64,000 nucleotides of DNA from Acidobacteriota bacterium (GTDB lineage: Bacteria; Acidobacteriota; Thermoanaerobaculia; Gp7-AA8): contig QHVT01000007.1 in assembly GCA_003223645.1 (NCBI GenBank), positions 106,531 to 170,530 on the forward strand. The letters are read 5' to 3'. Positions 1 through 64,000 of this stretch are shown here, one piece after another. The notes beneath the pieces are model-generated. The model did not search any database, was not told the DNA's origin, and saw nothing but the letters and a program-made list of their open reading frames with translations. The position numbers and the translations under genes are program-made. How positions within the stretch are numbered: the stretch's first letter is position 1; every line of letters begins with the position of its first letter.

Positions 1-1508
1 CGCTGCTGCCGTCCGCGGACCGCGATGATCTGCGCATCGGGCGACGGACCTTCGGCGCCGGAATTCCAGGAGCGGTTGTCGTCCGCGCCGTCGTGGTTGT
101 TCTCGCCGTTGGCTTCGTTGTGTTTCTCGTTGTACGACACGAGATCGCGCAGCGTGAAGCCGTCGTGCGACGTGATGAAGTTGATGCTCGCGTACGGCTT
201 GCGTCCGTTGTCGGCGTAGAGATCGGAGCTGCCGGTGAGCCGCGTCGCGAGGTCATCGATCATCTGATCGGAGCCGCGCCAATAGTCGCGGATCGCGTCG
301 CGATACTTGCCGTTCCACTCCGACCAGAGCGAAGGAAAGTTTCCGACCTGATATCCCCCTTCGCCGACGTCCCACGGTTCGGCGATCAGCTTCACCTGCG
401 AGATGACCGGGTCCTGCTGGATGACGTCGAAGAATGCGGAGAGGCGGTCGACGTCGTGCAGCTCGCGCGCGAGCGTGGCCGCGAGATCGAAGCGGAACCC
501 GTCGACGTGCATCTCCAGCAGCCAGTAGCGCAGCGAGTCCATGATCAGCTGCAGCACGTGCGGGTGACGCATGTTCAGGCTGTTGCCGGTGCCGGTGTAG
601 TCCATGTAGTACCGCCCCTCGTGCGTGCGGTAGTACGCGGAGTTGTCGATGCCTTTCATCGACAGCATCGGACCGAGGTGATTGCCTTCGGCGGTGTGGT
701 TGTACACGACGTCGAGGATCACCTCGATGCCGGCGTCGTGCAGCGCCTTCACCATCTGCTTGAATTCCGTCACCTGCTGCCCGGCCTGACCGCTGGCGGC
801 GTATTCGTTGTGGGGCGCGAGGAACGAGACCGAGTCGTAGCCCCAATAGTTGCGCAGTCCCTTGTCGAGCAAATGCTTCGCGTGGATGAACTGATGCACC
901 GGCATCAGCTCGACCGCGGTGACGCCGAGCTGCTGCAAGTACTTGATCGCCGCCGGATGCGCGAGTCCCGCGTAGGTGCCGCGCAGATTTTCGGGGATGC
1001 CGGGATGCAGCTTCGTGAATCCCTTCACGTGCACTTCGTAGATGATCGTGCGGTGCCACGGCGTGCGCGGACGCCGGTCCCATTGCCAGTCGAAGTACGG
1101 ACTGATGACGACCGACTTCGGCATGAACGGCCCGCTGTCGGCGTCGTTCGACTGGTCGGGATCATCGAAGCGGTGTCCGAACACCGCGTCGTCCCATTGC
1201 ACCTGGCCTTCGACTGATTTTCCGTAGGGATCGAGCAGCAGCTTCGCCGGATTGCATCGATGTCCGTTCGCCGGATCCCACGGTCCGTACACGCGAAAGC
1301 CGTAGCGCTGTCCCGGTCCGATGTTCGGAAGGTAGCCGTGAAAAATGAGTGCGGTGGTCTCCGGCAATTCGACGCGCGTCTCCGCGCCATTCGCGTCGTA
1401 GAGACAAAGCTCGACGCGATCCGCGACTTCGGAGAAGACGGAGAAATTCGTCCCGACGCCGTCGAACGTCGCGCCGAGCGGGTACGGCTTCCCTGGCCAG
1501 ATTTTCAT
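1..1508 (-). CDS. glgX: glycogen debranching enzyme GlgX (GH13 isoamylase type), N-terminal ~500 aa; 3' end runs off left edge
   Basis: Minus-strand translation from ATG (complement of 1506-1508) reads [27 protein letters not shown]... followed by GH13 motifs ([41 protein letters not shown]). Absent from ORF track because edge-truncated. Confidence 0.85.
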
Positions 1509-1569
1509 GTGGCGAAAAGCGACCGCAAGAGTTTTGCCATGGCATTCGTTTCGCTCATGGATCGAAGCG

Positions 1570-2460
1570 ATGCGCCGCGCGCCGAGAGACTACAAATGCA
1601 GTTACGTCGTCGTCCTGAACCGGACCGACGACCTTCGCGAACTGGCGCGCTACCTCTCGACAGTCGGCCTCGACTGTGAAGTGGTGATCCTCGATCCGTC
1701 GCCGCGGTTTCTCTTCGCGACGAACGCGCGCACGCTGCGCTGGGTCGGGCGGCACTTGCACATGCCGGGCGGTCCGTCCGATCTCACGCGCGCGGCGACG
1801 GCGGTCGCATCGTGCGAGAAGGTGATCGTCGCGGCGGACGACATTCGCTACACGCCGGATGCGATCACGCGGATGTGCGCGCTGCTCGAGCTGCACGACG
1901 TCGTCGAGCCGCAGGATTATCTCGATCCGCTTCCGTGGTGGAGCGGACTCGACGCCGGACGGATTCTCATTCACCGCGGCATCGAGCCGCAGCCCGATCA
2001 CGGCGAGACGTTCGCGTTCCGCCGCAACCCGCGCCACGCGCGGAGCGACACCTATCCCGCGGCCGATCTCTTCGTGCGCCGCGCGCCGCGCACATTTTCC
2101 GAGTGGCTCGCGCTGCGGCCGAAGCTCGCCGGCGACGACTTCGCGCTGCCGGTCAAGACCGCGTTCTTCATGTCGCTGATCCCGCTCCTGATCCTGTTCG
2201 CGGTCTCGGGAGGTTTGCAACTCGCGACCGGCTACGCCGGCACGATCGCATTCACGTCGATCGCGCTGGCCGTCCGCGGCCGCCTCGGCGCCGCGCCGTT
2301 TTTCCCGCTGCGCACATGCCTCTTCGCGCCGCTGTGGGTCCTCGAGCGCAGCGTCAGTGTGTATTGGGCGCTCTTCCGCAAATTGAGCGGAGGCGAAGGC
2401 GAGCCGCCGCACACGGCGGCGCCGGACCGCGCCGGGCAGAGGGTGGCGAGTGGGGAGTAG
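1570..2460 (+). CDS. GT2-like glycosyltransferase with C-terminal transmembrane segments (start uncertain: track ORF begins 1507)
   Basis: [22 protein letters not shown]...[10 protein letters not shown] (GT2-like N-terminal beta-strand/acidic patch), [15 protein letters not shown] (DxD-like), hydrophobic C-terminus; divergent from glgX. Confidence 0.5.
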
Positions 2461-2484
2461 TCGACTTCAATCCGCGCAGGCGCG

Positions 2485-2796
2485 CTATAACGGAGGCCCG
2501 CTGCCGCGCCGTGCATGCCAGAAGGCAACGACTTCGACAATGCGGGATTCGCTATTCGGTCTGTAGTAGAGGAAGTAGTTGACTCGATTGAGAAGAATCC
2601 GCCGCACTCCCGCTAGCGCAACGTTCCGGGCAATCGCGCCGATGCTGGGTGTTGTTGCGATCAAATCCAGCGTAGTGCGAAGCTCCTCCTCGAGCGCATC
2701 CGGTGCCTTTGTACGGTTCGTGCGCCACCAACGCTTCGCCTGATCCACTTGACGCGATGCTCGCGGCGTAAAGGCAACCGCGAATCGCTCGTTCAA
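2485..2796 (-). CDS. type II toxin, ParE/RelE family
   Basis: 103 aa; ...RILLNRVNYFLYYRPNSESRIVEVVAFWHARRG typical ParE C-terminus; 4-nt overlap with upstream small gene. Confidence 0.8.
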   Translation of the reverse strand: MNERFAVAFTPRASRQVDQAKRWWRTNRTKAPDALEEELRTTLDLIATTPSIGAIARNVALAGVRRILLNRVNYFLYYRPNSESRIVEVVAFWHARRGSGPPL

Positions 2797-3023
2797 TCCG
2801 GATCTCGAAACGAGCGCAGAACTTCGTCAGCCGGAATCAGTTCGCCTCGATCTGCCTCAGCCAAAGAGAGCAACAGTTCGGCTTCGGTAGCCGCATCGAG
2901 CTCGAAGCTTTCGTCGGGATCGCGGGCGAGCACGGTCACGACCGAGCCGTCGACGAGAGGCTCACCTTCGATCTCGATGTGCCCGGATACAACCTTTCCA
3001 GATGTCACTCGCATGAATCTCAT
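2793..3023 (-). CDS. putative antitoxin (ParD/RelB-like) partner of ParE toxin
   Basis: 76-aa acidic protein immediately upstream and overlapping toxin gene (ATGA-type overlap); ELLLSLAEADRGELIPADEVL C-terminal region. Confidence 0.55.
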   Translation of the reverse strand: MRFMRVTSGKVVSGHIEIEGEPLVDGSVVTVLARDPDESFELDAATEAELLLSLAEADRGELIPADEVLRSFRDPD

Positions 3024-3041
3024 TTTACGCCGCGCCGGCGA

Positions 3042-5033
3042 TCAAGTGACGTCGACTTCGATCCGCGCGGGCGTCGATCCCGTTTGCGCGAACCACGTCA
3101 CTTTGTTAGCGACGCAGTCGAGCTCGATGATGTAGCGGCCGGGATCGAGCGGCGCGAGGTCGAACGAGATGGTCGTCTCTTCCTGCGGCGCGAGCGCGCG
3201 ATCGAGCGGCTGCCACGCGTAGTCGAAGCGGATCAGCCGTCCGTTTTCGGCGTACAGGTGCGCGCCGAGGACGACGCCGCCGTAGAGAACGTCGGAGGGG
3301 AGCCACTTTGCACGGCCGATATTGCGCACGGTCGCGCGCACCGTCATGCCGGTGATCGATGCGTCGATCGATGCGCGCAGGCCCGCGGGATGACGACTGT
3401 CGATTTCTTCCGCGCCCGCCTTTGTCAGAAAGAAGTCGCGGACGTTGTGGAGAAACGCGCGGGTCGACTCGGCCCAGCGCGCGTACGTTGCGCCGGCGGC
3501 GAGGAGGTCGTCGAACTCGGCGAGCGAGACGTGGAAGGGCGGGACGTTGTAGGCGGCAATTTTCAGATCGGCGAAGCCGAGGCGCTGCGCGGCGTCCCAG
3601 ATCGCGTGAATGTCGACGTCGTTCTCGACGACGCCATACGTGCGCATCTCGTACTGCGACTGCGCGGTCGTCGAATGCAGCGGCCCCGGCTCTGCGAATG
3701 CGGCGATGCCGCCGGGCTTCAGCACGCGTCCGAACTCGCGCAGCACTTCTTCCGGATTCGGCGCGTGATGAAACGCGTCGAAGCAGACGATGCGATCGAC
3801 GCTCGCGTCGGGAAGGTCAATGTGTTGTCCATCGAAGACGAGGAAGCGCGGCTCGGGACGCGTGCCGATCGGCGGCTGCCGCGCGAACAATTCACGCGCG
3901 ATGTTCAGCGCGGTGGGGGAGACGTCGAGCAGGATCGTGTTGCATCCGAGCTGCGCGAGGAAGCGCGAGAGCCATCCCGTGCCCGCGCCGTATTCGAGCA
4001 CGGTCATTCCGGGAGTGAGGTTCAGTCCCTGGATCGTGACGCCGAGGTTGATCAGCAACTGCGGCGCATCCTCGGCGCGCGAGAACGGCTTGGCGAGGTG
4101 ATCTTCCCAGTCGCTGAGCGAAGCGAAATACGCCTCGGCGGTCCGGTTGAGTTCTTCGATCGACGTGGTGGCGATCATCTGTTTTACGTCGATTACTTGT
4201 GGAGCGGCGGCCGCCCCCGGCCGCCGAAACGGAACGGCGTCGATCGCTGGGACGTTTGTTTTTTCGGCGGCCGAGGGCGGCCGCCGCTCCACAGACTCGA
4301 GCTGCGCCCGACGTTGCGCGTAAACGATCACCGAATCCAGATCCCCATGCTTCGAGAAAACCACGTGCGGCGAGTCGAATCCCGCGTCCTGCAGAATCGC
4401 GAATACCTCGTTGATGTCGTAGGTGTTGCTCTCAATGAACGGCTCCGCCGCCGGTTTTCGTCGCAACACGTTGATCGCGGCGTTCACGCCCGGCACGCGT
4501 GCGCGCGCCTTGCGTGAGACGGAAACGAGCGGCGAGAGCTCCGCGCGATACGGAAACTGGAACACGCCGGTGCCGCCTTCGCGCACGCGCTTCGTCAGCG
4601 TGCGCAGCAGGTCGACGCCTTCGCCTCGCGGCAGTCGCTGCAGGACAAGAAAGCAGTTGACGAGATCGAACGTCCGCTCATGGAGCTCGCGTTGCAGCTC
4701 GACGTTCGTCACGCCCGCTTTCGCGATGTGCGTGCGCGCGGTGTCGAGCATCGACTGCGAGATGTCGACGCCGGTGACGTTCGCCGCGCGGCGTGCAAAC
4801 GGAATGAGCAATCGTCCGACGCCGCATCCGTACTCCAGCACCGTCTCCGGAGCGAAGTGCGGCGCGACGCGCGCACGCACGATGCCGTACAGCTCCGACA
4901 CGTACGCTTCTCCGCTGTCGAAGAACTCCGCCTCGGCCGCGGCATCGAAATGTTCGCGCAGGTAGCGCGCGTGTGTGAGGACCGCGAAGTACGGCTCGCG
5001 CGCGGCGAACGCGTCCCACGCGGCGATGTTCAT
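3042..5033 (-). CDS. fused tandem class I SAM-dependent methyltransferase (two MTase domains plus ~170-aa C-terminal domain); linker encoded by a palindromic repeat element
   Basis: Two glycine-rich SAM motifs (VLEYGCGVGRLL and VLEYGAGTGWLSRFL; DRIVCFDAFHH...LKPGGIAAFAEP); continuous 663-aa ORF; residues ~246-280 (ERRPPSAAEKTNVPAIDAVPFRRPGAAAAPQ) are encoded by repeat at 4198-4293. Confidence 0.7.
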   Translation of the reverse strand: MNIAAWDAFAAREPYFAVLTHARYLREHFDAAAEAEFFDSGEAYVSELYGIVRARVAPHFAPETVLEYGCGVGRLLIPFARRAANVTGVDISQSMLDTARTHIAKAGVTNVELQRELHERTFDLVNCFLVLQRLPRGEGVDLLRTLTKRVREGGTGVFQFPYRAELSPLVSVSRKARARVPGVNAAINVLRRKPAAEPFIESNTYDINEVFAILQDAGFDSPHVVFSKHGDLDSVIVYAQRRAQLESVERRPPSAAEKTNVPAIDAVPFRRPGAAAAPQVIDVKQMIATTSIEELNRTAEAYFASLSDWEDHLAKPFSRAEDAPQLLINLGVTIQGLNLTPGMTVLEYGAGTGWLSRFLAQLGCNTILLDVSPTALNIARELFARQPPIGTRPEPRFLVFDGQHIDLPDASVDRIVCFDAFHHAPNPEEVLREFGRVLKPGGIAAFAEPGPLHSTTAQSQYEMRTYGVVENDVDIHAIWDAAQRLGFADLKIAAYNVPPFHVSLAEFDDLLAAGATYARWAESTRAFLHNVRDFFLTKAGAEEIDSRHPAGLRASIDASITGMTVRATVRNIGRAKWLPSDVLYGGVVLGAHLYAENGRLIRFDYAWQPLDRALAPQEETTISFDLAPLDPGRYIIELDCVANKVTWFAQTGSTPARIEVDVT
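4198..4293. repeat. palindromic element family B, copy 1 (inside dual-MTase CDS); copy 2 at 16172-16244
   Basis: tgtggagcggcggccgcc-cccggccgccga ... cggcggccgagggcggccgccgctccaca with ~30-bp arms; second copy has a shorter centre. Confidence 0.8.
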
Positions 5034-5377
5034 GCCTTCGCTGCGAACGCCGTCATCGCCTCGTCTTCACTCTCGTAGACCTGAAACATCGGAAGGAGAT
5101 TGGTGAGGCGGAGGGTCTTGGTCACGCGGTCCTGCGGCTTGAGCAGGCGCAGCGAAGCGCCGCGGCGTTGCGAGTCGCGGAACGCCTGCACCAGCTCGCC
5201 GAGGCCGTTGCTGTCGATGTAATCCATCTCGGAGAGATTGAGGAGAATCTTCTTCCCGCCGGAGTCGAGAATCTCGGCGATGATCTGCGGCAGCACCGAG
5301 TCGCCCACCCCGATCGCGAGCCTCCCGCGAAAGTCGACGATCGTCACATCCTTTGATTTGCGTACGGCAATGTCCAT
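5030..5377 (-). CDS. STAS-domain anti-sigma-factor antagonist (SpoIIAA/RsbV-like)
   Basis: 115 aa; IVDFRGRL...LNLSEMDYIDSNGLGELV STAS signature with conserved Ser; stop overlaps start of downstream dual MTase. Confidence 0.8.
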   Translation of the reverse strand: MDIAVRKSKDVTIVDFRGRLAIGVGDSVLPQIIAEILDSGGKKILLNLSEMDYIDSNGLGELVQAFRDSQRRGASLRLLKPQDRVTKTLRLTNLLPMFQVYESEDEAMTAFAAKA

Positions 5378-5396
5378 GGGGCGGGATCATATGCGC

Positions 5397-5507
5397 AGAG
5401 GCTCACAGGCTCAAAGGCGCATGGGCTCAAAGGCGCAGAGGCTCAAAGGCTCATGGGCGCATAGCGGTTTCTCTCTGAGCCTATGCGCCTGTGAGCCTAT
5501 GCGCCTG
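5397..5507. repeat. octamer tandem array (GGCKCANN x8) followed by inverted octamers (TGAGCCTA/TGCGCCTG x2 each) in divergent promoter region of STAS gene and response-regulator operon
   Basis: ggctcaca ggctcaaa ggcgcatg ggctcaaa ggcgcaga ggctcaaa ggctcatg ggcgcata ... tgagccta tgcgcctg tgagccta tgcgcctg. Confidence 0.8.
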
Positions 5508-5547
5508 TCTTCACAACTTCTTCACGAATCTGACTACCATCGATCAG

Positions 5548-6206
5548 TGCGCAGGAAAGTTCTCCTCGTCGAAGACGACCCGAAGATTCGCGGGACGGTC
5601 GAGTTGTACCTGCAGCGCGAGGGCTACGACGTGGCGATTGCGGATGACGGCGTGCGCGCGCTGGAAGTCGCGCGTGATGTGAAGCCGCATCTCGTCTTGC
5701 TCGATCTGATGTTGCCGCGGATGGATGGACTCGAAGTCTGTCGCGCGCTGCGCGCGAACGGCGACGCGGCGATCATCATGGTGACGGCGCGGTCGACCGA
5801 GGACGACAAGCTGACGGGACTCGACCTCGGCGCGGACGACTATGTGACCAAACCGTTCAGTCCCCGCGAGCTGATGGCGCGCATTCGCGCGGTGCTGCGG
5901 CGCGTTGCGGACGATGACGTGATCGAAGTGAGCGGGATGGTGATCGATCGAGCGCAACGCGAGATCCTCGTGGGCGGCGAAGCGATCGGCGTGACGCCGA
6001 CGGAGTATCGCCTGCTGGAGACGCTCGCGCGCGCGGCGGGGCGGACGTTCACGCGGCAGGAGCTGGTCGAGCGCGCGCTCGGCGAGGACTACGACGGGCT
6101 CGATCGCACGGTCGACGTCCACATCATGAATCTGCGCCGCAAGCTGGGCGATGCCGGCAAGGCGATCGTCACCGTCTTCGGCGTCGGCTACCGGTTCGCG
6201 AAATGA
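5548..6206 (+). CDS. OmpR-family response regulator (REC + winged-helix); start uncertain (GTG ~5548, or ATG 5494 inside repeat array)
   Basis: KVLLVEDDPKIRG...LDLMLPRMDGLEV...DDYVTKPFSPREL...TVFGVGYRF; ATGA overlap with downstream kinase. Confidence 0.85.
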
Positions 6207-7474
6207 TCCTGCGCTCGCTTCGCTGGCGTCTCGCGATCGCGATGGCGCTGATCATCGCCGCGGTCTTCGCGGCGGCGGGCGTGTTCTCGAGCCTCACCGT
6301 CAGGCGCGAGTTCGATCAGTTTCTCGTCACGCAGCGAAAGAGCGACATGCGACCCGCCGCGCGCGTCGTCTTCAACGCGCGCGGCGAGATCGTCGAGCGC
6401 TTTCCGCCGGAGTTATCGCAGTTCGACATCCACCGCGACGCGGACGGCACGCTGCATCTCACGCGTCGCAACGGCGGAGGCGCCGAGTCGCTCGTGGTGA
6501 AGACGAGGCCGCTGCGGATCGGAGATGCGAGCGTGTACTTTCTCCCGCGGCCCCAGACGCACGACGCCGTTTTCAAGACGAGCGTGAATCGATCGCTCAT
6601 CGCCGGAGTCGCGATCGCCGCGCTGCTCGCGATCGCGGTGATGATGACGCTGTTTCGCCGCGTGTTCGCGCCCGTCGAAGAGCTGACGCGGGGCGCGCGT
6701 GCGCTCGCCGATGGAAAGCTCGATGCGCGCGTCGACGTGCGGGGACGCGACGAAGTCGCGGAGCTGGCGACGGCGTTCAACGGCATGGCCGAGGCGCTGG
6801 AGCGGAACGAGAAGGCGCGGAGAAACATGGTGAGCGACGTCGCGCATGAATTGCGCACGCCGCTCACGAACATCCGCGCGCAGATCGAGGCCGTGCAGGA
6901 CGGCGTGATGGTCGCGGATGAGAAGTGGCTCGCGTCGATCGAGGAAGACGCGGCGCTGCTCGCGCGGCTCGTCGACGACCTGCAGCAGCTCTCGCTCGCC
7001 GAGGCGGGGCAGTTGCGATTGGAGATCGAAGAGATCGAGATCGCGGAGCTCGTGGAGCGTGCGGTGAGCGGACTCGATGCGCGTGTAGAGGAGAGCGGGC
7101 GTCCCGCCCGCCCCCGGGAGGCGGGCAAGATGCCCGCGCTCCTCCACGATGTCCCGCAAGGTTTGATCGTGCGCGTCGACGCGCAGCGGATGGTGCAGGT
7201 GCTGCGCAATCTGCTCGTGAACGCGATCGCGCATGCGAAGTCGACGGTCGAGATTCGCGCGACGGCGAACGAGATTCGCGTCATCGACGACGGTCCCGGC
7301 GTGCCGCCCGAGCACGCGGAAAAAATCTTCGATCGCTTCTATCGCGCCGATGCCTCGCGCTCGCGCGCAACCGGCGGCACAGGCCTCGGCCTCGCGATCG
7401 CAAAAGAGCTCGTCGAACTGCACGGCGGAAAGATTTGGTATGAAAGGCCGACGTTCGTGATCCGCTTGCCATAG
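6203..7474 (+). CDS. sensor histidine kinase (TM-HAMP-HisKA-HATPase_c) carrying an in-frame palindromic-repeat insertion
   Basis: AHELRTPLTNI H-box, NLLVNAIAHA N-box, DDGPGVPPE, GGTGLGLAIAKELVELHGG; residues ESGRPARPREAGKMPALL encoded by repeat 7089-7145. Confidence 0.85.
   Translation: MILRSLRWRLAIAMALIIAAVFAAAGVFSSLTVRREFDQFLVTQRKSDMRPAARVVFNARGEIVERFPPELSQFDIHRDADGTLHLTRRNGGGAESLVVKTRPLRIGDASVYFLPRPQTHDAVFKTSVNRSLIAGVAIAALLAIAVMMTLFRRVFAPVEELTRGARALADGKLDARVDVRGRDEVAELATAFNGMAEALERNEKARRNMVSDVAHELRTPLTNIRAQIEAVQDGVMVADEKWLASIEEDAALLARLVDDLQQLSLAEAGQLRLEIEEIEIAELVERAVSGLDARVEESGRPARPREAGKMPALLHDVPQGLIVRVDAQRMVQVLRNLLVNAIAHAKSTVEIRATANEIRVIDDGPGVPPEHAEKIFDRFYRADASRSRATGGTGLGLAIAKELVELHGGKIWYERPTFVIRLP
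7089..7145. repeat. REP/MITE-like palindromic element family A, copy 1 (inside histidine kinase CDS)
   Basis: aggagagcgggcgtcccgcccgcc-cccgggag-gcgggcaagatgcccgcgctcctc; further copies 45045-45095 (partial), 54908-54950 (partial), 59578-59635 (full). Confidence 0.8.
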
Positions 7475-7498
7475 GGTCTCGTGCGCATTCGCGATACG

Positions 7499-7582
7499 TT
7501 TGTGGGTGCCGCTGCCCTCAGCGGCACCGCGACCGCTGAGGGCAGCGGTCGCCACAGCTGAGGGCAGCGGTCGCCACAAAGG
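7499..7582. repeat. palindromic element family D, copy 1; copy 2 at 12664-12764
   Basis: tttgtgggtgccgctgccctcagcggcaccgcgaccgctgagggcagcggtcgccaca(gctgagggcagcggtcgccaca)aa; both copies in 3' intergenic gaps. Confidence 0.8.
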
Positions 7583-7588
7583 TTACGC

Positions 7589-8293
7589 ATGAATCTCATT
7601 CTTCTTTTCGAGGACGACTTTGTCTCCGACGACGAAGTGCGGCTCAGCGGCCGCCGGCTCGAGCACGTGATGAATGTGCATCGCGCAAACGCCGGCGACG
7701 AATTAAAGGTCGGCGTGTGCGGCGGCCGCATTGGAAGCGGTATAGTCACGCGACTCGATGACGCGCTCGAAATGCGCGTCACGCTCGACCGCGATCCACC
7801 GCCGCCCATCCCGCTGACGCTCATCCTCGCGCTGCCGCGTCCGAAAGTGCTCAACCGCGTGATCGCATCCGCGACGTCGCTCGGCGTGAAGCGCATCCAT
7901 CTCGTCAACGCCTGGCGCGTCGAGAAGAGTTACTGGAAGTCGCCGAAGCTCTCGCACGAGAACCTCCTCTTGCAACGAACGCTGGGGCTCGAACAGGCGA
8001 AAGACACGATCCTGCCGGACATTTCGTTGCACCGCCTCTTCCGTCCGTTCGTCGAAAACGAACTGCCATCGATCGCGAACGGCTCGCTCGCGCTCGTCGC
8101 GCATCCGCACGCGCAGGCCGAATGTCCGCGCGCCGTCGAAGGCGCGGTCATGCTCGCGATCGGCCCCGAGGGAGGATTCATCGCGGAAGAAATCGCGTCG
8201 CTCGAGAGAATCGGATTTCAGGCGGTCAGCATCGGCGCGCGCGTGTTGCGCGTGGAGACGGCGGTGGCGGCGTTGATCGGGAGGCTGTATTGA
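7589..8293 (+). CDS. rsmE: 16S rRNA (uracil1498-N3)-methyltransferase RsmE
   Basis: 234 aa; LALPRPKVLNRVIASATSLGV, C-terminal AIGPEGGFIAEE motif characteristic of RsmE/SPOUT. Confidence 0.75.
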   Translation: MNLILLFEDDFVSDDEVRLSGRRLEHVMNVHRANAGDELKVGVCGGRIGSGIVTRLDDALEMRVTLDRDPPPPIPLTLILALPRPKVLNRVIASATSLGVKRIHLVNAWRVEKSYWKSPKLSHENLLLQRTLGLEQAKDTILPDISLHRLFRPFVENELPSIANGSLALVAHPHAQAECPRAVEGAVMLAIGPEGGFIAEEIASLERIGFQAVSIGARVLRVETAVAALIGRLY

Positions 8294-8302
8294 CGCGCTT
8301 TT

Positions 8303-8364
8303 GGTGTGGGGCAGGCTTTCCAGCCTGCCTCCCGGGGCACAGGCTGGAAAGCCTGTGCCACACC
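8303..8364. repeat. palindromic element family C, copy 1; copy 2 at 33206-33265 flanked by 20-bp direct repeats
   Basis: ggtgtggggcaggctttccagcctgcc-tcccgggg-cacaggctggaaagcctgtgccacacc; shares CCCGGGRG centre with family A. Confidence 0.8.
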
Positions 8365-8377
8365 AGCGCGGCCTATA

Positions 8378-8893
8378 ATGCGCGCGCCCATGCAACGGCC
8401 CCAGGTCCTCTTCCTCGTCAAATTCTTCGTCATCCTCATCGCCGCGTATCTGCTGATCGCGTGGAATCCCGTGAACGACAACGTCATCGTTCCGTTCACC
8501 GCGTGGATCGCGCGGACGTCGGGATGGCTGCTGAACCTGATGGGGCAGGGCGTCACGATGAACGGCACAATCATCGCGTCATCGAAATTCGCGGTGAATA
8601 TCAACAACGGCTGCAACGGCGTGGAGGCGATGCTGATCCTGCTCGCGTCGATCGGCGCATTTCCCGCTCCGATCAAGTCGCGCGGGATCGGTCTCCTTCT
8701 CGGCGCGCTCGCGATTCAGGTGCTGAACGCGGTCCGCATCATCACGCTCTTTCTCATCGGCGCGCATTACCCGAAGTACTTCGACTCTTTTCACACCGCG
8801 GTCTGGCAGGTCATCATCATCCTCGCCGCGATCGTTTTCTTTTTGATCTGGAGCAGCCGCGTTGCCCGCACTCGATTGGCGACTAGTAGTTAA
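8378..8893 (+). CDS. exosortase/archaeosortase-family-like polytopic membrane protein (putative)
   Basis: Multi-TM; NINNGCNGVEAM (Cys motif resembling exosortase active-site ACSG) and LNAVRIITLFL (N..R motif); track ORF starts 8306 inside a REP element, first ATG at 8378. Confidence 0.4.
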   Translation: MRAPMQRPQVLFLVKFFVILIAAYLLIAWNPVNDNVIVPFTAWIARTSGWLLNLMGQGVTMNGTIIASSKFAVNINNGCNGVEAMLILLASIGAFPAPIKSRGIGLLLGALAIQVLNAVRIITLFLIGAHYPKYFDSFHTAVWQVIIILAAIVFFLIWSSRVARTRLATSS

Positions 8894-9437
8894 GGCGCTC
8901 GCCGGCTTCGTCGCCGGCCTCGCGGTGTGGCTGCTGCTCTCGCCGCAGTACGACCGGCTCATTGCGCGCTGCGCGGAAGCGACGCTGCGCACGTTCGAAA
9001 AACCGCCGGTCACGCGTCTACGTCCTGGAGAAGATCAGTACGTGACGGTCGATCGCACCGACTTCGGTTCCGGTTCGCAACGTCCCGCGATTCCGCTGCG
9101 CGACCTCACGTTCAACTTCGTCCTCCTGACCGCGTTGTTCGCGACCGGAAAGCGTCCATTCTCCGATCGCAACATCGCCGGCTTTCTCATCGCCTCCGTG
9201 CTCCTCGGCCTCACGCACATCGGCGCTGCAATCACCGAGGTGATGTCGATTTACGTCGCGAAACTCGGATTGTGGAGCAACGTTCACTACGGCTCGTTCG
9301 CGCGCAACTTCTGGGGAGTCGCGAATCACTTCTACCGCCTCGTGCTGATGTACGCGATCGCGTTTGCGCTCTGGTGGATTTTTCGCGGGAATGACGGAGA
9401 CGAGCGCACAAAAACGAGAGGTAGACGGCGACGCTAG
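8862..9437 (+). CDS. hypothetical 4-TM membrane protein, overlapping and probably co-transcribed with exosortase-like gene
   Basis: 191 aa, four hydrophobic segments, basic C-terminus; 32-nt overlap with upstream gene. Confidence 0.4.
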   Translation: MPALDWRLVVKALAGFVAGLAVWLLLSPQYDRLIARCAEATLRTFEKPPVTRLRPGEDQYVTVDRTDFGSGSQRPAIPLRDLTFNFVLLTALFATGKRPFSDRNIAGFLIASVLLGLTHIGAAITEVMSIYVAKLGLWSNVHYGSFARNFWGVANHFYRLVLMYAIAFALWWIFRGNDGDERTKTRGRRRR

Positions 9438-9476
9438 CGGCGATGTAAAACAGTCCTTTCGGAGGGCACTCGACGC

Positions 9477-10382
9477 ATGCGGCTGGTCACCCGCGGTGAC
9501 CTCGACGGACTCACGGGCGCCGTCATCATCACGATGAAGGAGCCGGTGGACGAAATCCTGCTCGTACACCCGCAGGACATCACCGACAAGCGCGTCGACA
9601 TTCGCCCGGACGATATTCTCGTGAACCTGCCGTACGACCCGCGCTGCGGCATGTGGTTCGATCACCATCTCCTCACCGACAGCAACGAGAAGCCGCCAGC
9701 CGATTACAAGGGACGGTACGGACTCGCGCCGTCGGCCGCGCGTCTCGTGTACGACTACTACATCGAGCGCGATCCCGATGACGCGGCGCTGAAGAGATTC
9801 GCGCCGCTGGTGGATGAAACGGATCGACTCGACGCCGCGCTCCTCACTCCCGACGATGTCGAGAATCCGCGCGAGTACATCCTCCTCGGATACACGATCG
9901 ACAGCCGCACCGGCTTCGGTCAGTTCGAGGATTACTTTCACAAGCTCATCGAGGCGCTGAAGACGAAGAGCATTCAGGAAGTGCTGGCGATGCCGGAGGT
10001 GCGCGAGCGCATCGACCGCCTGCGCGCCGACCAGTCGAATTTCAAGACCCTGCTCTCGCGCAACAGCTTCCAGTTGAACAACGTCGTCGTGACGGATTTG
10101 CGCGAGATCGAACAGCTTCCGGCCGGCAACCGCTTTCTCGTCTACACGCTCTTCCCCGACGCCAATGTGTCGCTGCGCGTGCACTGGGGACCGCGCCACG
10201 GCAGCGTGATCGCGGCGGTGGGACACAGCATCTTCAACCGCACGTGCAACACGTCGGTGGGCGAGCTGATGTCGCGCTTCGGCGGCGGCGGACATCGCGG
10301 CGCGGGGACGTGCGTGCTGCCGATCGACTCGGCTGCCGACGCGATCGACGAGATCCTGTTCGAGCTGCAGGCGAACGGGTGA
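9477..10382 (+). CDS. DHH/DHHA1-family phosphoesterase (NrnA-like nanoRNase/pAp phosphatase)
   Basis: RGDLDGLTGAVII (DxDG), MWFDHH (DHH motif), C-terminal GGGGHRGAGTC (DHHA1 GGGH..AG). Confidence 0.7.
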   Translation: MRLVTRGDLDGLTGAVIITMKEPVDEILLVHPQDITDKRVDIRPDDILVNLPYDPRCGMWFDHHLLTDSNEKPPADYKGRYGLAPSAARLVYDYYIERDPDDAALKRFAPLVDETDRLDAALLTPDDVENPREYILLGYTIDSRTGFGQFEDYFHKLIEALKTKSIQEVLAMPEVRERIDRLRADQSNFKTLLSRNSFQLNNVVVTDLREIEQLPAGNRFLVYTLFPDANVSLRVHWGPRHGSVIAAVGHSIFNRTCNTSVGELMSRFGGGGHRGAGTCVLPIDSAADAIDEILFELQANG

Positions 10383-10825
10383 AGCTGCGCGTCGCGACCG
10401 CGGACGACGCGCGTTGGATCAACGAGCGCTACGCCGAGGTGCGATTCCTCCCGTCCGATCTCTCGCACGAAGTCATCGTGATCGCGTCGATCGACGACGA
10501 GCCCGCAGGCCTCGGACGCATCGTCGACGTCGACGAACACTCGTGCGAGCTGGGAGGCATGCTCGTGTTCGAGCGGTTCCGCGGCCGCGGCGTCGCGCGC
10601 GCGATCATCGACGAGCTCCTCCGCCACGCGCGCGGACGCGACGTGTACTGCATCCCGTTCGCGGAGTTGGAAGCGCTCTACGCAAGCGCGGGATTCACGC
10701 GCGCAAGCGAAGCGCCGCGCGAGGTGCGGGAGAAGTTCGAATGGTGTCAGCGGACGTATGAGAAGCCGGTGATCCTCACCGTCATCCTGAGGCGCAAAGA
10801 CGCCGAAGGATCTCAGGATACGTAG
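10379..10825 (+). CDS. GNAT-family N-acetyltransferase
   Basis: GLGRIVDVDEHSCELGGMLVFERFRGRGVARAIIDELL acetyl-CoA-binding R/Q-x-x-G-x-G/A motif; GTG start overlapping upstream stop (GTGA). Confidence 0.7.
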   Translation: MKLRVATADDARWINERYAEVRFLPSDLSHEVIVIASIDDEPAGLGRIVDVDEHSCELGGMLVFERFRGRGVARAIIDELLRHARGRDVYCIPFAELEALYASAGFTRASEAPREVREKFEWCQRTYEKPVILTVILRRKDAEGSQDT

Positions 10826-10857
10826 CTTGAGATCCTTCGCCGTCTGCGCGGCTCAGG
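10783..10857. terminator. ~31-bp imperfect inverted repeat between convergent genes; putative bidirectional terminator hairpin
   Basis: cctgaggcgcaaagacgccgaaggatctcag ... cttgagatccttcgccgtctgcgcggctcagg; spans GNAT stop (10825) and thioesterase stop (10868); no clear U-tract. Confidence 0.4.
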
Positions 10858-10867
10858 ATGACGAGAG

Positions 10868-11347
10868 TCACCACCGGAAAAACGCCGGATGCCCTTCCTT
10901 CACCGCCACGAACGTTCCGCGACACGTAGCCGTCACTTTTCCGTTCGCTTCCAGCGTCGCCTCGACGGTCGCGCGGTCTTCACTCGCCTCGACCACGTGT
11001 GCGCGGAGGTGCAGCGTCGCGTCCATCGGCGTCGGGCGTTTCAACGTCACGTGAAAGTCGAGCGTGACCGTGGCCGGCAACTCGGAGGCGCCGCGCTTCT
11101 TCATCAGATACACGGCCGCGGTCCAGTTGCTGTGGCAGTCGAGGAGCGATCCGATGATGCCGCCGTTGACGATGTTGTTGAAGGCGAGATGGTGCGGCTC
11201 GGGGCGCCAGTCGCACACAAGCTCGTCGCCCTCTTCGAAACTGCGGATGCGCAGTCCCTTCTCATTCGCCGGTCCGCAGCCGAAGCAGCGGTTGTTCGGC
11301 GCAAAAGTCTCCTGCAACGACTTCACGGCCGGCATCGTATAACGCAC
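10868..11347 (-). CDS. PaaI/YbgC-type hotdog-fold thioesterase
   Basis: 159 aa; FGCGPANEKGLRIRSF...HHLAFNNIVNGGIIGSLLD typical PaaI thioesterase pattern. Confidence 0.7.
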   Translation of the reverse strand: MRYTMPAVKSLQETFAPNNRCFGCGPANEKGLRIRSFEEGDELVCDWRPEPHHLAFNNIVNGGIIGSLLDCHSNWTAAVYLMKKRGASELPATVTLDFHVTLKRPTPMDATLHLRAHVVEASEDRATVEATLEANGKVTATCRGTFVAVKEGHPAFFRW

Positions 11348-11352
11348 CTGAC

Positions 11353-12663
11353 ATGATCGCGATCCTCCTCGCTACCGCGCTCACCGTGCACGTACCGGAG
11401 AAGCCGGGCGGCCGCACGATCAACCTCAATGTCTCGGTCATCGAGTCGAAAGAGAAGCACGACGACGCGATCTTCGCGCTCGCCGGCGGCCCCGGCGTCG
11501 CCGCGACCGGCATGGCCGGCTACATGACGCGCACGTTCGCCGGATCGGGACGCGACATCGTGCTCATCGACGCGCGCGGCACCGGCAAATCGAATCCGCT
11601 GCACTGCGACTTCGGCGGCAGCGACAAAGACCTGCAGGGGTACTTCAACGACTTCCTGCCGCTCGACAAAGTGACGGAGTGCCGCGACCAGCTCGCGAAG
11701 CGCGCCGATCTGACGCAGTACACGACGTCGCGCATCGTCGACGACGTCGAAGCCGTCCGCAAGAAGCTCGGCTACAAACAGATCGATCTCTACGGCACGT
11801 CGTACGGCACGCGCGTCGCCATCGAGTACATGCGCCGCTATCCGAAGAACGTGCGCGCGGCGATCCTCGACGGCGTCGTGCCGCCGTCGCTGCACATATC
11901 CGAGACGTTCGCCGCCGACGCGCAAAGCTCGCTGGATCGCGTGATCGATCTCTGCCTCGCCGACGCGGATTGCGGAGAGACCTATCCGCGACTGCGCGAC
12001 GACTATGCGACGGTGATGGACCGTGTCGCCGACGAAGGCATCGACGTCGCGCTGGAAGGGAAGAGCGTGCACATCAACCGCGGATTGTTCGGCGAAGTGC
12101 TGCGCAATTTCCTCTACTCACCCGAGGTCTACAAGAAAGTGCCGCAGGTGATCTACAACGCGGCGCGCGGCAACTGGGTCCTGTTCGGTGACATGGCGCT
12201 GAAGTACGTGCGCGGCATCCGCGAAGGAGTCGACGTCGGATTGTTTCTCTCCGTCAGCTGCACCGAGGACGTGCCGTCGATGGAGATCGCCAAAGCGCGC
12301 TTGGCCGCGAAGGGCACGTTCCTCGGCACCTACCGCGTCAATCAGCAATACGAGGCGTGCAAGATCTGGCCGCACGGAAGCGCCGTCGACAACTCGACGA
12401 TCCATCAGCCGCTCGTGTCCGCGATCCCGACGCTGCTGGTGTCGGGCGAGCTCGATCCCGCGACGCCGCCGCGCTTCGGAGACGAAGTCGCGCGCGGTCT
12501 CAAAAACTCGCTGCACGCCGTCATCAAGTACGGCAGCCACTCCGGCGACACGGGCGGATGTCAGGAAAAGGTGATGAGCGAGTTCGTGCGCGAAGGATCG
12601 GCGGCGAACCTCGAGCACGACTGCTTCGAGTCGCAGAAGAAGCCGTCGTTCACCGGCAAATGA
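11353..12663 (+). CDS. alpha/beta-hydrolase (peptidase S33-like)
   Basis: 436 aa; nucleophile elbow GTSYG, ALAGGPGVAATG oxyanion region. Confidence 0.65.
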   Translation: MIAILLATALTVHVPEKPGGRTINLNVSVIESKEKHDDAIFALAGGPGVAATGMAGYMTRTFAGSGRDIVLIDARGTGKSNPLHCDFGGSDKDLQGYFNDFLPLDKVTECRDQLAKRADLTQYTTSRIVDDVEAVRKKLGYKQIDLYGTSYGTRVAIEYMRRYPKNVRAAILDGVVPPSLHISETFAADAQSSLDRVIDLCLADADCGETYPRLRDDYATVMDRVADEGIDVALEGKSVHINRGLFGEVLRNFLYSPEVYKKVPQVIYNAARGNWVLFGDMALKYVRGIREGVDVGLFLSVSCTEDVPSMEIAKARLAAKGTFLGTYRVNQQYEACKIWPHGSAVDNSTIHQPLVSAIPTLLVSGELDPATPPRFGDEVARGLKNSLHAVIKYGSHSGDTGGCQEKVMSEFVREGSAANLEHDCFESQKKPSFTGK

Positions 12664-12765
12664 TTTGTGGTGACCGCTGCCCCAGCGGTCACACCGCCGC
12701 CATTGGCGGCGGCTCAGCGGCGCGTTGCGCCGCGCGACCGCTGAGGGCAGCGGCCGCCACAAGAA

Positions 12766-13341
12766 TCACCACAAAGTCCGCGCGTACTCCATCACGTCAG
12801 GAAAAAAGATCTCGAATCGTCGCTCCAGCTCCGCGCGCGCGTCGACGAGCAGATGCGTGGCCGGCGCGAGCTTCGGCTGTCGCGAGAACCTTCGCGAGAT
12901 GCCTCGCAGCGCGGTCTCGATGCCTTCGAGCGTGCGATACGACAGCAGCCACTGCTGATCGCGCATGCGCGGATAGACGACGCGCAGCATTCCGGGAAGC
13001 GTCGCCTCGTGCGGATCGAGCCGCGCGTACGTGCGCGAGAGAAAACTCTCGAGGGACTCGCCGGCGAACTCGTCGAAGCGAGAGGCGAGGAAGTGATCGA
13101 TGAAGATGTCGGCGATGACGCGTGCGTAGTGGCCGTGCTCGGCGGCGATGACGCGGCGGAAGTCGCCGACGTGCGGATGCGCGTCGGTGTACGCGTCGAT
13201 CTTTCGATGCTGCACGACGCCGGCGCGGATCGCGGGCGGCAGCTCGTCGCCGAGAACGCCCTTCACGAAATCGCCGGACAAGTTACCAATCAGCGAATCT
13301 GTGGACGAACCGGCCAGAAAAAGATGAGCCAGGTGATTCAC
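12766..13341 (-). CDS. acpH: acyl carrier protein phosphodiesterase AcpH
   Basis: MNHLAHLFLAG N-terminus and overall AcpH-like HD-related pattern (HRKIDAYTDAHPHV). Confidence 0.75.
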   Translation of the reverse strand: MNHLAHLFLAGSSTDSLIGNLSGDFVKGVLGDELPPAIRAGVVQHRKIDAYTDAHPHVGDFRRVIAAEHGHYARVIADIFIDHFLASRFDEFAGESLESFLSRTYARLDPHEATLPGMLRVVYPRMRDQQWLLSYRTLEGIETALRGISRRFSRQPKLAPATHLLVDARAELERRFEIFFPDVMEYARTLW

Positions 13342-13433
13342 CTGAAAATAATCTTGCCTTCATCCGGCTTTTCCTGCACAGTAATTTCGCGTCTCGTCCA
13401 AAGACGTCCAAAAATTTCAGGGGAGCGTCCCGG

Positions 13434-14693
13434 TTGCCACGAGTCTTCGTCCGATTTGCGGTCGTGCTCATCGTCGTGGTTGGTTCTCTCCGCGCACGCG
13501 CGGAAGTGATCTCGACTCACTGCAGTGAATCGGAGGTGGCGATCGACGCGACGCACAACGTCGCGCGGCTCGATCGCTGCGGCGCGGACGCCGAGGGCGA
13601 GCTGCTCTGGTACCTCGACCGCATCGACCAGATCGGCGGCGTGCTCGACGGAGCGTTCGACCGCACGAGCGGCGGCGCCGGCAGCGTCATCTACGTGATG
13701 GACACCGGCGTGATGGCGTCGCACGGCGAGTTCGCGCGCGCCGGCGGCAGCCGCGTGATCGCCGGCATCGACACGACGTCGTCGGTCGACATCGGACGCT
13801 CGCGCTGCACGAGCGGAAACAAGGCGACCGCGCCGTGCTTCGAAGGATTCGAAGAGTTGTCTTCGGCGTCGCACGGCACGAGCGTCGCGTCGATCGCGGC
13901 CGGCAACCACATCGGCGTCGCGCCCGGCGCGTCGATCGTGAGCGTGAGGATCATGAACGAGCGCGGTCTCGCCACGACGCGCACGTATCTCGACGGACTC
14001 GACGGCATCATCAAGCACGCATGGAATCCGTCGACGCCTGCGTTCCGCACCGCGGTCGTGAACATCAGCGGATGGGTGCTCGAGCGGCTGGCCGGCACGA
14101 GCCAGAGCGGTCCCGTCGTTTCGTACGCGGCGGTCGAGAAGAAAATCCGCGACATGATCGGCGGCGTCGACGCGAACGGCAATCCCGATCCGAACGGCAA
14201 GCGCTTCTTCTTCGTCGTCGCCGCGAACAACGTCGACGGCGGCTGCGGCTCCTCCGGCGTCATCGATCGTTTCCCCGCAACCCTCGGCACCGCGATCAAC
14301 GGCGTCATCACCGTCGGCGGCATGACCGCGAGCAACACCGCGTGGAACGGCTCCTGCCGCGGCGGCGTGGAAGTGCTCGCGCCCGCGCAGTCGATCTTTT
14401 CCGCGACCATCACCGGCCCGCAGGATTATCGCGGCCGCCGCCCATTCCAACGCTCCGGCACTTCATTCGCCGCGCCGATCATCTCCGGCATCGCCGCGCG
14501 TCTCCTCGGCGAGCGTCCCGACCTCACGCCGCAGCAGCTCGAGTCGTGGATCGAAGCGACGCCGTCACGCGTCGTGAATCCCGACGCGACGCTCGCGAAC
14601 GGCAAGGTCGCATACGTTCGCTCGATCGCGGCGCCGGTTGCGCCCGCGGCGCCGACGCTCGCGAGCGCCATGCGCGCGGCGCTCGAGCCGTAG
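13434..14693 (+). CDS. secreted subtilisin-like serine peptidase (S8 family)
   Basis: Signal peptide; catalytic triad motifs VIYVMDTGV (Asp), HGTSVASIAAG (His), GTSFAAPIISG (Ser). Confidence 0.85.
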   Translation: MPRVFVRFAVVLIVVVGSLRARAEVISTHCSESEVAIDATHNVARLDRCGADAEGELLWYLDRIDQIGGVLDGAFDRTSGGAGSVIYVMDTGVMASHGEFARAGGSRVIAGIDTTSSVDIGRSRCTSGNKATAPCFEGFEELSSASHGTSVASIAAGNHIGVAPGASIVSVRIMNERGLATTRTYLDGLDGIIKHAWNPSTPAFRTAVVNISGWVLERLAGTSQSGPVVSYAAVEKKIRDMIGGVDANGNPDPNGKRFFFVVAANNVDGGCGSSGVIDRFPATLGTAINGVITVGGMTASNTAWNGSCRGGVEVLAPAQSIFSATITGPQDYRGRRPFQRSGTSFAAPIISGIAARLLGERPDLTPQQLESWIEATPSRVVNPDATLANGKVAYVRSIAAPVAPAAPTLASAMRAALEP

Positions 14694-14752
14694 TACGCGG
14701 TTACGCCGTCGCGCGGTCTGTGCTTCGCTTCTCCCGCGTAACCGCGCAACTG

Positions 14753-16159
14753 TCAGTTCCAAACCCCGACCAATCTTCGGTTCCACCAGTTGCCCGTGCG
14801 CGCGCGCTCTTCGCGCGTCGTGAACCAGTACTGCCACAGCACCGCGCGCACCTCGCGCGGCGGTTGCTTCGCGAACGGATTGCCGCGAAACAGACGCAAC
14901 ACGTCGGGATCGTTTTCGATGAGGCGCTGCTCGACCGCGAGCACCCACGGATTGTCGGATGGCGTGCCGAGCGACGCGAACCAGAGGTTCCAGTCGAAGC
15001 GCGGCTGATACGGCGCGTAAATGCCGGGCGCGCGGCGCGGGTCCTGCGGTTTGAAGCGGAACGGATAGGCGATCCAGGTTCGTCCGTCGCGCGTGCCCTG
15101 AAACTCAATTTCGTAACGCTGCCGCGTCATCACCGCGAAGAGGCCGTAGTTGTTGACGATGCGGAACTGCGCGATCGGATCGAAGCGCGTGAAAAACATC
15201 GCGATCGAGAGGGTGAAGATCAGCGGCAGGACGATCAGCTGCGGGATCGCGAAGCGGCGTTGCGGCATCTCGACGGGCGCGCGGTCTTCGAGCAACAGGA
15301 TGCCGAGGGCGAGGACGAGATAGTTGAGAAACGCGTAGTTTGCGGTGAGGATGATGCCGATCTGCAGCGGAGTCGTGATCGCGAACGCGACGAGGCGCGC
15401 GCGTTTCGACGGAATGAACAGCAACCAGCAGACGAACAGCTCGGCGAGCAACGTCACCAGTGCGGTCGCGGCGTGGAACCAGTGCGGGAAGTGCTGCACG
15501 TGCCACGCGATCCACGTCGGCAGCGGACCGTTCTCGTAGTACTTGTCCATCGCCGTGAGATTGCGCCACTGCTCATCGCCGCTGAGGATCTTCACGACGC
15601 CGGACTCGAAGTAGATGCGAAACCACTCCCACTGCAGAAGAAAAACGGCGGCGCGCGTCGGCGGATCATGCGCGCCGATGCGCGGCAGAAATCCGCGCGG
15701 CGCGAGAAAGAGCGAAAGGAACGCCGCCTCGAGCAGCATCCCGTCCGATTGATATCCCGAGAAATCCTGCGCCGCGCTGACGAACGAGAGGAAGCAAATC
15801 AGCGCGACGCCGATCGACACTCGCGGCCACAAGTTGAAGATGATGGCGAGCGACGCCGCGAGTCCCGCGACGACGAGCAGCGTCAGCGCCGTCCGGCTCG
15901 CATCGATCCAGAGCACCGAAGGAATCAGCCAATACGCACGCGCGCCGACGACCTGCTTCGCGTACAAGAGGTAGTCGCGCGCCGGCAGAATCCCGCGCGG
16001 CCCGATCAGTCCGTGAATCTGAAACCAGAGTGCGTAAAACGCGGAAAAGAAAATCGCGCCCAGCGCGCGCAGCCATAACCAGCGCGCGGTGAGAAACGGT
16101 GCCGCGTCGCGAAACCAGCGCGCGAGGAAGGGGCGGTCGGAGGGGACGCTTTCGAACAC
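14753..16159 (-). CDS. lipase maturation factor (LMF/DUF1222) family polytopic membrane protein; start uncertain (GTG 16159 or 16147; track start 16243 lies inside REP)
   Basis: Multi-TM body and C-terminal VLWQYWFTTREERARTGNWWNRR typical of LMF family. Confidence 0.65.
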   Translation of the reverse strand: MFESVPSDRPFLARWFRDAAPFLTARWLWLRALGAIFFSAFYALWFQIHGLIGPRGILPARDYLLYAKQVVGARAYWLIPSVLWIDASRTALTLLVVAGLAASLAIIFNLWPRVSIGVALICFLSFVSAAQDFSGYQSDGMLLEAAFLSLFLAPRGFLPRIGAHDPPTRAAVFLLQWEWFRIYFESGVVKILSGDEQWRNLTAMDKYYENGPLPTWIAWHVQHFPHWFHAATALVTLLAELFVCWLLFIPSKRARLVAFAITTPLQIGIILTANYAFLNYLVLALGILLLEDRAPVEMPQRRFAIPQLIVLPLIFTLSIAMFFTRFDPIAQFRIVNNYGLFAVMTRQRYEIEFQGTRDGRTWIAYPFRFKPQDPRRAPGIYAPYQPRFDWNLWFASLGTPSDNPWVLAVEQRLIENDPDVLRLFRGNPFAKQPPREVRAVLWQYWFTTREERARTGNWWNRRLVGVWN

Positions 16160-16252
16160 GCTCGATTGTAGTGTGGAGCGGCGGCCGCCTCGGCCGCCGA
16201 CTTCTCGCGAGAAACCGGCGGCTGAGGGCGGCCGCCGCTCCACAATTCTTCG

Positions 16253-18463
16253 TTACGCCGCCGCCGCCACCGTCCCGATCGCCGCGAGCAGCTCCGTCAG
16301 CTCGTACGGCTTCATCAGCGCGAGGATCCGTTTCTTCGCGCAGCCGATCGTCAGCTCGACGTGTCCCGTCGACAGAACGATCGGCAGGTCCTCGTGCTCG
16401 ACGCGCAGCAGTCCCACGAGATCGATTCCGTTTCCATCCGGCAGGTTCACGTCGATGATCGCGACCTCGGGTTGAATGCGGCGTGCGGCCTCGCACACTT
16501 CGGCCGCGCAGCGCACCCACGTCGTCTCGTATCCCTCCGCCGTCAGCAGCGCTTCGAGCCCGGCGCCGACGGAGTGATCGTCTTCGACGAGGAGGATGCG
16601 TTTCACTCCCGTGGTCGTGCAACCGAGCGGTTGCACGACCGGAGTCGCGGACTCCGCGGCCGGGACGAGCGCGTGAAATGCGGCTCCGCCTTCCGGCCGG
16701 TTCTCGACCGTCAGCGCGCCGCCCTGCCGCTCCATGAGGCGCCGCGCGATGGCGAGACCGAGTCCCGTGCCGTTGCGCTTCGTCGTGTACAGCGGCTCGA
16801 AGATGCGGTCCATCATCTGCGGCGCGATGCCGGAGCCGCTGTCGGCGACGGTGATGCGCAGGAACTCGCCGTCCGCGCCGAGGGAGACGCCGACGTCGAT
16901 CGTGCCCGCAACGGTGATCGCTTCGCGCGCGTTGAAGACGAGATTCGTGATGACCTGCTCGAGATGTTCGCGGTCGCCGCGCAGGAATCGCACGCGCGAC
17001 TCGATCGAGCTGCTGAGCAAGATCGACGGCGGCAGCGCTGCGCCGAGCTGTGCGAGAAATGCCGGCAGCCAGCGCCGCACGTCGACGGTGAAAAGCTGCG
17101 GCTCTTTCGGATTGGCGAAGCGCAGGATCTCCTGCGACGCGCGCTTGCCGCGGCTGATCGCGCGGCGGATGTGGTCGAGCGCGTCGTCGACGCCGTGGGC
17201 GGCGGGAACGTTGCGCGCGATGACTTCGACGAACGGCTGGATGCCCATCAGCACGTTGTTGAATTCGTGCGCGAGCGACGCCGCGACCTGCCCGAGGCTG
17301 TTGAGCTGCTTCGCCTGTTCGAGCTTGCGCGCGATGTTGCGCTGCTCCGTAACGTCGCGCGCCATGCCGATCGTGCCGGACATCACGCCGTCGACGAAGC
17401 GCGGCTGCAGCGACACTTCGACCGTGACGACTTCTCCCGATCGCGCGGGCAAGTCGTACTCGCGGATGACCCGCGAGTCGTTGGGCGCGTGTTGCAGCGC
17501 GGGCGGCATCGCATGCGGCGTGAACAGCTCCGTGAACGGACGGCCGATCCATTCTTCGATGCCATATCCGGTGCTGCGCTCGAAGCTGCGGCTCAGCGAA
17601 ACGAAGCGGCCTTCGCGATCGAGCGTGAAGAGGATGTCGGTGACGTCTTCGACGAGCTCGCGGTAGCGCTGCTCGGATGCTTCCAAGGCCTGCTGCGCGC
17701 GCACCTTCTCGGTGATGTCGCGCGCGATGACCTGCACGGCGTCGCGATTGCCGTAGCGAAGCGGCAGCGCGGCGACTTCGACGTCCAGCAGCGATCCGTC
17801 GACGCGAACGATGCGCTCGCGAATGTACGGAACGCTCTCGCCGGCATTGAGCTGTCCGAAGCGATCGCGTACATCCTGCTGATTGCTCGGATCGACGAAC
17901 GACAGGACGGTCCGGCCGATGATCTCCGATTCGCTCTTCGCGCCGAGCAGCTGCACGAACGCCTGATTGACATAGGCGAACGTTCCGTCGACGTGGACGC
18001 CGATGCAGTCGGGCGACAGCTCGACCATCCGCCGGAAGTTCTCGCGGCTCTCCCGCGACGCCTCCTCGGCCGCATGCTCGCGCGTGATGTCGACCATCAC
18101 GCCGAACAATTCGACCGCCACTCCGTCCACGGAATGCACGTTCACGTAGTCGCGCAGCCACACGTCGTGGCCGTCGGCGGCGACCATGCGATAGACGAGC
18201 TCGTGATCGCGGCAGGCCAGCGTCTCGTTGTGGCAGAGCATGGCGACGTGCTCGTCCTCAGGGTGAAGATGCGAGACCCAGAACTGTGGCTCGTTCAGCC
18301 AGCGCTCGACCGGATATCCGAGAAGCGTCTCGGCTGCCGGGCTCACGTACGTGAACTTGAAATTTTTTGCGGACGCGGACCAGGCAATGGCCGGCATCGC
18401 ATCGAGCAGACGCGAGCGGCGCTCCTCCGGGCAGTTTGTGGACTGGTGCATAGCAGTAACCAT
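16253..18463 (-). CDS. hybrid sensor histidine kinase: 3x PAS - HisKA - HATPase_c - C-terminal receiver
   Basis: 736 aa; repeated PAS cores, SLAHEFNNVLMGI H-box, NLVFNAREA, DSGSGIAP, GTGLGLAIARRL, then RILLVEDD...DVNLPDGNGIDL receiver. Confidence 0.85.
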   Translation of the reverse strand: MVTAMHQSTNCPEERRSRLLDAMPAIAWSASAKNFKFTYVSPAAETLLGYPVERWLNEPQFWVSHLHPEDEHVAMLCHNETLACRDHELVYRMVAADGHDVWLRDYVNVHSVDGVAVELFGVMVDITREHAAEEASRESRENFRRMVELSPDCIGVHVDGTFAYVNQAFVQLLGAKSESEIIGRTVLSFVDPSNQQDVRDRFGQLNAGESVPYIRERIVRVDGSLLDVEVAALPLRYGNRDAVQVIARDITEKVRAQQALEASEQRYRELVEDVTDILFTLDREGRFVSLSRSFERSTGYGIEEWIGRPFTELFTPHAMPPALQHAPNDSRVIREYDLPARSGEVVTVEVSLQPRFVDGVMSGTIGMARDVTEQRNIARKLEQAKQLNSLGQVAASLAHEFNNVLMGIQPFVEVIARNVPAAHGVDDALDHIRRAISRGKRASQEILRFANPKEPQLFTVDVRRWLPAFLAQLGAALPPSILLSSSIESRVRFLRGDREHLEQVITNLVFNAREAITVAGTIDVGVSLGADGEFLRITVADSGSGIAPQMMDRIFEPLYTTKRNGTGLGLAIARRLMERQGGALTVENRPEGGAAFHALVPAAESATPVVQPLGCTTTGVKRILLVEDDHSVGAGLEALLTAEGYETTWVRCAAEVCEAARRIQPEVAIIDVNLPDGNGIDLVGLLRVEHEDLPIVLSTGHVELTIGCAKKRILALMKPYELTELLAAIGTVAAAA

Positions 18464-18534
18464 GTAATTCCTTAGTGATTGATTGTCGTAGTCGAGCGCC
18501 TAATCAGGAGAGACGCGCATAAATTCCGTTCGCA

Positions 18535-18563
18535 TCGCAATGTTGCAAACCGCATTGCACGAG
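18535..18563. promoter_or_regulatory. inverted repeat GCAATG-N11-CATTGC (contains TTGCAA), candidate enhancer/UAS upstream of sigma54-type promoter
   Basis: cGCAATGttgcaaaccgCATTGCac located ~50-75 bp upstream of the -24 element. Confidence 0.3.
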
Positions 18564-18608
18564 TCTGCCGAACGGCAGGAAGCTCGTCCGGAAGAGTGCA
18601 CATCCATC

Positions 18609-18624
18609 TGGCATTTTTGGTGCT
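18609..18624 (+). promoter_or_regulatory. sigma54 (RpoN)-type -24/-12 promoter
   Basis: TGGCATttttgGTGCT: GG and GC spaced exactly as in consensus TGGCACG-N4-TTGCW; followed by strong SD AGGAGGAGG (18661-18669) and ATG 18676. Confidence 0.5.
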
Positions 18625-18675
18625 TCTCCTTCCAGCAGTAGTTGCAGACGTTGTTGTTGTAGGAGGAGGCTCGAG

Positions 18676-19134
18676 ATGCCATACGTCGCATTGGAATGGG
18701 ACCACAAGATTGCGAAACCGGTCGTGAAATGGCTGGTCGTGAAATGCAAGAGTGTCGGGCGGAAATTCGGAGGTCCTCAGGCGCTGCCGCCGCGCCGCGA
18801 CATCGCGTATTTCGTCGATCCGCACACGGCTGAGCGCGATGCCAAGGCGTTCGCCGAGTACAAAGCGCGTCAGGAAAAAGGCGAGAGCGAGGAGAGTCTC
18901 GGCACGTCCGAGGCGTATAGCAAACGCCACGCGGCGTTCGGTTGGGACCACAACATTTTCAATCCGCTGATTCAGTGGGCCGTCCTCGAATGGAACGGCG
19001 AGAACCCGGCCGGCGAGAGCGTGCGCAACGATGTCGCGTACTTCCTCGATCCCGAGACCGCGGAAGCGGACGCGAAAGCGTTCCGTGTGCTGCGGGACCG
19101 GTTGATGATGGAGCAGTTCGCGGCGGCGAGTTGA
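18676..19134 (+). CDS. hypothetical small protein composed of two tandem homologous halves
   Basis: Half 1 EWDHKIAKPVVKWLVVKC...DIAYFVDPHTAERDAKAF versus half 2 GWDHNIFNPLIQWAVLEWNG...DVAYFLDPETAEADAKAF; strong SD; lower G+C than neighbours. Confidence 0.6.
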   Translation: MPYVALEWDHKIAKPVVKWLVVKCKSVGRKFGGPQALPPRRDIAYFVDPHTAERDAKAFAEYKARQEKGESEESLGTSEAYSKRHAAFGWDHNIFNPLIQWAVLEWNGENPAGESVRNDVAYFLDPETAEADAKAFRVLRDRLMMEQFAAAS

Positions 19135-19192
19135 GTTCTCGTGACGTTCCGAGCCGTCTCGTGCGACTCGGACCGTCACGTGCCGAATAAAG

Positions 19193-21310
19193 CTACTTAT
19201 CGGTCCGCGGCGCGAGCAGGTTCTTGATCTGATCCGCGCCGACGCCGAGCGCAAACAGCGCGACGAGGCCTGTTACGAAATCCAGCTTTGCCAGTTGTTC
19301 CTTTGCGCCCGCGAGCAGGCCGAGGAGGACGACGAACAGGGCGACCATGAGCCGGATCCACTCGATCCGCGTGCGCGCGCCGATCAGATCGCCGCCGGCT
19401 TTCTCCACGGTCACGGTGACGGGATCGATGGGGAACTGATGATTGTCCCGGTCCGTCAACGTCGGCGTTACGCTGAATTTGCCGGACCGCGCGAAATAGT
19501 GCGACACGCGCCAGCCGTCCGCGTGGTAGCCGTCGCCGAAAGACCAGTGGCAGGAAATCGTCTGGATGGCCGCCGAGGCGTTCAGCGCCGGGTCGGTGAC
19601 ATCCAATTCGAAGGTGACGAGTGAATTCAGAGCCGGCCGTATCGGATGAAACGACAGGCGCACCTTCTTGTCCTTGAATGCCTGCTCCAATTGTCCGGGG
19701 ACTCCGGGATCTTCGCGCAACTGGCGCGCCAGCCGGACTGCTTCGAGGTATGCATCGAGCGAATGCGTGCGCAGCAGCTTGACGAGCTCCGGCTGCGCGG
19801 ACACCGGCACGCTCACGGCGACTTCCATTTTCGTCACGGCGTAGTCGAGCTTCCAGAACCCAACCGGCCATCCGACGTCTTCGATCTTCGTGACCTCCAA
19901 CGCGGGCGCCATCACTACCGCGGACTCGACAAGCTCGTCGAGCTTGAGGGCCGTCTTCCGCTTCTGTAGGTTCTGTGCGCGCGTGAACACTTCCTGCGTG
20001 AGCTTCGGATCTTCCGCGGCCGCGCCCAGGCTTTGTTTCGCCTGATCGACCGCGGTCTCGACGGCGCGCAGCTCATCTTCCGTGAGCTGCCCCTGCTCGA
20101 GCCGCTCGACCGATTTCTGCAACAGCCTTCTGTTGCGCTGCAGGATCGTCGGCCCCAGTCTCATCGCTCCGCTTTCCCATTCGCGCTCGATGTCGATCAG
20201 GAGGAATTCGATTCGTTGTGTCAGCTCGATGAGGCGCTCCAGCGTCTTCACCTGTTGCAGGCACTCCGCTGCCAACGGCGGAAAATCGAGACTCGTCACG
20301 GCGCGCGAGTCGAGCAGCGCCCGCAATTGGTTGCGCCGGACGCTGAGCAGGACGCGCAGGGTCGAAGGCGTGAGGCGCAGCTGATGAATCTTCTGCGTGA
20401 GGTCCTCGATTTCCCCTCGGACGTCGTTCTTCTTGAGCATGTTCGGGACCCAGTAGGTGAGGTAGAGCGAGGTGATGCCGCCGAGGAACAGGAAAATGAG
20501 AATCAATCCCATTTGCGGGAAGTCGCGGCGCGCTCCTTCACCCGTCGTGCGCTGCAGTTGCACCGGAATCTCTTTCGAGACCCAGTATTCTCCGATTCCG
20601 GCAGGCCCCCGCGGGACTGCGCGCAGGAGCAGAGTGCCCGGCGCCTGCGGCGCCTGCAGCGTCCCTTCGAGCCACCCGAGGACACCGTCGCCCGGCTCGC
20701 GCGGGATGTCGATGTCGACCGTGGCATTCGGACGAAGCAGCGGTACGCGCCCGCGCGCGAGCTCGCGGCTTCCCTCGCGAAGCGACCAGACGAACGAGTG
20801 CGTCATCGGATCCGGGTTCAGGAGCGTGACGCTGCTCCGTTGGCCCTGGATCTGGTGAATCAGGAACGGTTGCTTCCCATCGAACCCGAGCGGCGCGACG
20901 TTGAAGGCAAACACTCGCTTCAGCACGTGCAGTTCGCCGATCGGTGCCGCGTCGTTCCGGATCTCCGCCTTCGCGCGGCCCGGCTCGGTGACGTTCGACA
21001 GCTCTACGGCGATGAGCTCGGTCATCCCTTTTTTGATCAGCTTCGCCGTGGGCTTGGCGACGATCGGCAGCGGCTCCCCGCCCGGATCCGCGAAGAACGG
21101 TCCAATCGTGAGCTGAGGCGTAATGTCTTTCTTGCTGTTGTTCTGGAGAGTGATCGTTCCTGTCGCGGCCGGCGTATCGGACGCGATGACGATTTCGGAT
21201 GTGATGACGATGAGCGGTTGCGGCGGCGTGGCCGCCCGGTTGGTCGCCGCGGCCGCGTGGACAGCGCTGCTCAGCACTGCGATGCACAAGCTCGCACGGA
21301 ATCGGTTCAT
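19193..21310 (-). CDS. large hypothetical envelope protein: signal peptide, long helical/coiled-coil region, PKD-like module, C-terminal TM
   Basis: Start at MNRFRASLCIAVLSSAVHAAAAT (second Met of track ORF); heptad-like charged segment (EIEDLTQKIHQLRL...), CHWSFGDGYHADGWRVSHYF resembles PKD WxFGDG motif; C-terminal hydrophobic helix. Confidence 0.55.
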   Translation of the reverse strand: MNRFRASLCIAVLSSAVHAAAATNRAATPPQPLIVITSEIVIASDTPAATGTITLQNNSKKDITPQLTIGPFFADPGGEPLPIVAKPTAKLIKKGMTELIAVELSNVTEPGRAKAEIRNDAAPIGELHVLKRVFAFNVAPLGFDGKQPFLIHQIQGQRSSVTLLNPDPMTHSFVWSLREGSRELARGRVPLLRPNATVDIDIPREPGDGVLGWLEGTLQAPQAPGTLLLRAVPRGPAGIGEYWVSKEIPVQLQRTTGEGARRDFPQMGLILIFLFLGGITSLYLTYWVPNMLKKNDVRGEIEDLTQKIHQLRLTPSTLRVLLSVRRNQLRALLDSRAVTSLDFPPLAAECLQQVKTLERLIELTQRIEFLLIDIEREWESGAMRLGPTILQRNRRLLQKSVERLEQGQLTEDELRAVETAVDQAKQSLGAAAEDPKLTQEVFTRAQNLQKRKTALKLDELVESAVVMAPALEVTKIEDVGWPVGFWKLDYAVTKMEVAVSVPVSAQPELVKLLRTHSLDAYLEAVRLARQLREDPGVPGQLEQAFKDKKVRLSFHPIRPALNSLVTFELDVTDPALNASAAIQTISCHWSFGDGYHADGWRVSHYFARSGKFSVTPTLTDRDNHQFPIDPVTVTVEKAGGDLIGARTRIEWIRLMVALFVVLLGLLAGAKEQLAKLDFVTGLVALFALGVGADQIKNLLAPRTDK

Positions 21311-21411
21311 GTCGAGGCCTCTATCAATGGGAGAGACACTCCCGTCGTTCTTCCCTGTCAAAATTCGCGTTCGGCTAGAATCGCATTGCTCGCGAGGAAC
21401 GGAAAGCGTGA

Positions 21412-23334
<1,923 letters not shown>

Positions 23335-23362
23335 CCCACTGTGCCAGTGCTACACTGAAACT

Positions 23363-23644
23363 GTGAAGCGGTCATCCAAACCTGTCGCGGCTTCCGCGGC
23401 TCGCCGCCGCAATGTGACCTTGACGATCTCCGAGGAGGTTTTCCGCCGCGCGCGGCATCTTGCGGTCGAGCGAGGTGTGTCCTTATCGAAGCTCTTGTCC
23501 GAGGAACTGGAAAGCCTGGCCGTCCGAGACGAACAGTACGAAACCTCGCGGAAGCGTCTCCTTGCCCGCATGAAGAAGGGATTTGACCTGGGCATTCGCG
23601 ACCGGCGGGTTTCCTGGTCACGTGACGATCTGCATGGGCGCTGA
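23363..23644 (+). CDS. ribbon-helix-helix (CopG/antitoxin-like) DNA-binding protein
   Basis: 93 aa; RRNVTLTISEEVFRRARHLAVERGVSLSKLLSEELESL = beta-strand + two helices of RHH fold; no obvious toxin partner. Confidence 0.45.
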   Translation: MKRSSKPVAASAARRRNVTLTISEEVFRRARHLAVERGVSLSKLLSEELESLAVRDEQYETSRKRLLARMKKGFDLGIRDRRVSWSRDDLHGR

Positions 23645-23897
23645 GTCTGGGATGCGCTGATTGTTTGGTCAGCACTCGGTTCGCGTTGCACGACTGTCTG
23701 GACTGAGGGATCAAAACTCGCGAAGGCATCGCTGTGGCGATCGCCGCGCTACGCGCTCGGAAACGCTAGCACTTCTGGGTGCCGCGGCTACAGAACGCAC
23801 CATCCGCAAAACCGCGATCTGCTACGCGTACGCGAACCGTTTCACTTCCACCGCGCGGTCGCCGCAGCGCGTAGCGCATCAGTTCTGTTCGCCACGA

Positions 23898-25064
23898 TCA
23901 CGACACTTTCTCGCTGATCGGCTCGTACGATATCAGGAGATCGCTAAGAATTTTTCTGGCTGCGTCCGCGTCGATTTTCTTGAGTTTCCGTTGCGCAGCT
24001 TCAGCCAGCACGACTCCGCAGATCTCGATGATCTGTCGCGGTAACCCCTGGCTCAGTTGATAGGCGTAATCGACATAATCATCAGTAAACGGGATGATCT
24101 CGTCCCTCTTTTGCCCATCTCGCGCTTCGGACATACGACTCACGATAAGCCGTCTAGCTTCGTCGGGAGCCAACTCTGCCGGCATTTCGACCACCTCGGA
24201 CGCCCGAATGCGTGCAAAGAAAGGGGTTATTCCGACTCCAGATTCCCCCCGGCCGCCTTCCATCATGACCTGCTGCCTCAGTCGATGCCAGTAGTCTGGA
24301 GTGGCGGCCATGAGAATCAACAATGTCGCAGCATTCGCGCCTTTTGAGAAGAAATCCACTTGCTGGTCCCAAAGATGCTTCAGGCTGTCGAGTACCGCCA
24401 CTCGTTGCGCCCTGGGAAGGGCGTCAACGTACTCGACTTCGTCGATGAACATCGCGATTGCTGTGACGCCGGCGGCATGTAACACCAGTTGAAGCGCCTG
24501 GATCACCGCAATGGCATCGTCCGACGTCCTAATTTGAAGCGTTTCGGCGATACCTGCCGCTTCAGCCTCTCTGCGAAGAATGCGGCTGCCGATCAACACT
24601 TTCCGAGCGACGGCCGCGGCATCAGGGCGCGTCAACGCAAGCAGCAAACCAACAAAGGGGCGAAGAGCGGACGGCCACCCAGCCTTAGGCGCCGCTACAT
24701 TTCGCAAGATCGGAACCAACTCGTTTTCGATATCCATGCCTCGGACGAAGAGGCGCAAAACGAGGCTGCGAGTAAAATCCCTCTTCTGTTCTGGGTCAAC
24801 GAGACGTATTGGCCCCAACCCCAACACTCGTGATTTCGTAGCTGGTTGAAGCGACCGGGCTAGCTGCCACAAGAGAAAGCTCTTGCCTGAGCCGTACGTT
24901 CCCAAGAGCACAGCATTTACTGGAGATCGCGACTGTTGCGCAAAGTTCACGATCTGCCGCAACCGCGTCCACTCAACATCGCGGCCAATTCGCTGTACGT
25001 CATAACGACCCAGCTCGAAAGGTTGCCCCTTAAGTCGATAGAGATCGAATGCTTTTGTAGACAT
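23898..25064 (-). CDS. P-loop NTPase (AAA/ORC-like ATPase), terminal gene of block 1
   Basis: Start MSTKAFDLYRLKG (ATG 25064, GGAGG 13 nt upstream; track ORF extends further 5' by overlap with next gene); Walker A LLGTYGSGKS, Walker B AMFIDEVEYVD. Confidence 0.6.
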   Translation of the reverse strand: MSTKAFDLYRLKGQPFELGRYDVQRIGRDVEWTRLRQIVNFAQQSRSPVNAVLLGTYGSGKSFLLWQLARSLQPATKSRVLGLGPIRLVDPEQKRDFTRSLVLRLFVRGMDIENELVPILRNVAAPKAGWPSALRPFVGLLLALTRPDAAAVARKVLIGSRILRREAEAAGIAETLQIRTSDDAIAVIQALQLVLHAAGVTAIAMFIDEVEYVDALPRAQRVAVLDSLKHLWDQQVDFFSKGANAATLLILMAATPDYWHRLRQQVMMEGGRGESGVGITPFFARIRASEVVEMPAELAPDEARRLIVSRMSEARDGQKRDEIIPFTDDYVDYAYQLSQGLPRQIIEICGVVLAEAAQRKLKKIDADAARKILSDLLISYEPISEKVS

Positions 25065-25080
25065 TGGCGAGGCCGCCTCC

Positions 25081-26019
25081 TTAGTGTTTACTAGTACTCT
25101 GCTTATCTGTAGTGGGCTTGAAGCGCACCGACACGAAGCCGGCGTACATATTTCCGAGCTGCAGGCCGTCGCGAGCAGGACCGCTAAATGGCGAGAATGA
25201 AACAAAATGCTCCGTAAGGAGCGTAGGTGCCTGCCGAATGATCTCGTCAAGTTGGGTATCAGATAGGAGAGTGCCGCAGTGTTGAAAGATGCGCCCAAGA
25301 TCGTCACGCAGCACGTTGATAGGCAGATACAGTTGCGTCCCAATCCTGCGAGTTGCCTTTGAATATGCTTCGAGAAGGGCTTCGCGCCGTGCTTGATTGG
25401 ATAGCGACGCAGCCGATAAGTTCGTACCTGGTGTTCTGAGAGCTTCAACGTGGCGACGATTAGCAGTCCAGATTACACCTCTATCCGTCGGGTTTTCCCT
25501 AATTACCCCAAAGAAGATCAAGTAACCGCCCCATTTCCCAAGCCGGTCAAGCGTACTGATAGCTTCGTCTCCAGTCAGGCCGAGCCTCTGCTCGATGAAT
25601 CGTCTCAACATAGTTTTGCGCCTCTCAGCCTTATGGGATGCCTCAGCAAGCCAGCCGACCAAACCGACGCGAGCCGCGTCCAGCTCGAGGAGATGCCGCG
25701 CCATGAGTTGACGTGCGTTCTCATCGTCTGCGGTTGCTATCGCTTCGGCGTAGCGTGTGACCTGTCCAGATCGAAGTGTGCCCTTAAAAAGCCGCAATTC
25801 GACAAGGCTCGGAAGCACGTACGCATTCAGGAGTGTTCTCGGCGGAATGTCTGGACGTAAGGCGACAAGTGCTGTACGGCGCCCTTCTGGCGTGCGGTGG
25901 TCCAGCAGTACGCGCAACGCCGGCAGAGTCAGGTCCGGTGGCATCTTCAAAACGGGGACCGTGAGAGGCGTCTTCGGCGGCCGACGTTTTGGCTTCGCTT
26001 TGCTTGCACTCTTCATGGC
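25081..26019 (-). CDS. hypothetical protein (block 1, gene 3)
   Basis: Start MKSASKAKPKRRPPK; no recognised motif; 7-nt overlap with upstream gene. Confidence 0.4.
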   Translation of the reverse strand, partial: AMKSASKAKPKRRPPKTPLTVPVLKMPPDLTLPALRVLLDHRTPEGRRTALVALRPDIPPRTLLNAYVLPSLVELRLFKGTLRSGQVTRYAEAIATADDENARQLMARHLLELDAARVGLVGWLAEASHKAERRKTMLRRFIEQRLGLTGDEAISTLDRLGKWGGYLIFFGVIRENPTDRGVIWTANRRHVEALRTPGTNLSAASLSNQARREALLEAYSKATRRIGTQLYLPINVLRDDLGRIFQHCGTLLSDTQLDEIIRQAPTLLTEHFVSFSPFSGPARDGLQLGNMYAGFVSVRFKPTTDKQSTSKH

Positions 26020-27152
26020 AGGCCTGCAGTTGAAGCTGCCGGAGAATGTGGCGCGGGCAATAACGGTGTGGTGCCCGGATAGCCACCCTCCCAGCAATGA
26101 TGACTATATGGGCAACGGCTACACCGCTGAAGGTCGCTGGGATGCGGTGGCACAGAGCCTGACCGAAGTATTGTCAGAGCGGAGTCTCGCTGGGTAATCC
26201 AGCGTTGGCGCTGTTGATCATCGGCCCGTATCCGATAAATTCGGTGCGACCGTAGTTTCCCTGCGGTCAAGTCGAGATCGATCGACAGTATGAATGCAGT
26301 GTTGATGCGCCGAGCCAAGGCAAATTCAGCAAAAATTGCATAACCAATCGCGACGCCCTCGTGAAACTGTTCATACGGGCCAGTCTTTAGGTCTCCGACT
26401 AACGTGACTGCGTAAAGGAAATCCGGGCACACACCGTTCCGTACGCCGAACACTCGGGCAGGGTACCTTTTGTTATCGAGGGTCACCCCAGTCTGAAGCC
26501 TTGTCAGGGCTGCCCGGGCCTCAGCCATCCAGTTGCTTGACGGCGTGAAATAGCCGAGCCCGAATCGGCCGCGGCGGCAGCGACGAAGATAGGCAATTAG
26601 AAGCTTCGTTTCGTGCCGGATTAAATCAACGATCGCCGCGAGGGTATTTGCAATCAGGTCTGCGCCACCCTCGCCGGCCATGCGCTCGGCGAAGTCATCA
26701 AGTGTGAGGTTTCGGAAATCAGGATGCTTTCCCGGGTATGTCCATTCAGAAAGAAGCCGTCGCCGTGCCGCGTCCTCCGCGGCAGTGATGATATTTGTTT
26801 CAAGATCCCTGAAGCTGACGGCTCGCCCGGTTCGGACGGACTTTTCGAATGCGTCATCCAGTTGGTCCATGCCGATCGTGTGAAGATCGACCAAAACCGG
26901 ATCGACAACTTTGCCGATTACTGAACGCGGCCATGAAGGTGTTTCGAGCTTGAGAACCTTTTCGAGGTAGATATCACGACCAGTCGGACAATATCTGGCC
27001 GACAAGCCTGTAATCGACACACCCTCGGTTCCGACCGCGGCCCGGATCTGCGATTGCTCGCCTGCATAACCGCGAAGATCCGGGGAAACTGGCAGCGGTC
27101 GATAATGCCTAAGCGTGCCGACAGCTCCGAGTTCGATTGCGACGCTAAACAT
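26013..27152 (-). CDS. putative PD-(D/E)xK nuclease of Cas4/RecB-like type with C-terminal C-x2-C-x5-C (Fe-S-like) cluster
   Basis: CPDFLYAVTLVGDLKTGPYEQF (D...D-L-K core), C-terminal CSRCPYSHHC plus N-terminal Cys (RYCPTG); 9 nt downstream of MTase stop. Confidence 0.45.
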   Translation of the reverse strand: MFSVAIELGAVGTLRHYRPLPVSPDLRGYAGEQSQIRAAVGTEGVSITGLSARYCPTGRDIYLEKVLKLETPSWPRSVIGKVVDPVLVDLHTIGMDQLDDAFEKSVRTGRAVSFRDLETNIITAAEDAARRRLLSEWTYPGKHPDFRNLTLDDFAERMAGEGGADLIANTLAAIVDLIRHETKLLIAYLRRCRRGRFGLGYFTPSSNWMAEARAALTRLQTGVTLDNKRYPARVFGVRNGVCPDFLYAVTLVGDLKTGPYEQFHEGVAIGYAIFAEFALARRINTAFILSIDLDLTAGKLRSHRIYRIRADDQQRQRWITQRDSALTILRSGSVPPHPSDLQRCSRCPYSHHCWEGGYPGTTPLLPAPHSPAASTAGLP

Positions 27153-27161
27153 CTAAGCCTT

Positions 27162-28628
27162 CTAGCTCACAGCCGGCGGCTTCCGGAGTACCAGAACGTG
27201 TTCGTGGGTGATAACGCCGGCGGTTGGATGCCGTTTTGTAAGTAAGCCACGTGACGGAATTTTGTTGCGAATACGCAGAGTTTGGGCGAAACCTAGCTTC
27301 GAGGCTAGTTCGGCGAGAATCGCCGCGTTATCAAGGAGGTGTCCCCGTACGTGATTGTTGCCGATGACAAAAACTACGTGCCCTCCTGGCTTAAGCGCCG
27401 CGTAGCAGTTGCTAACCACGACGTTCATGTCGCGGACATACTTGCTTATAATAGCGGCACGATACCGATCCTGCCGGAGTACTGACGTGATAGTTTCGTC
27501 GGCGCTCGGTGCGCCGGTCGGTTCCAACAGACTCGCCCATTCACGCTCAGGAACGCGCTCTGTGCCTATCTGCAGACGGTCGAGAGCAGACTCGTCCTGA
27601 CCATTGGCTGTATATCCAAGCACGAAAAGCTCTAGCCTGAGAGATCGAGTGTAGCGCTGAGCGTTAGCGTAGGGCGGAGAAGTAAGTATCAGGTCGATTC
27701 CGGAGACGGAGTCACCTGTTGGGTGGCCTAGGCGGCCAGCGCCGATGTAAGGGGCCGTGGCAAAAGTCCGTGCGTCCGCACCGTGGATGGTGTCGTTGGT
27801 CACGGGAATGGTTGTCGCATCGACCCAGGCCCGCAGTCGCGAAGCGTTGCTTCGGACCACGGTGTCGAGGATCGTCAAGACATCGGCGTCTTGGCGCTCT
27901 CGAAGATTTGCACGAAGCTCCCTTCGGACTGCAGCATCGCGGAATCTTCTCGGGTCGATTTTCACGGGAACGCTCACGCCAGGGTCGGCAAGAGCCACTT
28001 GCCTGACAACTGACGATGCGGCAACCAGGAAGAAGTCGCGGAGATTAGGGTCGCGTAAGCCTTCCATTGCGCGGAGCACGCGAGCGAGACGCCGCTCCAC
28101 CGATGGCGTAAACCAATGGCGTTTGTTTGGGAAATCTGGCAAGCCAAGTCGAGAAGTATCGGCGTTAAAACGGGCGACGATCCGCAGCCAAGAATCGAGA
28201 ATCGCGCGGCTTTCCAGCGGTGAAGTCTTCACCTTCGCGATGAGGCGCGCGAGCGGATTGATTTCGAGACCGACCGGGTGCATCGGGTGCACCGGGTGGA
28301 TCGGTGCCTCCACGAGAACGGTTCCACAGCCCGCAAAGGGGTCCAATAGCCGACCGAAAGGAACGGCGACGCCTCGCACCGCCAAGAAAAATAGTGGGAT
28401 ATACGGGGTCAGCCGACCAGGGTACCGGTGGAGCCGGTGAGTCATATGGTCGCCGCGCGCGGTCCAATCAGCACAATGGCGCCGGAAGTCGAAGTTTAGT
28501 GACCTTCCCGTTGCTTCGAAGCGGTCGCAGAGTCTACCGTACGCATCGGTCGCACGATCAGCGATCTCTTCTGGCTGTAAGCTCGAGCGAGTCATCCGAA
28601 ACGCCCCTTTTGAGGCTGAAGTCAGCAT
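27162..28628 (-). CDS. SAM-dependent amino-methyltransferase, probably DNA N6A/N4C MTase (motif I before motif IV)
   Basis: LLDPFAGCGTVLVEA (motif I) and LILTSPPYANAQRY (motif IV S-P-P-Y); paralog of 36580..37851; resemblance to RlmL/Trm11 m2G RNA MTases means DNA versus RNA target is unresolved. Confidence 0.6.
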   Translation of the reverse strand: MLTSASKGAFRMTRSSLQPEEIADRATDAYGRLCDRFEATGRSLNFDFRRHCADWTARGDHMTHRLHRYPGRLTPYIPLFFLAVRGVAVPFGRLLDPFAGCGTVLVEAPIHPVHPMHPVGLEINPLARLIAKVKTSPLESRAILDSWLRIVARFNADTSRLGLPDFPNKRHWFTPSVERRLARVLRAMEGLRDPNLRDFFLVAASSVVRQVALADPGVSVPVKIDPRRFRDAAVRRELRANLRERQDADVLTILDTVVRSNASRLRAWVDATTIPVTNDTIHGADARTFATAPYIGAGRLGHPTGDSVSGIDLILTSPPYANAQRYTRSLRLELFVLGYTANGQDESALDRLQIGTERVPEREWASLLEPTGAPSADETITSVLRQDRYRAAIISKYVRDMNVVVSNCYAALKPGGHVVFVIGNNHVRGHLLDNAAILAELASKLGFAQTLRIRNKIPSRGLLTKRHPTAGVITHEHVLVLRKPPAVS

Positions 28629-29072
28629 CTGTATTGGTCCGCCGCTCGCTCATTGTCGCTCGCATCCCTCGAACGGCAAAGACTCCTGGATATCACCACG
28701 GGTAGGGACGACCAGCCCAGCCGCGGCGGTCGACGCACCACGGTACAACATCATGGCCCTGCCGCGCGCAGCGTTCGCGTCCGCCGCTTTTGCGGTTGCC
28801 TCGCGGTCGAGGAGCGCGATCGCGCGCTACGCGAGCTGCGGCTCTCAGCAACGGCGACGACCAGGCGATGATCTGCCGCGCGACATCCGGTTTGTGGTGG
28901 ACCTCTTCCGCGACGGCGTGCGTGTCGGCACGCCGCGGACGGTGCTTACTTGCAGGCGCCCATACCGAGGCCGAGGAGGAGGACGAGGAAGGTTCCCTTC
29001 ATGGCCTGATTCCTTCCAGCCGCCGGCGCTTCGCAGGCGCCGGGTTCGAGGGTCCTCGCCGACGAACGAGAA

Positions 29073-29094
29073 CCATGTCCAGTATTGGACATGG
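29073..29094. promoter_or_regulatory. perfect 22-bp palindrome CCATGTCCAGTATTGGACATGG in ~800-bp non-coding region
   Basis: Exact dyad symmetry, operator-like. Confidence 0.3.
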
Positions 29095-29427
29095 CTCTAC
29101 CAGTCGCGGATTCGCCCGTCGCCCCCGGCCACGACGGTACGATCACCTCGTGACACGCGACGAATACCGGCGTCGCATCGCGGAGTCGCAAAGTGCCCCG
29201 TTTTTGTGCGTGGAACACATACGTAAATCCGTGGAACATTCTGTTATTAGCTCGCTATGCCCGACTCTCGGCGAGCGTGGCCGCTTCTCCGTTAGTAAGT
29301 ACACCAGTGACCTGTGCCGGCTCGATGTCGGAGACTACCCCCGGCGACCTCCGGCCGGTGCTCCATTGGCTCGACGACAGGCCATGTGGCGGTGCGGAGA
29401 GTCCGCACCGCCGCGCGGGCAAGGAGC

Positions 29428-31311
29428 TCAGCGGCCCATCTTCGTGAGCGCCGCTTCCATCTCGTCCATGATGCGATTCATCTTTTTCATCGTGAGATCG
29501 AGCGGTTCGGACGTCGTCATGTCGACGCCGGCGTCTTTGAGGAGGTCGATCGGGTACTTCGATCCGCCGGCCGACAGGAATGCGAGGTATTTCGCGGTCG
29601 CACCCTTTTTGTCCTGTCCATTGAGGACTTTCTCGGACAACGCGGCCGACGCGGTGAAGGACGTTGCGTACTGGTAGACGTAGTAGGTCCGGTAGAAGTG
29701 GGGGATGTAGGCCCACTCGTGCTTGACCACGTCGTCGACAATGCACACGCCCTTGTCGTGTCCGTAGTATTTGCGCGTCATTTCGAGATACAGCTTGTCG
29801 AGGGCGTCGCCGGTGATCGGCTCGCCCTTCTCGGCCATGTCGTGGATGGCCTTCTCGAAATCGGCGAACTGGGTCTGACGGAAGACGGTGCCTTTGAACC
29901 CTTCGAGATAGTTGCCGAGGAGCGCGAGACGGGTCGCCGGATCCGTGATCTGTTTCAGCATCGAGTCGATCAGCAGCGACTCGTTGAACGTCGAGGCCAC
30001 CTCGGCCACGAAGATCGGATAGCCGGCCGTGATGTAGGGCTGGTTCTTGTTCGAGAGATAGGTCTGCATCGTGTGCCCGAGCTCGTGGGCCACGGTGCTC
30101 ATGTCGTTGTACTGACCGTTGTAGTTGATGAGCATGTAGGGATGGACGTCGTACGCGCCGCCGCTCGAGTAGGCGCCGGAGCGCTTCCCGGGCGTGGGAT
30201 AGAGGTCGATCCAGCGGTCCCTGAATGCGCGGTCGATCACGGCGGTGTAGTCCGTGCCGAGCGGAGCGAGCGCCGTGGCGATGTTCTTGCGCGCCTCCTC
30301 CGCGGTGTACTTGAGGTCGACGCTGGAGACGAGCGGTGCATAGAGATCGTAGTAGTGAAGCTCGTCGAGCCCCATCATCCGCTTGCGAAGCTCGAGATAG
30401 CGGTGAAACGTCGGCAGGTTCGCGTTCACGCCGTCGACGAGACTGGTATAGACGCTGGTCGGGATGTCGTCGGTGTCGAGCGCCGCGTCGAGCGTCGTCG
30501 GATACTTGCGAGCCCGGATCGTGAACATGTCCGCCTGCAGGTTCGCGTTCATCGTCGATCCGAGAGTGTTGCGGTACTGTCCGAGAGCGCCGAAGAAGGC
30601 CTCGAAGACCTTCTTGCGGTCTTCTCGATTCGGAAGCGAGCGTGAGACCGCGAAGGTCGAGGCGTCGAGCCGGCGCGTCGTTCCGTCGGCGAGCGTCACC
30701 GTCGGGAACGGGAAGTCGGAGTTCACGAAGATTCCGTAGATGTCGCTTCCGGCCGGCGACATGAGACTCGCGTCGGCGATCAGCTTCTCCTCTGCTTCCG
30801 AAAGCGTGTGCGCCTTCCTGCGCTGCAGGTCCTGGAGGAAGAACCGGTAGGGCTTCAGCTTCGGCTCCGCGGCGAGGAACTTGTCGACGGCCGCCGCGTC
30901 CATCTTCAGGATCTCCGGCTGCAGCCAGGCCGTTGCCGCGGCAAACGTCGACCCCAGCTGGGACATCTCCTGCTTCATTGCCTGATACGTCGAGTTTCGG
31001 GTGTCCGTGTCGGAATTCAGCGACGCGTAGACGAAGAGCCGCCCGTACTCCTTGTTGAGATTCGTGATCGCCTCGGCCGCCGCGAGCATCCTGGCCGGCG
31101 ATTCCGCGATCGTTCCCTTGTACGACCCGACCTTCTCCATCTTCGCGACGAAGTCCTCTTTGGCAGCCCTCCAGGCGTCGTCGGACGCGTAGATGTCGGC
31201 GAGATTCCACTTGTATTGATCCGGGATCGTGCTGCGTTCCCGTGTCTGGCTCGCCGCCGTGAGCCCCACGAGAAGCAGGAGAGCAAGCGCCTTCGCGCGA
31301 AATACGTGCAT
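29428..31311 (-). CDS. secreted M3-family oligoendopeptidase (PepF-like)
   Basis: 627 aa; signal peptide; zinc motif HELGH...E. Confidence 0.85.
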   Translation of the reverse strand: MHVFRAKALALLLLVGLTAASQTRERSTIPDQYKWNLADIYASDDAWRAAKEDFVAKMEKVGSYKGTIAESPARMLAAAEAITNLNKEYGRLFVYASLNSDTDTRNSTYQAMKQEMSQLGSTFAAATAWLQPEILKMDAAAVDKFLAAEPKLKPYRFFLQDLQRRKAHTLSEAEEKLIADASLMSPAGSDIYGIFVNSDFPFPTVTLADGTTRRLDASTFAVSRSLPNREDRKKVFEAFFGALGQYRNTLGSTMNANLQADMFTIRARKYPTTLDAALDTDDIPTSVYTSLVDGVNANLPTFHRYLELRKRMMGLDELHYYDLYAPLVSSVDLKYTAEEARKNIATALAPLGTDYTAVIDRAFRDRWIDLYPTPGKRSGAYSSGGAYDVHPYMLINYNGQYNDMSTVAHELGHTMQTYLSNKNQPYITAGYPIFVAEVASTFNESLLIDSMLKQITDPATRLALLGNYLEGFKGTVFRQTQFADFEKAIHDMAEKGEPITGDALDKLYLEMTRKYYGHDKGVCIVDDVVKHEWAYIPHFYRTYYVYQYATSFTASAALSEKVLNGQDKKGATAKYLAFLSAGGSKYPIDLLKDAGVDMTTSEPLDLTMKKMNRIMDEMEAALTKMGR

Positions 31312-31403
31312 AGACCTCTTCCTTCCGAACGAGATTGTTCTGGATTGTCATACGCGAAAATAGAGCGGCGGGTTGGTTACGAAGGGGTGAAGGATCTTCT
31401 CTG

Positions 31404-32228
31404 TCACCCTATTGCCGCAACGTCCTCGTCCGACAGCCGGATTTTCCGCGCGGCCATGTTCTCTTCGAGATGCTCGACGCTCGCCGTTCCGGGAATCGGC
31501 AACAGGACGGGTGAGTGCTCGAGCAGCCAGGCGAGCGCGATCTGCGCGGGCGTGGCGTCGTGTTTCTGCGCGATGCGCGCGAGCGCGCCTTTCGGCGCGG
31601 CGAGCTTGCCGACCTGCAGCGGGTACCACGGAATGAATCCGATGTTCTCTCGCGTGCAGTAGTCGAGGACGGGCTCCCATTCGCGGTCGGCGAGGTTGTA
31701 GCGGTTCTGCACGGAGACGACGGGAAAGAATTTGCGCGCGCGCTCGATCGCGTCCGCGTCGACTTCCGACAATCCGATGTGCCGCACTTTTCCTTCGCGC
31801 TGAAACGCGGCGAGCGTCTCGAACTGATCTTCTTCCGGCACTTTCGGATCGATGCGATGCAGTTGATAGAGATCGATGCGCTCGACGCGCAGCCGGCGGA
31901 GGCTTCCTTCCAATTCTTCGCGCAATCGCTCCGGCTTCGCGTTCTCGACCCATGCACCGGCAGAGGGGCGGTCGAAGCCGCCTTTCGTCGCGATGACGAG
32001 ATCGTTCGGATACGGATGGAGCGCCTTCGCGATCAGCGCCTCACTCGTATGCGGTCCGTACGACTCCGCCGTGTCGATGAAATTCACGCCGAGCTCGATC
32101 GCGCGTCGCAGCACGGCGAGCGCTGCTGCTTCGTCGGACGGCGGCCCCCACACACCCTTGCCGGTGATGCGCATCGCGCCGAAGCCGAGCCGGTGAACGG
32201 AGAGATCGCCGCCGAGTTGAAACGTCAT
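31404..32228 (-). CDS. aldo/keto reductase
   Basis: Start MTFQLGGDL; GFGAMRITG, IDTAESYG, LYQLHRIDP, IGLSEV AKR signatures. Confidence 0.8.
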   Translation of the reverse strand: MTFQLGGDLSVHRLGFGAMRITGKGVWGPPSDEAAALAVLRRAIELGVNFIDTAESYGPHTSEALIAKALHPYPNDLVIATKGGFDRPSAGAWVENAKPERLREELEGSLRRLRVERIDLYQLHRIDPKVPEEDQFETLAAFQREGKVRHIGLSEVDADAIERARKFFPVVSVQNRYNLADREWEPVLDYCTRENIGFIPWYPLQVGKLAAPKGALARIAQKHDATPAQIALAWLLEHSPVLLPIPGTASVEHLEENMAARKIRLSDEDVAAIG

Positions 32229-32382
32229 GGGCGCATCGTACTGCGGAGCCCGTGCCCGCGCCTGCTTCCGCGCCCCAGGGTGGAGCATGAGCTGAGAAGC
32301 CGCCCACCCCGGGCGCGGGAGCGGGCACGGGCGCGGGCGCGGGAATCCGAAATCGTGACCACCAATCCGGCGACGGCGTGCG

Positions 32383-33183
32383 TTAAAACCACAAGCGAAT
32401 CGGTCTCACCCCTTCGCGCTCGAAGAACGGATCGAGTCTGCGCGCGAGCGCGGGCCAGTTGTGATGCGGGACTTGCGGGTAGAGGTGATGCTCGAGGTGG
32501 TAGAGGTGCTCGAGCGCGACGAGCGAGAGCACGCGGCCGCGGAAGAGTCTCGTCTGCTGCAACTCGGTGCCGCCGCGCGGATCGTGCGGAATGAAGGCGG
32601 TGACGAGCGGAAAGATCCAGCTGCCCGCGATCATCAGCGCGGCGTACGCGAACGGGAGCGGGGTGATCGGGATGATCGCGATGCAGATCCCGAGTCCGAT
32701 TACGACCGCCGACGCCTCGGCGATCATCCACGTGCGATCGCGTCCGTTCTTCTTCATCGCGAAGATCCAGAGCCGCGGCTGCAGCGTGATGCCTTCGAAC
32801 AGCGCGCGCACGAACGACATCCGCGACGCAGCGCCTTCGAGATCGTCCTCGGCGGGGAAGCGCGCGTGGTGATGAAGATGCACGGTGCGATAGGCGTGGC
32901 CGCTGCGGAACGAGAGCAGCTCAATCGCGCTGAGCAGCGACTCGTTCAGCCATCGCGGAATGCCGAGGTTGCGGTGAACGAGATCGTGCGAAATCGAGCC
33001 GTAGGTGAGGAAGCTGAGGAGCACCGGACACGCGAGCGCTGCGACGTACCACTGCCGCGACGCGAAGACGAAGAAGAGCGCGACGAGCGCGAACGGCGTG
33101 GCGAGCGTCAGCGCGAGGCGCCAGCGCGGAACGACCAGCAGGTCGCGTCCGATCTCATTCAGCGACGGCTGCATCGGCGTCAT
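32383..33183 (-). CDS. membrane fatty-acid desaturase family protein
   Basis: Three His boxes: HDLVHR, HLHHH, HLEHHLYP; multiple TM segments. Confidence 0.8.
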   Translation of the reverse strand: MTPMQPSLNEIGRDLLVVPRWRLALTLATPFALVALFFVFASRQWYVAALACPVLLSFLTYGSISHDLVHRNLGIPRWLNESLLSAIELLSFRSGHAYRTVHLHHHARFPAEDDLEGAASRMSFVRALFEGITLQPRLWIFAMKKNGRDRTWMIAEASAVVIGLGICIAIIPITPLPFAYAALMIAGSWIFPLVTAFIPHDPRGGTELQQTRLFRGRVLSLVALEHLYHLEHHLYPQVPHHNWPALARRLDPFFEREGVRPIRLWF

Positions 33184-33285
33184 TGTTAACCAAATCCCGT
33201 CTCATGGTGGTGTAGGACAGGCTTTCCAGCCTGTCCCCCCGGAGGCGGGCTGGAAAGCCCGCACTACGCCGGGGCTGTTAACCAA
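33184..33285. mobile_element. family C palindromic element bounded by exact 20-bp direct duplication TGTTAACCAAATCCCGTCTC (MITE-like insertion with target-site duplication)
   Basis: tgttaaccaaatcccgtctc at 33184-33203 and again at 33266-33285, bracketing the 60-bp palindrome in the desaturase / beta-lactamase-family divergent intergenic region. Confidence 0.6.
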
Positions 33286-33312
33286 ATCCCGTCTCGCGGG
33301 TTGAAACGACAT

Positions 33313-34980
33313 ATGAGACGGCTCCTCTTCCTTCTTTTTCTTGCGCGCGTCGTGTCCGCGGACGCGGCGTCATCGATCGACGAATACTTCACACGCCTGG
33401 CCGCGCACGGATTTTCCGGCGCGGTGCTGGTCGCGCGCGGCGAGGACGTATTGCTGCGCAAAGGCTACGGACTCGCCGACAAGAAGCGCGGCATCGTCAA
33501 TCGCAGCGACACGGCGTTCAACATCGCGTCGCTCGACAAGCAGTTCATCGCCGCCGGAATCCTGCGGCTCGAGGAGATGGGAAAGCTGCGCGTGAGCGAT
33601 CCGATCTCGCGCTTCTTCGACTTCATCCCCGACGACAAGAAGAACATCACGCTGCATCAGGTGCTGACGCACACGGCCGGCTTCAGCGACGAGTATTGGG
33701 ACGAGCATCCCGAGCTCACGCGCGCGGAGTTCATCCGCTGGGTCGTCACCGAGCGCAAGCTGCTTGCGCCGCCGGGAAAGGAGTGGTCGTACGCGAGCTT
33801 CGACTACTGGCTGCTCGAGGAAGTGATCGAGCGCGCGTCGGGAATGCCGTTCGAAGAGTTTCTGAATCGCGAGCTGTTCGCGCCGACGGGCATGCGCTTC
33901 ACCGGCTTCGCGATTCCGAAGTGGGACCGCGACAATGTTGCGCACACGAGTCTCTGGACGGTTCCGTCGTCGGCGCTGCCGGGCGAGATGAAGTTCGAGA
34001 ATCCGCTCGATCGTCCGGCCGCATGGCGCGTAATGCTGTCGACGCCGGAGGATTTGTATCGCTGGTATCTCGCGCTGCGCGCGGGACGCGTGCTCACGCC
34101 GGACTCGCGCAGGAGACTCTTCACGCCGGTGATGGAGAACTACGCGTACGGCTGGTACGTCGCGCCGACGATTCGCGGCACGAAGCTGATTCATCACGGC
34201 GGTGGCGGAAGCGGTGTCGGGACAGTCGTGACGTTCGACTGGTTCGTCGACGAAGACACGCTCGTCGTCATCACGAACAACTCGATCATGAGCGGCTTCG
34301 GCGCCGACTTCATCATCGCGGACGTCGAGGCGATGCTGTTCAGCGGCGCGGCGATGATGCCGCCGCCGTCGATCGCGCGCAAAGAGCCGGCGAGCGTCGG
34401 CGGCACGTATCGACTTCCGCGCGGCGGCACATTCGACGTCGTGCAAACGACAGGTCCGCTCGTCGCCGTGAGCCGCGACGCCGAAGCGATCTCCGCACTG
34501 CTCCTCGGCGGCACGGACGCCGGCAGTCTCTCGCAGGACACGCTCGCGCGAGACGTGCTCCTCGCGGCGAGCCGCGGCGAATTCGCGGCATTCGATGCCG
34601 TCAGCGCCGACGATCATCAATGGATCGCGTCCGTGTTCGAGCGCGCGAAAATGCATGGCGCGCTGCAGGACATCACGACGATGCACTATCGCTCCTTCAT
34701 CCGCGACGGCGTTCCCGAGCTGCAGTCGTTCGTGAAGCTGCGTTTCGAGAAAAGGGATTTGTATCTGCGCGTCATGCATCACGCATCGGGAAAAGTGCAG
34801 ATCGATCGTCTCAGTCCGCCCGAAGGAATCGAAGCGGCGCTCGCACCCTCGCCGCAAGGCGGCTACACGACCTGGGAGCCGCGCCTCGGCTCGTCGGTGC
34901 GCGTAGACTTCGCCGAGAAATCCGTCCGGCTGCAAGGGAGCGCCGGCACCGTGATCGCGTCCCGAGTCGCAAAGCCATGA
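33313..34980 (+). CDS. secreted serine hydrolase, beta-lactamase/PBP-like family, long C-terminal extension
   Basis: Signal peptide MRRLLFLLFLARVVSADAAS; S-x-x-K motif (SLDKQF); track ORF uses TTG at 33301. Confidence 0.8.
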   Translation: MRRLLFLLFLARVVSADAASSIDEYFTRLAAHGFSGAVLVARGEDVLLRKGYGLADKKRGIVNRSDTAFNIASLDKQFIAAGILRLEEMGKLRVSDPISRFFDFIPDDKKNITLHQVLTHTAGFSDEYWDEHPELTRAEFIRWVVTERKLLAPPGKEWSYASFDYWLLEEVIERASGMPFEEFLNRELFAPTGMRFTGFAIPKWDRDNVAHTSLWTVPSSALPGEMKFENPLDRPAAWRVMLSTPEDLYRWYLALRAGRVLTPDSRRRLFTPVMENYAYGWYVAPTIRGTKLIHHGGGGSGVGTVVTFDWFVDEDTLVVITNNSIMSGFGADFIIADVEAMLFSGAAMMPPPSIARKEPASVGGTYRLPRGGTFDVVQTTGPLVAVSRDAEAISALLLGGTDAGSLSQDTLARDVLLAASRGEFAAFDAVSADDHQWIASVFERAKMHGALQDITTMHYRSFIRDGVPELQSFVKLRFEKRDLYLRVMHHASGKVQIDRLSPPEGIEAALAPSPQGGYTTWEPRLGSSVRVDFAEKSVRLQGSAGTVIASRVAKP

Positions 34981-35390
34981 TTCCCGACTATCGAATCGAC
35001 AACCTGATCGCCGTCGCCACGTCGATCCTGTTCCTGGTCCTGACGGGCGGCGGACTGCTGTTCGTCATCCGCCGCCGGATGAAAGAACAGCACGAGCTGC
35101 GGCGGGCGCTCATCGAGAAGTTGTCGGCCGAGGAGTTGATCCGGCTGGCGGAAAGCGAGGGGGGAAGGGGATGGCTGCGCGACGTGCTCGTCGGCGTGCG
35201 CGATCGCCACGCCGCGGTCGAGCGCGCGCTGCAGGTGATCTTCGCGGGCGTCGCGTGCGGGATCGCGAGCGGCTATCTCCATCAGAAGCCGCTCGGCGCG
35301 GCGGGGATGATTCTCGTCGCGGCCGGACTCGGACAACTCGTGGCGACGCTGATCTTCAACCGCCGCGACAAGGCGAGCGATGAGAAGTGA
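34976..35390 (+). CDS. small hypothetical membrane protein
   Basis: MIPDYRIDNLIAVATSILFLVLTGGGLLFVI...; ATGA overlap with upstream gene and GTGA overlap with downstream sigma factor. Confidence 0.4.
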
Positions 35391-35842
35391 TCGGCGCCGG
35401 CGACTTCGAGCGCTTCTATCGCGACACGCTGCCGCGGCTCGAGAAGTTCGTCGCGCGACTCGCGGGCTCGCGTGCGGCGGCCGAGGAGATCGTCCAGGAG
35501 ACGTACTACCGGTTTCTGCGGTCGCGATTCGAAGGCGGGTCGGACGAAGAGCGGCGGCGGTATTTGTATCGGATCGCGGTGAACCTCGCGAAGAACCTCT
35601 GGTCGCGGCAGCGGAGCGAAGAAACGATCGAGCTCGTCGCGCATGCAGACGCGTCAAACTCGATCGACGTGAACGGCGTGCTCGCGCGCATGGCGCCGCG
35701 CGAGCGCGCGCTGCTGTGGCTCGCGTACGCGGAAGGGTGTTCGCATCGCGAGATCGCTGAGGTGATGGACGTGAGCGCGCTGAGCGTGCGCGTATTGCTC
35801 TCTCGCGCACGGAAGCGATTCGTGGAGTTGATGGATCGATGA
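35387..35842 (+). CDS. ECF-type sigma-70 family sigma factor
   Basis: Region 2 (YRFLRSRF..., RYLYRIAVNLAKNLWSRQR) and region 4 HTH (CSHREIAEVMDVSALSVRVLLSRARKRF). Confidence 0.8.
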   Translation: MIGAGDFERFYRDTLPRLEKFVARLAGSRAAAEEIVQETYYRFLRSRFEGGSDEERRRYLYRIAVNLAKNLWSRQRSEETIELVAHADASNSIDVNGVLARMAPRERALLWLAYAEGCSHREIAEVMDVSALSVRVLLSRARKRFVELMDR

Positions 35843-36138
35843 ATGACGATCAACTGAAAGCCGCATTCACCGCGGAGCTGCAACGCGACGTGCAACTGAC
35901 GCGCGCCAGCGCGGCCGATCTCTGGAATCGCGCGCGCCGCGACGAGATCGTCGAGCAATACGCGCGCGACGCCCGCTCGCGCCGCATCGCCGATCGCGTG
36001 TTCGGCGTTGTCGAATTGTTCGCAGCCGACGTCGCGGCCGCGGCGCTGATCCTGCCGGCGGGAGGACTCGTGATTGCCGTCATCGGCGCCGCGATCATCC
36101 ACATGGCGGGAACGCTGGCGTTGATGGTGCGCGCGTGA
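35839..36138 (+). CDS. putative anti-sigma factor / small membrane protein downstream of ECF sigma
   Basis: 99 aa, 4-nt overlap with sigma gene, C-terminal TM segment. Confidence 0.35.
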   Translation: MNDDQLKAAFTAELQRDVQLTRASAADLWNRARRDEIVEQYARDARSRRIADRVFGVVELFAADVAAAALILPAGGLVIAVIGAAIIHMAGTLALMVRA

Positions 36139-36165
36139 GATTCATCGCGTGGACATCAGCAGGGC

Positions 36166-36483
36166 TTGGACCGTGCGGCGGAACACTTCCTGCGGGATTG
36201 CTATCGGCGGAAGAAGCCGGCGCGTGGGAAAGACTTCGCGCAGTCGCTGGACCTGACGCCGGAGTACTTCAGCTGGTTGGCGGCGCAAGCTCTCGGCGAG
36301 TCGCTGCACGTGTTCCTGCGCAAGAAGCAGGTTGAGTACGCGGCGCGGCTGCTCCGAAGGACGCCGCTATCCGTCGAAGAGATCGCCGTGCGCAGCGGAT
36401 TCGGGACGCGATCGGCAATGCACCGCTGGTTCGTGAAGGTCCACGGGATCGGTCCAGCAGCATTTCGGGAGCGGAAGAAATGA
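36166..36483 (+). CDS. AraC-type HTH domain protein (only C-terminal DNA-binding domain; possibly truncated regulator)
   Basis: EEIAVRSGFGTRSAMHRWFVKVHGIGPAAFR second-HTH signature of AraC/XylS family; only 105 aa. Confidence 0.5.
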   Translation: MDRAAEHFLRDCYRRKKPARGKDFAQSLDLTPEYFSWLAAQALGESLHVFLRKKQVEYAARLLRRTPLSVEEIAVRSGFGTRSAMHRWFVKVHGIGPAAFRERKK

Positions 36484-36657
36484 GATCGGCCGCGATCCGC
36501 TGTTCGACGTGATGACGATGTTAGCGCGCTTCGCGGAATGGGATGAACTGGCCGGTGCTTGCGTCACGAGCGATTTTGAGTGTCGGCATCGCGCGATGTG
36601 ATCGCGAGAGCGGCACGATACAATCCGCTCGCGCGATCTCTTTCTGCGCGACGAGCG

Positions 36658-37851
36658 ATGAAGAACGAAGCGATGACATCCGATCACCGGACCGTTGGAG
36701 CTTCTGGCTCCATGCCGCCGACCATGGCGAAAGTCAACGGGTTGCCACCATGGGCTGGCAGTGCGTGGCCCACCGAGAGTACGTTTCATCAACTGGCGCC
36801 CTACATCGGCAAGACGAAATCCACCATGGCTGCGGCGCTCATCCGAGAGTACGCGAAGCCTGGGGACGTTGTGTGCGACCCGTTTTCCGGCTGCGGCACT
36901 TTCGCGCTCGAGGCGTGGATAGCTGGGTGCCATGTAGTAGCGAATGATCTAAGCCCCTACGCGCACCTTCTGACGCGCGCGAAGCTCTTCCCCTATGAAT
37001 CTTCGGATGATGCACTTACAGATCTCGCCGCCGTCGCGAAATCGGTGGCACGTCGCCGCGCTCGGCCTGACCTCCGAACAGTTCCGCGTTGGATTCGTGA
37101 CTTCTTTCATCCCGACACACTGAAAGAAATTCTTGTGTGGACCGATGTCTTGCTGACGCAGGAGCGGTGGTTTTTGCTTGCCTGCCTCATGGGTATCCTT
37201 CATCATCAGCGACCGGGGTTTCTTTCTTTCCCCAGTAGTCACACCGTTCCTTACCTGCGCGTGAAGAAATTCCCGCGGCAACAATTTCCCAACCTCTATG
37301 CGTATCGTTCTATCCTTGATCGCCTGGAAGCGAAAGTCACGCGAGCGTTCAGGCGAGAGCCGAAGCTGAAGTTTGCGCTTCAGCGGCACTGTTTTTCAAC
37401 GCCGGCCCAGAAGCTGAAGCTCGCACGAAGCGTTGATCTAATCATCACCAGTCCGCCTTACATGCGTCAACTCGACTACGGGAGAGACAATCGCCTGCGA
37501 CTGTGGTTTCTGGGCTGCAAGGATTGGCATTCTCTCGATGACGTAGTATCGCCCGATCAGGAATCTTTTCTTGCGCTAATGGACCGATGCTTCGCGCGCT
37601 GGCATAAGTCCCTAAAGCCTCGCGGCCACTGTGTACTCGTGATCGGCGATCAATGCAGTCGTGAAGACCGAAGCGATCTACCCGATGCCGTCACTCAAAT
37701 TGCTCTGAAAGAGCGTCGCTTTTCTCTCGTTTCTTCGTACGCGGACACGATCCCAAACGAGCGGCGCGTTCGACGAGGAATCACCGGCAGCACCTCAGAG
37801 ACCGTATTGGTGCTTCGCCGAGCTCCGGAACGCGGAACGCGGCGAGCATGA
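36658..37851 (+). CDS. SAM-dependent amino-methyltransferase, paralog of 27162..28628 (alternative GTG start 36580)
   Basis: VVCDPFSGCGTFALEA (motif I), LIITSPPYMRQLDY (motif IV). Confidence 0.6.
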   Translation: MKNEAMTSDHRTVGASGSMPPTMAKVNGLPPWAGSAWPTESTFHQLAPYIGKTKSTMAAALIREYAKPGDVVCDPFSGCGTFALEAWIAGCHVVANDLSPYAHLLTRAKLFPYESSDDALTDLAAVAKSVARRRARPDLRTVPRWIRDFFHPDTLKEILVWTDVLLTQERWFLLACLMGILHHQRPGFLSFPSSHTVPYLRVKKFPRQQFPNLYAYRSILDRLEAKVTRAFRREPKLKFALQRHCFSTPAQKLKLARSVDLIITSPPYMRQLDYGRDNRLRLWFLGCKDWHSLDDVVSPDQESFLALMDRCFARWHKSLKPRGHCVLVIGDQCSREDRSDLPDAVTQIALKERRFSLVSSYADTIPNERRVRRGITGSTSETVLVLRRAPERGTRRA

Positions 37852-38263
37852 GATCTGGAAAACGGCGTGAGAAGTATGCAAACGCGACGAGCATTTCCCA
37901 GTCGAATGGATCGTGCGGCACGGTCGATGATGATACGTGGTGTTTCGAGCAGTGTGAAGGAAGCCATGGGTAGTGGCCGCGCGGCGAGGCTGTAACGGGA
38001 CGATTGCGGCACCGCGCGCGGCGTGGGCCGACGGCCAGCCGGCGTGATTGCAGACAGCCGCTGATTGCTTTCCTTGGGATATTCAGTATTCTTGATCTGC
38101 GGTCGCATGACCAACTCGAGCGATCTCACCGCGGAATGCGAACCCATGCGCGATGCGAGTTTGCCAAGGCGCTGACCGGCGGCATGCGCTTCTCACCGCG
38201 ACTGGCCGTGGTTGTTGTTCCGGGGCACTCGCTGAATAAACTTTTGGGACGGACACCTAGCGC

Positions 38264-41023
38264 ATGAATCGGCGTAACGACGACCAGTGGTGTCGAAGCT
38301 TGGCGGGCAAGATCGTTGGTAAATACAAGCTCCTTGAGTTTGTCGGTGCGGGACGCATCGGTTACGTATATCGCAGCCAACTCACTGACTTGGCCGAGTC
38401 AATGCCCGGAGTGAATCGCGCGGTTAAACTCGTGTTCGACGAGCTCCGACCTGGATGGGAAGTCGAAGTCAAGAAAGTGATGAGCCTCGAACTGATCGAG
38501 GGTGTGGTCCACTTCCACGAGTTAGGCACAGCGAGGATCGATCACAGTGGTGTCACTCACCTGTGCCAGTATACGGTATGGGACTATATTGCGCCGGGCG
38601 AAAATCTACATCAGTACTTAGCCCGTGTAGAGAGGGTTCCGGCTAGCTTTCTCATTGCACTTGTCGAGTCTGTCCTGCGTGTGTTACATGCGTGCGAAGC
38701 GCATGGCGTTGTCCGCCACGGTGATCTTCATGCCGGCAATATCCTGATCGGCGATGAGAAGACGGCACGGCTTGACGATTCTCTGCAACCGCGTGCGCCC
38801 GTTTACGTCTCCGATTTCGGTTATGGTGCCACCGGGGGGACTAAAACGCCGAAGGATGACTATGATGGGCTCGCGAACATCATCAACACGATGATTTCGC
38901 ATGTCGATCATGCGACGGCTACTTCGACTCACCGTCAGATCTTGCGAGCAATGCAGCGTGATCTCGGGAAGCTGCTTAGAGAGCGCGCGGGAGCCGAGCG
39001 CCGTACACCGCTTGAGATCCTTCGAGTTTTAGCCGACATCAGGAAGAGCGCTCAGACAAGCGAGGCTCGCGCGTCGCTTTCGCCAATCAGTTCGACGCGG
39101 CCTACCGGCCCAGTCCCCATTGACGCGCCCTCGGTCGGTCAATTTCAGGTGAGCGAAATGATCGGCGATCGCTGGGAGTGGTGGCAACGACTGTTTGTCC
39201 CCACCGTTCCGGCACGGTCGAAAATCCTCGCGCTCGACATTCCAACCGTCGTTACTGGGCCGCGTGGTTGTGGCAAGACGATGCTCTTCCGACGTCTTAG
39301 CGAGCGGCTGGTGGTGGAATGTGGTGAAGTGCCAGGCCTTCCGATTCAAAGTCGTTTTGTGGCGTTGTATGTGAACGCGAACGACTTCGCGGATGCGTTC
39401 GCCCATTTCCCGGACGCCCCATCATCGGACGACGAACAGCGACTGATTTGTTACGCGAACCTATGCATATTGGCAGATCTCCTTGCTGTACAGTCGGCCC
39501 GCGCCGGCCGGCTCAACGATCCCGCTCCAGACAGTTTGCTCGCTCTAGTGCAACGGTGGCTCATTCCGGATACGTACAACACGCTACTAGTCGGCGAAGA
39601 CCGTTTGGAGCGATACCGCGCTGTACTTGAGCAAATTAAGTGGACCTTCGGCGGTGGTGGCGGAAAGAATTCGTTCCCTGGCTATGCGGAGCTTTCACAG
39701 CATCGATGGCTGACGCGTTTGGTGCAGCAGGCCCGTGGTGCATGCGAATGGATTGGAGATCGTTCGGTGCTCCTCTTTGTGGATGATTTCTCCACGCCGC
39801 GTGTGTCTATTTCAATGCAGCGCGTGCTGAACCGCCTACTATTGCAGCGTTCACCCGACTTCCTGACAAAGGTTGCGACCGAAGCGTGGACAACGTTTGT
39901 CCCAGAAGACTCAACCGGCAAGAATCTCCAAGACGGAGACGACTATCAGCTCGTCGATATGGGCGAGGAATCGCTGTTCCTACCTGACGCAGAACGTCTC
40001 GCTTTTCTGGAGGCAGTGTTCTCGCGGCGTTTGCAGGTCGACCGCCGTGTGCCTGAAGGTGGGGCGTCACTTTCGACCTTCCTTGGACGTAACGGTCTGT
40101 CGAAAGCGGAGTTCGCGCGACGCCTGCGCGTGTCAGTTCACGACCAGGCAGAGTCCGAGCAACCAGCGGTCAGCGGAGTTTCTCAGAGACGAGGCCGTTC
40201 ACGCGGACGAGTTCGGTATTTTGGCGAGGACGTGTTTTCGAACCTGTGGTCTGGCGATACGCGAACGATGATTCAATTGGTCACCGATGTTATCGATCAA
40301 GCGTCGCAGCTGAAGGCGACGCCTGCGACTGACCCAGTGTTACGGCTTCCTGTCGATCCGTCACTTCAAGACCGAGCATTTCGGAATCGGGGCGGCGAAT
40401 GGCTGAATTCGCATACGCGAAATGAACCGACAGATCCTGAGAAGATGAAGAAGGAGCTCGCTCGCGTTCAGGCGGTTCGTCCCGGTTACAAACTGTGCGG
40501 AGAATACGGCGATCATCTAAAAGCGATCGTCGAGGCGTTCGCCGCGGCAGCGACGCAGTTGCTTCTGGGCCCAATGTACAAGATCACCGAGGGCAACACG
40601 ACCCGTGAAGTGCCGCGTATGGCGTTTCGGGTGGAGATCGTCGATGAGTTCCGGATCGACGGGTTAGCGCTGGAGATCTATCGCGACCTTATCCGGTATG
40701 GTCTTTTCATGCGCGACAACCGTGGCAAGAGCGTGCGAGGCACCTTTGTCCCACGCCTGTACCTTCGCCGGTTACTTCTGCCCTACTGCACTCTTGCACT
40801 ATCGAAACGAGACAGCGTCCCCCTTACGTCTGATTCGTTCACACAGCTTCTGTTATCTCCCGATGGTTTTAAATCGTCGTTCGTCGGTCGACGAGCTACC
40901 GGCGACCAAATGACGATGCCCTTTGTTGAACGCTACGAGGAAGAGATCGATCCCGAGTACGATGACTTGGATGACAGCGATTCGGTCGACGACACAGGAT
41001 CGGGACCTGACGATGATGAGTGA
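38264..41023 (+). CDS. fusion protein: N-terminal eukaryotic-like kinase-fold domain + central P-loop NTPase (STAND/NLR-like) + C-terminal acidic-tailed region
   Basis: Gly-rich loop FVGAGRIGYVYRS, VKLV lysine, Brenner motif VVRHGDLHAGNILIG (HGDxxxxN, lacks the canonical STK Lys), VSDFGYG (DFG); Walker A TGPRGCGKTM, Walker B LLFVDDF; terminal DDLDDSDSVDDTGSGPDDDE. Confidence 0.6.
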   Translation: MNRRNDDQWCRSLAGKIVGKYKLLEFVGAGRIGYVYRSQLTDLAESMPGVNRAVKLVFDELRPGWEVEVKKVMSLELIEGVVHFHELGTARIDHSGVTHLCQYTVWDYIAPGENLHQYLARVERVPASFLIALVESVLRVLHACEAHGVVRHGDLHAGNILIGDEKTARLDDSLQPRAPVYVSDFGYGATGGTKTPKDDYDGLANIINTMISHVDHATATSTHRQILRAMQRDLGKLLRERAGAERRTPLEILRVLADIRKSAQTSEARASLSPISSTRPTGPVPIDAPSVGQFQVSEMIGDRWEWWQRLFVPTVPARSKILALDIPTVVTGPRGCGKTMLFRRLSERLVVECGEVPGLPIQSRFVALYVNANDFADAFAHFPDAPSSDDEQRLICYANLCILADLLAVQSARAGRLNDPAPDSLLALVQRWLIPDTYNTLLVGEDRLERYRAVLEQIKWTFGGGGGKNSFPGYAELSQHRWLTRLVQQARGACEWIGDRSVLLFVDDFSTPRVSISMQRVLNRLLLQRSPDFLTKVATEAWTTFVPEDSTGKNLQDGDDYQLVDMGEESLFLPDAERLAFLEAVFSRRLQVDRRVPEGGASLSTFLGRNGLSKAEFARRLRVSVHDQAESEQPAVSGVSQRRGRSRGRVRYFGEDVFSNLWSGDTRTMIQLVTDVIDQASQLKATPATDPVLRLPVDPSLQDRAFRNRGGEWLNSHTRNEPTDPEKMKKELARVQAVRPGYKLCGEYGDHLKAIVEAFAAAATQLLLGPMYKITEGNTTREVPRMAFRVEIVDEFRIDGLALEIYRDLIRYGLFMRDNRGKSVRGTFVPRLYLRRLLLPYCTLALSKRDSVPLTSDSFTQLLLSPDGFKSSFVGRRATGDQMTMPFVERYEEEIDPEYDDLDDSDSVDDTGSGPDDDE

Positions 41024-42152
41024 CACAATGCAGCCGCTTTCCGCGGAACATGCTGAGAGCCGAGGCATTGTCTTCGGTCGACTGCCAGTGATGTCGCGTT
41101 GCGACACCCTGACGCTTCACGGCCGCGACCTTATAATCCATGCTCCCGGTTTTGAGGATCGCACGATGGCGATCGCCGGGCTGATCACTGACTCGGCGGC
41201 AGGGCGCGGTATTCTGCTCGATTATCGGCCACTCAATCTCACAAACCGGCTCACGGACGTGCGCGCCGTACTCTCCGGTAAGGGAGTCAGTATCGATGAT
41301 ACCGATATTCTGATCTACGACCGATTCAGCCCGGGAGATTTCGAGAGGCGCTTGGCTGAACGGCTCGCGGTTTGCGATGCCGAGCGCGTGTTCGTTGATA
41401 TTTCGAGTATGTCGAAGTTGGCAATATTGCTTGTTCTGGATGTGTGTCGACGCCTCGGTTTACACATCGTCGTGCTCTATGCTGAGGCTGAACGATACCG
41501 CCCGACGAAAGAAGAGTTTGAGCAGGCTCGACTAGCGAATGAGATTCATCAACCAAGCCTGCAAGTCTTCACTGGTGTGCATGGTGTGGTGAGGGTTGAC
41601 TCTCTGGCCAGCGTGGCGATGCAGGGACAGCCTACGGCGGCATTGGTCTTCATGTCTTTCAACGATGTACTAACACAGGTTCTGCTGAACACCGTTTTCC
41701 CCGGTCGCCTCTTTTTGATTAACGGTCGACCGCCAGTGCATTCATGGCGAGAGGCTGCGACGGCGTGGATCCATGCTCAGGTTCGCTCGGAATGGGACGA
41801 AGACAACCCCCAGAGTTCGGAGTCCGATAGTTTGTTGCCGCTGCGAACCACATCGACCTTGGACTACCGTGAGTCCGTGCAACTACTCGTGGAGCTTTAT
41901 TGGAGCCTATCCGCGAATCACCGCATCTTACTGGCCCCTTCAGGAAGCAAGATGCAGGCTGTGGCTTGTCATGTCGTGAAATCTCTGCATCCCGACATAC
42001 ACATCGAATATCCGTCGCCAGAGGGTTTCGTGCCGGAGTACAGCACTGGTGTGGCGGCCGTCTGGTCGCTGGATCTGGGACGATGGCCCGATACGTTGGC
42101 GTCGATCGCGGAAGCTGAACGGCAAACATACCTAGAGATTCCCCCATGCTAG
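41012..42152 (+). CDS. hypothetical protein (block 2, gene 3), translationally coupled on both sides
   Basis: ~380 aa from MSDTMQPLSAEH; no motif recognised by eye. Confidence 0.45.
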
Positions 42153-43183
42153 GCAAGGGTTCATCACGTGGACGGACCCCCGGCACGAAGCGCGCGCGCG
42201 CGACGCGTGGTGAGCGTACAGGCCAACCTAACGGTGCGAAAGAATCGACCGACACTGACCGGGATTCTCCATCAGCTCTCACACGGCCGAACCAACCCGC
42301 AATAGATGTCATTTTAGGGCGGCCTTTTCGCGTGCTCGATGACGGTTTCGCTCGCGTAATTGATTACATGGGCGATGATGCCGCTATCGTTCAGGCGGCC
42401 CGAGTGTCATATGGTCGGGGTACGAAGCGCGTGCACGACGACCGGGGGTTGATCAGGTATCTAATGCGACACTGGCACACGACGCCGTTCGAGATGTGCG
42501 AACTCAAGCTTCACGTGCGAGTCCCGATGGACACCTGGCGGCAGTGGATCAGGCACCGGACGGCGAATGTGAATGAGTACTCGACACGGTATTCTGTTGC
42601 GATTGACGCGGCGCAACGCACAGCACCGGATGCTTGGCGACTGCAAGCACCGGGAAACCGCCAAGGAAGTGCGGGCCGCGTAGCGTCTGCCGTTGGTCAA
42701 CGCCTAACGGAGTCGGAGCGACGTGTACAGAAGCAATCGCGCAGCGTGTACGAGGAGCGGCTGGCGGCTGGCGTTGCACGTGAGCAGGCACGGAAGGATC
42801 TTCCGCTATCCACGTACACGGAAGCATACTGGAAAGTGGATTTGCATAACCTGTTGCATTTTCTCCGGCTCCGTATGGATCCCAATGCGCAGGAGGAAAT
42901 CCGTGCATACGCGAACGTGATCGCGGAGGAGATCGTCGCGAAATGGGTTCCACTCACATGGGAAGCGTTTCTAGACTATCGGCTCAACGCGTTGCAGTTG
43001 TCGAGCATCGCGGCGGCGATAGTCAATGCGCTGTCTGTTCCGGATCGAGAGCTTGCGTGCCGGATCGCGTCCGAACATGGGCTCCTTCAATCAGATAGTG
43101 AAGGGCACCTTCGGCCGAATCGAGAGAGAACTGAGCTTGAGGCGACACTGTTAAAGCTCGGCATTGACTTGCCATGGCGGTAA
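42146..43183 (+). CDS. thyX: flavin-dependent thymidylate synthase ThyX with ~55-aa Arg/Lys-rich N-terminal extension
   Basis: ThyX signature RHRTANVNEYSTRY (RHR-x7-S-x-RY); N-terminal MLGKGSSRGRTPGTKRARATRGERTGQ... tail; no alternative in-frame start before the catalytic core. Confidence 0.75.
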   Translation: MLGKGSSRGRTPGTKRARATRGERTGQPNGAKESTDTDRDSPSALTRPNQPAIDVILGRPFRVLDDGFARVIDYMGDDAAIVQAARVSYGRGTKRVHDDRGLIRYLMRHWHTTPFEMCELKLHVRVPMDTWRQWIRHRTANVNEYSTRYSVAIDAAQRTAPDAWRLQAPGNRQGSAGRVASAVGQRLTESERRVQKQSRSVYEERLAAGVAREQARKDLPLSTYTEAYWKVDLHNLLHFLRLRMDPNAQEEIRAYANVIAEEIVAKWVPLTWEAFLDYRLNALQLSSIAAAIVNALSVPDRELACRIASEHGLLQSDSEGHLRPNRERTELEATLLKLGIDLPWR

Positions 43184-43189
43184 ACCCGC

Positions 43190-43430
43190 GGTCGTCCACG
43201 ATGCCGGCTTGCTCACCGCGGCCGCGGAAGGTGCGATCGGCCTGCGTACGATCGGTGGCGCCGCCGCCGTGCGCGATCCACGTCCCGCCGCACGCGCGCA
43301 GGATCGGTTCGATGCCGGTCACGTGACCGCTGGCCGGCCGCTGCACGACGACGTTGCCTTCGGCATCCCATTCATGCGAGTACGGTTCGTGCTTCCGCAG
43401 ATCGACCGACAAGCGCAGGCGCCAGGACAT
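43190..43430 (-). pseudogene. 5' fragment (~80 codons) of a high-G+C host gene apparently truncated at the block 2 boundary
   Basis: MSWRLRLSVDLRKHEPYSHEWDAEGNVVVQRPASGHVTGIEPILRACGGTWIAHGGGATDRT... with strong GC3 bias for ~80 codons; track ORF (43023..43430) then continues without stop into lower-G+C DNA antisense to thyX. Confidence 0.3.
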
Positions 43431-43462
43431 CCGCGAGCGATTGTGTGGCTTAGACTCGCCGC

Positions 43463-44020
43463 ATGGGACTCTTGACCTTCAGCATCAACGTCACCCTGGA
43501 CGGCTGCGTCGATCACCAGGAGGGAATCGCCGACGACGAGACACACGCCTTCTTCACGCGCCTCATGGACGAGGGCGGGGCGATGCTGTGGGGCCGCGTC
43601 ACCTACGAGATGATGGAGAGCTACTGGCCGGCGGTCGCCCGCGGCGACGAGGAGGCGCCGCCGGCGATGCGCGAGTGGGCGGTCAAGCTGGAGGCCAAGC
43701 CGAAGTACGTGGTGTCATCGACGCGAAAGGACTTCCCGTGGACCAACAGCCACCACATCGCCGGCGACCTGCGCACGGGCGTGCAGAAGCTCAAGGACGC
43801 GACCCCGGCCGGCGTGCTCCTCGGTAGCGGCAAGCTCGCGACCGAGCTGGACCGGCTGGATCTGATCGACGAGTACAAGTTCCTCGTCCACCCCAGGATC
43901 GCTGGCCACGGCCCGACTCTGTACCAGAGCGGACTGCCCAGCACGCGACGGCTCGAGCTGGTCTCGGCGAAGCCGCTCCGCAGCGGCGCGGTCGCCATGC
44001 ACTACCGGCGCGCGCGCTGA
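43463..44020 (+). CDS. dihydrofolate reductase-family protein (RibD C-terminal domain type)
   Basis: 185 aa; MGLLTFSINVTLDGCVD...MLWGRVTYEMM...GVLLGSGKLATEL pattern of RibD_C/YwjB-like reductases. Confidence 0.65.
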   Translation: MGLLTFSINVTLDGCVDHQEGIADDETHAFFTRLMDEGGAMLWGRVTYEMMESYWPAVARGDEEAPPAMREWAVKLEAKPKYVVSSTRKDFPWTNSHHIAGDLRTGVQKLKDATPAGVLLGSGKLATELDRLDLIDEYKFLVHPRIAGHGPTLYQSGLPSTRRLELVSAKPLRSGAVAMHYRRAR

Positions 44021-44285
44021 CTCAGAGCAGCCCCATCGCGCCCAGCTCGCGGGCCAGCGCGTCGGTTGAAGCTGGATGGGTTCTGCGGAACGTTATCCGT
44101 CGAAGGACATCGCGGACGTTTCCTCTCGAAGACGAAGAAGCCGGTGAGACGTTTCGATCCGCTCGCGAACGCGATCGCGCAGGACGGCTAACTCCGCGCT
44201 TCGATCCCATTGATCACGCACAGCCCTTTTTCAAAACTCCAGCCGCAGCCCCAGCCGCGTTCGTAACCCGCGGCACAAGTAGTCT

Positions 44286-44315
44286 GGACCGGGCGCACTT
44301 CGGTGCGCCCGGTCC
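44286..44315 (+). other. perfect 13-bp stem with UUCG tetraloop
   Basis: ggaccgggcgcac-ttcg-gtgcgcccggtcc; 18 nt upstream of a 47-codon ORF with AGGAAA RBS. Confidence 0.4.
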
Positions 44316-44484
44316 CTTGAAAGGAAAACGCCCATGTCCAGGACGATGTTCACGAAAAAGCTGAAGGCGGAGCCGATCCTTCGCAAACTCGCCGAAACCG
44401 CTCAATGTCCTGCGACCCTCACTGAAACGAGACCGCCGCCTTGCCCAATCAGTTCGGCATCAACTCGGGTGCTATGATCGAGGC

Positions 44485-45039
44485 ATGGTCCGCGATCGCG
44501 CGCGCATTCCTCTTTCTTTCCTCGTCTTTCTAATCATTACTGCACCCGTTCAGGCGAAAGAAAAACCGCAAGCCACGATCCCCCTTTGTCCCGGCCAGAC
44601 GATGTCGCGGCTGGAGCTGACCGCGCCGGCACAGGCGACTTTCGGCCCTGACGAGAACGCAAGACTCAACCCCGGAAAAATGCGCGCGATGATCGTGGTC
44701 ATTCCCGCGGGCCGGTTTGCAAACTTCACGTTCTCGGCCGTGAAGCCGAAGGACGAAAACGCCGCGATTCTTTACGACTCGGAGTTTCATCAACTCGCCG
44801 TGCGCGGTACTGACCCTGCGAAAGGCTTCGAGCCGTTTCGCTATCCGGCAACGGCCCAGCCGACAGACACGATCGTCATCGTCTCGACGTGGGACAAGTG
44901 GCATAACAGGTGGAGCCAGTCCTTCGTGCGCATCGACTCACCGGCAGAAGGTGGCGGGATGTGGACGATTCGGGCAGAGGAAGCGGCGATCCTCTCCGGG
45001 GATTATCGGGACATGATCGTCAACATCACCTGCGAATAG
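44485..45039 (+). CDS. hypothetical secreted protein
   Basis: Signal peptide MVRDRARIPLSFLVFLIITAPVQA; no recognised domain. Confidence 0.5.
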   Translation: MVRDRARIPLSFLVFLIITAPVQAKEKPQATIPLCPGQTMSRLELTAPAQATFGPDENARLNPGKMRAMIVVIPAGRFANFTFSAVKPKDENAAILYDSEFHQLAVRGTDPAKGFEPFRYPATAQPTDTIVIVSTWDKWHNRWSQSFVRIDSPAEGGGMWTIRAEEAAILSGDYRDMIVNITCE

Positions 45040-45092
45040 CGGTGATCGCGGAGCGAGACGCTCCGCGATGGCGGGCGGGACGCCCGCGCTCC

Positions 45093-46445
45093 TCAGGACA
45101 GTTTGGCTACAACCACCGTCACGTCATCGTCCTGCAGCTCGCTCCCGCGAAAACACTCGACGTCTTTGAGGATCGCGTCGCGCAGCGACTCCGCGCTGCC
45201 GTCGTGTTGTTGCACGAGCGCGGCGAGACGTTCGAGTCCGTACGTTTCACCCGCCTCGTTGCGCGTCTCGTAGACGCCGTCGCTGTGCAGCACGAAGACG
45301 TCGCCGGGGAGGAGGTCGATCGTGCGCTGCGGAATCGTGACTGGGAGGCGCACGCCGAGGGGCGGCGCGAAGAGATCGATCGATGCGACGGAGCCGTCGG
45401 CGCGGCGAAGGATGACGGGTGGATGTCCGGCGCTGGCGATGATCGCGCGACGTTTCGCGCGATCGAGCAGCACGACGGTGACGGTGACGAGCATGCGCCT
45501 GCGGCTCGTCTCCGCGACGAGATCGTGCAGGCGGCGCAACACCACGCCCGGATTGTCGAGCGCGTCGCGCAGCAGGGTGAATCCGCTGCGGATCGCGGAG
45601 AGTACGAGGCCGCTGGCCATTCCGTGTCCGGCGACGTCGCCGCAGACGAGGGCGACGCGATCGCCGTCGACGAAGTAGTCGTAGTAATCGCCGCCGACTT
45701 CCGTCGCCGGGATCGAGATCGCGGCGAGGTCGACCCAGTCGAGCGCCGGCGCGAACTCGGGGAGCATGCTGAGCTGCAGCTCGCGCGCGTAGCGCAGCTC
45801 GTCGCGCATGCGGATCTGCTCGCGCGCGCCGGTGCGGCGCTCGGTCCACTCCGATCGCAGCTGGCGGCGCAGACGCCACGCGCCCCACAGCTCGATCGCC
45901 AGCGCGATCGCGTTGATCACGCCGACGCCAACGTAGTAGCCGATGTCGTCGTCGCGCTTGAAGGGATTGCCGACGATCGACGGCATGAGCAGCGCGCCGC
46001 CCGCGATCACCGCGTGCAGCAGCACGTGCTCGGCGACGTGCATCCGGATCGCGACGACGATCCACGGAAACGCGAACGCCCAGCCCATCCAGTTCTGTCC
46101 CGTGCGCGCGTAGACGAGCAGCAGGACGTATTGCGTGATCGTGAACGAGACGACGGTCGCGGTGACGTGATTGCTCAGCCAGCGGCCCGCGAAGGAGGGA
46201 TGCGCGCGATACGAGTTGCGCACGACCCAGAACACGATCGCGATGAGCGCGAGATTCGCGGTGCCGAGGAGGACGTCGAAGATCGTGTTCGTGCGGGGAT
46301 GCGCGACGGTGTGAATGAACGCGACGATCGCGAAGATGATGAGGAAAATCTGGAGCCAGAAGCGGTTCCGTTGATCGAAGCGGCGGCGGACCACCATCTC
46401 GTCGGTGGTGCGCGCGATCTCGTCGAGGGTGTACGGCACGGTCAT
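45093..46445 (-). CDS. membrane-anchored PP2C-family (SpoIIE/RsbU-like) protein phosphatase
   Basis: N-terminal multi-TM region; EVGGDYYDYF, VCGDVAGHGMASGLV, LHSDGVYE, DDVTVVV PP2C metal-binding motifs. Confidence 0.8.
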   Translation of the reverse strand: MTVPYTLDEIARTTDEMVVRRRFDQRNRFWLQIFLIIFAIVAFIHTVAHPRTNTIFDVLLGTANLALIAIVFWVVRNSYRAHPSFAGRWLSNHVTATVVSFTITQYVLLLVYARTGQNWMGWAFAFPWIVVAIRMHVAEHVLLHAVIAGGALLMPSIVGNPFKRDDDIGYYVGVGVINAIALAIELWGAWRLRRQLRSEWTERRTGAREQIRMRDELRYARELQLSMLPEFAPALDWVDLAAISIPATEVGGDYYDYFVDGDRVALVCGDVAGHGMASGLVLSAIRSGFTLLRDALDNPGVVLRRLHDLVAETSRRRMLVTVTVVLLDRAKRRAIIASAGHPPVILRRADGSVASIDLFAPPLGVRLPVTIPQRTIDLLPGDVFVLHSDGVYETRNEAGETYGLERLAALVQQHDGSAESLRDAILKDVECFRGSELQDDDVTVVVAKLS

Positions 46446-46525
46446 CGTTCCGGATGGTAGTTCGAAAATCCGTCGTTTGGAGTTTTGTCACCGGCGTACT
46501 ACGAAGACTTACGTATAAGGCGGAC

Positions 46526-47896
46526 ATGCGAACGTTGCTCGCCGTCCTCCTCGCTCTTCCGCTCGCGGCACAGACGATTCCCGATCGCCTCGATGAATAC
46601 CTGACCGCGCGCACGCGGCTCGGGCAGTTCAGCGGCGCGGTGCTCGTCGCGCACGAGGGAAAGGTGCTGCTGCGCAAAGGCTACGGCTACGCGAACCTCG
46701 AGCATCTCGTGCCGGTGACGCCGGAGACGAAGTTCGAGATCGCGTCGCTGACGAAGGCGTTCACGGCGTTCGCCGTTCACGATCTCGCGCGGCAGCAGAA
46801 ACTCAAGCTCGACGATCCGTTTTGCCATTACTTCGATGGCTGTCCGGACGCGTGGAAGGCGATCACGATCGCACAGCTCATTCATCACACCTCCGGCATT
46901 CCCGATTACGAGGAAAACCTGGAGATGGGCTCGGAGAAGTATTACTCCGCGCTCGCGCACGACGACTCGGCGAAGACGAACATCGAGTGGGCGCGCACGA
47001 AGCCGCTCGACTTCGCGCCCGGCACGAAATTCAAGTACAGCAACACCGCCTACCTGATCCTCGGCTTCCTCATCGAGAGAGTCTCCGGCAAGTCGTACGA
47101 AGACTTCCTGCGCGAGCGCATCTTCACGCCGCTGAAGATGACGTCGACGATGCACATCGACCGGACGCGCGTGCAGCGGAATCGCGCTGAGGCGTACACG
47201 CATCAGGCGCCGTTGTACGACGTCGTCGGCGGAATCGAGCTCACGTCCGATCATCTGCGGCGCGTCCCCGAGCTGCGGCAGCTGCCGCCGCAGGCCGACG
47301 GCGGTCTCCTCTCGACGATCGACGATCTTCACCAATGGACGCGCGCACTCCTCGGCGACGGCACGCTCGACGCCGCGTTCGTGCGCGAGCTGCTGACGCC
47401 GAACCAGCCCGGCGGCTACGCGTCGGGATGGCTCATCAACAAGCGCTTCGAGCGCGACCGCATCACGCACACCGGCGTCCTGCCGGGCATGGTGTCGGAG
47501 ATCGATCTCTATCCGCATTCGCAGACGATCGTGATCCTGCTCTCGAATCTCGACCGCATTCGCATCGCGAACATCATGCGTGACCTGACGTCGATCGTGT
47601 TCGGAATGCCGTACGACGTCGCGCGCGCACACAAGGTCTCGCACATCGATGCCGCGCATGCCGCGAAATATCTCGGGACGTACAAACTCGACGACGGCCG
47701 CGTGATGGAGATCAAACACGACGCGGAGAACGGCCGGCTCGAGGCGTCGGTGAAGGATCAATTCGTAGCCGGACTGTTGCCGGAGTCGGAGACGCTGTAC
47801 TACGCGCCGATGTGGGAGGGCACGATCTCGTTCGTGAACGGCGCGCTGATCATGCGGCAGGCGGGGAAGGACATTCGAGGGGAGCGGGTGAAGTGA
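46526..47896 (+). CDS. secreted serine hydrolase, beta-lactamase family (paralog-type of 33313..34980)
   Basis: Signal peptide MRTLLAVLLALPLAAQ; SLTKAF (S-x-x-K), YSNTAY (Y-x-N), HTG. Confidence 0.75.
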   Translation: MRTLLAVLLALPLAAQTIPDRLDEYLTARTRLGQFSGAVLVAHEGKVLLRKGYGYANLEHLVPVTPETKFEIASLTKAFTAFAVHDLARQQKLKLDDPFCHYFDGCPDAWKAITIAQLIHHTSGIPDYEENLEMGSEKYYSALAHDDSAKTNIEWARTKPLDFAPGTKFKYSNTAYLILGFLIERVSGKSYEDFLRERIFTPLKMTSTMHIDRTRVQRNRAEAYTHQAPLYDVVGGIELTSDHLRRVPELRQLPPQADGGLLSTIDDLHQWTRALLGDGTLDAAFVRELLTPNQPGGYASGWLINKRFERDRITHTGVLPGMVSEIDLYPHSQTIVILLSNLDRIRIANIMRDLTSIVFGMPYDVARAHKVSHIDAAHAAKYLGTYKLDDGRVMEIKHDAENGRLEASVKDQFVAGLLPESETLYYAPMWEGTISFVNGALIMRQAGKDIRGERVK

Positions 47897-47899
47897 TTT

Positions 47900-48030
47900 G
47901 CTCGCGCGCCCGCGTGATTACTGCCCAGCCCGGGCGCGGGCGCGGGCGCGGGCTCGGGCAGTGACGTGATTTTGCCCGCCCACCCCGGGCGCGGGCTCGG
48001 GCGCGGGCTCGGGCAGGGGCTCGGGAAGTT
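47900..48030. repeat. GC-rich palindromic/microsatellite-like element family E (CGGGCGCGGGCKCGGGC runs), copy 2; copy 1 at 32248-32343
   Basis: Shared core gcccgcccaccccgggcgcggg(c/a)(t/g)cgggc...; inverted arms ctgcccagcccgggcgcgggcgcgggcgcgggctcgggcag. Confidence 0.7.
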
Positions 48031-48086
48031 AGCGCGGAGAGAGCGGATGAAGTGGGGGCGGCTTTGGACTGCGGCAGTCCAAAGAA

Positions 48087-48738
48087 TTACTTGCCGGTGG
48101 CGAGCGCGCCGGTGCGACCGACGACGATGCCGATCAACTCGAATCGACTCGCTTCGACGTCGATCGGCGCGAAGCGGTCGTTGCGGCTGAGGAGGCGCAC
48201 GCGTCCCGCACGCACGTCCAGCACGCGAATGTATTCGACGTCGTCGACGCGGCAGACGACGACGCGGCTGTTTGCTTCGCGTGTTCCGCGCATCGGGCGC
48301 ACGTAGACGACGTCGCCGTCCAGGATTCCGGCTCCGCTCATCGCGTCGCCGGAGGTTTCGTACGCGAGCCGCGCGCCGCGGACGTGATACGCGCGTGGGA
48401 TTTCCGCGCTCGCGGCGAGCGCGTTGGACTCAGGGCGCTCGCGATGCGGCGTCGCGCCGGCGAGCATGTCGTCGAGGAAGCGGACGACTTCGCGCAGCTG
48501 CTTTTGCTCGTCCGTGGAAAGTGAGAAGCCGCGCTCGTCGAGCAGCCATCCGACGCTCTCGTTCAACGCGCGCGCGATGCGGATGACGACGTCGAAGCTC
48601 GGATTCGAAAGCGATGACGTGAGGACGCGGCTGAGGGTCTCCGGCGCGATGCCGGCTTCCTTCGCGATCCAGCTTTGTTTTCGCCCGCTGCGCACGACGG
48701 CATCGCGCAGACGCTTCCGCCAGTCGACCTCTTTCACC
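48087..48738 (-). CDS. LexA-like repressor (XRE-type HTH + S24 peptidase domain); start uncertain (GTG/TTG near 48738)
   Basis: HTH QSWIAKEAGIAPETLSRVL; S24 motifs TSGDAMSGAGILDGD (Ser nucleophile) and downstream Lys; divergent from parC. Confidence 0.6.
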
Positions 48739-48891
48739 AAAAACAATACTGGCGTCGCGGGGAAATGCCAGCTCAGCGTCGCTTTGACCTCCACCCGGGC
48801 AACGTACCTCGGTTCTGCCAAATCGATCAACGCAAACAACCGATTCTTGACGCGTCGAAAGTCTAGTAACGTATAGGAGTCAAAGGACGCG

Positions 48892-51201
48892 ATGGCCACC
48901 CGCAGATCGAAAGACCAGCTTCCCCTCACTCCACCACCGCCGCCCACCATCCCCGACGTCGAAACGCTGGCCGTCGGCGACTTCGCGCGCAAGGCGTACC
49001 TCGACTATTCGATGTACGTCATTCTCGATCGCGCGCTGCCGCACCTCGCGGACGGATTGAAACCGGTGCAGCGGCGCATCATCTACGCGATGTCCGAGCT
49101 CGGCCTCGGGTACACGTCGAAGCCGAAGAAATCCGCGCGCACGGTCGGCGACGTGATCGGCAAGTTTCATCCGCACGGCGACACGGCGTGCTACGACGCG
49201 ATGGTGTTGATGGCGCAGTCGTTCTCGATGCGCTATCCGTTGATCGAAGGACAGGGAAACTGGGGCTCGCCGGACGATCCGAAATCGTTCGCGGCGATGC
49301 GGTACACCGAGGCGAAGCTCGCGAAGTTCGCGCAATCGCTGCTCTCGGAGTTGGAGCAAGGGACGGTCGAGTGGGGACAGAACTTCGACGGCACGCTGAA
49401 AGAGCCGAAGCTGTTGCCGTCGCGACTGCCGCACGTGCTGCTCAACGGCGCGGCCGGCATCGCCGTCGGAATGGCGACCGACATTCCGTCGCACAACCTG
49501 CGCGAGGTCGTCAACGCGTGCATCGAGCTGCTCGACAATCCCGACGCGACGATCGCGCAGCTGACGAAACACATCAAGGGTCCCGACTTTCCGACCGCCG
49601 CCGAGATCATCACGCCGCTGGCGGAGATCCGCGAAATGTACAAGACCGGCCTCGGCTCGATTCGCCAGCGTGCGAAGTGGGACGAAGAAGACGGCAAGAT
49701 CGTGATCTCGGCGCTGCCCGCGGGCGTGTCGGGCGCGAAGGTACAGCAGCAGATCGCGGCGCAGCTGGCGGCGAAGAAGTTGCCGATGGTCGAGGATGTT
49801 CAGGACGAATCGGACCGCGAGGATCCGACGCGTCTCGTCATTTTTCCGCGCTCGAACCGCATCGATCTCAACGAGCTGATGACGCACCTCTTCGCGACGA
49901 CGGACCTGGAGAAGTCGTACCGCGTGAACATGAACATGATCGGCCTCGACGGCCGGCCGCGTCTGTACGCGCTGAAGGATCTGCTGCAGGAATGGCTCGA
50001 GTTCCGGATCGAGACGGTCCGGCGCCGCCTGCAGTATCGCTACGATCAGGTCAACGCGCGGCTGCATCTCCTCGAAGGGTTGATGGTCGCGTACCTCAAC
50101 ATCGACGAGGTGATCCGCATCATCCGCACGGCCGACGATCCGAAGGCCGAGCTGATGAGCCGGTTCAAGCTCACCGAGGCGCAGACCGAGTACATCCTCG
50201 AGCTGAGGCTGCGCTACCTCAACAAGCTGCAGGAGATGGAGATCCGCGGCGAGCAGAAGAAGCTGGAGGACGAGCGCGCGGAGCTCGAGAAAATCCTCGG
50301 GTCGAAAGCGCGTTTGCGCAAGCAGGTGCGCGACGAGCTGCTGCGCGACGTGGAAGAATTCGGCGACAAGCGAGTGTCGCCGATCGTCGAGCGCGAGGCG
50401 GCGAAGGCGATGGACGCGACGGCGCTCATTCCGTCCGAGTCGGTGACGGTGGTGTTGTCGGAGCGCGGATGGGTGCGCGCGGGGAAGGGTCACGACCTCG
50501 ATCCGACCGCGCTGCAATATCGATCGGGCGACGCGTTCCTGCACGCGGCGAAAGGGCGCAGCAACCAGCTCGCGGTCTTCATCGACTCGACGGGACGCAC
50601 GTATTCACTCCCCGCGCACGAATTGCCGTCGGCGAAGAGTCACGGCGAGCCGCTCACGTCGTCGCTCGCGCCTCCCGGCGGCGCGACGTTCATCGGCGTG
50701 ATGATGGGCGAGGCGGATGACTTGTGGCTGCTCACGACCGACGACGGCTACGGATTCGTCGCGCGCCTCGAAGACATGATGACGCGACTGAAGGCAGGCA
50801 AAGCCGTCGTGAACGTCGGCAAAGGGGCGAGCGTGCTGCGGCCGCAGCGCGTTCTCAATTACGAGACGGATTTCATCGCCGCGGCGTCGACGGAAGGGAA
50901 GCTGCTGTTGTTCGAAGCCGCGGAGCTGCCCGTGCTCGCGCGCGGCAAAGGCGTGCAGACGATCAAACTGCACCGCACGCCGATCGCGCCGGAGAAAGTC
51001 GTCGGCACCGCGGTCGTCCCGGCCGGCGGCACACTCGTCGTCCACGCCGGCAAGCGCTACACGAACCTCAAGGGCGGCGATGACCTCGACAGCTACATCG
51101 GCAAACGCGCGCAGCGCGGACTGAAACTGCCGCGCGGGTTCCAGAACGTGAATTTGATTCGCACGTGGAGCGAGCGGGATCGGGCGGAGCCGGTGAATTG
51201 A
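48892..51201 (+). CDS. parC: DNA topoisomerase IV subunit A
   Basis: 769 aa; [44 protein letters not shown], catalytic-Tyr region [10 protein letters not shown]. Confidence 0.9.
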
Positions 51202-51297
51202 CGTGTCATTCCGAGCCGCGCAGACGGCGAGGAATCTCCCGCCTCGCGAGCTGCAGGGGATTCCTCGCCGTCGTTGCGGCTCGGAATGACACGGTGA

Positions 51298-54033
51298 TTA
51301 CAGCTTCTCCGGATCTACCTTCGCGATCTCGCCGAGGTTCAACTCGCGAATCCCTGCCTCCACCTTCTTCAAATCGCCGACGATGATCCAAATCACTTCG
51401 TCGGGATGCACAACTTTTTTCGCGGCGTCGTTCAGATTCGTCTCGGTCAGCGCGCGGATGTTGTTCGCGTATTGGGCGTAGTACTCCTCGGGGCGGCCGG
51501 TGGTGAGCATGCCGATGGCGGCGGCGTTGAGCGAGCCGAGTGTCTCGTACGCGCCGGGGAGCCGCATCACCTGGCTGCGCATGATGCTCGTGAATTCTTC
51601 GCCCTCGATCGGGCGCGCGCCGGCGACGCCGGCGATTTCCTTTTGCACTTCGAGGATCGACTCTTTCGTCTTGTCGGTCTGCACCGGCGCGATCACGAGG
51701 AACGGGCGCGGTCCGCGCGTCGTGTTCAGCGCGCCGCTCGTTCCGTAGCTCCAGTGTTTGTCGAGGCGCAGGTTACGATTGAGGCGCGACGTCGACATGC
51801 CTCCGAAGTTGCGCAGCACGGTTTCAATCGCGAGGTCTTCCGGCAGTCCTCCCGCCTCGGAGACATGCGCCGCGACGACGACGGATTGCGGCGCGTCCGG
51901 CTTGTCGATGAGATACACCTTCTTGCCGGTCGAGCGCGGCACCGCGTCGATCTTCTTCGCCGGCGCCTGTCCCGATTTCCACGACGCGAATGCTTTCTCG
52001 AGCTCGGGCACGAGCTTCTCCATCGTGGTGTCGCCGACGACGACGAGCGTGCTGTTGTTCGGATGGAACCACGCGCGATGCCACGCGACGAGATCGCTGC
52101 GCGTCATCTTCGCGAGCGTCGACGCGTAGCCGGTGCCGGTGAACGGAGTGCCGTACGCGTGGTTCTCGCCGTACAGCAGCAGCGGCGCGATACGCAGTGC
52201 GGCGGTCTGCGGCTGCACCTGTTCCTGCTTGATGCGTGTGATGTGCTGTTGCCGCAGCAGCGACACCTGATCTTCGGGGAATGCCGGATGCAGAACGACG
52301 TCCGAGTAGATCGCGAGCGACGGACCGAGGTTCGTCGATAGCGCGGAGAGGGACACGAACGACAGATCGAGTGAGTTGCTGGTGAAGACCCGCGCGCCGA
52401 TCGCGTCGAGCTCGTCCTGAATCTTGAAAGCGTCGCGCGTATCGGTGCCTTCGTCGAGCACGTCCATCGCGAGACCCGCGAGTCCGGCAGTCTTCGCGCT
52501 GTCCGACGCCGAGCCCGCGTCGACGGTGAGCGTCGCGTTGACGAGCGGCACGTTGTGACGCTCCATCAGCATCACCTTGAGTCCGTTCGACAGCGTGGCG
52601 CGCTGCACTTTCGGGAACTTCACTTCGGGCGCGTCGCCGAGGATGGGGAGGGCTTTGCGATCGAGGCTCGTGCTGCCGGCGCTCAGTTGCGGGAACGGCT
52701 GCACGACCATCGTGTAGTGATTTGTGTCGAGCCACTGCTTCGCGGCCTTCGTCACTTCGGCCGGCGTCGCCGTCGCCATCGTCTGCAGGCGATCGAGGTA
52801 GTAGTTCGGATTGCCGCCGTAGGTCATGCTCTCCGCGAGGACGTCGGCACGGCCGCCGAATGCGCCGAGGCGCTCGGTGCCGCGAACGTAGGCGGCGAGA
52901 TTGCGCGACTGCGCGCGTTTCAGCTCCTCGTCGGTCGGACCGTTTTTTACGAGCTCCGCGACGACCGCGTCGATTTCTTTCTCCACTTCGGCCGGCCGCA
53001 CGCCCGGCTTCACCGTCGCCTGGATGATGAGACCACTCGCGATCTCGCCGTCGGAGATGAACGCGGCGACGTCGGTGGCGAGGTTCTTGTCGTAGATCAG
53101 CCGGCGATCGAGTCGCGCGCTCTTCGATCCGCTCAGCACATCGGCGATGAGCGACACGTATTGCAGCTGCAGGTCCTTCCACGCCGGCGCGTGGTAGAAG
53201 CGATAGACGCGAGCCTGCGGGACGCGGTCGAACATCGAGTCGCGCAGGTTGTGATCGAATTTCGGGATCCACGTTTCGGCTCGCGTGAGTGGCGGTCCGG
53301 GCGCGACGCCGTTAAAGTATTTCTTCACCACCTCGAGCGCGTGCTGCGGGGTGATGTCGCCGGAGAGGACGAGCACGCAGTTGTTCGGACCGTAGTAGGT
53401 CTTGTACCAGTCGCGCACGTCGTCGAGTTGCGCGGCGTTGAGGTCCTCCATGCTGCCGATCGTCGACCATGAATACGGATGCGAGTACGGGTAGACGATC
53501 TCGCTGATGCGATCGTAGACCTTGCCATACGGCTGGTTCTCGCCCTGCCGCTTCTCGTTCTGCACGACGCCGCGCTCGCGCTCGAGCATCTCCTTCGAGA
53601 TCTGTGCGGCGAGGAAGCCCATGCGATCGGCTTCGAGATAGAGCGTGCGTTCGAGCGCGGAGACCGGGACATCCTCGAAGAAATTCGTGCGATCGGTGTT
53701 GGTCGTGCCGTTGCGATTGTTCGCGCCGAGGTCGTCCATCGCCTCGCGAAAGCCGTGCGGATAGTTCTCGCTGCCGTTGAAGAAGAAGTGCTCGAACAAA
53801 TGCGCGAAGCCCGTCTTCCCGCGCTTCTCGTTGCGCGAGCCGACGTGATACCAGAGATTGACCGCGACGATCGGCACGCTGTGGTCCTCGTGCACGAGCA
53901 GCGTGAGCCCGTTGTCGAGCACGAACTTCTCATGCTTTATCTCAAACTGACTGCGGTTGAAGGAGGGCTTCGCCTCCGGAGCAGCGAGCGTCGGGAAGGC
54001 AAGCGTCAGCGCGAGAAAGGCCGCGAATTTCAT
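51298..54033 (-). CDS. secreted M16-family (pitrilysin-like) zinc peptidase, tandem M16 halves
   Basis: Signal peptide MKFAAFLALTLAFPTLA; inverted zinc motif HLFEHFFF (HxxEH); ~910 aa. Confidence 0.85.
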   Translation of the reverse strand: MKFAAFLALTLAFPTLAAPEAKPSFNRSQFEIKHEKFVLDNGLTLLVHEDHSVPIVAVNLWYHVGSRNEKRGKTGFAHLFEHFFFNGSENYPHGFREAMDDLGANNRNGTTNTDRTNFFEDVPVSALERTLYLEADRMGFLAAQISKEMLERERGVVQNEKRQGENQPYGKVYDRISEIVYPYSHPYSWSTIGSMEDLNAAQLDDVRDWYKTYYGPNNCVLVLSGDITPQHALEVVKKYFNGVAPGPPLTRAETWIPKFDHNLRDSMFDRVPQARVYRFYHAPAWKDLQLQYVSLIADVLSGSKSARLDRRLIYDKNLATDVAAFISDGEIASGLIIQATVKPGVRPAEVEKEIDAVVAELVKNGPTDEELKRAQSRNLAAYVRGTERLGAFGGRADVLAESMTYGGNPNYYLDRLQTMATATPAEVTKAAKQWLDTNHYTMVVQPFPQLSAGSTSLDRKALPILGDAPEVKFPKVQRATLSNGLKVMLMERHNVPLVNATLTVDAGSASDSAKTAGLAGLAMDVLDEGTDTRDAFKIQDELDAIGARVFTSNSLDLSFVSLSALSTNLGPSLAIYSDVVLHPAFPEDQVSLLRQQHITRIKQEQVQPQTAALRIAPLLLYGENHAYGTPFTGTGYASTLAKMTRSDLVAWHRAWFHPNNSTLVVVGDTTMEKLVPELEKAFASWKSGQAPAKKIDAVPRSTGKKVYLIDKPDAPQSVVVAAHVSEAGGLPEDLAIETVLRNFGGMSTSRLNRNLRLDKHWSYGTSGALNTTRGPRPFLVIAPVQTDKTKESILEVQKEIAGVAGARPIEGEEFTSIMRSQVMRLPGAYETLGSLNAAAIGMLTTGRPEEYYAQYANNIRALTETNLNDAAKKVVHPDEVIWIIVGDLKKVEAGIRELNLGEIAKVDPEKL

Positions 54034-54087
54034 GCGCGGCATTGTAGGGCGGGGACTTTGGATTGCGGTGACAACGTCACCGCTTTC

Positions 54088-54543
54088 TCACAGCGATTTC
54101 TTGTCCCTCAACTCTTCGAGGCGGCGCACGTCTGGAAGGTCCTTCTCAGCGTTTCCGGTGGCGCGTTTCATCTTGATCAGTTCGTCCACGCCGGCAAATG
54201 CAGTCGGGACACCGAGCAACTCGCTTTCCAGTCGCCCATTCCAGACCTCGTCCCAGGTGACGCCTGGGACGCGACTGTGAACGTCGATGCGCATGAGACC
54301 ACCGAAGGACAGGATGTCTCCGGAGATGAAATCGCGAGGGTCGTATGTCTCTTCGAACGAACCCCACGCGGCAACCGCGCGACGCACTTTTTCCGCGTTC
54401 TCGATCGTCGGTTCGATCAGCACATCAATGTCGCGAGTCGTCCGATACGGGACATGCGCGATCACCGCTATCCCGCCAATCACTACATAGGCCGCGCCTT
54501 CTCTGTTGAGTAGGGTGAGGAAATCGGCAAAGTCCTTCGTCAC
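54088..54543 (-). CDS. minimal nucleotidyltransferase (MNT)-fold protein
   Basis: VVIGGIAVIAHVPYRTTRDIDVLI = hG[GS]-x(n)-D-h-D NTase signature. Confidence 0.55.
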   Translation of the reverse strand: MTKDFADFLTLLNREGAAYVVIGGIAVIAHVPYRTTRDIDVLIEPTIENAEKVRRAVAAWGSFEETYDPRDFISGDILSFGGLMRIDVHSRVPGVTWDEVWNGRLESELLGVPTAFAGVDELIKMKRATGNAEKDLPDVRRLEELRDKKSL

Positions 54544-54948
54544 GTCCGAATCCTCTCACAGCCCACAACGCGTACGCCGTATCCAGCAGCGCCACCATCG
54601 CCTCGATGCGCTCCTCCTGCGTCGCCGCGAGCGCATCCTCGACGTCCTGCCGGACGATCTCCTCCTCGGAGCGAACGAGCGGCATACGGCGAGACTTTGC
54701 GCGTTGATTCGTCATTTGTCCGCCGCGTACGCCAACCCGTCCGGCTCCGTCCCCGTCTCTACTTCTCCGGCGAAAAACGCCGCGGCGAATTTCATGCACG
54801 GCATTGTAGGGCGGGGGCTTTGGACTGCGGTGACAACGTCACCGCTTTTTTGATAGGGCTCCGTGCATGCTCTTGAAAGCGGCGGCGTAGCCGCCGCAGT
54901 CCAAAGGACCCGCCCGCCCCACGGGAGGCGGGCAGGATGCCCGCTCTC

Positions 54949-55734
54949 CTATGAGCTCGGGCGCGTGGTGAAGTAGCGTTTGAGCCACTTCGACAAGCCG
55001 TCGAGTCCGGGGAAGAGCACGCGCTCGGTGATGTTGGCCTGATCGAGTTTGTCGCGGATCTCCCACTTCAATGCCGCGGGGACGATGATGCGCCGGTGGG
55101 TGTCGTCGTGCTGTGCGAGGAGGTCTTCCAGTCGCAGGGAGGCGCTCGACGGCAATGAGAAGAGCGCGAACTGGTTGACGATGCGCTCGTCGAGCGACGG
55201 CGGCTCGAAGAAGAGGACGAAGTCTTCGCGCGCCAGCGCATCGAACGACTCGAGGGTCGTGGCAACGCTGTTCAACAAGTCGGTGGTAAAGATGTTGACG
55301 TCCTCGGCGTCGAGGACTTTGCGCAGCGGGCGGGGGAGGAGGTCGTTGGTCTTGCGATAGTCGACGCACCAGATCGTTGCGTCTTCGTTGAAGTGCGCGA
55401 GCTCGTTGGTCGCGAAGTGCAGCGCGACGTACGGCGAGTACGTCCAGTCGAGAAGCCGCGTCGGCAGTCCGTGATGTTTGGCGAGCGAGAGCCAGTTCCA
55501 CACGAAGTCGCCGTGGACGGCGTTGCGCGCCGCGTATTTGCGGAAGCTCGTGAGGAGGTGCCGTTCGTGCGCCACGAAGTTGCCGGTCTGCAGACTCGTG
55601 TCGAGTCCGTGGCTCGCACGCGGGGCTCCGCGAAACACGAAGTTCGAGCGATGGCGCGAGAGCGAGTCCTGCCAGGAATTGTCGAACAGGGCCTCCTGCA
55701 GCTCGATCCACGTCGATACGCGCGTCTCTCTCAC
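54949..55734 (-). CDS. FRG-domain protein; start uncertain (GTG 55734; track ORF extends to 56064 through antisense of neighbouring gene)
   Basis: NFVFRGAPRASHGL (FRG motif) and downstream WTYSPYVALHFA. Confidence 0.5.
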   Translation of the reverse strand: MRETRVSTWIELQEALFDNSWQDSLSRHRSNFVFRGAPRASHGLDTSLQTGNFVAHERHLLTSFRKYAARNAVHGDFVWNWLSLAKHHGLPTRLLDWTYSPYVALHFATNELAHFNEDATIWCVDYRKTNDLLPRPLRKVLDAEDVNIFTTDLLNSVATTLESFDALAREDFVLFFEPPSLDERIVNQFALFSLPSSASLRLEDLLAQHDDTHRRIIVPAALKWEIRDKLDQANITERVLFPGLDGLSKWLKRYFTTRPSS

Positions 55735-55810
55735 GCCGCCGTCGGCTGCAAGGGGACTGCCGATGTGACGTGGATCACAAAATCGTTGGATTACACTGTT
55801 CGGTACGCCT

Positions 55811-56749
55811 ATGCTCGAACGAATCCGGAACGCGGTGCGTGCGAGCGCAGATGAGAAACCTCTTCCGCGCAAGACGACCGAGGTGCGCTTCGACGGCCTC
55901 GGCCTCCAGGATCCGATCGAGCGCGCGCAGACGCACGAGCCCGCGCTGATCCTCCTCGAGGGCGACTTTCCGGGACAGGTGTTTCGCCTGCGGCAGGGAC
56001 GGCAGATCATCGGACGCCGACCGGAGTGCGACATCCGCCTGCGCGAGCGCGCGGTCAGCGGCATTCACGCGGAGGTCGTGCGTATGCGCGACACCGTCAC
56101 GATCAACGACCTCGCCAGCACCAACGGCACGCTCGTCAACGGCATGCGCATCCGCCATCCGGTTCCGCTGGTCGGCGGCAATCTGCTGAAGGTCGGCAAC
56201 TGCGTGTTCAAGTACGTCGACTCGCTGCTCGACGTCGAGTTCACCGAGGCGCTGCATTCGCGCGGCATCACCGACCAGCTCACCGGCGCTTACAACAAGG
56301 CCTACATCGTCGCGCGGCTCGCGTTTCTGATCGACACGGCCTCGGACACGAAGCCGATGAGTTTGATCACGTTCGACTTCGACAACTTCAAACAGGTGAA
56401 CGATCAGTTCGGACACGCGGCCGGCGACTACGTGCTGCGCGCGACGTCGTCGCTGATCGTCTCGCAGTTCGTGCGGCCGCAGGACGTGTTCGCGCGGACG
56501 GGCGGCGAAGAGTTCGTGATCGTGCTGCCGGAGACGCCGCTCGACGTCGCGACGAAAGTGGCGGAGCGCATCCGGCAGATGTTCGAAGAGAAGACGTTCG
56601 AGTTCGAGGGACAGGAGATCCGGCTCACGTCTTCGTTCGGCGTCTGCAGCCTGACGAGCGCGGTGGAACCGCCGGAGGCGCTGCTCGAGCGCGTCGACGA
56701 TCTGCTGTACCGCTCCAAGCGCGAAGGCCGCAATCGCGTGACGGCGTAG
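55811..56749 (+). CDS. FHA-domain-containing diguanylate cyclase (FHA + GGDEF)
   Basis: FHA core (QIIGRRPECDIRLRERAVSGIHAEV...TNGTLVNG); GGDEF domain with RTGGEEF active site and RxxD-like region. Confidence 0.8.
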   Translation: MLERIRNAVRASADEKPLPRKTTEVRFDGLGLQDPIERAQTHEPALILLEGDFPGQVFRLRQGRQIIGRRPECDIRLRERAVSGIHAEVVRMRDTVTINDLASTNGTLVNGMRIRHPVPLVGGNLLKVGNCVFKYVDSLLDVEFTEALHSRGITDQLTGAYNKAYIVARLAFLIDTASDTKPMSLITFDFDNFKQVNDQFGHAAGDYVLRATSSLIVSQFVRPQDVFARTGGEEFVIVLPETPLDVATKVAERIRQMFEEKTFEFEGQEIRLTSSFGVCSLTSAVEPPEALLERVDDLLYRSKREGRNRVTA

Positions 56750-56950
56750 CGCCTTCCTCGGTCACGCAGTTGCGCGGTCACTCGGTTGCGCGGGGAAGCA
56801 GCGCCGCGCAACCGAGCGACTACGCAACCGAGCAACCGGGTGAGGGCGTAGCGCCTTCCTCGGTTACGCAGTTGCGCGGTCACTCGGTTGCGCGGGGAAG
56901 CAGCGCCGGGCAACTGAGCGACTGCGCAACCGAGCAACCGGGTGAGGGCG
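56747..56950. repeat. 2 x 102-bp tandem direct repeat, each unit with internal dyads
   Basis: Unit agcgccttcctcggtcacgcagttgcgcggtcactcggttgcgcggggaagcagcgccgcgcaaccgagcgactacgcaaccgagcaaccgggtgagggcgt repeated with few mismatches; contains ctcggttgcgcgg...ccgcgcaaccgag 13-bp inverted repeat; fills the whole gap between convergent genes. Confidence 0.85.
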
Positions 56951-56952
56951 AG

Positions 56953-58182
56953 CTACGCGAACGATTTCGGCCGGTCGTCCAACCTCGTGGCCAGGTCCGT
57001 CATCGCGCCGAGATAGATCGGCTCGCCGGCGACGAAGTCGATCGGCGTTTTCGTCCCGGACGCGCGGATCGTGACGCGGTTGGCGTCGGCGTCGACCAGG
57101 ATGTCGTCGATGGCCGGCACTTTCACTTCGAAGTGTTTCGGCCCGTCCATCATCACGCGCTTGTTCGTCACGTAAAGGTTCGTCGTCGACTGGCTTCCCG
57201 TCGGACGGATCTCCGCGCTGTACATGCAGTACTCGTGGAGTCCGAGCGGGATCTTCGACTCGCAGCGCGGCGCGTTGCGATGGTCGATGCCTCGTAGTCG
57301 AATGAACTGTGCCTCGGACGACGTGTCGATCGGAACGTCGTCTGGTTTGATCTTGAATCCTTCCTGAATCGCACGGACGACTTTCAGCTGTTGTTCGCCG
57401 AGACGATCGTCGGCGAGGAAGTGCCAGAGGATCGTCGAATAGACGGCCTGTTTCACGGCCAGCGCATCCTCGGCGATGAGGCCCGCGGCATCGCTGGCGC
57501 GGTCCATCAGCGCGGCGATCTCGGCGGCGCGGTCGGCGCCGATGCGCGCGAGAGTCGAGAAGCCGACGTGCAGCACGGTGCCGATGGCGGTGTCGGCCCA
57601 GATCGCGTAGGGGAGATCGAGTTTTTCGTTCTCGCGCTGGACGTACGCGAGCACTTCGTCGCTCGGATCGTCGCGCAGTTTCTCGAGCGCGGCGGTGTAC
57701 GCGGAGAGAAGCTCGCGGTTGCGCGCGTCGCGCTCCTCGCGCTCCTTGCGGATGCGCGTGTCGTGCGCGCGCACCACGCGGCGCTTCTGCAGGGTGATGA
57801 CAAACGGGATCGCGATCAGCACGAGGCCGAGGATGATCCAGAAGACGCCGGCGGCGCCTTTGCTCGACACGACGGCGAGGCCTAACAGCAGGAGCAGCGC
57901 GCCGAGCGCGATCAGGCCGAGCATGATGTAGCCGCGGCGCGTGCCGTCGACCATCGTGCTCCAGAACGGCTGCGTCGCGATGGACCGCGGCGGCGGCACC
58001 TCGGGGGAGCGAATCGTGCGGACGTCGGCGGCGTAGAAAATCTCGGGCCGGTGGCGGATGAACTCGCCGTTCGATCCGGTGCTCAGCTCGGGATTCTCGT
58101 CGATCGATCGTGCGTCGCGGCGGCGGCCGACGGCAAAGCGGAAGAAGTTGTTACCCAGCGACTTCTGAACTATGAAACTCAC
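56953..58182 (-). CDS. hypothetical membrane protein
   Basis: 409 aa; central TM pair (LGLIALGALLLLLGLAVV / VFWIILGLVLIAIPFVI); no recognised domain. Confidence 0.45.
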   Translation of the reverse strand: MSFIVQKSLGNNFFRFAVGRRRDARSIDENPELSTGSNGEFIRHRPEIFYAADVRTIRSPEVPPPRSIATQPFWSTMVDGTRRGYIMLGLIALGALLLLLGLAVVSSKGAAGVFWIILGLVLIAIPFVITLQKRRVVRAHDTRIRKEREERDARNRELLSAYTAALEKLRDDPSDEVLAYVQRENEKLDLPYAIWADTAIGTVLHVGFSTLARIGADRAAEIAALMDRASDAAGLIAEDALAVKQAVYSTILWHFLADDRLGEQQLKVVRAIQEGFKIKPDDVPIDTSSEAQFIRLRGIDHRNAPRCESKIPLGLHEYCMYSAEIRPTGSQSTTNLYVTNKRVMMDGPKHFEVKVPAIDDILVDADANRVTIRASGTKTPIDFVAGEPIYLGAMTDLATRLDDRPKSFA

Positions 58183-58216
58183 GGCGTTCTCAGCCGATTG
58201 CGTAAGTCATGCCCGA

Positions 58217-58270
58217 AAAAGCAGAAAGCAAAAAGCAGAAAGCAGAAAGGGGGCGGCGGGACGCCGCCGC
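58217..58270 (-). terminator. intrinsic terminator: GC hairpin followed (on minus strand) by U-rich tract built from AGCAGAAAGC decamer repeats
   Basis: ggcggcg-gga-cgccgcc stem immediately downstream of minus-strand stop at 58276; plus strand shows aaagcagaaagcaaaaagcagaaagcagaaagg. Confidence 0.55.
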
Positions 58271-58275
58271 CGTGG

Positions 58276-59232
58276 CTAATGGCGCGCCAGTCCCCACGGT
58301 CCATCATCTGTTTTGATCGTGTTGACGACGCGATTTGCGGCCGTGTCGATGACCGTGATGGTGTTCGACAAACTGTTCGCGGCGTAGACCTTGCGGCCGT
58401 CGTGGGTCATCGCGATTCCCCAGACGCGATTGCCGGCGGGGATGGTGGCGATGATTTTTTTCGCGGCGGTGTCGATCACGGCGACGCTGTTGCCGCGGCC
58501 TGTCGCGACGTACAAACGTTTTTCGTCGGGCGTGAGCACGAGTCCGACGGGGCGCGTGTTCGGGAGTTTGATGCGTTGCACGAGGCGATGTTTCGTCACG
58601 TCGATCAGCATCACGCTCGCGCCGATCTCCGCGGTGGCCCACGCGCGTTTTGCGTCGCGCGTAAACACGGTCGCGCGCGGTCGCGGGTCGAGGAGGATGT
58701 TGGCGACGACCTGTTTCTTCGCCGTGTCGACGACGGAGATGGTGTTGCTCGACTCGCCGGTGACGTAGACCCATTTGCCGTCCGGACTCGCGGCGACGCC
58801 TTCCGGCTCGGTGCCGACGACGAGCGTGGCGACGGATTTTCCGTTCGCGACGTCGAGGATCGACGCGGTCGCGGCGTCTTCATTCGAGGTGAAGAGCCGT
58901 TTGCCGTCCGGCGAGACGGCGACGCATTCGGGATCGGTCGCGGCGACGTAGTCGCGAATCGTCTTCAACGTATTTGTGTCCAGCGCGACGATCGCCTCGC
59001 GTCCGCTGCGCGGATGTTTGCCGTCGCGCCACCAGCTCAGCGCGACGTAGAGGCGCTTGCCGTCGGGGGAGACGGCGAGTCCGCGCGGACGGTTGCCGAG
59101 GTTGCGCGACGCGATCACGCGATCGGTGGCGGTGTCGATGATTTGGATCGTGCCGGCGCGCTCGTTGGAAACATACAGATGATCGGCGAATGCACTGGCA
59201 GCGAAGAGGAGGACGAGGAGAAGGCGTTTCAT
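58276..59232 (-). CDS. secreted YncE/YVTN-type beta-propeller repeat protein
   Basis: Start MKRLLLVLLFAASAFA; repeated V..SPDGKRLYV / T...V.VIDTA blades; ATGA overlap with upstream cytochrome c gene; track ORF N-terminus runs through a REP. Confidence 0.7.
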   Translation of the reverse strand: MKRLLLVLLFAASAFADHLYVSNERAGTIQIIDTATDRVIASRNLGNRPRGLAVSPDGKRLYVALSWWRDGKHPRSGREAIVALDTNTLKTIRDYVAATDPECVAVSPDGKRLFTSNEDAATASILDVANGKSVATLVVGTEPEGVAASPDGKWVYVTGESSNTISVVDTAKKQVVANILLDPRPRATVFTRDAKRAWATAEIGASVMLIDVTKHRLVQRIKLPNTRPVGLVLTPDEKRLYVATGRGNSVAVIDTAAKKIIATIPAGNRVWGIAMTHDGRKVYAANSLSNTITVIDTAANRVVNTIKTDDGPWGLARH

Positions 59233-59549
59233 TTCAGCGTGCGCAGGTACTCCGCGATCTCCTGCGCGTCCGCGTCGGGGATGTTGAGCGCGGGCATGCT
59301 GCTGGACGGATTGAGCGACGCCGGCTCGTGGATGAACTTCGCCATGTTCTCCGGCGTGTTCGGGACTTTGCCGTTGCTGATCGCCGGCCGCGCGCCGATG
59401 CCTTCGAGCCTGGGACCGATCGCGCCATGGCCTTCGACGCCGGGAATCGTGTGGCAGGTCGTGCAGCCGTATTGCTCGATGAGCTGCGGACCGCGATTCG
59501 ATTTCTTGCACGCGGCGAGGAAGAGCAGTGTGATTCCGAGCGCCAGCAC
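59229..59549 (-). CDS. small c-type cytochrome, probable lipoprotein (start uncertain, possibly GTG 59549)
   Basis: LFLAAC lipobox; heme motif CTTCH; paralogous to C-terminal domain of upstream CtaG-like protein; REP copy immediately 5'. Confidence 0.45.
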   Translation of the reverse strand: MLALGITLLFLAACKKSNRGPQLIEQYGCTTCHTIPGVEGHGAIGPRLEGIGARPAISNGKVPNTPENMAKFIHEPASLNPSSSMPALNIPDADAQEIAEYLRTLK

Positions 59550-59677
59550 TGCGCGATGCCCGGATATCGATCGAAAAGAGGAGAGCGGGCATCCTGCCCG
59601 CCTTCCGCGGGCGGGCGGGACGCCCGCTCTCCTCGGTGCGGGGAGCAGGTGCCCCGTGTGATGCGAACATCTCATCA

Positions 59678-60802
59678 TCACTTCAGAGTGTACAAATACG
59701 CGGCGATGTCGCGGCCGTCGCGTTCGGTGACGAACATGTCCGGCATCGCGCTTTTCGGATCGATCGACTGCGGCGCGCGAATCCACTTCATGAGATTCGC
59801 CGGCGTGTTGATCAGGTGTCCGGCGAGATAAGTGCGCACGCCGATCTGATCGAGCGGCGGTCCGACGGTCGCTTTCGCGCCGGGTACTCCCGGAATCGTG
59901 TGACACGTTCCGCAGCCGTAGCGCTGGATCGCCGTTTTCCCTCTCTCCGGTTCTCCTCCCGTCAGCTGCCTCGCCTCGGCGATGCGATCGCCGCGATATT
60001 CGTTCGCGCACGCGCAGAAAAGCAGCAGCATCAGCAGCGTCGTGAATGACGACGCCTTTGCGCGCCGCTCCGACTCGCCGAGCCATGCGGCGAAGAGCGC
60101 GAGCCCGGCGACGATGAAGATCAGGCCCGACGGAATCCACATGATCAGTCCCGCGAGCTGCTGGTCTTCCATCGAGTGATAGCTCGGATACCAGCGGCCG
60201 TGCGCGAAAAAGAGCAGCGCGCCGAGGATGCTGGTGTGCATCGCGGTGGCGAAGACGAAGAAGACGGCGACGCCGTATCCGAGGCGGCCGTAGCGGCCCT
60301 GAATGATCGCCCACCAGAAGAGCGCGGCGGTGACGAAGAACATCAGGTGTTGCACCGCGTGGATGGTTTCGTTGTGCAGCGCGCCTTCGAACGCGAACGG
60401 GATGTGCCACGCCCAGAGCACGATGGCGTGCACGATGAGCACGACGACGGGGCCGGTGATCGCGCGCCACGTTTTCAACACGGCGGGCGCGCGCGTGATC
60501 GCGAGCACGTTCGCGCGCGCGCTCGGCGAGAGTCCCCACAATCCGTAAATCATCGGACGGCCGATGACGATGAGCGGCGCGGCGACGATCATCAGCAGCT
60601 CGTGCTGCGTCATGTGCACGGCGAAGAGGACGTCGGAGAGCGTGTCCATCGGACCGACGAGCGCGGCGAAGATGGTGAGCCAGCCGGCGGCGAATGCGAT
60701 TGGTTCGTAGACGCGCGCTTTCGTGGAACGGACGCCACGGAAATACAGCGTCAGCGACGCGATCATCGCCAGCGTGACGAGGATGTCAAACACTAATCGC
60801 AT
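59678..60802 (-). CDS. caa3-type cytochrome oxidase assembly factor CtaG-like membrane domain fused to C-terminal c-type cytochrome domain
   Basis: Start MRLVFDILVTLAMIA; HMTQHELLM motif and multi-TM body; C-terminal RYGCGTCHTIPGV heme-binding site. Confidence 0.55.
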   Translation of the reverse strand: MRLVFDILVTLAMIASLTLYFRGVRSTKARVYEPIAFAAGWLTIFAALVGPMDTLSDVLFAVHMTQHELLMIVAAPLIVIGRPMIYGLWGLSPSARANVLAITRAPAVLKTWRAITGPVVVLIVHAIVLWAWHIPFAFEGALHNETIHAVQHLMFFVTAALFWWAIIQGRYGRLGYGVAVFFVFATAMHTSILGALLFFAHGRWYPSYHSMEDQQLAGLIMWIPSGLIFIVAGLALFAAWLGESERRAKASSFTTLLMLLLFCACANEYRGDRIAEARQLTGGEPERGKTAIQRYGCGTCHTIPGVPGAKATVGPPLDQIGVRTYLAGHLINTPANLMKWIRAPQSIDPKSAMPDMFVTERDGRDIAAYLYTLK

Positions 60803-61152
60803 GGGTGCAGCATCACCGTGGGAATCGTTTGTCCGAGAATCAGCAGCGCGAAAAAGAGACTGCCGAAGAATGCCGACGCGGCCATGAATTTCGCGCGGCT
60901 CAACGGCCGCGGCTCTTCTTCCTCCGGGCCGCCCGCACCGCCGCCCGTGTACGGCTGCGGCATCGACTGCCAGGTGGTGTACGCGCGCACCGAGTTGAAC
61001 GCGACGATCGCGAACAGCAGCAGCGACACGCCCCACATCGTGACGCGCGTGTTCGATGCGCAGACTTCCGCGTGGAGCGAGTAGCAGGCCTGCAGATGGA
61101 TCGCCCAGGCGATCGGCGGCAGCAGCAGCAGAATCCAGAGTCTTCGATCCAT
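60793..61152 (-). CDS. small membrane protein, possible cytochrome oxidase subunit IV-like
   Basis: MDRRLWILLLLPPIAWAIH..., 2-3 TM; sits between ctaE and ctaG-like gene. Confidence 0.4.
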   Translation of the reverse strand: MDRRLWILLLLPPIAWAIHLQACYSLHAEVCASNTRVTMWGVSLLLFAIVAFNSVRAYTTWQSMPQPYTGGGAGGPEEEEPRPLSRAKFMAASAFFGSLFFALLILGQTIPTVMLHPCD

Positions 61153-61154
61153 CG

Positions 61155-61769
61155 TCAGCTCTTGTCGAACATGATCACGATCCAGAACGGAATCCACGAC
61201 ACGACGACGAACCACCAGTAGATGCAGCTCAGGCGGATGTCGGGCATCAGTTTTTTCTCGACCGGACCCTTGAACAGCAGCACCGTCATCACCGCGTTCT
61301 CGACCGTGCCGGACGTGAGGTGAAAAGTGTGCATGAAGTAGATCGCCCAGACGATCGAGCCGTAGGCGTGGCTGTTCCAGTTGTAGCCGATCGTCGCCAG
61401 CTCGTAGGCGCGCGTGACGCACGCGGCGGCGCTCGCGAGCGTGCCGAGGAGAAATCCGATTTGAATCGGACGCAATCGAAATTGAATTGCCGCGCGGAAC
61501 GCCCACCACGTCGGTATCACGCTGAGGAGCAACGCCACGACGGTCAACGCGGTGAGCCACAGCGGCGCCTGGTGCACGCCCGGCGGCGGCCACGTGCTCT
61601 CATTGCCGCGCAGATAAAAATACGACGAAGCGAGCAGCACGAACATCGTGCTCTCGATCGCCAGCAGCAGCCAGAGTCCCCACCAGATCGGATCGCGCGG
61701 ACCGAACGCGAACATCGGCAGCTCGGACACGTCGACGAAGCGGCGTCCGACCGGCGCGGTCTCGCTCAC
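61155..61769 (-). CDS. ctaE: cytochrome c oxidase subunit III
   Basis: WWGLWLLLAIESTMFVLLASSYFYLR, HAYGSIVWAIYFMHTFHLTSG typical CoxIII; GTG start overlapping ctaD stop. Confidence 0.75.
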   Translation of the reverse strand: MSETAPVGRRFVDVSELPMFAFGPRDPIWWGLWLLLAIESTMFVLLASSYFYLRGNESTWPPPGVHQAPLWLTALTVVALLLSVIPTWWAFRAAIQFRLRPIQIGFLLGTLASAAACVTRAYELATIGYNWNSHAYGSIVWAIYFMHTFHLTSGTVENAVMTVLLFKGPVEKKLMPDIRLSCIYWWFVVVSWIPFWIVIMFDKS

Positions 61770-63655
61770 GGCTGCTCCTCCAAGAGCTCGTGATGCGGCG
61801 GCTTCGGCCAGAACCAGCCCGTGAGCGCGATGCCGGCGAGCAGCATCCCGAGCGGCACGCCCCACGGGGTGAAGATCGCGGTGATCACGCCGATGCCGGT
61901 CGCCCCCGCGAGCAGCGTCGGCCAGATCGTCGGACGCGGCGTCTCGATCTTGTGATCGGGAAACGCGTCCATCAGTTTCGTGATCAGCACTTCGCGGCGA
62001 TCGGGGCGGAAGCCGGTGACGAGCGGCTGATCGTCCGCCATCGTCCAGATCTCATAGCGGTCGCGCGTCGTCGGCAGATAAAGAAAGTTGTAGGGCGGCG
62101 GCGGCGAGGACGTGAACCATTCGAGACTGAACGAGCCCCACGGATTGTCGCCGGCGATCGCTCCGCTGCGCAGGCTGATCACCGCATTCGCCATGAACAG
62201 CAGCACGCCCACCCCGAGGACGTACGCGCCGACCGTCGAGAGCATGTTCAGGTTGTTCCAGCCCATCGTCGGCAGGTACGTGTAGACGCGGCGCGGCATG
62301 CCGTGCAGCCCGAGGTTGTGCATCGGGAAGAATGTCAGATTGAAGCCGACGAAGAAGAACGCGAACGTCCAGCGGCCGAGCGTCTCGTTCATCATCTTGC
62401 CGGTGAATTTCGGGAACCAGTACGTCAGTGCGCCGATCAGCGGAAACAGCATTCCACCGATCAGCACGTAGTGCAGGTGCGCGACGACGAAGAAGGTGTC
62501 GTGCAGCTGCCAGTCGAGCGGCGTCGACGCGAGCATCACGCCGGAGAGGCCGCCCATCACGAAGATGAAGAGGAAGCCGAGGACGTACAGCATCGGCGTG
62601 CGGACGATGAACTTGCCGTGGAAGATGGTGATGATCCAGGAGAAGACCTGGAACGCGGTCGGAATCGTGATGAGCACACTCGACGCGGTGAAGAAGCTCA
62701 GTCCCAGTTCCGGCAGCCCCGTCGCGAACATGTGATGGACCCACACGCCGAAGCCGACGAATGCGGTCGCGACGAGCGAGAGCACCATCCCGACGTAGCC
62801 GAACACCGGACGCTTCGTAAACGCGGAGACGAGCGTCGACATCATCGTCGTCCCGGGGATGAAGATGATGTACACCTCGGGGTGCCCGAAGAACCAGAAC
62901 AGGTGCTGCCACAACAGCACGTCGCCGCCTTCGGCTTTGTTGAAGAACTGCGTGGCGATCAACCGGTCCGACGCGAGCATCGAGCTCGCGACCATCACCG
63001 CCGGCATCGCGAAGACGATCATGAACGACGTCACCAGCTCGCCCCACACGAACAGCGGCATGCGGTTGAGCGACATCCCCGGCGCGCGATGCTTGAAGAT
63101 CGTCGCGATCATGCTGACCGCGCCGCCGAGCGAGCCGATCTCCGTGAACGTGATCATCTGCGCCCAGATGTCGATCCGTTTTCCCGGCGCGAACTCGGGA
63201 CCGGAGAGCGGCACGTACGAGAACCAGCCGGCGTCGGGACCGAAGTTGAGGAAGAAGCCGGCGTAGAGCAGCAGTCCGCCGATGAGATAGCTGAAGTAGG
63301 AAAATTGATTGAGACGCGGGAACGACATCTGCCGCGTGCCGAGCATCAGCGGGACGATGTAGATGCCGAGGCCTTCGATCATCGGCACGGCGAACAGGAA
63401 CATCATGGTCGAGCCGTGCGTGGTGAACAGCTGGTTGTAGAAATCGTTCGTGACGAAATGATTTTCCGGACGCGCGAGCTGCGTCCGCATCAGGATCGCT
63501 TCGATTCCGCCGAGGAGGAAGAAGACGAACGACGTGACGATGAAATTCATCCCGATCGTCGTGTGATGGTTGTCGGTGAGCCAGCCCCACAGCCCGCGCG
63601 GCTTGCGCCACGTCTCGGCGAGTTGGACGTGCAGCTCGAGGTCGATCATCGCCAT
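61766..63655 (-). CDS. ctaD: cytochrome c oxidase subunit I
   Basis: 629 aa; WFFGHPEVYIIFIPG, HHMFATG, VVAHLHYVL heme-copper oxidase signatures. Confidence 0.9.
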   Translation of the reverse strand: MAMIDLELHVQLAETWRKPRGLWGWLTDNHHTTIGMNFIVTSFVFFLLGGIEAILMRTQLARPENHFVTNDFYNQLFTTHGSTMMFLFAVPMIEGLGIYIVPLMLGTRQMSFPRLNQFSYFSYLIGGLLLYAGFFLNFGPDAGWFSYVPLSGPEFAPGKRIDIWAQMITFTEIGSLGGAVSMIATIFKHRAPGMSLNRMPLFVWGELVTSFMIVFAMPAVMVASSMLASDRLIATQFFNKAEGGDVLLWQHLFWFFGHPEVYIIFIPGTTMMSTLVSAFTKRPVFGYVGMVLSLVATAFVGFGVWVHHMFATGLPELGLSFFTASSVLITIPTAFQVFSWIITIFHGKFIVRTPMLYVLGFLFIFVMGGLSGVMLASTPLDWQLHDTFFVVAHLHYVLIGGMLFPLIGALTYWFPKFTGKMMNETLGRWTFAFFFVGFNLTFFPMHNLGLHGMPRRVYTYLPTMGWNNLNMLSTVGAYVLGVGVLLFMANAVISLRSGAIAGDNPWGSFSLEWFTSSPPPPYNFLYLPTTRDRYEIWTMADDQPLVTGFRPDRREVLITKLMDAFPDHKIETPRPTIWPTLLAGATGIGVITAIFTPWGVPLGMLLAGIALTGWFWPKPPHHELLEEQP

Positions 63656-63750
63656 CCTCCCACCCGATGGCGGATCGCGGATGGCAGATGGCGGAGCGCA
63701 CGATCACGCGCATCGTTCTTCCGCCATCTGCCATCTGCCATCTGCCATCT
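63656..63750. repeat. heptamer tandem array (GATGGCR x5) and inverted array (CTGCCAT x4) forming a long hairpin in the ctaC-ctaD intergenic region
   Basis: gatggcggatcgcggatggcagatggcggagcgca ... ccgccatctgccatctgccatctgccatct. Confidence 0.8.
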
Positions 63751-64000
63751 CATTTGAGGCTCTCCAGATACGCGACCAGCGCATGCAGGTCGTCGGGATC
63801 GAGCGGATTCGGCGGCATGAGCACGCCCGGTTTCACGCCGCCGGCGTCGGCGATCCAGCCGGAGAGGTTGCCGCGATTGTTCGGGATCACGGCTGCGCCT
63901 AGCGTTCTCCGGCTGCCGACGTGCGTGAGGTCGGGACCGACGCGAGAGCCGGCGGACGTGCCTTTGATGGCGTGACACATGCCGCAGCTCGTCGAGAGGA
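63750..64000 (-). CDS. ctaC: cytochrome c oxidase subunit II C-terminal cytochrome c domain (caa3 type); 5' part beyond right edge
   Basis: Heme-binding SCGMCHAIKG (CxxCH) reading leftwards from window edge; upstream of ctaD. Confidence 0.65.
   Translation of the reverse strand, partial: LSTSCGMCHAIKGTSAGSRVGPDLTHVGSRRTLGAAVIPNNRGNLSGWIADAGGVKPGVLMPPNPLDPDDLHALVAYLESLK

Follow-up and report, generated by a model that had tools for sequence, protein, structure and literature searches.

What is the role of a block of four closely spaced minus-strand genes, coding for a methylase, a nuclease, a winged-helix protein and an ATPase, at positions 23898-28628 of the window, the 64-kb stretch of Acidobacteriota DNA analysed here? 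An earlier note on this DNA had suggested a restriction-modification (R-M) or defence system. The gene content of the block and the known defence genes that neighbour it at other loci both support this suggestion, and on the strength of sequence comparisons and predicted folds we regard the block as probably a methylation-based defence cassette with four components that was acquired horizontally, is R-M-like and follows a BREX/MANTIS-like logic.

The four open reading frames and all motifs quoted for them in the earlier note are present in the sequence, with nuclease, methylase and ATPase at unchanged coordinates. The third gene exists too, but it starts at an ATG at position 26016 and not at 26019; the resulting length of 311 aa agrees with gene calls made independently on metagenome contigs of identical sequence. 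This start and the nuclease stop share 4 nt (ATGA), not the 7 nt given before, and the remaining intergenic spacings, gaps of 9 and 16 nt, are as described. Judging from this overlap and these gaps, the four genes appear to be translationally coupled. An AAGGAGG ribosome-binding site precedes the ATPase gene, and a scan for promoters and terminators around the block recognised none, with counts at shuffle level. The immediate neighbours in the window are housekeeping genes, with no defence genes among them; like the lack of a recognised promoter or terminator, this counts against the defence reading. The G+C content is 0.568 in the block and 0.634 in the rest of the window, and the A/T-richer codon usage previously noted is evident in GC3 values of 0.56-0.61 for the four cassette genes against 0.79-0.87 for parE and the M3 peptidase, aldo-keto reductase and desaturase genes. 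The composition of the cassette is foreign to its host.

The methylase (27162-28628, minus strand, 488 aa) carries the motifs LLDPFAGCGT and TSPPY. Its DPFAGCGT (motif I, around residue 96) precedes SPPY (motif IV, residues 317-320) with about 200 residues between them, an order that is circularly permuted relative to the beta-class order of PF01555. Membership of PF01555 (N6_N4_Mtase) is defined by the gathering score, a catalytic (D/N/S)PP(Y/F) and an AdoMet-binding FxGxG. The protein scores above gathering (1.6e-6, 28.7 bits, cut-off 26.7) and has both SPPY and the AdoMet-binding DPFAGCGT, as expected of a DNA N6A/N4C amino-methyltransferase. In an alignment of 10 sequences that includes the deep branch, SPPY does not vary. 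The PADLOC type II model MTase_II matches at 5.2e-38, and a profile of the methylase matches the beta-class DNA methylase TTHA0409 (PDB 2zie) at 1.1e-11 with segments in permuted order, while a single-sequence PDB search gave no useful matches. An rRNA/tRNA m2G methyltransferase of the RlmL/Trm11 type was considered and rejected: PF01170 aligns over 22 residues only (E 0.012, 15.7 bits, cut-off 22.3) and TIGR01177 reaches 12.5 bits (cut-off 316.55), whereas the DNA methylase models match. The methylase is also the most conserved of the four cassette proteins (55-65% identity), so that no variable target-recognition region stands out, which counts against our preferred explanation.

The second gene (26013-27152, minus strand, 379 aa) encodes a Cas4/Csa1/Dna2-type PD-(D/E)xK nuclease with the motifs PDF...VGDLK and CSRCPYSHHC (C-x2-C-x5-C). 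Its D..DxK motif and four cysteines are invariant in the alignment; in the family definition these cysteines, one N-terminal and three C-terminal (CX2CX5C), are the predicted Fe-S cluster ligands. The RecB-like fold, the D...(D/E)xK site and the four cysteines that define Cas4-family Fe-S PD-(D/E)xK nucleases are all found, in agreement with the Cas4-like assignment made earlier, and alignment and modelling together indicate an enzyme of the Cas4/Csa1/Dna2 fold with intact catalytic residues. At about residues 74-194, three long helices form an inserted bundle. Its best Pfam match is PF06023 Csa1; it scores 56.7 bits against the NCBIfam Csa1 equivalog TIGR01896, below the cut-off of 103.35, and the Cas4 equivalog cut-off is not reached either. 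Single-sequence and profile searches of the PDB with the nuclease returned nothing useful. In public annotation (NCBI, JGI) it is named 'CRISPR-associated protein Cas4'.

The third protein (25081-26016, minus strand, 311 aa), left as unknown in the earlier note, is predicted to fold into three winged-helix-like domains. The predicted structure appears to resemble the DNA-recognition domains found in type IIS enzymes (FokI, BpuJI, N.BspD6I and PaqCI), and also BrxA, whose structural neighbours BpuJI and FokI (PMC9240713) are common to the cassette protein. We view it as a system-specific, putative DNA-recognition or adaptor subunit. In its first domain, the helix at the position of the recognition helix (RTLLNAYVLPSL) shows almost no variation across the close branch. 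A constant partner would fit this near-invariance better than variable sequence specificity, a further point against our explanation.

The last gene (23898-25064, minus strand, 388 aa) encodes an AAA+ ATPase of the BrxC/BrxD (ORC/Cdc6-like) superfamily with GTYGSGKS and FIDEVE motifs. It matches PF10923 BrxC_BrxD (1.2e-9, 38.1 bits, cut-off 22.2), AAA_16 and AAA_22, as well as the PADLOC BrxD model (5.5e-7). Against the BrxD equivalog NF033438 it scores 26.9 bits over residues 168-260 only, where the cut-off is 350 for the whole protein. A single-sequence PDB search found nothing useful, and a profile search gave P-loop-level matches only. Walker A GxYGxGK (G55-K61), the Walker B residues D208, E209 and E211, and R285, R310 and R315 are invariant across 9 sequences from both branches, and the protein appears, from these residues and its predicted fold, to be an intact ORC/Cdc6-type AAA+ ATPase. 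The invariant catalytic and cofactor residues in methylase, nuclease and ATPase support the defence-cassette reading, as do predicted folds that match the assigned roles.

The same gene order, methylase-nuclease-winged-helix-ATPase, is kept in 13/13 other loci long enough to judge, all of them independent metagenome or MAG loci, and this places the four-gene arrangement far beyond chance. These loci span two deep branches (gene contexts in the deep one were retrieved by exact-protein look-up), with identities to the window proteins of 17-26% for the winged-helix protein and 25-29% for the ATPase. The hosts are unrelated bacteria (Acidobacteriota-like, Anaerolineae, Dehalococcoidia and others); the flanks differ, and only the four genes are common to the loci. 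At one locus the GC content is 0.60 in the cassette and 0.74-0.75 in its flanks. The nuclease, winged-helix and ATPase families are of similarly small size, with 29, 27 and 30 clusters in a set of 5.8 billion proteins, and their members occur on the same contigs. By sequence, the cassette appears to have been acquired horizontally and to move between lineages as one unit. NCBI assigns identical or near-identical cassette proteins to Gemmatimonadaceae/Gemmatimonadota MAGs, and ParE, compared with species representatives, finds its best matches in MAGs of Thermoanaerobaculia (Acidobacteriota).

Beside parE, the cassette occurs in 0 of 27 related genomes (ParE 77-95% identical; flank up to 10 kb, with several contigs much shorter), so within the available flank the block is not part of conserved core synteny. 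In the closest genome (ParE 95% identical) the aldo-keto reductase homologue comes immediately after parE, and the M3 peptidase is absent as well. Gene order around parE varies too much among the relatives for an empty site to be defined. Elsewhere the cassette often adjoins known defence genes: HmaB/HmaC with AIPR, a CBASS cyclase (9e-127) with HORMA, PD-T7-1 (5e-138), and type I R-M with HEPN.

We propose that the methylase would tag host DNA at a short motif, with N4-methylcytosine or N6-methyladenine as the probable mark. On DNA, the winged-helix protein and the ATPase may form an ATP-dependent assembly that either reads unmethylated sites itself or, like MtsA/MtsB of MANTIS, loads and activates the methylase as site reader; the assembly would then license the nuclease. 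Nucleases of the Cas4/Dna2 type act on single-stranded DNA or DNA ends, and because of this preference we propose that the ATPase complex distorts or opens the target, upon which the nuclease would cut unmodified invading DNA. MANTIS, BrxA and a Cas4-family nuclease partnered with Argonaute provide precedents for the defence-cassette reading. We give an even chance to the more specific proposal that the cassette is the founding example of an undescribed methylation-based immune family, in which a Cas4/Dna2-fold Fe-S nuclease is licensed against unmethylated DNA by two partners, a small AAA+ ATPase of the ORC/Cdc6 type and a free-standing FokI/BrxA-like protein with three winged helices.

Other functions can be imagined for the same four proteins. 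One is the maintenance or replication of a cryptic mobile element, with no part in immunity: an Orc1/Cdc6-like initiator ATPase and a winged-helix origin binder would work with an orphan methylase and, as in many archaeal viruses and plasmids, with a Cas4-like nuclease. We consider this unlikely: the four genes are all that the loci have in common, with no integrase, replicase, partition or structural genes alongside, and neither 72,556 plasmids, 50,697 phages nor the IMG/VR viral contigs contain a match. The cassette is chromosomal, between housekeeping genes on contigs of up to 457 kb, and no tRNA, integrase or convincing direct or inverted flanking repeats were found at its borders. A shade less probable is a DNA repair or recombination module, in which the AAA+ ATPase and a DNA-binding adaptor would load a Dna2/AddB-like end-processing nuclease and methylation would mark strand or age. 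Repair genes are normally vertical and of host composition, unlike the GC3 contrast seen here, whereas the cassette is patchy, rare, horizontally transferred and missing at the parE site in related genomes; its methylase is dedicated and obligatorily linked, and defence systems repeatedly adjoin it.

The block might instead comprise two independent adjacent systems, an ordinary type II R-M pair of methylase and nuclease next to a separate winged-helix/ATPase module. PADLOC does place the methylase among type II MTase models, and the PD-(D/E)xK fold is that of many type II restriction enzymes. Against this, the single fixed order holds through deep divergence in every locus judged, the nuclease stop overlaps the winged-helix start, and the nuclease, winged-helix and ATPase families match in size and share contigs; such strict linkage to the ATPase and winged-helix protein (13/13 loci) argues against a simple two-component type II R-M, in which the nuclease would cleave by itself at or near the site of its methylase and need neither ATP nor further subunits. 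To our knowledge, moreover, no Cas4/Dna2-type Fe-S nuclease acts as a stand-alone sequence-specific restriction enzyme, and we place this alternative lower again. That the nuclease is a CRISPR-associated Csa1 adaptation enzyme, as its top Pfam match and the Cas4 label in the source annotations would have it, is highly improbable given that the equivalog score is sub-threshold, that a search of the 64-kb window found no CRISPR-like array, that none of the 10 annotated contexts includes cas1, cas2 or an effector gene, and that the partners are always methylase, winged-helix protein and ATPase.

Taken together, the cassette looks like a rare R-M-like defence system. Searches of the literature on Csa1/COG4343/DUF911, solo Cas4, BrxD and the combination of Cas4-like protein, ATPase and methylase found no description of it; Cas4 goes unmentioned in the BREX-diversity paper, and no PADLOC, NCBIfam or Pfam model covers the four-gene system, which escapes the PADLOC v2 models tested. 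If functional, it would extend the methylation-based defences (R-M, BREX, DISARM, MADS, MANTIS) by a compact, roughly 4.7-kb design, and we know of no earlier R-M-like system with a Cas4/Csa1-family Fe-S nuclease as effector, so that it would be the first. The founding-example reading, if true, would describe a helicase-free and PglZ-free design that ties a CRISPR-adaptation nuclease family to R-M-like immunity. The cassette would also be a small, tractable system in which to ask how ORC/Cdc6-type AAA+ ATPases and BrxA-like DNA binders couple recognition, methylation and restriction, a question raised by work on BREX and MANTIS. It would lend itself to a second question from that work, the role of the numerous 'solo Cas4' genes located away from CRISPR loci. 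The public 'CRISPR-associated Cas4' label on its nuclease is misleading.

The non-standard layout remarked on in the earlier note, outside types I-IV, is confirmed for types I and III, and the block also lacks the make-up of BREX, MANTIS, MADS and CRISPR I-A. With type IIS, III and I R-M it shares a protective DNA methylase and a PD-(D/E)xK nuclease, and with types I and III a dependence on ATP that its ATPase gene suggests. However, its recognition-like module stands alone as a protein and is not fused to the nuclease, its ATPase is of the ORC/Cdc6 AAA+ type and its nuclease of the Fe-S Cas4/Dna2 type. The four proteins match none of the type I families HsdM, HsdS (PF01420) and HsdR (an SF2 helicase-nuclease), and include neither the Mod-type methylase nor the helicase domain of type III systems (Mod plus a Res SF2 helicase-nuclease). 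MADS is likewise a multi-gene defence with a methylase and an ATPase, but it has eight genes, among them a kinase and several ATPases, rather than four; PADLOC matches to mad2 (6e-4, 16.7 bits) and mad8 (2e-3, 15.5 bits) are weak, short and motif-level, and the cassette has no kinase or other mad genes.

The nuclease shares its RecB-like fold, D...D/ExK site and four-Cys Fe-S signature with Cas4/Csa1 of CRISPR adaptation and with the Dna2, AddB and AdnAB domains, but it is about 90-180 residues longer, has the three-long-helix insert and lacks a CRISPR context. A Cas4-family nuclease, ACE1, is reported as a defence partner of pAgo (PMC12094033); the partner there is an Argonaute, of which none occurs in any cassette locus, whereas here the partners are a methylase, a winged-helix protein and an ATPase. 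BREX is defined by a core of PglZ phosphatase, BrxC ATPase and PglX methylase, and PADLOC, Pfam and NCBIfam models of PglZ, PglX and BrxC match none of the four proteins. The cassette has no PglZ, BrxB, BrxL or PglX-type methylase and shares with BREX only the BrxC_BrxD ATPase domain; unlike classical BREX, it has a bona fide PD-(D/E)xK nuclease.

In MANTIS (formerly Gao_RL, the DUF499-centred BREX-related type 2), loading and activation of the methylase depend on an ORC/Cdc6-clade AAA+ protein and a small co-factor, which then set off restriction by the nuclease (bioRxiv 10.64898/2026.09.23.753747). No proteins are orthologous between the two: the cassette has a 388-aa BrxD-like ATPase where MANTIS has DUF499, a permuted PF01555-type methylase in place of DUF1156, a helicase-free Fe-S Cas4/Dna2-fold nuclease in place of a PLD-SF2 helicase, and a triple winged-helix protein in place of the small, MANTIS-specific MtsB. 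DUF499, DUF1156, Hma and helicase models (Pfam, PADLOC) match none of the four proteins, which sets them outside MANTIS, Gao_RL and Hma, and at loci L007 and L008 a related Hma-type DUF1156/DUF499 system (HmaB 4e-88 and HmaC 9e-95 at L008) adjoins the cassette as a separate unit. The likeness to MANTIS lies in the design: both are methylation-based and built from four genes, which in each case encode a nuclease effector and a DNA amino-methyltransferase together with a small accessory protein and an AAA+ ATPase of the ORC/Cdc6 clade.

The four minus-strand open reading frames described in the earlier note are present in the window, as is the A/T-richer codon usage claimed for them relative to the core genes. 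The methylase (27162-28628, 488 aa) carries the motifs LLDPFAGCGT and TSPPY, the nuclease (26013-27152, 379 aa) PDF...GDLK and C-x2-C-x5-C, and the ATPase (23898-25064, 388 aa) GTYGSGKS and FIDEVE; the third gene (25081-26016, 311 aa) contains no known motif. Its start had been placed slightly off, at 26019 with a 7-nt overlap: the actual ATG lies at 26016, where it overlaps the nuclease stop codon by 4 nt (ATGA), and this corrected start matches the gene calls on identical metagenome contigs. At the remaining junctions the genes lie 9 and 16 nt apart; an AAGGAGG ribosome-binding site precedes the ATPase gene. With a GC3 of 0.56-0.61 in its four genes versus 0.79-0.87 in the surrounding parE, M3 peptidase, aldo-keto reductase and desaturase genes, the cassette is clearly of foreign base composition.

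An RNA m2G methylase, the other identity raised in the earlier note for the first gene, was checked and rejected: those models score below their cut-offs, and the protein scores above the cut-off for PF01555 and matches PADLOC models of type II DNA methylases with E-values as low as 5e-38. A profile built from ten methylase sequences matches TTHA0409 (2zie), a DNA methylase of the beta class, at 1e-11 and with permuted segments, which puts motif I on the N-terminal side of the cassette enzyme and motif IV on the C-terminal side. Its SPPY, more typical of N4-cytosine enzymes, is invariant, including in a deep branch of distant homologues. The ATPase scores above the BrxC_BrxD Pfam threshold and below the BrxD equivalog cut-off, and its Walker A, Walker B and three arginines are invariant both in the deep branch and in the close branch nearer to the window proteins.

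Among 5.8 billion proteins, the nuclease, third protein and ATPase have 27-30 homologous clusters each, many of which are found on the same contigs. A profile search with the third protein, run against 1.84 billion representatives, gave 67 hits, some of them in the deep branch and just 17-23% identical to the window protein. The order methylase, nuclease, third protein, ATPase is kept in all 13 loci long enough to judge, a count that takes in loci of the deep branch, from MAGs of Anaerolineae and Dehalococcoidia. The four genes are shown to be inherited strictly together and to move horizontally as one unit, in many cases among defence genes. Each independent context has flanks of its own, which often include known defence genes. 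Among the neighbours are HmaB/HmaC plus an AIPR gene; a CBASS cyclase (9e-127) together with HORMA, and an IS21 element; PD-T7-1 (5e-138); a type I R-M system accompanied by a HEPN protein; toxin-antitoxin pairs; and a TraG-like coupling protein. Searches of plasmid, phage and IMG/VR collections did not turn up the cassette.

In two loci one gene looks shorter than usual. In a Dehalococcoidia locus (L017), the annotated methylase has 399 aa and lacks motif I; by tblastn, similarity to the full-length enzyme reaches upstream to 5536 (5536-7017), pointing to a start called wrongly or to a frameshift. On a metagenome contig (L100, 1250-1444), the sequence downstream of the winged-helix gene matches the ATPase over only 65 aa, though about 2 kb of sequence follows, and this copy may be truncated or degraded.

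The left border can be placed. Between parE and the cassette lies a small ribbon-helix-helix/CcdA-like frame (23363-23644, plus strand; DUF6364 at 1.5e-4) with no obvious toxin partner. Because a 65%-identical copy also follows parE in a relative without the cassette (L035), we assign this gene to the host backbone, and the left border of the cassette therefore falls between 23644 and 23898. The earlier note had also considered conserved core synteny. In none of 27 genomes with a ParE 77-95% identical to that of the window does the cassette stand near parE (available flank at most 10 kb, several contigs offering only 2-5 kb), so it is not core synteny. Host taxonomy is in conflict: NCBI assigns identical or near-identical cassette proteins to Gemmatimonadaceae or Gemmatimonadota MAGs; the adjoining ParE (21439-23334) shares 95% identity with that of a MAG from Thermoanaerobaculia (Acidobacteriota), and the 27 best ParE matches all come from Acidobacteriota.

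Two other contigs, L011 and L012, have the cassette and its downstream side in common and differ upstream; in L011 the GC of the cassette is 0.60 versus 0.74-0.75 in the flanks. The differing upstream gene sets (1-6039 in each) include proteins of 1419, 525, 337 and 578 aa with no Pfam hits on record, and the five upstream proteins scanned gave no PADLOC hit. This region could be a variable hotspot with further unknown genes.

The window holds a second low-GC island (36580-43183, plus strand; GC 0.56-0.59, GC3 0.60-0.62). Its methylase has the same permuted architecture (DPFSGCGT and TSPPY) and is 25% identical to the cassette methylase. A 919-aa protein combines an N-terminal kinase-like region with an ORC-CDC6-like ATPase (PF24389 at 5.5e-25; PADLOC CARF_STK_AAA at 1.7e-18), a 409-aa protein matches PADLOC CARF6 models (1.3e-8), and a thyX gene shares the island's foreign codon usage. 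The island may represent another defence module linked to a methylase. Elsewhere, a 102-nt tandem repeat (2.2 copies, 94% matches) occupies 56730-56950, and short 8-, 16- and 24-nt repeats cluster at 5393-5508.

The cassette is shown to encode three predicted enzymes, all apparently intact, and a putative protein of DNA-binding type. We propose that the methylase would mark self DNA, that the winged-helix protein would join the AAA+ ATPase in a complex for recognition or loading that depends on ATP, and that the Fe-S nuclease would destroy unmodified DNA. Because Cas4/Dna2-type nucleases act on single strands or ends, the ATPase complex may distort or open DNA for the nuclease. In MANTIS, an ATPase of the ORC/Cdc6 clade acts with a small co-factor to load the methylase (10.64898/2026.09.23.753747), a precedent that favours the methylase as the putative reader of the target site. 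The type IIS-like fold predicted for the third protein favours the winged-helix protein instead; in the close branch, however, the helix at the position of this protein's first recognition helix hardly varies.

Other readings fit less of the evidence than defence does, whether the cassette is taken as a replication module of a mobile element, as a repair module or as two adjacent independent systems, and the same holds for the nuclease as a CRISPR adaptation gene. Searches of the literature consulted found no description of the four-gene cassette. It differs from R-M in missing HsdS/HsdR and Res, from BREX in missing PglZ/PglX, from MANTIS/Hma-type systems in missing DUF499/DUF1156, and from MADS in missing the mad gene set. 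Judged by its gene content, the cassette is classified as a putative methylation-based defence of new make-up, one that would work like R-M, BREX or MANTIS yet belongs to none of them.

Follow-up and report, generated by a model that had tools for sequence, protein, structure and literature searches.

Two apparently unrelated methyltransferase-linked cassettes, likely acquired independently at two variable loci of a Thermoanaerobaculia chromosome

The 64,000-nucleotide stretch of DNA analysed here (the window) carries two four-gene cassettes, each containing a DNA methyltransferase (MTase) gene. We consider it likely that the two are unrelated, that they were acquired horizontally and independently at two variable loci in the chromosome of a soil bacterium of the Thermoanaerobaculia (Acidobacteriota), and that their mirror layout is coincidental. 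Module A occupies 23898-28628 on the minus strand and module B about 36.6-43.2 kb on the plus strand. From their gene content and neighbourhood we infer that both are probably anti-phage.

Gene content and composition of the two modules

Pfam N6_N4_Mtase and numerous PADLOC MTase_II models identify the ORFs at 27162-28628 (minus) and 36580-37851 (plus) as DNA MTases; the two genes point outward, each opening its own block. For MTase B an independent gene call places the start at 36712, and the start at 36580 read in the first-pass annotation is probably too far upstream. The drop in G+C is large, the blocks having 0.55-0.58 in 1-kb windows vs about 0.64 outside, and GC3 is 0.56-0.61 in all eight block genes vs 0.79-0.93 in all ten flanking or intervening genes. 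The low-G+C stretch of block B takes in a thymidylate synthase gene, thyX, and ends at 43183. The ORFs, the G+C windows and GC3 thus bear out the first-pass description of mirror-oriented MTases each heading a low-G+C block, and the high-G+C genes that it saw between the blocks (M3 peptidase, AKR, desaturase, beta-lactamase-like hydrolase and ECF sigma) were confirmed. Intergenic spacing inside the modules consists of overlaps or gaps of 9-16 nt, which is an operon structure.

Module A comprises the following genes:

27162-28628, minus: gene 1, MTase, 488 aa; Pfam N6_N4_Mtase, PADLOC MTase_II 5e-38; DPFAGCG at residue 96, TSPPY at residue 317
26013-27152, minus: gene 2, Cas4/Csa1-like PD-(D/E)XK nuclease, 379 aa; Pfam Csa1 3e-18, PDDEXK_1, PADLOC Cas4 5e-19
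25081-26016, minus: gene 3, tandem winged-helix protein, predicted DNA-recognition subunit, 311 aa; fold match to Type IIS recognition domains and BrxA
23898-25064, minus: gene 4, P-loop AAA+ ATPase, AAA_16/BrxC_BrxD-like, 388 aa; Pfam BrxC_BrxD 2.7e-9, AAA_16

The catalytic motifs of MTase A, the nuclease and the ATPase are intact. Its counterparts in two other module A copies share 67% (L091) and 56% (L103) identity with MTase A. The nuclease, whose gene is separated from the MTase gene by 9 nt, has in its translation the motif P-D243 ... D254-L-K256 and four cysteines, C55 and C343xxC346x5C352, positioned like those of Cas4 Fe-S clusters. The ATPase carries Walker A GTYGSGKS and Walker B FIDEVE.

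Module B comprises the following genes:

36712-37851, plus (start at 36658 possible): gene 1, MTase, 379 aa; Pfam N6_N4_Mtase 1e-10, PADLOC MTase_II 9e-21; DPFSGCG, TSPPY
38264-41023, plus: gene 2, Ser/Thr-type protein kinase fused to a full-length ORC/Cdc6-like AAA+ ATPase, 919 aa; Pfam ORC-CDC6-like 5.5e-25
41013-42152, plus: gene 3, tandem-CARF protein without an effector domain, 379 aa; fold matches to the CARF domains of Can1, Csa3, Can2 and Card1
42146-43183, plus: gene 4, flavin-dependent thymidylate synthase ThyX, 345 aa as the ORF reads; TIGR02170 thyX 175.5 bits (cut-off 87.9), PDB 6j61 2e-68

The catalytic motifs of MTase B and of the kinase and ATPase parts of the fusion are intact as well (G-loop, AVK, HGDLHAGN and DFG; Walker A GPRGCGKT and Walker B FVDDF). 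The Pfam ORC-CDC6-like model also extends over the C-terminal third of the fusion, which ends in an acidic tail. The start of the CARF gene overlaps the stop of the kinase-ATPase gene by 11 nt, and its product combines the CARF fold with the ligand-pocket signature [DN]x[ST]xxx[RK]. ThyX is a true co-inherited component of module B. Its gene shows the foreign codon usage of the remaining module B genes (GC3 0.61), and its product exceeds the curated cut-off and contains the signature RHRTA[S/N]VNEYSTRYS, of which the S/N position is variable within the module family; the N-terminal tail also differs among copies. No nuclease or other classical effector is recognisable in module B, and no nucleotide cyclase (Cas10, CD-NTase) that could supply the CARF ligand lies within 8-10 kb in the window or at seven other module B loci. 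A cyclase encoded elsewhere in the genome might still supply it.

Relationship of the methyltransferases and origin of the region

As the first-pass annotation had noticed, the two MTases share a motif architecture. The order of the motifs is permuted in both: H.L..Y.G comes first, DPFxGCG (motif I) second, and TSPPY (motif IV) follows after a long insert. The annotation had also called them paralogous, which does not hold in any close sense. In BLASTP the catalytic regions align at 27% identity (179 aa, 27% gaps), and 57 aa around motif I reach 39%. No DNA-level repeat or similarity links the genes, and neither the high protein identity nor the residual DNA similarity of recent paralogs is seen. 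MTase identity is 43-79% within a family (the range between MTase B and the MTases of other module B copies) vs 22-27% between families, and the pair in the window is no closer than cross-genome pairs. Judged from their sequences, the two MTases are distant relatives, alike only in belonging to one ancient architectural class (motif I, insert, SPPY motif IV).

Comparison with a syntenic relative, L096, which lacks both modules and whose gyrB-like gene is 89% identical at the nucleotide level, divided the region into three parts:

23335-31422: variable locus 1; module A, a 157-aa ORF and the M3 peptidase gene
31423-34981: conserved core; AKR (minus), fatty-acid desaturase (minus) and beta-lactamase-like hydrolase (plus), 75-84% nucleotide identity to L096, GC3 0.79-0.86
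34982-45096: variable locus 2; DUF6249, ECF sigma, orf99, HTH_18, module B, RibD_C and orf184

In blastn the similarity to L096 ends at 23334, the end of the gyrB-like gene, and restarts at 31423 with the AKR gene, and L096 has 2.5 kb of unrelated ORFs in between. On the other side of the core, the L096 ortholog of the PP2C/SpoIIE gene (45097-46467 in the window) begins 27 bp after the beta-lactamase-like gene. From the gyrB-like gene through AKR, desaturase and the beta-lactamase-like gene to PP2C, L096 is collinear with the window, and the orientation of each gene is the same. L097 and L098 retain the beta-lactamase-like gene, DUF6249, ECF sigma and orf99 to about 35949 and then diverge; module B is absent from both.

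The high-G+C genes that adjoin the modules (M3 peptidase at the first locus; ECF sigma, HTH_18 and RibD_C at the second) are variable too, which makes both loci zones of general plasticity rather than the sites of one clean insertion each. Two marks of a genomic island are present, namely foreign composition and the lack of the modules in a relative. The others are missing: neither insertion in the window has a tRNA, an att site, or junction or flanking direct repeats, and no mobility genes (integrase, transposase) occur across 21-47 kb.

The first-pass annotation had offered an inversion or recombination between the MTase genes, and a composite island, as explanations of the layout. The collinear core of L096, in the same orientation and without the modules, excludes both. 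In the first, the MTase genes would be paralogs whose recombination inverted the intervening 8-kb segment, as their opposite orientation and common motif architecture might suggest, but the low protein identity, the lack of DNA similarity, of inverted repeats and of inverted-repeat breakpoints, and the equal distance of cross-genome pairs all speak against it, and we give it practically no probability. In the second, the whole of 23.9-43.2 kb would have been acquired or assembled as one unit. The M3 peptidase, ECF sigma, HTH_18 and RibD_C genes are indeed likewise missing from L096, and in MAGs with 91-93% identical copies the M3 peptidase gene lies in unrelated contexts. The core, however, has host codon usage and is conserved in L096, in none of the 11 further contexts examined do modules A and B lie within 8-10 kb of each other, island-end signals are lacking, and the whole arrangement is absent from all sampled loci, making a composite island very improbable.

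Another reading would derive both cassettes as wholes from a single ancestor by divergence, because each combines a permuted-class MTase and a P-loop ATPase of ORC/Cdc6-BrxD type, a clade to which BrxC and BrxD have been assigned in the BREX literature (PMC12839542). BLASTP was null for ATPase A against ATPase B and for the winged-helix protein and nuclease against the CARF protein, and the other parts differ in kind (nuclease and winged-helix protein vs kinase, CARF and ThyX), so that common ancestry seems improbable. Beyond the distantly homologous MTases, no resemblance between the proteins of A and B was detected, which indicates that the cassettes are unrelated. The first-pass suggestion of two independent insertions of related cassettes therefore stands as to independence, given the absence of both modules from L096, the two separate loci and the discrete recurrence of each module, but not as to relatedness.

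Recurrence and comparison with known systems

Similarity to other loci ends at the four genes of each module, and the flanks elsewhere are unrelated. Module A is rare, with 65 relatives among 1.84 billion representatives; its gene order is identical in five independent contexts, and in all five the AAA+ ATPase is the fourth gene. Module B is common and ranges over Acidobacteriota, Bradyrhizobium, including one plasmid, and Burkholderiales; its CARF partner forms at least 852 clusters, and homologs of its kinase-ATPase, with 62-97% identity, form at least 354. In eight contexts the kinase-ATPase and CARF pair was always present, while the MTase and ThyX were each found in seven, and for about 39 of the 120 kinase-ATPase clusters listed the size of the longest contig equals that of a listed CARF-partner cluster. 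The G+C of module B was below that of its own flanks in all six hosts tested. Elsewhere, the modules have defence genes as neighbours (CBASS, Fic, GmrSD_N, SymE, nSTAND3-Mrr, an MmeI-like enzyme, SNF2/NYN, YhcG, and a restriction endonuclease) as well as mobile ones (serine recombinases, integrases, IS elements, TraG/T4SS, the Bradyrhizobium plasmid).

Module A resembles Type II/IIS restriction-modification enzymes (BpuJI, FokI, N.BspD6I, PaqCI) in its MTase with motifs I and IV and in the PD-(D/E)XK nuclease with intact motif encoded in the same operon, and the best structural matches of its winged-helix protein are the recognition domains of Type IIS enzymes. In contrast to these, it splits recognition and cleavage between polypeptides, its nuclease is Cas4/Csa1-like with Fe-S cysteines, and its fourth gene encodes a conserved AAA+ ATPase that is predicted to be obligate from the presence of the gene and its intact Walker motifs; Type II enzymes, in comparison, are NTP-independent. 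LlaJI/McrBC-like NTP-dependent restriction likewise combines an MTase, an AAA+ NTPase and a separate endonuclease subunit; unlike McrB, the ATPase of module A is AAA_16/BrxD-like, and the winged-helix recognition subunit is additional. A part in CRISPR-Cas adaptation (Cas4/Csa1) was rejected, since the nuclease reaches only 56.7 bits against TIGR01896 (cut-off 103.35) and neither cas genes nor array-like repeats were found.

BREX membership was rejected for both modules. Unlike BREX, including type 2 (Pgl), they lack PglZ, BrxB, BrxL and a BrxC-sized ATPase; searches with Pfam, NCBIfam and PADLOC models gave no PglZ match for any of the eight module proteins. Both MTases are small permuted enzymes of Type II-like kind, not PglX, the only PglX match being 1.7e-7 over about 100 residues of MTase B, and the module A ATPase scores only 26.9 bits against the NCBIfam BrxD model, for which the cut-off is 350. 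MADS, the methylation-associated defence system, was rejected as well: MTase B weakly matches mad2 (1.7e-9), the kinase mad6 (1.7e-7) and ATPase A mad8 (5e-3), but MADS is an eight-gene mad1-mad8 locus and the similarity here is at the domain level and spread over two separate four-gene modules.

The module B protein with two CARF domains has the Can1 arrangement and recalls the CARF effectors of type III CRISPR (Can1, Can2/Card1, Csm6, Csa3), from which it differs in having no effector and a kinase-ATPase as partner. Of what type III CRISPR or CBASS-type CARF signalling would need, the fold and pocket signature are present, but the linked cyclase is not; Cas10, any other cyclase, cas genes and a CRISPR array are all absent from the surroundings of module B. 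The kinase is similar to Stk2/PD-T4-6, matching the PD-T4-6 models (1.6e-10). Both the kinase-ATPase (1.7e-18) and the CARF protein (8.9e-5) match the single model CARF_STK_AAA (PADLOC PDLC01925), so that the window encodes a split version of that fusion, distributed over two coupled genes and set with an MTase and ThyX. Neither module matched a named system in PADLOC-DB v2.0 (2023) or in the searchable literature (the CARF census paper excepted), nor was a description of the combination of MTase, kinase-ATPase, CARF and ThyX found there; provisionally, module B is apparently undescribed.

Proposed functions

Module A is most likely an ATP-dependent, multi-subunit, restriction-modification-like system. 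We infer a division of labour in which the MTase would mark host DNA, the tandem winged-helix subunit would recognise the unmodified site, the BrxD/ORC-type ATPase would assemble or license the complex and the Cas4-like Fe-S nuclease would do the cutting. An SPPY motif IV suggests N4-methylcytosine as the putative modification.

Module B is most likely a methylation-linked sensor and kinase system. The MTase would mark self DNA. In the 919-aa protein, the ORC/Cdc6-like ATPase part would engage foreign DNA and the kinase domain would phosphorylate targets to stop the infection (compare the Stk2 and PD-T4-6 kinases), while the translationally coupled tandem-CARF protein might adjust the response to a putative nucleotide ligand. 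ThyX is a metabolic enzyme and we know of no role for it in defence; our favoured guess is that it would maintain dTMP in cells whose own thymidylate synthesis a phage has shut down or bypassed.

Module B might instead serve mobile-element maintenance or nucleotide metabolism, with an ORC/Cdc6-like initiator, ThyX for dTMP and an orphan anti-restriction MTase. Its occurrence on a plasmid and beside recombinases, IS elements, RepB primase and T4SS genes would fit, as would the lack of a nuclease effector and a ThyX that looks fully functional. Against this, the kinase-ATPase fusion and the tandem-CARF sensor are hallmarks of defence signalling, module B also occurs in chromosomal defence islands without replication genes, no mobility genes adjoin it in the window, and it had no matches among 50,697 phage records or in IMG/VR. 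We regard a maintenance function as rather unlikely and favour defence signalling for module B.

Taken further, module B could be a widespread uncharacterised anti-phage system in which control of a kinase/ATPase lies with a CARF sensor that has no cyclase linked to it and a dedicated ThyX works in immunity, and module A a second, rare and new four-subunit ATP-dependent restriction system with a Cas4-like nuclease; this is a possibility that we put forward tentatively. Module B is unusual in including a thymidylate synthase and, if the proposal is true, ThyX may restore dTTP so that phages which replace thymidine or starve the cell of it become restrictable, or it may tie immunity to the thymidylate pool.

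The two methyltransferase genes and the blocks they open

The first-pass annotation described two divergent methyltransferase (MTase) genes, MTase A at 27162..28628 (-) and MTase B at 36580..37851 (+). Both ORFs lie at these coordinates and encode DNA methyltransferases with a common, permuted motif order: an H.L..Y.G element, DPFxGCG (motif I), a long insert and TSPPY (motif IV). SPPY as motif IV is suggestive of N4-cytosine methylation, and the motif suggests this modification for both enzymes. Each gene indeed opens a block of lower G+C, GC3 being 0.56-0.61 in all eight block genes but 0.79-0.93 in all ten flanking or intervening genes, a contrast far above noise; the intervening M3 peptidase, aldo-keto reductase, desaturase, beta-lactamase-like hydrolase and ECF sigma factor had been correctly named. 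MTase B was correctly located, but its start is more likely 36712 or 36658 than 36580 (the GTG-start version had no exact match in a sequence look-up, because the called start differs), and its low-G+C block, although real, extends through ThyX to 43183.

Gene content of the two blocks, modules A and B
Module A, 23898-28628 (-)
Gene 1 (-), module begins at 28628: MTase A, 488 aa
Gene 2 (-): nuclease, 379 aa, Cas4/Csa1-like, with a PD...D-L-K motif and four cysteines positioned as in Cas4
Gene 3 (-): tandem winged-helix protein, 311 aa, no annotation at sequence level
Gene 4 (-), module ends at 23898: P-loop ATPase, 388 aa, AAA_16 / BrxC_BrxD type, Walker motifs intact
Module B, about 36.6-43.2 kb (+)
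Gene 1 (+): MTase B, 379 aa
Gene 2 (+), 412 nt after gene 1: kinase-ATPase, 919 aa, a Ser/Thr kinase with a full-length ORC/Cdc6-like AAA+ ATPase
Gene 3 (+), 11-nt overlap with gene 2: tandem-CARF protein, 379 aa
Gene 4 (+), 7-nt overlap with gene 3: ThyX

In module A, the successive genes are spaced by 9 nt, a 4-nt overlap and 16 nt. The two MTases had been taken for paralogs; they are not close ones. BLASTP aligns 179 residues at 27% identity (27% gaps), and a second, short segment at motif I is 39% identical. When the MTases of all collected loci are compared, those of one module type share 43-79% identity and those of different types 22-27%; the pair in the window is no closer than pairs drawn from different genomes, so neither duplication nor gene conversion is indicated. 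Outside the MTases, the proteins of module A show no resemblance to those of module B.

Two plasticity zones separated by a conserved core

The source organism is a soil member of the Thermoanaerobaculia, and the arrangement is also present in contigs from the same population. Scanning with the beta-lactamase-like gene identified a related locus on a 435-kb contig (L096) that is collinear with the window and contains neither module. Nucleotide identity is 89% for a gyrB-like gene and 75-84% for the aldo-keto reductase, desaturase and beta-lactamase-like genes, and collinearity extends to the PP2C/SpoIIE gene (window 45097-46467) and to genes beyond it. The related locus lacks window positions 23335-31422 (module A, a small ORF and the M3 peptidase gene), where it has 2.5 kb of unrelated ORFs, and positions 34982-45096 (DUF6249, the ECF sigma factor, orf99, HTH_18, module B, RibD_C and orf184), where it holds just 27 bp. 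The modules therefore lie in two separate plasticity zones with about 3.6 kb of conserved core between them. The region is accordingly not a single composite island, one of the earlier proposals. An inversion between the MTase genes had also been considered; the collinear genes, however, have the same order and orientations in both genomes, and the intervening DNA has therefore not been inverted. Nor does any direct or inverted DNA repeat join the MTase genes or bracket either block. Two more distant relatives (L097 and L098) share the beta-lactamase-like, DUF6249, ECF sigma and orf99 genes with the window; beyond these they depart from it and have no module B.

Two further window segments, 46468-48104 and 51198-55763, have no counterpart in L096. 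In codon usage the M3 peptidase gene (29428-31311) resembles the host (GC3 0.87), but that locus lacks it. It proved unsuitable as a synteny anchor: in comparisons by filtered tblastx (unfiltered searches gave only high-G+C compositional noise), the gene alone was shared with the window, even where nucleotide identity reached 93% (metagenome-assembled genomes with 91-93% identical copies), and no empty site was obtained. In those genomes the neighbourhoods are wholly different and similarity stops at the gene borders; the gene has apparently changed position within the lineage. Between the desaturase and beta-lactamase-like genes lies a REP-like paired palindrome of 62 nt (33209-33270), which folds at -50 kcal/mol (z -4.1) and was found, among the fetched loci, in same-population contigs only. 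Its core, GGACAGGCTTTCCAGCCTGTCC, occurs again at 8309-8358 as two adjacent copies with 2-3 mismatches, against a chance expectation of none. A tandem repeat of 102 nt (2.2 copies, 94% matches, TRF score 393) occupies 56730-56950.

Distribution and variation of the modules

Both blocks are discrete, mobile units: protein and DNA similarity between other loci and the window ends at the four genes of each module, and in other hosts as well the modules are lower in G+C than their own flanks. No junction repeats, tRNA genes or Rfam elements were found, and a scan for sigma-70 promoters and terminators gave counts near shuffle expectation, with none at the operon ends.

Module A is rare: it has 27 clusters, and exhaustive profile searching found 65 representatives among 1.84 billion. 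The same four-gene order occurs in five contexts, which adjoin CBASS with a Mu-like transposase, Fic, Nmad2 or a TraG-like gene. Its winged-helix protein had no match in IMG/VR or among plasmids, and sequence searches of the PDB were empty for this protein, MTase A, the CARF protein and the kinase-ATPase.

For the kinase-ATPase of module B, at least 354 homolog clusters (62-97% identity) were found, including Thermoanaerobaculia, Bradyrhizobium and Burkholderiales, and for its CARF partner at least 852. About 39 of the clusters listed for the kinase-ATPase have a longest contig equal in length to that of a cluster listed for the CARF partner, which points to co-residence of the two genes. The pair is present in 8/8 independent contexts, and the MTase and ThyX in 7/8 each; ThyX is clearly co-inherited with the module. 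Defence-type neighbours include SymE, GmrSD_N, a restriction endonuclease, nSTAND3-Mrr, an MmeI-like enzyme with SNF2 and NYN, and YhcG; recombinases, integrases, IS elements and T4SS genes also occur nearby. One copy resides on the Bradyrhizobium quebecense plasmid pBq66S1MBc. In this copy (L093; NZ_CP088025.1, 70761-73456), the annotation divides the kinase-ATPase into two overlapping CDSs of 246 and 652 aa, which reflects either a frameshift or natural separation of the kinase and ATPase parts. The kinase-ATPase had no match in phage records or IMG/VR.

The 412-nt gap between the MTase and kinase genes (37852-38263) is a variable joint of module B. Two copies (L087, 7898-9631, and L088) have a GmrSD_N (DUF262) gene and a small ORF here, in another (L085) the MTase gene is inverted, and in two more (L094, L101) the MTase and kinase genes abut. 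An 87-aa ORF within the gap of the window had no family match.

The kinase domain looks active from its sequence. One and the same PADLOC model, CARF_STK_AAA, matches both the kinase-ATPase and the CARF protein, so the two correspond to a catalogued fusion that is here divided over two genes. For ThyX, the score is 175.5 bits where the curated cut-off is 87.9, and the match to Thermus ThyX reaches 2e-68; judged by sequence, the enzyme looks catalytically competent. An S-to-N change in its RHRxxS motif was considered as a sign of altered function, but is uninformative because the position varies among module copies. The ThyX ORF opens (42146-42350) with a basic, low-complexity N-terminal tail of about 50-60 residues (0-60 aa among module copies) and has an uncertain start codon; past the core aligned to T. 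thermophilus ThyX (PDB 6j61), every copy has a conserved C-terminal extension of about 70 aa.

Predicted functions and significance

Neither module fits the definition of BREX, MADS, CRISPR adaptation, cyclase-linked CARF signalling or a plain Type II system; no nucleotide cyclase linked to module B was found, and PADLOC v2 detects individual domains only in both modules. Full-text literature searches, of incomplete coverage, returned no description of either gene combination and nothing relevant on ThyX/CARF/kinase/ORC/Cas4-like combinations, and module B matched no named system in the sources searched.

Module A reads as an ATP-coupled restriction-modification system with its functions spread over four polypeptides. 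The MTase would protect host DNA, the winged-helix subunit would read the site, the ATPase might assemble or license the complex, and the Cas4-like nuclease would cleave. We interpret module B as a methylation-linked sensing and kinase system. Its ORC/Cdc6-type ATPase falls in the same clade as BrxC and BrxD (PMC12839542). This ATPase may engage DNA, the fused kinase might be the effector by analogy with Stk2 and PD-T4-6, and the CARF protein could be a nucleotide-responsive regulator; for ThyX, our preferred guess, held with low confidence, is a supply of dTMP during infection.

The puzzle of mirrored paralogs and an inversion thus dissolves into a familiar picture, that of defence cassettes gathering in variable chromosomal spots. 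The arrangement is ordinary, and the point of interest is the content, above all module B with its ThyX. Module A would be a naturally 'disassembled' restriction enzyme, in which four separate proteins carry the recognition, cleavage, ATPase and methylation activities, and could help in studying how these are coupled. Module B, abundant in soil bacteria across phyla, joins DNA methylation, a kinase-ORC/Cdc6-type ATPase, a cyclase-less CARF nucleotide sensor and thymidylate synthesis, four functions that, to our knowledge, are not known to work together. If ThyX does have an immune role, nucleotide-pool control would be tied to methylation-based self/non-self discrimination.

Follow-up and report, generated by a model that had tools for sequence, protein, structure and literature searches.

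A REP doublet lies between copies of a long target duplication in an Acidobacteriota intergenic spacer that is empty in related lineages

Few repeats of bacterial genomes are as abundant as REPs and REPINs. The mechanism by which REPs are disseminated has been described as still to be elucidated (PMC8266576); it can be constrained by clean natural insertions, those in which the element is seen together with its two junctions and the corresponding empty site. In a stretch of 64 kb from an Acidobacteriota genome (the whole of the DNA analysed, hereafter the window), a palindrome is bracketed by two identical 20-mers between a fatty-acid desaturase-family gene and a divergent gene of the beta-lactamase fold. 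An earlier note, made from the letters of the window, had taken this arrangement as the trace of a recent, MITE-like transposition. It was asked whether the 20-mer is duplicated target DNA, what kind of element the palindrome is and by which route it could have arrived.

The 20-mer (TGTTAACCAAATCCCGTCTC) was found exactly twice in the window, on the + strand and without mismatch (33184-33203 and 33276-33295; Table 1). The repeat had rightly been called perfect and its first copy rightly placed, but the second had been set at 33266-33285, which is 10 too low and ends inside copy 2. A search that tolerated up to three mismatches gave no third site in the window, and none of 100 shuffled sequences contained any match. 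The gap of 72 nt between the two copies is made up of ATGG, a 64-nt palindrome and GGGC. The palindrome occupies 33208-33271, with the ends TGGTGTAG...CTACGCCG (complete sequence TGGTGTAGGACAGGCTTTCCAGCCTGTCCCCCCGGAGGCGGGCTGGAAAGCCCGCACTACGCCG). Its predicted fold has an energy of -46.9 kcal/mol, and z-scores relative to shuffled sequences were -5.0 for the + strand and -6.1 for the - strand. Read along the + strand, the order of the parts is cat (desaturase start codon), 20-mer, ATGG, palindrome, GGGC, 20-mer, GCGGGTTGAAACGACAT and ATG (33313). The duplication includes the start-proximal region of the desaturase gene, as had been proposed, with copy 1 abutting the start codon; the end of copy 2 is 17 nt from the ATG of the beta-lactamase-fold gene.

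Table 1. Positions of the repeat, the palindrome, the flanking genes and other repeats in the 64-kb window.
Feature	Position	Strand	Remarks
Fatty-acid desaturase-family gene, 266 aa	32383-33183	-	Pfam FA_desaturase 89.5 bits; ATG 33183-33181 touches copy 1
Direct repeat copy 1, TGTTAACCAAATCCCGTCTC	33184-33203	+	Adjoins desaturase start codon (cat 33181-33183); equals the single copy at empty sites L009 and L136-L143
ATGG, probable remainder of an original 24-bp duplication	33204-33207	+	Same four bases after the 20-mer at empty sites
Inserted 64-nt REP doublet (REPIN-type)	33208-33271	.	Fold, shared architecture, tags and compensatory stems, absence at nine orthologous loci
Doublet, left part			TGGT; GTAG tag 33212-33215; left hairpin 33215-33236 = GGACAGGCT-TTCC-AGCCTGTCC
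Doublet, inter-hairpin spacer CCCCGGAG	33237-33244		
Doublet, right part			Hairpin 33245-33262 (GCGGGCT-GGAA-AGCCCGC); CTAC tag 33264-33267; then GCCG
GGGC between element and copy 2; filler or donor flank	33272-33275	+	Outside palindrome
Direct repeat copy 2	33276-33295	+	Then GCGG (33296-33299), native spacer up to ATG 33313
Beta-lactamase-fold (serine hydrolase) gene, divergent from desaturase	33313-34980	+	Pfam Beta-lactamase 173.5 bits
Second family C copy, 64 nt, TGGTGTGG...CCACACCA	8302-8365	.	Between stop codon 8291-8293 and ATG 8391
Further palindromic repeat families	4190-4293, 10780-10863, 51202-51293, 54809-54951, 59578-59634, 45059-45094		
8-nt tandem repeat, AGGCTCAA-like	5383-5470		At least 7 units
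102-bp tandem duplication with internal inverted symmetry	56730-56933		
67-nt repeat pair	54020-54086 and 54782-54848		94% identical, 762 bp apart

The structure was recovered from several independent sources. Six contigs spanning the spacer, from six samples of separate projects (ENA, JGI), carry the 129-bp spacer with both 20-mers, identical in all. This base-for-base agreement argues that the structure is not an assembly artefact. The identical desaturase protein was present in 15 soil-metagenome contigs; NCBI entry PYQ29669.1 ('MAG: Acidobacteria bacterium') represents it too, its start having been called later, and homologs at greater distance carry the label Thermoanaerobaculia. Two short-read Logan contigs of the same locus (L007 and L008) stop inside the palindrome; metagenome contigs break at palindromic elements of this type, and the number of such elements in MAGs will be underestimated.

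Orthologous loci were collected using five variants taken from the 90% cluster of the desaturase protein. Nine loci from five related lineages (L009 and L136-L143; desaturase 89-94% identical) have the same two genes as divergent neighbours, separated by a 36-bp spacer that holds a single 20-mer and no palindrome. The empty site reads cat-TGTTAACCAAATCCCGTCTC-ATGGGTTGAAC(C/T/G)AGAC-ATG, with ACGGGTTGAACGAGGT in its second part in L009. This last locus belongs to the sister of the window lineage (desaturase protein 94% identical; nucleotide identity 92%), and the remaining empty lineages, which form an outgroup clade, are 89-91% identical both to the window and to L009. Since the sister is also empty, the empty state is ancestral. 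A single gain in the window lineage explains the data, whereas a deletion would need at least two events. Comparison of the filled and empty loci shows the insertion of a 64-nt REP doublet into the 36-bp spacer in the window lineage, represented by a soil Acidobacteriota MAG. The gain of 92 bp corresponds to the element, the four extra bases GGGC and 20 bp of target present a second time. These orthologous loci support the view that the 20-mer is the native target, duplicated on the arrival of the element. The earlier note had read the 20-mer in the same way, as a target-site duplication, and had proposed that relatives be searched for an empty site; such a site, with one 20-mer and no palindrome, is present in all five lineages, the sister included.

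The opposite reading, in which the 20-mer is part of the element, a regulatory motif that happens to occur twice or an artefact of assembly, is scarcely credible. The other family C copy of the window (8302-8365) lacks the 20-mer, and the 20-mer stands alone at the orthologous site, so that the two do not form one unit at either place. A motif that is invariant among relatives is probably functional, which suits the second version; against this, the relatives have exactly one copy of it, in the same place. The third version conflicts with the agreement of the six contigs.

The length of the duplication was estimated from the four bases that follow the 20-mer. They are ATGG at copy 1 and at eight of the nine empty loci (GTCTCATGGGTTGAAC), ACGG in L009 and GCGG after copy 2. 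The original duplication was probably 24 bp long, copy 2 having later been altered at two positions. A duplication of 20 bp, with an insert that starts with ATGG by chance, is possible; the probability of that coincidence is ~1/256, and for this reason 24 bp is favoured. About five positions in the 17 bases from copy 2 to the ATG differ from the relatives, so two changes in four bases are unsurprising. The GGGC at 33272-33275 is absent from the empty sites and does not occur beside the 8302-8365 copy. As to age, the transposition had been called recent on the strength of the perfect repeat. The 20-mer is, however, invariant in the relatives, and the identity of its two copies may therefore mean constraint rather than youth. 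As far as these alignments date it, the insertion is bounded only as having followed ~8% nucleotide divergence from the sister lineage.

By its architecture the palindrome is a pair of inverted hairpins with GT[AG]G tags, that is a REP doublet or REPIN, and a member of the GTAG-REP kind. The two copies of the window were compared for this purpose. The 8302-8365 copy is 86% complementary to the 33-kb copy, has the tags GTGG/CCAC and has neither the 20-mer nor any long flanking repeat. Local hairpins in both copies centre on the cores GGCTTTCCAGCC and GGCTGGAAAGCC; the bases of the stems differ and pairing is kept. In the 33-kb copy the stems are GGACAGGCT/AGCCTGTCC and GCGGGCT/AGCCCGC, and the pairing of a single long hairpin is broken, GACA standing opposite TGCG.

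One genome per species was then scanned for the two cores at a distance of 10-24 nt. Matches were obtained at at least 118 loci, and those listed came mostly from Planctomycetota, the others from Chloroflexota, Myxococcota, Verrucomicrobiota, Armatimonadota and proteobacterial MAGs. The pattern demanded a doublet, and the 121 external copies are thus doublets by selection; both window copies are doublets that were found independently of it. The consensus of the 121 external copies listed is GTAG-GTCA-GGCTTTCCAGCC-TGAC-(variable)-GTCA-GGCTGGAAAGCC-TGAC-CTAC. An outer tetranucleotide GTAG, GTGG or GTAC was present on the left in 93 and on the right in 96 of the 116 distinct copies listed (80-83%), and in the same copies a mean of 3.6-3.7 of the 4 variable stem positions were paired. 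Many compensatory stem variants, among them GTCA/TGAC, GGCA/TGCC and GACC/GGTC, occur in the copies listed. The local stems were still perfect on the left in 21 and on the right in 18 of the 33 listed doublets whose two hairpins are unlike. Two copies were seen in the window, both intergenic, and 3-6 loci per MAG among the matches listed (CAZGYE01, JACPPF01 and JAZGDL01). A scan of viral contigs gave two matches, both at the same locus and without the repeat. The whole window gave no match in Rfam 15 at gathering thresholds, and a full-text literature search with the 12-nt core GGCTTTCCAGCC and longer versions returned unrelated papers only, none of them on bacterial repeats.

Two further arrangements were observed among the copies. 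Many of those from Planctomycetota (L023, L046, L051, L055, L067, L097, L124 and L131) have the doublet nested in a longer inverted repeat, approximately TATTACCCCGGCACGAAAG ... CTTTCGTGCCGGGGTAATA, suggesting that they belong to a larger composite element. In L063 (160-380), L117 (~1990-2080) and L041 (~7660-7760) the REP unit (GGCAGGCTTTCCAGCC) recurs head to tail, as a tandem array or as partial tandem copies, in place of a simple doublet.

The inter-hairpin spacer is CCCCGGAG at 33 kb, TCCCGGGG in the 8302-8365 copy and CCCCGGGAG in one copy of family A, another palindromic family of the window. The statement that families A and C share a CCCGGGRG loop is true only in a loose sense, the other family A copies being different, and is weak as evidence. 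The further suggestion that this loop is a recognition site for a transposase found no support, the spacer being the variable part across genomes, and wholly variable where the element occurs in other phyla. Recognition determinants in the REP systems studied lie elsewhere, in the tag and the foot of the hairpin (PMC8266576).

The frequency of long duplications was determined with a flank test: for each of the 113 listed copies with clean flanks, 60 nt were taken from each side, and the longest stretch identical in both was recorded. Unrelated flank pairs gave a chance ceiling of 15 nt. A long abutting repeat was found at two of the 113 listed copies, namely the window copy, where the 20-nt repeat lies 8 nt from each tag, and locus L075 from a groundwater Planctomycetota MAG; the remaining 111 (~98%) had none. 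In L075 a perfect repeat of 42-45 bp directly abuts GTAGG...CCTAC, and the junctions overlap by 1-2 bases (GT with GTAG, C with CTAC). Two relatives of L075 (L225 and L226), in which the adjacent selenium-binding-protein gene is 90-91% identical, have a single diverged target of ~44 bp and lack the element. The inserted DNA is the complete doublet in both filled/empty pairs. A scan of 1.63 Mb for repeats of at least 12 nt around a palindrome, independent of family, gave the window copy and L075 as the only clean cases, and no long flanking direct repeat was found in it at the further palindromic families of the window. What the two pairs show is the insertion of a complete doublet with duplication of the flanking target, over a length that differs between events. 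Judged from these loci, a long duplication on insertion has occurred at least twice, in two phyla and with different lengths.

Several candidates for a common signal at the target were considered and rejected. Each boundary of the 20-bp repeat is preceded, at a distance of 2 nt, by CGTC (CGTCAT^TGTT and CGTCTC^ATGG; 33177-33183 and 33197-33203). CCCGTCT is found at one boundary in both events, in L075 at the right one; it is missing from the left one there, so that the agreement is possibly due to chance. As for a hairpin in the target, that at the empty site of the window is strong, but nothing comparable is conserved at the empty site of L075.

These observations can be explained as follows. 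Each strand would have been broken once, the two breaks lying at a distance of ~24 nt in the window and of 42-45 nt in L075; the element would have been joined between them, and filling-in of the single-stranded gaps would have duplicated the stretch between the breaks. Because the stagger differs and most copies have no duplication, the cuts do not seem to be set by a fixed transposase complex, and the breaks look independent of each other. More speculatively, a transposase of RAYT type (HUH/Y1) would normally paste hairpin elements of this sort into the single-stranded DNA of a replication fork and leave no duplication. Paste of this type without larger duplications fits the majority of copies. 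An occasional joining to the nascent strand beside a displaced flap or gap, the length of which would set that of the duplication, might then account for the minority; this step is speculative. Taken as a whole, insertion of a REP doublet between staggered single-strand breaks followed by fill-in, preferably in the RAYT-type flap or gap version, is considered the best explanation, with a confidence slightly better than even. Only two of the 113 listed copies have the repeat, and insertion with a long duplication is for that reason at best a minor pathway of the family. The more general proposal, that REPINs can integrate by a route which leaves long variable duplications (20-45 bp) at staggered breaks or at a replication gap or flap, and not by the IS200/IS605 paste, is made tentatively and is more doubtful than not.

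Host DNA repair is a serious rival, albeit an unlikely one. A spacer break with long overhangs could have been filled in and a REPIN, free or copied, captured by end joining, or a stalled nascent strand could have switched to a REPIN template at another place and returned 24 (or 42-45) nt upstream. The variable length of the duplication (20-24 versus 42-45 bp) and its rarity (2/113 listed copies), the four extra bases GGGC at one junction in the window and the overlaps of 1-2 bases at the L075 junctions speak for repair, although the extra bases and the overlaps fit transposition equally well. In both events, however, the inserted element is complete and its ends lie at the GTAG/CTAC tags or close to them, which is not what random capture or copying should give two times over, and there is no microhomology at either junction in the window. 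Strand switching driven by the palindrome itself was discarded, as it would yield inverted duplications, and those observed are direct.

A succession of steps was also considered, in which an insertion without duplication is followed by a tandem duplication of target and REPIN and then by loss of the second REPIN. Tandem clusters of the form flank-REPIN-flank are known in Pseudomonas fluorescens SBW25, where there are 16 of them (PMC3116915). The scheme would require three events, of which the last is an exact deletion, twice independently and with the same final layout, and the target-REPIN-target-REPIN intermediate was not seen in the six spacer-spanning contigs. It is very improbable. The tandem REPIN clusters resemble the present case in that the flank is repeated on both sides of a REPIN (PMC3116915, Figure S7 legend). 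They differ from it in that the REPIN is repeated there, whereas there is one REPIN here and the empty site shows the flank contiguous with the downstream DNA.

The preferred reading, insertion of a REP doublet at staggered breaks, has also to be weighed against a true MITE. Bacterial MITEs derived from DDE elements (e.g. Correia, ERIC) have short duplications of fixed length and IS-like terminal inverted repeats. The present insert is like them in being small, non-coding and palindromic, in having a direct target duplication and in lying beside gene starts. It is unlike them in its GTAG-tagged hairpins, in duplications of 20-24 and 42-45 bp and in the lack of any duplication at 98% of the listed copies. 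A MITE moved in trans by a DDE transposase recognising the inverted ends (TGGTGTAG.../...CTACACCA) and making long variable duplications would account for the inverted termini together with the direct target duplication. Long direct repeats of variable length are indeed formed by IS1634 and IS1549 (PMC2266710), IS4-related elements whose duplications likewise differ between events; these are kilobase-sized and encode a DDE transposase, in contrast to the 64-nt non-coding palindrome described here. No IS with such ends was noticed in an unsystematic look at the window and the collected loci, 111 of the 113 listed copies have no duplication, and what is conserved is typical of a REP, namely the GT[AG]G tag and a pair of hairpins each maintained on its own. 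A MITE of this kind is accordingly judged quite unlikely, if marginally less so than the stepwise scheme. The description as MITE-like was replaced by that of a REPIN-type doublet: no IS-type ends were noticed on this insert, and its duplication of 20-24 bp is far longer than those of MITEs.

A RAYT gene was sought with jackhmmer, seeded with E. coli RayT, in all six-frame ORFs of the window and the collected loci (1.6 Mb), as the earlier note had advised. There was no match in the window, which is a small part of the genome, nor in the 118 listed element-bearing loci. A regular expression for the RAYT C-terminal motif gave no credible match in the six-frame translations. The sole jackhmmer match was in a contig of a relative (L214, ~12780-13500; Pfam Y1_Tnp 36.5 bits, cut-off 23), where its neighbours are genes for a histidine kinase on one side and a response regulator on the other. 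The hairpins GCGGGCGTCTCGCCCGC, GGCGGACGAGACGTCCGC and GGCGGGCGAGACGCCCGC that flank it are like family A of the window and not like family C. RAYT-REP systems thus exist in this lineage.

RAYT, the presumed transposase of REPs, is related to the single-strand transposases of IS200/IS605, which are not known to produce larger target duplications (PMC2817692). Elements of the REP class are not expected to leave a long duplication as a footprint. The present element shares with the 'peel and paste' elements and RAYT/TnpA(REP) (PMC2817692, PMC8266576) the tag with its subterminal hairpin and the lack of duplication at most copies; it departs from IS200/IS605, for which no larger duplications are known (PMC2817692), in those of 20-24 and 42-45 bp. 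It is like REPINs and GTAG REP dimers (PMC3116915, PMC2817692, PMC3733652) in having two short GC-rich inverted hairpins, GT[AG]G heads and a short variable spacer, and in being foldable as two hairpins or as one long hairpin. It is unlike them in its length of 56-64 nt, as against 71 bp between the conserved ends of the SBW25 GI REPIN, and in that no cognate RAYT was linked to family C in the loci searched. The two copies with long target duplications are a further difference, none having been found described for REPs or REPINs in the literature examined. Excisions and tandem clusters, but no flanking duplication of single insertions, are described in the SBW25 REPIN paper (PMC3116915). The survey of GTAG REPs, in which Planctomycetes, Chloroflexi and Verrucomicrobia had already been recorded as carriers (PMC3733652), makes no mention of duplication. 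What appears to be new is the long variable target duplication with empty sites, which was not found described, and a core that is shared across several phyla. If the reading is true, the two filled/empty pairs, from two phyla, would be the first natural footprints found that constrain the spread of REPs. If such duplications are a regular minor outcome, they would point to integration at staggered breaks or replication gaps and provide a signature to search for in sister genomes.

For the host, the consequence is that an element can land in a shared spacer of 36 bp and both divergent genes keep their conserved start-proximal sequence. The two genes are now separated by an additional 92 bp with a very stable hairpin; owing to the long duplication, each retains its native, conserved sequence near the start. 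The 20-mer is invariant at all nine empty loci, against a difference of 7-12% in the coding DNA and variation at the spacer positions beside it, and because of this invariance it is probably functional. The start-codon region of the beta-lactamase-fold gene (ATGAGACGG) can pair, in a predicted hairpin, with CCGTCTC(AT) of the repeat. At the empty site, CCGTCTCAT, a part of the 20-mer, pairs with ATGAGACGG across this start codon. Such a hairpin may be a translational control element. No sigma-70-type promoter was predicted in this region.

Other repeats of the window were compared with the relatives as well. A family A palindrome (7086-7147, tags GTAG...CCAC) lies in frame in a histidine-kinase gene (ORF 6203-7474), between HisKA and HATPase_c. 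Five relatives lack ~17 aa at this spot, and a long flanking repeat is absent in the window. It was rejected as a second filled/empty pair, the relatives being 57-69% identical and the junctions not placeable. Metagenome relatives collected with the neighbouring gene of the 8302-8365 copy as seed (L144-L198; 62-84% identical) contained no family C copy in ~850 kb, and junctions were not definable there. The spacer after gene 7589-8293 (8294-8390), which carries the family C copy in the window, is 7 nt long in L144, L146 and L147 and has unrelated palindromes in L148, L169 and L188; in this comparison it looks like a hot spot for independent insertions. Among the further palindromic families, 10780-10863 and 51202-51293 form a pair with the arms GTCATCCTGAG/GTCATTCCGAG...GGATCT/GGAATCT.

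Follow-up and report, generated by a model that had tools for sequence, protein, structure and literature searches.

A mobile methyltransferase, kinase-ATPase and tandem CARF cassette with a frequent thymidylate synthase gene as a candidate defence system

A low-G+C island in an Acidobacteriota genome carries genes for an amino-methyltransferase (MTase), a protein kinase fused to an ORC/Cdc6-type AAA+ ATPase (P2), a tandem CARF protein (P3) and a flavin-dependent thymidylate synthase (ThyX), and, judging from its sequence and that of its relatives, is probably a mobile, uncharacterised candidate system for defence against mobile genetic elements, phages or plasmids. MTase, P2 and P3 form a tightly conserved triad to which ThyX is accessory. 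A literature search found no description of a linkage of the MTase or of thymidylate synthase to the other two genes. The initial annotation recognised no named system in this block, an opinion that stands, and defence is the best reading of it. The window, that is, the whole stretch of DNA analysed, is 64,000 nucleotides long, and its relevant features are as follows.

36601..43186, + strand: whole cassette, apparently a horizontally acquired island (limits of the alignment with locus L001; low GC3)
36580..37851, + strand: amino-methyltransferase of the N6_N4 family (Pfam N6_N4_Mtase 1.1e-10; PADLOC MTase_II 9.4e-21)
37828..38263, no strand: spacer between MTase and P2 (blastn breakpoint at 37828)
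38264..39160, + strand: P2 N-terminal predicted Hanks-type protein kinase domain, residues ~1-300 (motifs, profile matches, PADLOC PD-T4-6 1.6e-10)
39191..41023, + strand: P2 predicted ORC/Cdc6-type AAA+ ATPase (residues ~310-620), conserved C-terminal domain and acidic tail (PF24389 match)
41013..42152, + strand: P3, predicted stand-alone 2xCARF sensor protein, translationally coupled to P2 (CARF fold and motifs)
42146..43183, + strand: ThyX, predicted canonical flavin-dependent thymidylate synthase, accessory gene (Pfam Thy1 8.7e-51; TIGR02170 1e-51)

Composition and limits of the island

The block had been described as visibly A/T-richer than its surroundings, and measurement bears this out: in 1-kb windows the G+C content is 0.56-0.59 from 37 to 43 kb as against about 0.62-0.68 on either side, and GC3, the G+C content at third codon positions, is 0.60-0.63 in all four cassette genes and 0.80-0.94 in neighbouring genes. 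The limits of the island were set by blastn comparison with its 94%-identical relative, the metagenome locus L001, and are placed at 36601 and 43186 because nucleotide identity, which extends exactly across 36601-37828 and 37828-43186, stops there and the flanks are unrelated. By composition and alignment the block is foreign, horizontally acquired DNA. Searches at the island for att-like repeats and tRNA genes found none, as did a search for a strain with an 'empty site' in its place.

All four genes lie on the + strand, and the last three are chained by start/stop overlaps, as first proposed. The P2 stop codon (41021-41023) overlaps the P3 gene by 11 or 8 nt, depending on whether the P3 ATG is that at 41013 or 41016, and the P3 stop codon (42150-42152) overlaps the ThyX ATG at 42146 by 7 nt (ATGCTAG); such overlaps also recur in relatives. 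The open reading frames originally given as 36580..37851, 38264..41023 and 42146..43183 are correct, and that of the third gene is corrected from 41012, which is out of frame by one, to the ATG at 41013. The loci L001, L004 and L005 contain an extra 1.9 kb at 37828, consisting of a GmrSD_N/DUF262 gene and a 211-aa ORF (GmrSD_N 1.5e-21).

The conserved triad

A census of the cassette, with P3 as the reference gene, comprises 30 distinct loci in seven or more phyla, and in these P2 is a neighbour of P3 in every case and the MTase in all but one (29/30), which strongly confirms, for the triad, the earlier suggestion of a conserved unit that co-occurs in other genomes. Gene order varies, and the census includes a second clade, with identities of only 26-32% for P2 and P3. 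The contexts are always mobile or defence-related, including IS elements, integrases, AbiEii, toxin-antitoxin pairs, type I restriction-modification, nSTAND3-Mrr and conjugation genes, and one cassette resides on a Bradyrhizobium plasmid.

The MTase has motif I ahead of motif IV, with DPFSGCG and TSPPY unchanged in 23/23 loci and TSPPYM invariant. Its start is uncertain; the candidates are 36580, 36658 or ~36712, the latter two being those of public gene calls, and the alignment with homologues begins at residue ~56. The substrate is presumed to be host DNA, at N4-cytosine or N6-adenine, with RNA as a possible alternative, and there are weak matches to the RNA-methylase families UPF0020 and TIGR01177. 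Among the recurrent neighbours at 27 loci no nuclease gene is conserved beside the cassette, as a type II restriction-modification system would have, and neither is another obvious killing effector or a cyclase (Cas10, CD-NTase, mCpol). On one plasmid a 'restriction endonuclease' gene lies two genes upstream of the cassette.

The absence of a nuclease or known toxic effector is also compatible with a role outside defence, in which an orphan MTase and a nucleotide-sensing kinase would constitute a mobile epigenetic, signalling or addiction module, the kinase regulating the physiology of the host; kinase, ATPase and CARF domains are generic signalling parts, and fusions of 2xCARF to histidine kinases exist. 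This reading is nonetheless unlikely given the consistent location of the cassette among defence and mobile genes, its patchy transfer across phyla at 60-70% identity, the GmrSD-like gene inserted in the operon of relatives and the resemblance of the kinase to PD-T4-6 defence kinases.

P2 contains all of the motifs first reported for it (HGDLHAGN, GPRGCGKT, LLFVDDF and an acidic C-terminus), and its N-terminus is predicted to be a Hanks-type protein kinase, with the glycine-rich loop GxGxxGxV, the beta3 lysine in AxK (K55), the alphaC glutamate E68, HGDxHxGN (D154, N159) and DFG (D184) all at least 95% conserved in 41 sequences from both clades. The kinase profile matches ULK1, PknA, PKR and StkP in the PDB (E 1e-12 to 1e-7); P2 alone scores 17 bits against Pfam Pkinase, under the gathering cutoff, and many homologues have a precomputed PF00069 match. 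A small-molecule (APH/choline-kinase-type) or atypical kinase had been suggested instead, and the former is rejected by similarity because the best 60 PDB matches listed are all protein kinases, with no APH or choline kinase among them, and because of the PD-T4-6 match.

The middle of P2 is predicted to be an ORC/Cdc6-type AAA+ ATPase on the strength of its match to PF24389 (ORC-CDC6-like; 5.5e-25, 88.6 bits, cutoff 27) and its Walker motifs, A (GPRGCGKT, K338) and B (DD, 507-508), which are intact and invariant. A conserved basic domain with the motif RGKSxRGxxVPRLYLRRLLLP follows, ahead of the acidic tail. The protein had been likened to STAND/NLR-type antiviral proteins, a comparison that survives as a loose analogy only, because the ATPase is of ORC/Cdc6 type, NACHT reaches just 13 bits (E=0.078; cutoff 26.7) and profile searches of P2 detect no repeat-type sensor domain (TPR, WD40, LRR).

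P3, previously listed as an unknown protein, is resolved as a tandem CARF protein. It has the Rossmann-like CARF fold, its nearest structural neighbours are CARF proteins, the best matches being cyclic-oligoadenylate-binding CARF effectors that include Can1, Can2, Csm6, Card1 and Cam1, and it aligns end to end with the PADLOC model CARF6--CARF_CARF_CARF (PDLC01917). The CARF signature is a polar/basic motif after strand 4, of the [DN]x[ST]xxx[RK] type, and the sequence of P3 conforms to it, with D129-I-S131-S-M-S-K135 after strand 125-129 and S310-G-S-K313 after strand 304-308; among 90 sequences in two clades S131, S134, G311, S312 and K313 are invariant, D129 is at least 90% conserved and position 135 is K or R. 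Other proteins join this 2xCARF module to a histidine kinase, to a TIR domain or to a calcineurin-like phosphoesterase, which fits the role of a sensor input domain. P3 may be a sensor of a nucleotide-derived ligand. CARF domains may also work via protein-protein contacts, as in RtcR (PMC9650030).

The structural matches of P3, the grouping of its family with CARF models in PADLOC and the fact that the cassette itself has no cyclase would all suit an arrangement in which P2 and P3 are an accessory effector of a cyclic-oligoadenylate signal made elsewhere, by type III CRISPR-Cas or another cyclase, while the MTase and thymidylate synthase have separate roles. Such an arrangement is improbable: the linkage of the MTase, seen in nearly every locus and with the genes in several orders, far exceeds chance, cas genes and CRISPR arrays were absent from all loci inspected and from the window, and the cassette is self-contained across phyla and on the Bradyrhizobium plasmid as well.

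The thymidylate synthase linkage

The last gene encodes a protein predicted to be a canonical ThyX, above threshold for Thy1 (PF02511, 172.9 bits) and TIGR02170 (175.5 bits, cutoff 87.9), matching PDB 6j61 (2e-68) and retaining RHR-x7-S as RHRTANVNEYS. A variable tail (residues 1-44) precedes an N-terminal segment (45-62) that is conserved across the ThyX subfamily, housekeeping relatives included, and the Thy1 domain (70-269). The Arg/Lys-rich tail that had been singled out is translated, since the ATG at 42146 is the sole start codon upstream of residues 45-62, but its basic character is confined to close relatives (the window, L001, L002 and L004) and is neutral or acidic elsewhere, hence not a conserved feature. 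This ThyX shares 50-60% identity with solved and housekeeping ThyX proteins and 53-55% with phage ThyX, and belongs to an ordinary housekeeping lineage with contexts such as ftsA-ftsZ-thyX and thyX-dut. In a neighbour-joining tree 18 of 19 cassette-linked ThyX sequences fall in one subtree as against 6 of 30 others (p~2e-7, for a subtree chosen post hoc and without bootstrap). The window protein thus resembles housekeeping and phage ThyX (PDB 6j61, T. maritima TM0449, Rhodobacter phage ThyX) in its full-length canonical form and differs from them in being part of a mobile defence-type cassette, translationally coupled to a CARF gene, and in the largely separate subtree of the cassette-linked copies.

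ThyX is present in 14 of the 30 loci, in four arrangements. The core function can do without the thymidylate synthase gene, because about half of the loci (16/30 for ThyX) lack it, and what the cassette is linked to is thymidylate synthase activity, because ThyA, which is not homologous to ThyX, fills the same slot in two ThyX-less loci, L024 and L025. Judged from these sequences, selection acts on dTMP-synthase activity, whether of ThyX or of ThyA. The preferred, though tentative, reading is that the cassette enzyme would free the supply of dTMP from dependence on the host ThyA/DHFR route, a target of manipulation by phages. It would thereby complement modification-based discrimination, like the GmrSD-like insert of close relatives.

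Another possible, though less likely, explanation is that the triad defends and the thymidylate synthase gene serves the island, either as homology for landing at the host thyA or thyX or as a replacement of the host copy ('essential-gene capture'). In L024 a truncated thyA of host G+C content (aa 1-98) directly abuts a low-G+C island that contains a complete thyA, and in L025 thyA and folA, which form the classic host pair, share a strand with the triad that separates them; the dispensability of the gene, its location mostly at the cassette edge and the housekeeping lineage of ThyX point the same way. However, L012 and L018 have ThyX inside the cassette (P2-P3-ThyX-MTase), in the window and in L001-L005 it is translationally coupled to P3, thymidylate synthase remnants were found neither at the window junctions nor in any other locus, and a plasmid and ICE/IS surroundings are also among the sites of ThyX-bearing cassettes. 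The DHFR-family gene next to the island in the window is no help to this explanation, its adjacency being probably due to chance because it is a promiscuous mobile gene. The evidence at L024 and L025 fits both possibilities, and the enzyme may act in defence or in integration and maintenance of the island.

A parallel with phage thymidine hypermodification had also been drawn. In such a pathway a modified pyrimidine would come from ThyX, be acted on by the kinase and be completed by the MTase. The phage pathway relies on a ThyA-like dUMP hydroxymethylase and a P-loop 5-hmdU DNA kinase, with transferases acting downstream. A thymidylate synthase-family enzyme, a kinase and an MTase do share one operon here, yet the parallel is very improbable, as the synthase is a canonical ThyX that is interchangeable with ThyA and that half of the cassettes lack, the kinase is an ePK-fold protein kinase, unlike the P-loop 5-hmdU DNA kinase of phages, and the recurrent neighbours include no conserved transferase, whether glycosyl-, aminoacyl- or other.

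Proposed function and relation to known systems

From the observed composition, gene order, conservation, folds and motifs we infer each step of a scheme modelled on Pgl/BREX-2 (PglX, PglW and ATPase), MADS and stand-alone defence kinases. The MTase would methylate host DNA as a mark of self, P2, with its kinase, ATPase and basic C-terminal domain, would be a DNA-associated scanner and effector, and P3 would bind its ligand and gate P2. On infection, the P3 signal together with ATP-dependent engagement of unmodified DNA by the ORC/Cdc6-type module would switch on the kinase, which would phosphorylate host or phage proteins and so arrest phage replication or cell growth. A speculative and unlikely extension is that P3 reads the pyrimidine-deoxynucleotide pool (dUMP/dTMP-related or phage-modified nucleotides), not a CRISPR- or CBASS-type second messenger, and that the cassette synthase (ThyX, or ThyA with FolA) sets or buffers the signal. 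If true, the system would be an immune sensor that guards a metabolite and links thymidylate metabolism with a protein-kinase/AAA+ effector and with epigenetic self-marking.

We know of no characterised class of CARF effector that is a protein kinase or ATPase. P3 differs from the CARF effectors of type III CRISPR-Cas, Can1 among them, in that no effector domain is fused to it and neither a CRISPR-Cas system nor a cyclase lies nearby. The kinase part of P2 resembles stand-alone defence kinases (PD-T4-6, Stk2-type) in having all of the Hanks catalytic motifs, whereas PD-T4-6 is a single-gene system and the kinase here is fused to an AAA+ ATPase and has MTase and CARF partners.

Pgl/type-2 BREX sets a precedent for an operon that combines a DNA MTase with a Ser/Thr kinase and an ORC/Cdc6-type AAA+ ATPase and has no classical restriction nuclease (PMC12839542), and MADS for MTase, kinase and ORC/Cdc6 ATPase in defence (bioRxiv 10.1101/2023.03.30.534895). 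Pgl/BREX-2 combines the MTase PglX, the kinase PglW with an ORC/Cdc6-like domain, the ORC/Cdc6 ATPases BrxC/BrxD and PglZ, whereas the cassette has no PglZ, BrxA, BrxB or helicase, its ATPase is predicted to be intact and is fused to the kinase, its MTase is from a different, small SPPY family and a CARF sensor is added; no PglZ was found in the cassette or its recurrent neighbours, the PglX match is partial and weak (1.7e-7), and P2 does not match the Pfam BrxC_BrxD model. MADS comprises eight genes (mad1-8), including a specificity subunit, and has neither CARF nor thymidylate synthase. Matches of the cassette to its profiles are weak (mad2 1.7e-9; mad6 1.7e-7, to the kinase part; mad8 0.013), those to mad6 and mad8 being partial, and of MAD6, MAD7 and MAD8, mandatory in the authors' MacSyFinder model, MAD7 has no counterpart.

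The closest likeness in domain content is to the candidate family CARF6--CARF_STK_AAA (PDLC01925) in PADLOC-DB, whose CARF6 families reportedly derive from the 2020 CARF census of Makarova et al. A search for experimental work on this candidate family turned up none. P2 matches its model over residues 95-612 (1.7e-18), and P2 and P3 map onto positions 118-619 and 890-1015 of this one 1187-position profile. The family unites in a single polypeptide what are in the window separate, translationally coupled genes, and to these the window adds an obligatory MTase and a frequent thymidylate synthase that the model names do not imply.

Organization and borders of the island

The cassette occupies window positions 36601..43186 and comprises four genes, the first three of which form its core triad:

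36580..37851, amino-methyltransferase (MTase)
38264..41023, kinase-ATPase fusion protein (P2)
41013..42152, tandem CARF (2xCARF) protein (P3)
42146..43183, thymidylate synthase (TS) of the ThyX family

The four open reading frames are present as initially annotated, except that the in-frame ATG of the third lies at 41013 (or 41016) and not at 41012. The chained start/stop overlaps described at that stage hold, P2 and P3 sharing 11 or 8 nt and P3 and ThyX 7 nt (ATGCTAG), and relatives show these overlaps again or ones of 4 nt. The impression of a lower-G+C block is likewise borne out by 1-kb windows, with values of 0.56-0.59 in 37-43 kb against approximately 0.62-0.68 in the flanking DNA, and is sharper in third-codon-position G+C (GC3), which is 0.60-0.63 in all four genes and 0.80-0.94 in their neighbours. 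A metagenomic locus, L001, shares 94% nucleotide identity with the window over exactly 36601-37828 and 37828-43186, and its flanks are unrelated, which identifies the four genes as the transferred unit. Between the MTase and P2 genes, L001 (5684-7417) and the related loci L004 and L005 (5898-7631) carry a GmrSD_N (DUF262) gene together with a 211-aa open reading frame that has no Pfam match; the insertion point corresponds to window position 37828, and the window lacks the insert by a clean 1.9-kb indel.

Neither att-like repeats nor tRNA genes were detected at the island borders, the window yielded no CRISPR array or Rfam family, and the search for an empty site found none, as each contig with an identical sigma factor also has the island. 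Genes for a ParE/GyrB-like (21439..23334) and a ParC/GyrA-like (48892..51201) topoisomerase subunit bracket approximately 25 kb containing both this island and a second one of low GC3, and the bracketed DNA may be a variable region set between a linked pair of core genes. The second island (23898..28628, minus strand) combines an MTase, a nuclease and an ATPase and is given no name by PADLOC. Further along, an intergenic tandem repeat of 102 bp (2.2 copies, 94% matches) lies at window positions 56730..56950.

Genes of the second low-GC3 island
27162..28628, minus strand, SPPY-type MTase, 27% identical to the cassette MTase and alike in motif order
26013..27152, minus strand, Cas4/Csa1-like PD-(D/E)XK nuclease
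23898..25448, minus strand, BrxD/ORC-like AAA_16 ATPase

The core triad and its distribution

The first gene encodes an amino-methyltransferase of the N6_N4 family (Pfam 1.1e-10; PADLOC MTase_II 9.4e-21) in which motif IV follows motif I (DPFSGCG) and the sequence TSPPYM is invariant (23/23 loci); N4-cytosine methylases typically have SPPY. P2 (919 aa) is made up of an N-terminal kinase, a middle ATPase and approximately 280 C-terminal residues that hold the almost invariant basic motif RGKSxRGxxVPRLYLRRLLLP. The kinase is of the Hanks type, its Gly loop, AxK, alphaC Glu, HGDxHxGN and DFG elements being at least 95% conserved over two deeply diverged clades. The initial annotation had likened it to small-molecule kinases; the 60 PDB matches shown for the kinase profile are protein Ser/Thr kinases only (1e-12 to 1e-7; ULK1, PknA, PKR, CDK9 and StkP among them), and these together with matches to the PD-T4-6 defence kinase models (1.6e-10) argue against that assignment. 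The ATPase in the middle is of the ORC/Cdc6 AAA+ type (PF24389, 88.6 bits), and its Walker A and B motifs are invariant. A proposed likeness to STAND/NLR proteins is not borne out: a NACHT assignment is unsupported for P2, and the test for membership in that group failed. Searches of PDB sequences returned nothing for P3 or for P2 as a single sequence, PHROGs contains no family for either protein, and the Foldseek viral library gave generic Rossmann matches only.

P3 (379 aa) belongs to no Pfam family and matches the PADLOC CARF6 models (1e-8). The CARF_STK_AAA profile that P2 matches is also matched, in its C-terminal part, by the first half of P3, which implies the existence of fused versions. 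AlphaFold prediction from the single sequence reached a pLDDT of only 37, and a 90-sequence alignment drawn from both clades was used instead, giving a predicted structure with a pLDDT of 92 and a pTM of 0.92; invariant Ser/Lys motifs follow strand 4 in both halves. An exhaustive profile search recovered approximately 1,400 cluster representatives (50% identity), mostly stand-alone proteins of approximately 350 aa. Rare fusions (P0440, P0466 and P0488) join the 2xCARF unit to a calcineurin-like phosphoesterase, a histidine kinase (HisKA + HATPase_c) and a TIR domain, a pattern typical of sensor input modules.

For P2 as for P3, relatives at 60-70% identity number in the hundreds and come from distant lineages, including Thermoanaerobaculia, Bryobacterales, Vicinamibacterales, Bradyrhizobium, Burkholderiales, Gemmatimonadales, Latescibacterota and Desulfobacterales, with a second clade at 26-32% identity in Myxococcota, Acidobacteriota and one archaeon; relatives of P3 occur in Acidobacteriota, Proteobacteria, Myxococcota, Gemmatimonadota and others. 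The grouping seen in the window does recur in other genomes: among 30 distinct loci sampled through P3, P2 adjoins P3 in all 30 and the MTase is present in 29, the single locus without it having IS elements upstream. Gene order is variable, the MTase being divergent or downstream of ThyX in some loci, and nothing else recurs beside the triad, be it a cyclase, a nuclease or any other gene. The surroundings are those of mobile and defence islands, with IS elements, integrases, serine recombinases, AbiEii, toxin-antitoxin pairs, type I restriction-modification (R-M), nSTAND3-Mrr and conjugation genes, and among 2.9 million viral contigs only two have the cassette. It is also present on plasmid pBq66S1MBc of the cultured Bradyrhizobium quebecense 66S1MB (L034, NZ_CP088025.1 69538-75559), with P2 and P3 both labelled hypothetical proteins. 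P2 is entered there as two coding sequences, for a kinase of 246 aa and an ATPase of 652 aa, reflecting either a natural split or a frameshift, and a 'restriction endonuclease' is annotated two genes upstream of the cassette.

The associated thymidylate synthase

The fourth gene encodes a canonical ThyX (Thy1 8.7e-51; TIGR02170 1e-51; PDB 6j61 2e-68) with an intact RHR-x7-S motif. Residues 45-62 form an N-terminal segment common to the whole subfamily, phage ThyX included. The Arg/Lys-rich tail noted in the initial annotation, here residues 1-44, is indeed present and translated, but it is variable, and neutral or acidic in other cassettes, and the suggested role in nucleic-acid binding was rejected because the feature is not conserved. 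Of the 30 loci, 14 have ThyX with the triad, and four arrangements occur:

Downstream of P3 on the same strand, overlapping in some
Downstream of P3 and convergent (L026)
Internal, in the order P3-ThyX-MTase (L012, L018)
Upstream of the MTase (L028; probably L062)

At L062 (603-4892) an MTase-like gene (26% identity) and a P2-like ATPase (22% identity) come after ThyX, which suggests that more remote, ThyX-first versions of the cassette exist.

Two loci without ThyX, L024 and L025, have the non-homologous ThyA (PF00303, 4e-123) directly after P3; they share MTase-P2-P3-ThyA only, and their flanks differ. ThyA requires dihydrofolate reductase (DHFR) for folate recycling, and ThyX has no such need. 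The displacement of one enzyme by the other, together with this difference, indicates that the linked trait is dTMP-synthase activity itself. The thyX gene is accessory to the cassette. A control sample comprised 80 ThyX relatives from metagenomes, of equal identity range (57-71%): five adjoin a cassette (0/24 where at least 3 kb is available on both sides) and 17 adjoin folA. A neighbor-joining tree places 18 of 19 cassette-linked ThyX proteins in a single subtree, which is without folA-linked members and includes 6 of 30 known non-cassette ThyX (Fisher p~2e-7, for a subtree chosen post hoc in a tree with no bootstrap). Those six have plain housekeeping neighborhoods (ftsA-ftsZ-thyX and thyX-dut, for example); tree and contexts together point to an ordinary ThyX lineage that was recruited and then largely carried along by the cassette.

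One tentative explanation is that the TS serves a defence-related nucleotide-pool function, in which it would supply dTMP independently of ThyA and DHFR during infection, or would counter thymidine-replacing phages. This explanation fits the translational coupling, the operons with an internal TS, and the GmrSD-like insert of close relatives, likewise directed at phages with modified DNA. It is somewhat less likely that the TS instead serves the island as such, either by providing homology for landing at host TS loci or by capturing an essential gene for the island. At L024, where thyA lies inside the low-G+C island, a truncated thyA (7119-7427, minus strand, aa 1-98) of host-like G+C is situated directly at the island edge and may be a host gene disrupted or replaced by the island, while at L025 a FolA homologue lies on the opposite side of the triad from ThyA, so that thyA and folA bracket it; both observations fit such an island-level function. 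About as likely as an island-level function is a neutral hitch-hiker or some other explanation.

The gene after thyX in the window, 43463..44020 (plus strand), encodes a 185-aa RibD_C/DHFR-family protein and has a GC3 of 0.94. Its adjacency to thyX at first seemed to favor an island-level function. The identical protein sequence occurs in approximately 1,700 collection blocks in unrelated contexts, within a mobile unit of approximately 0.6 kb (window ~43402..44064; 97-99% nucleotide identity), and on account of this mobility the adjacency is probably due to chance. The gene is found twice in contigs of one assembly, and at L120 its 3' 42-bp tail is located upstream of it, suggestive of a mobile gene that is cassette-like and circularly permuted. 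The idea of thyX as native to a thyX-DHFR locus was rejected: the GC3 of thyX is that of the island, the gene falls within the block in common with L001, and the RibD_C gene is mobile.

A candidate mechanism and relation to known systems

The most economical model, drawn by comparison with Pgl/BREX-2, MADS and CARF effectors, has three steps: the MTase would mark self DNA, P2 would engage DNA through its AAA+ and C-terminal module, and P3 would gate P2 by binding a nucleotide-derived signal, with the P2 kinase as the output. The ligand might come from a cyclase elsewhere in the genome or be a metabolite; alternatively, P3 could work via protein contacts, as is reported of the CARF protein RtcR (PMC9650030). 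The cassette is rated a candidate system in which a putative CARF-regulated effector is combined with methylation-associated defence. PADLOC-DB 2.0 includes HMMs named CARF6--CARF_STK_AAA, and the fused kinase-ATPase-CARF architecture has thus already been catalogued. For the split two-gene form, the near-obligatory MTase partner and the TS association, no description was found in the searchable literature, where queries for ThyX with defence, CARF with thymidylate synthase, and CARF with kinase and MTase returned nothing relevant. If validated, the cassette would add a widespread defence system and, as effector, the first protein kinase/ATPase to be gated by CARF; CARF outputs would then reach beyond nucleases, proteases and deaminases, and without an obvious cyclase. 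Recurrent capture of TS activity by a defence island, ThyX and ThyA being interchangeable, could represent a nucleotide-pool layer of immunity or essential-gene capture that stabilizes the island, and the cultured plasmid carrier, B. quebecense 66S1MB, makes experiments feasible.

The initial view that this is not a named system stands, tests for BREX, MADS, type II R-M and STAND/NLR having all failed. The cassette is without the nuclease of type II R-M; it has neither PglZ, BrxA/B nor the helicase of BREX, and neither MAD7 nor a specificity subunit of MADS, a methylation-based defence dependent on a kinase and ATPases (bioRxiv 10.1101/2023.03.30.534895). Membership in the BREX-related systems of PMC12839542 also failed. 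The components of Pgl/BREX-2 include ORC/Cdc6 ATPases, the MTase PglX and the kinase PglW, in which there is an ORC/Cdc6-like domain (PMC12839542). If validated, the cassette, with its MTase, kinase and ORC/Cdc6 ATPase, would represent a minimal BREX/Pgl-like set that could ease study of the poorly understood kinase arm in systems of this sort.
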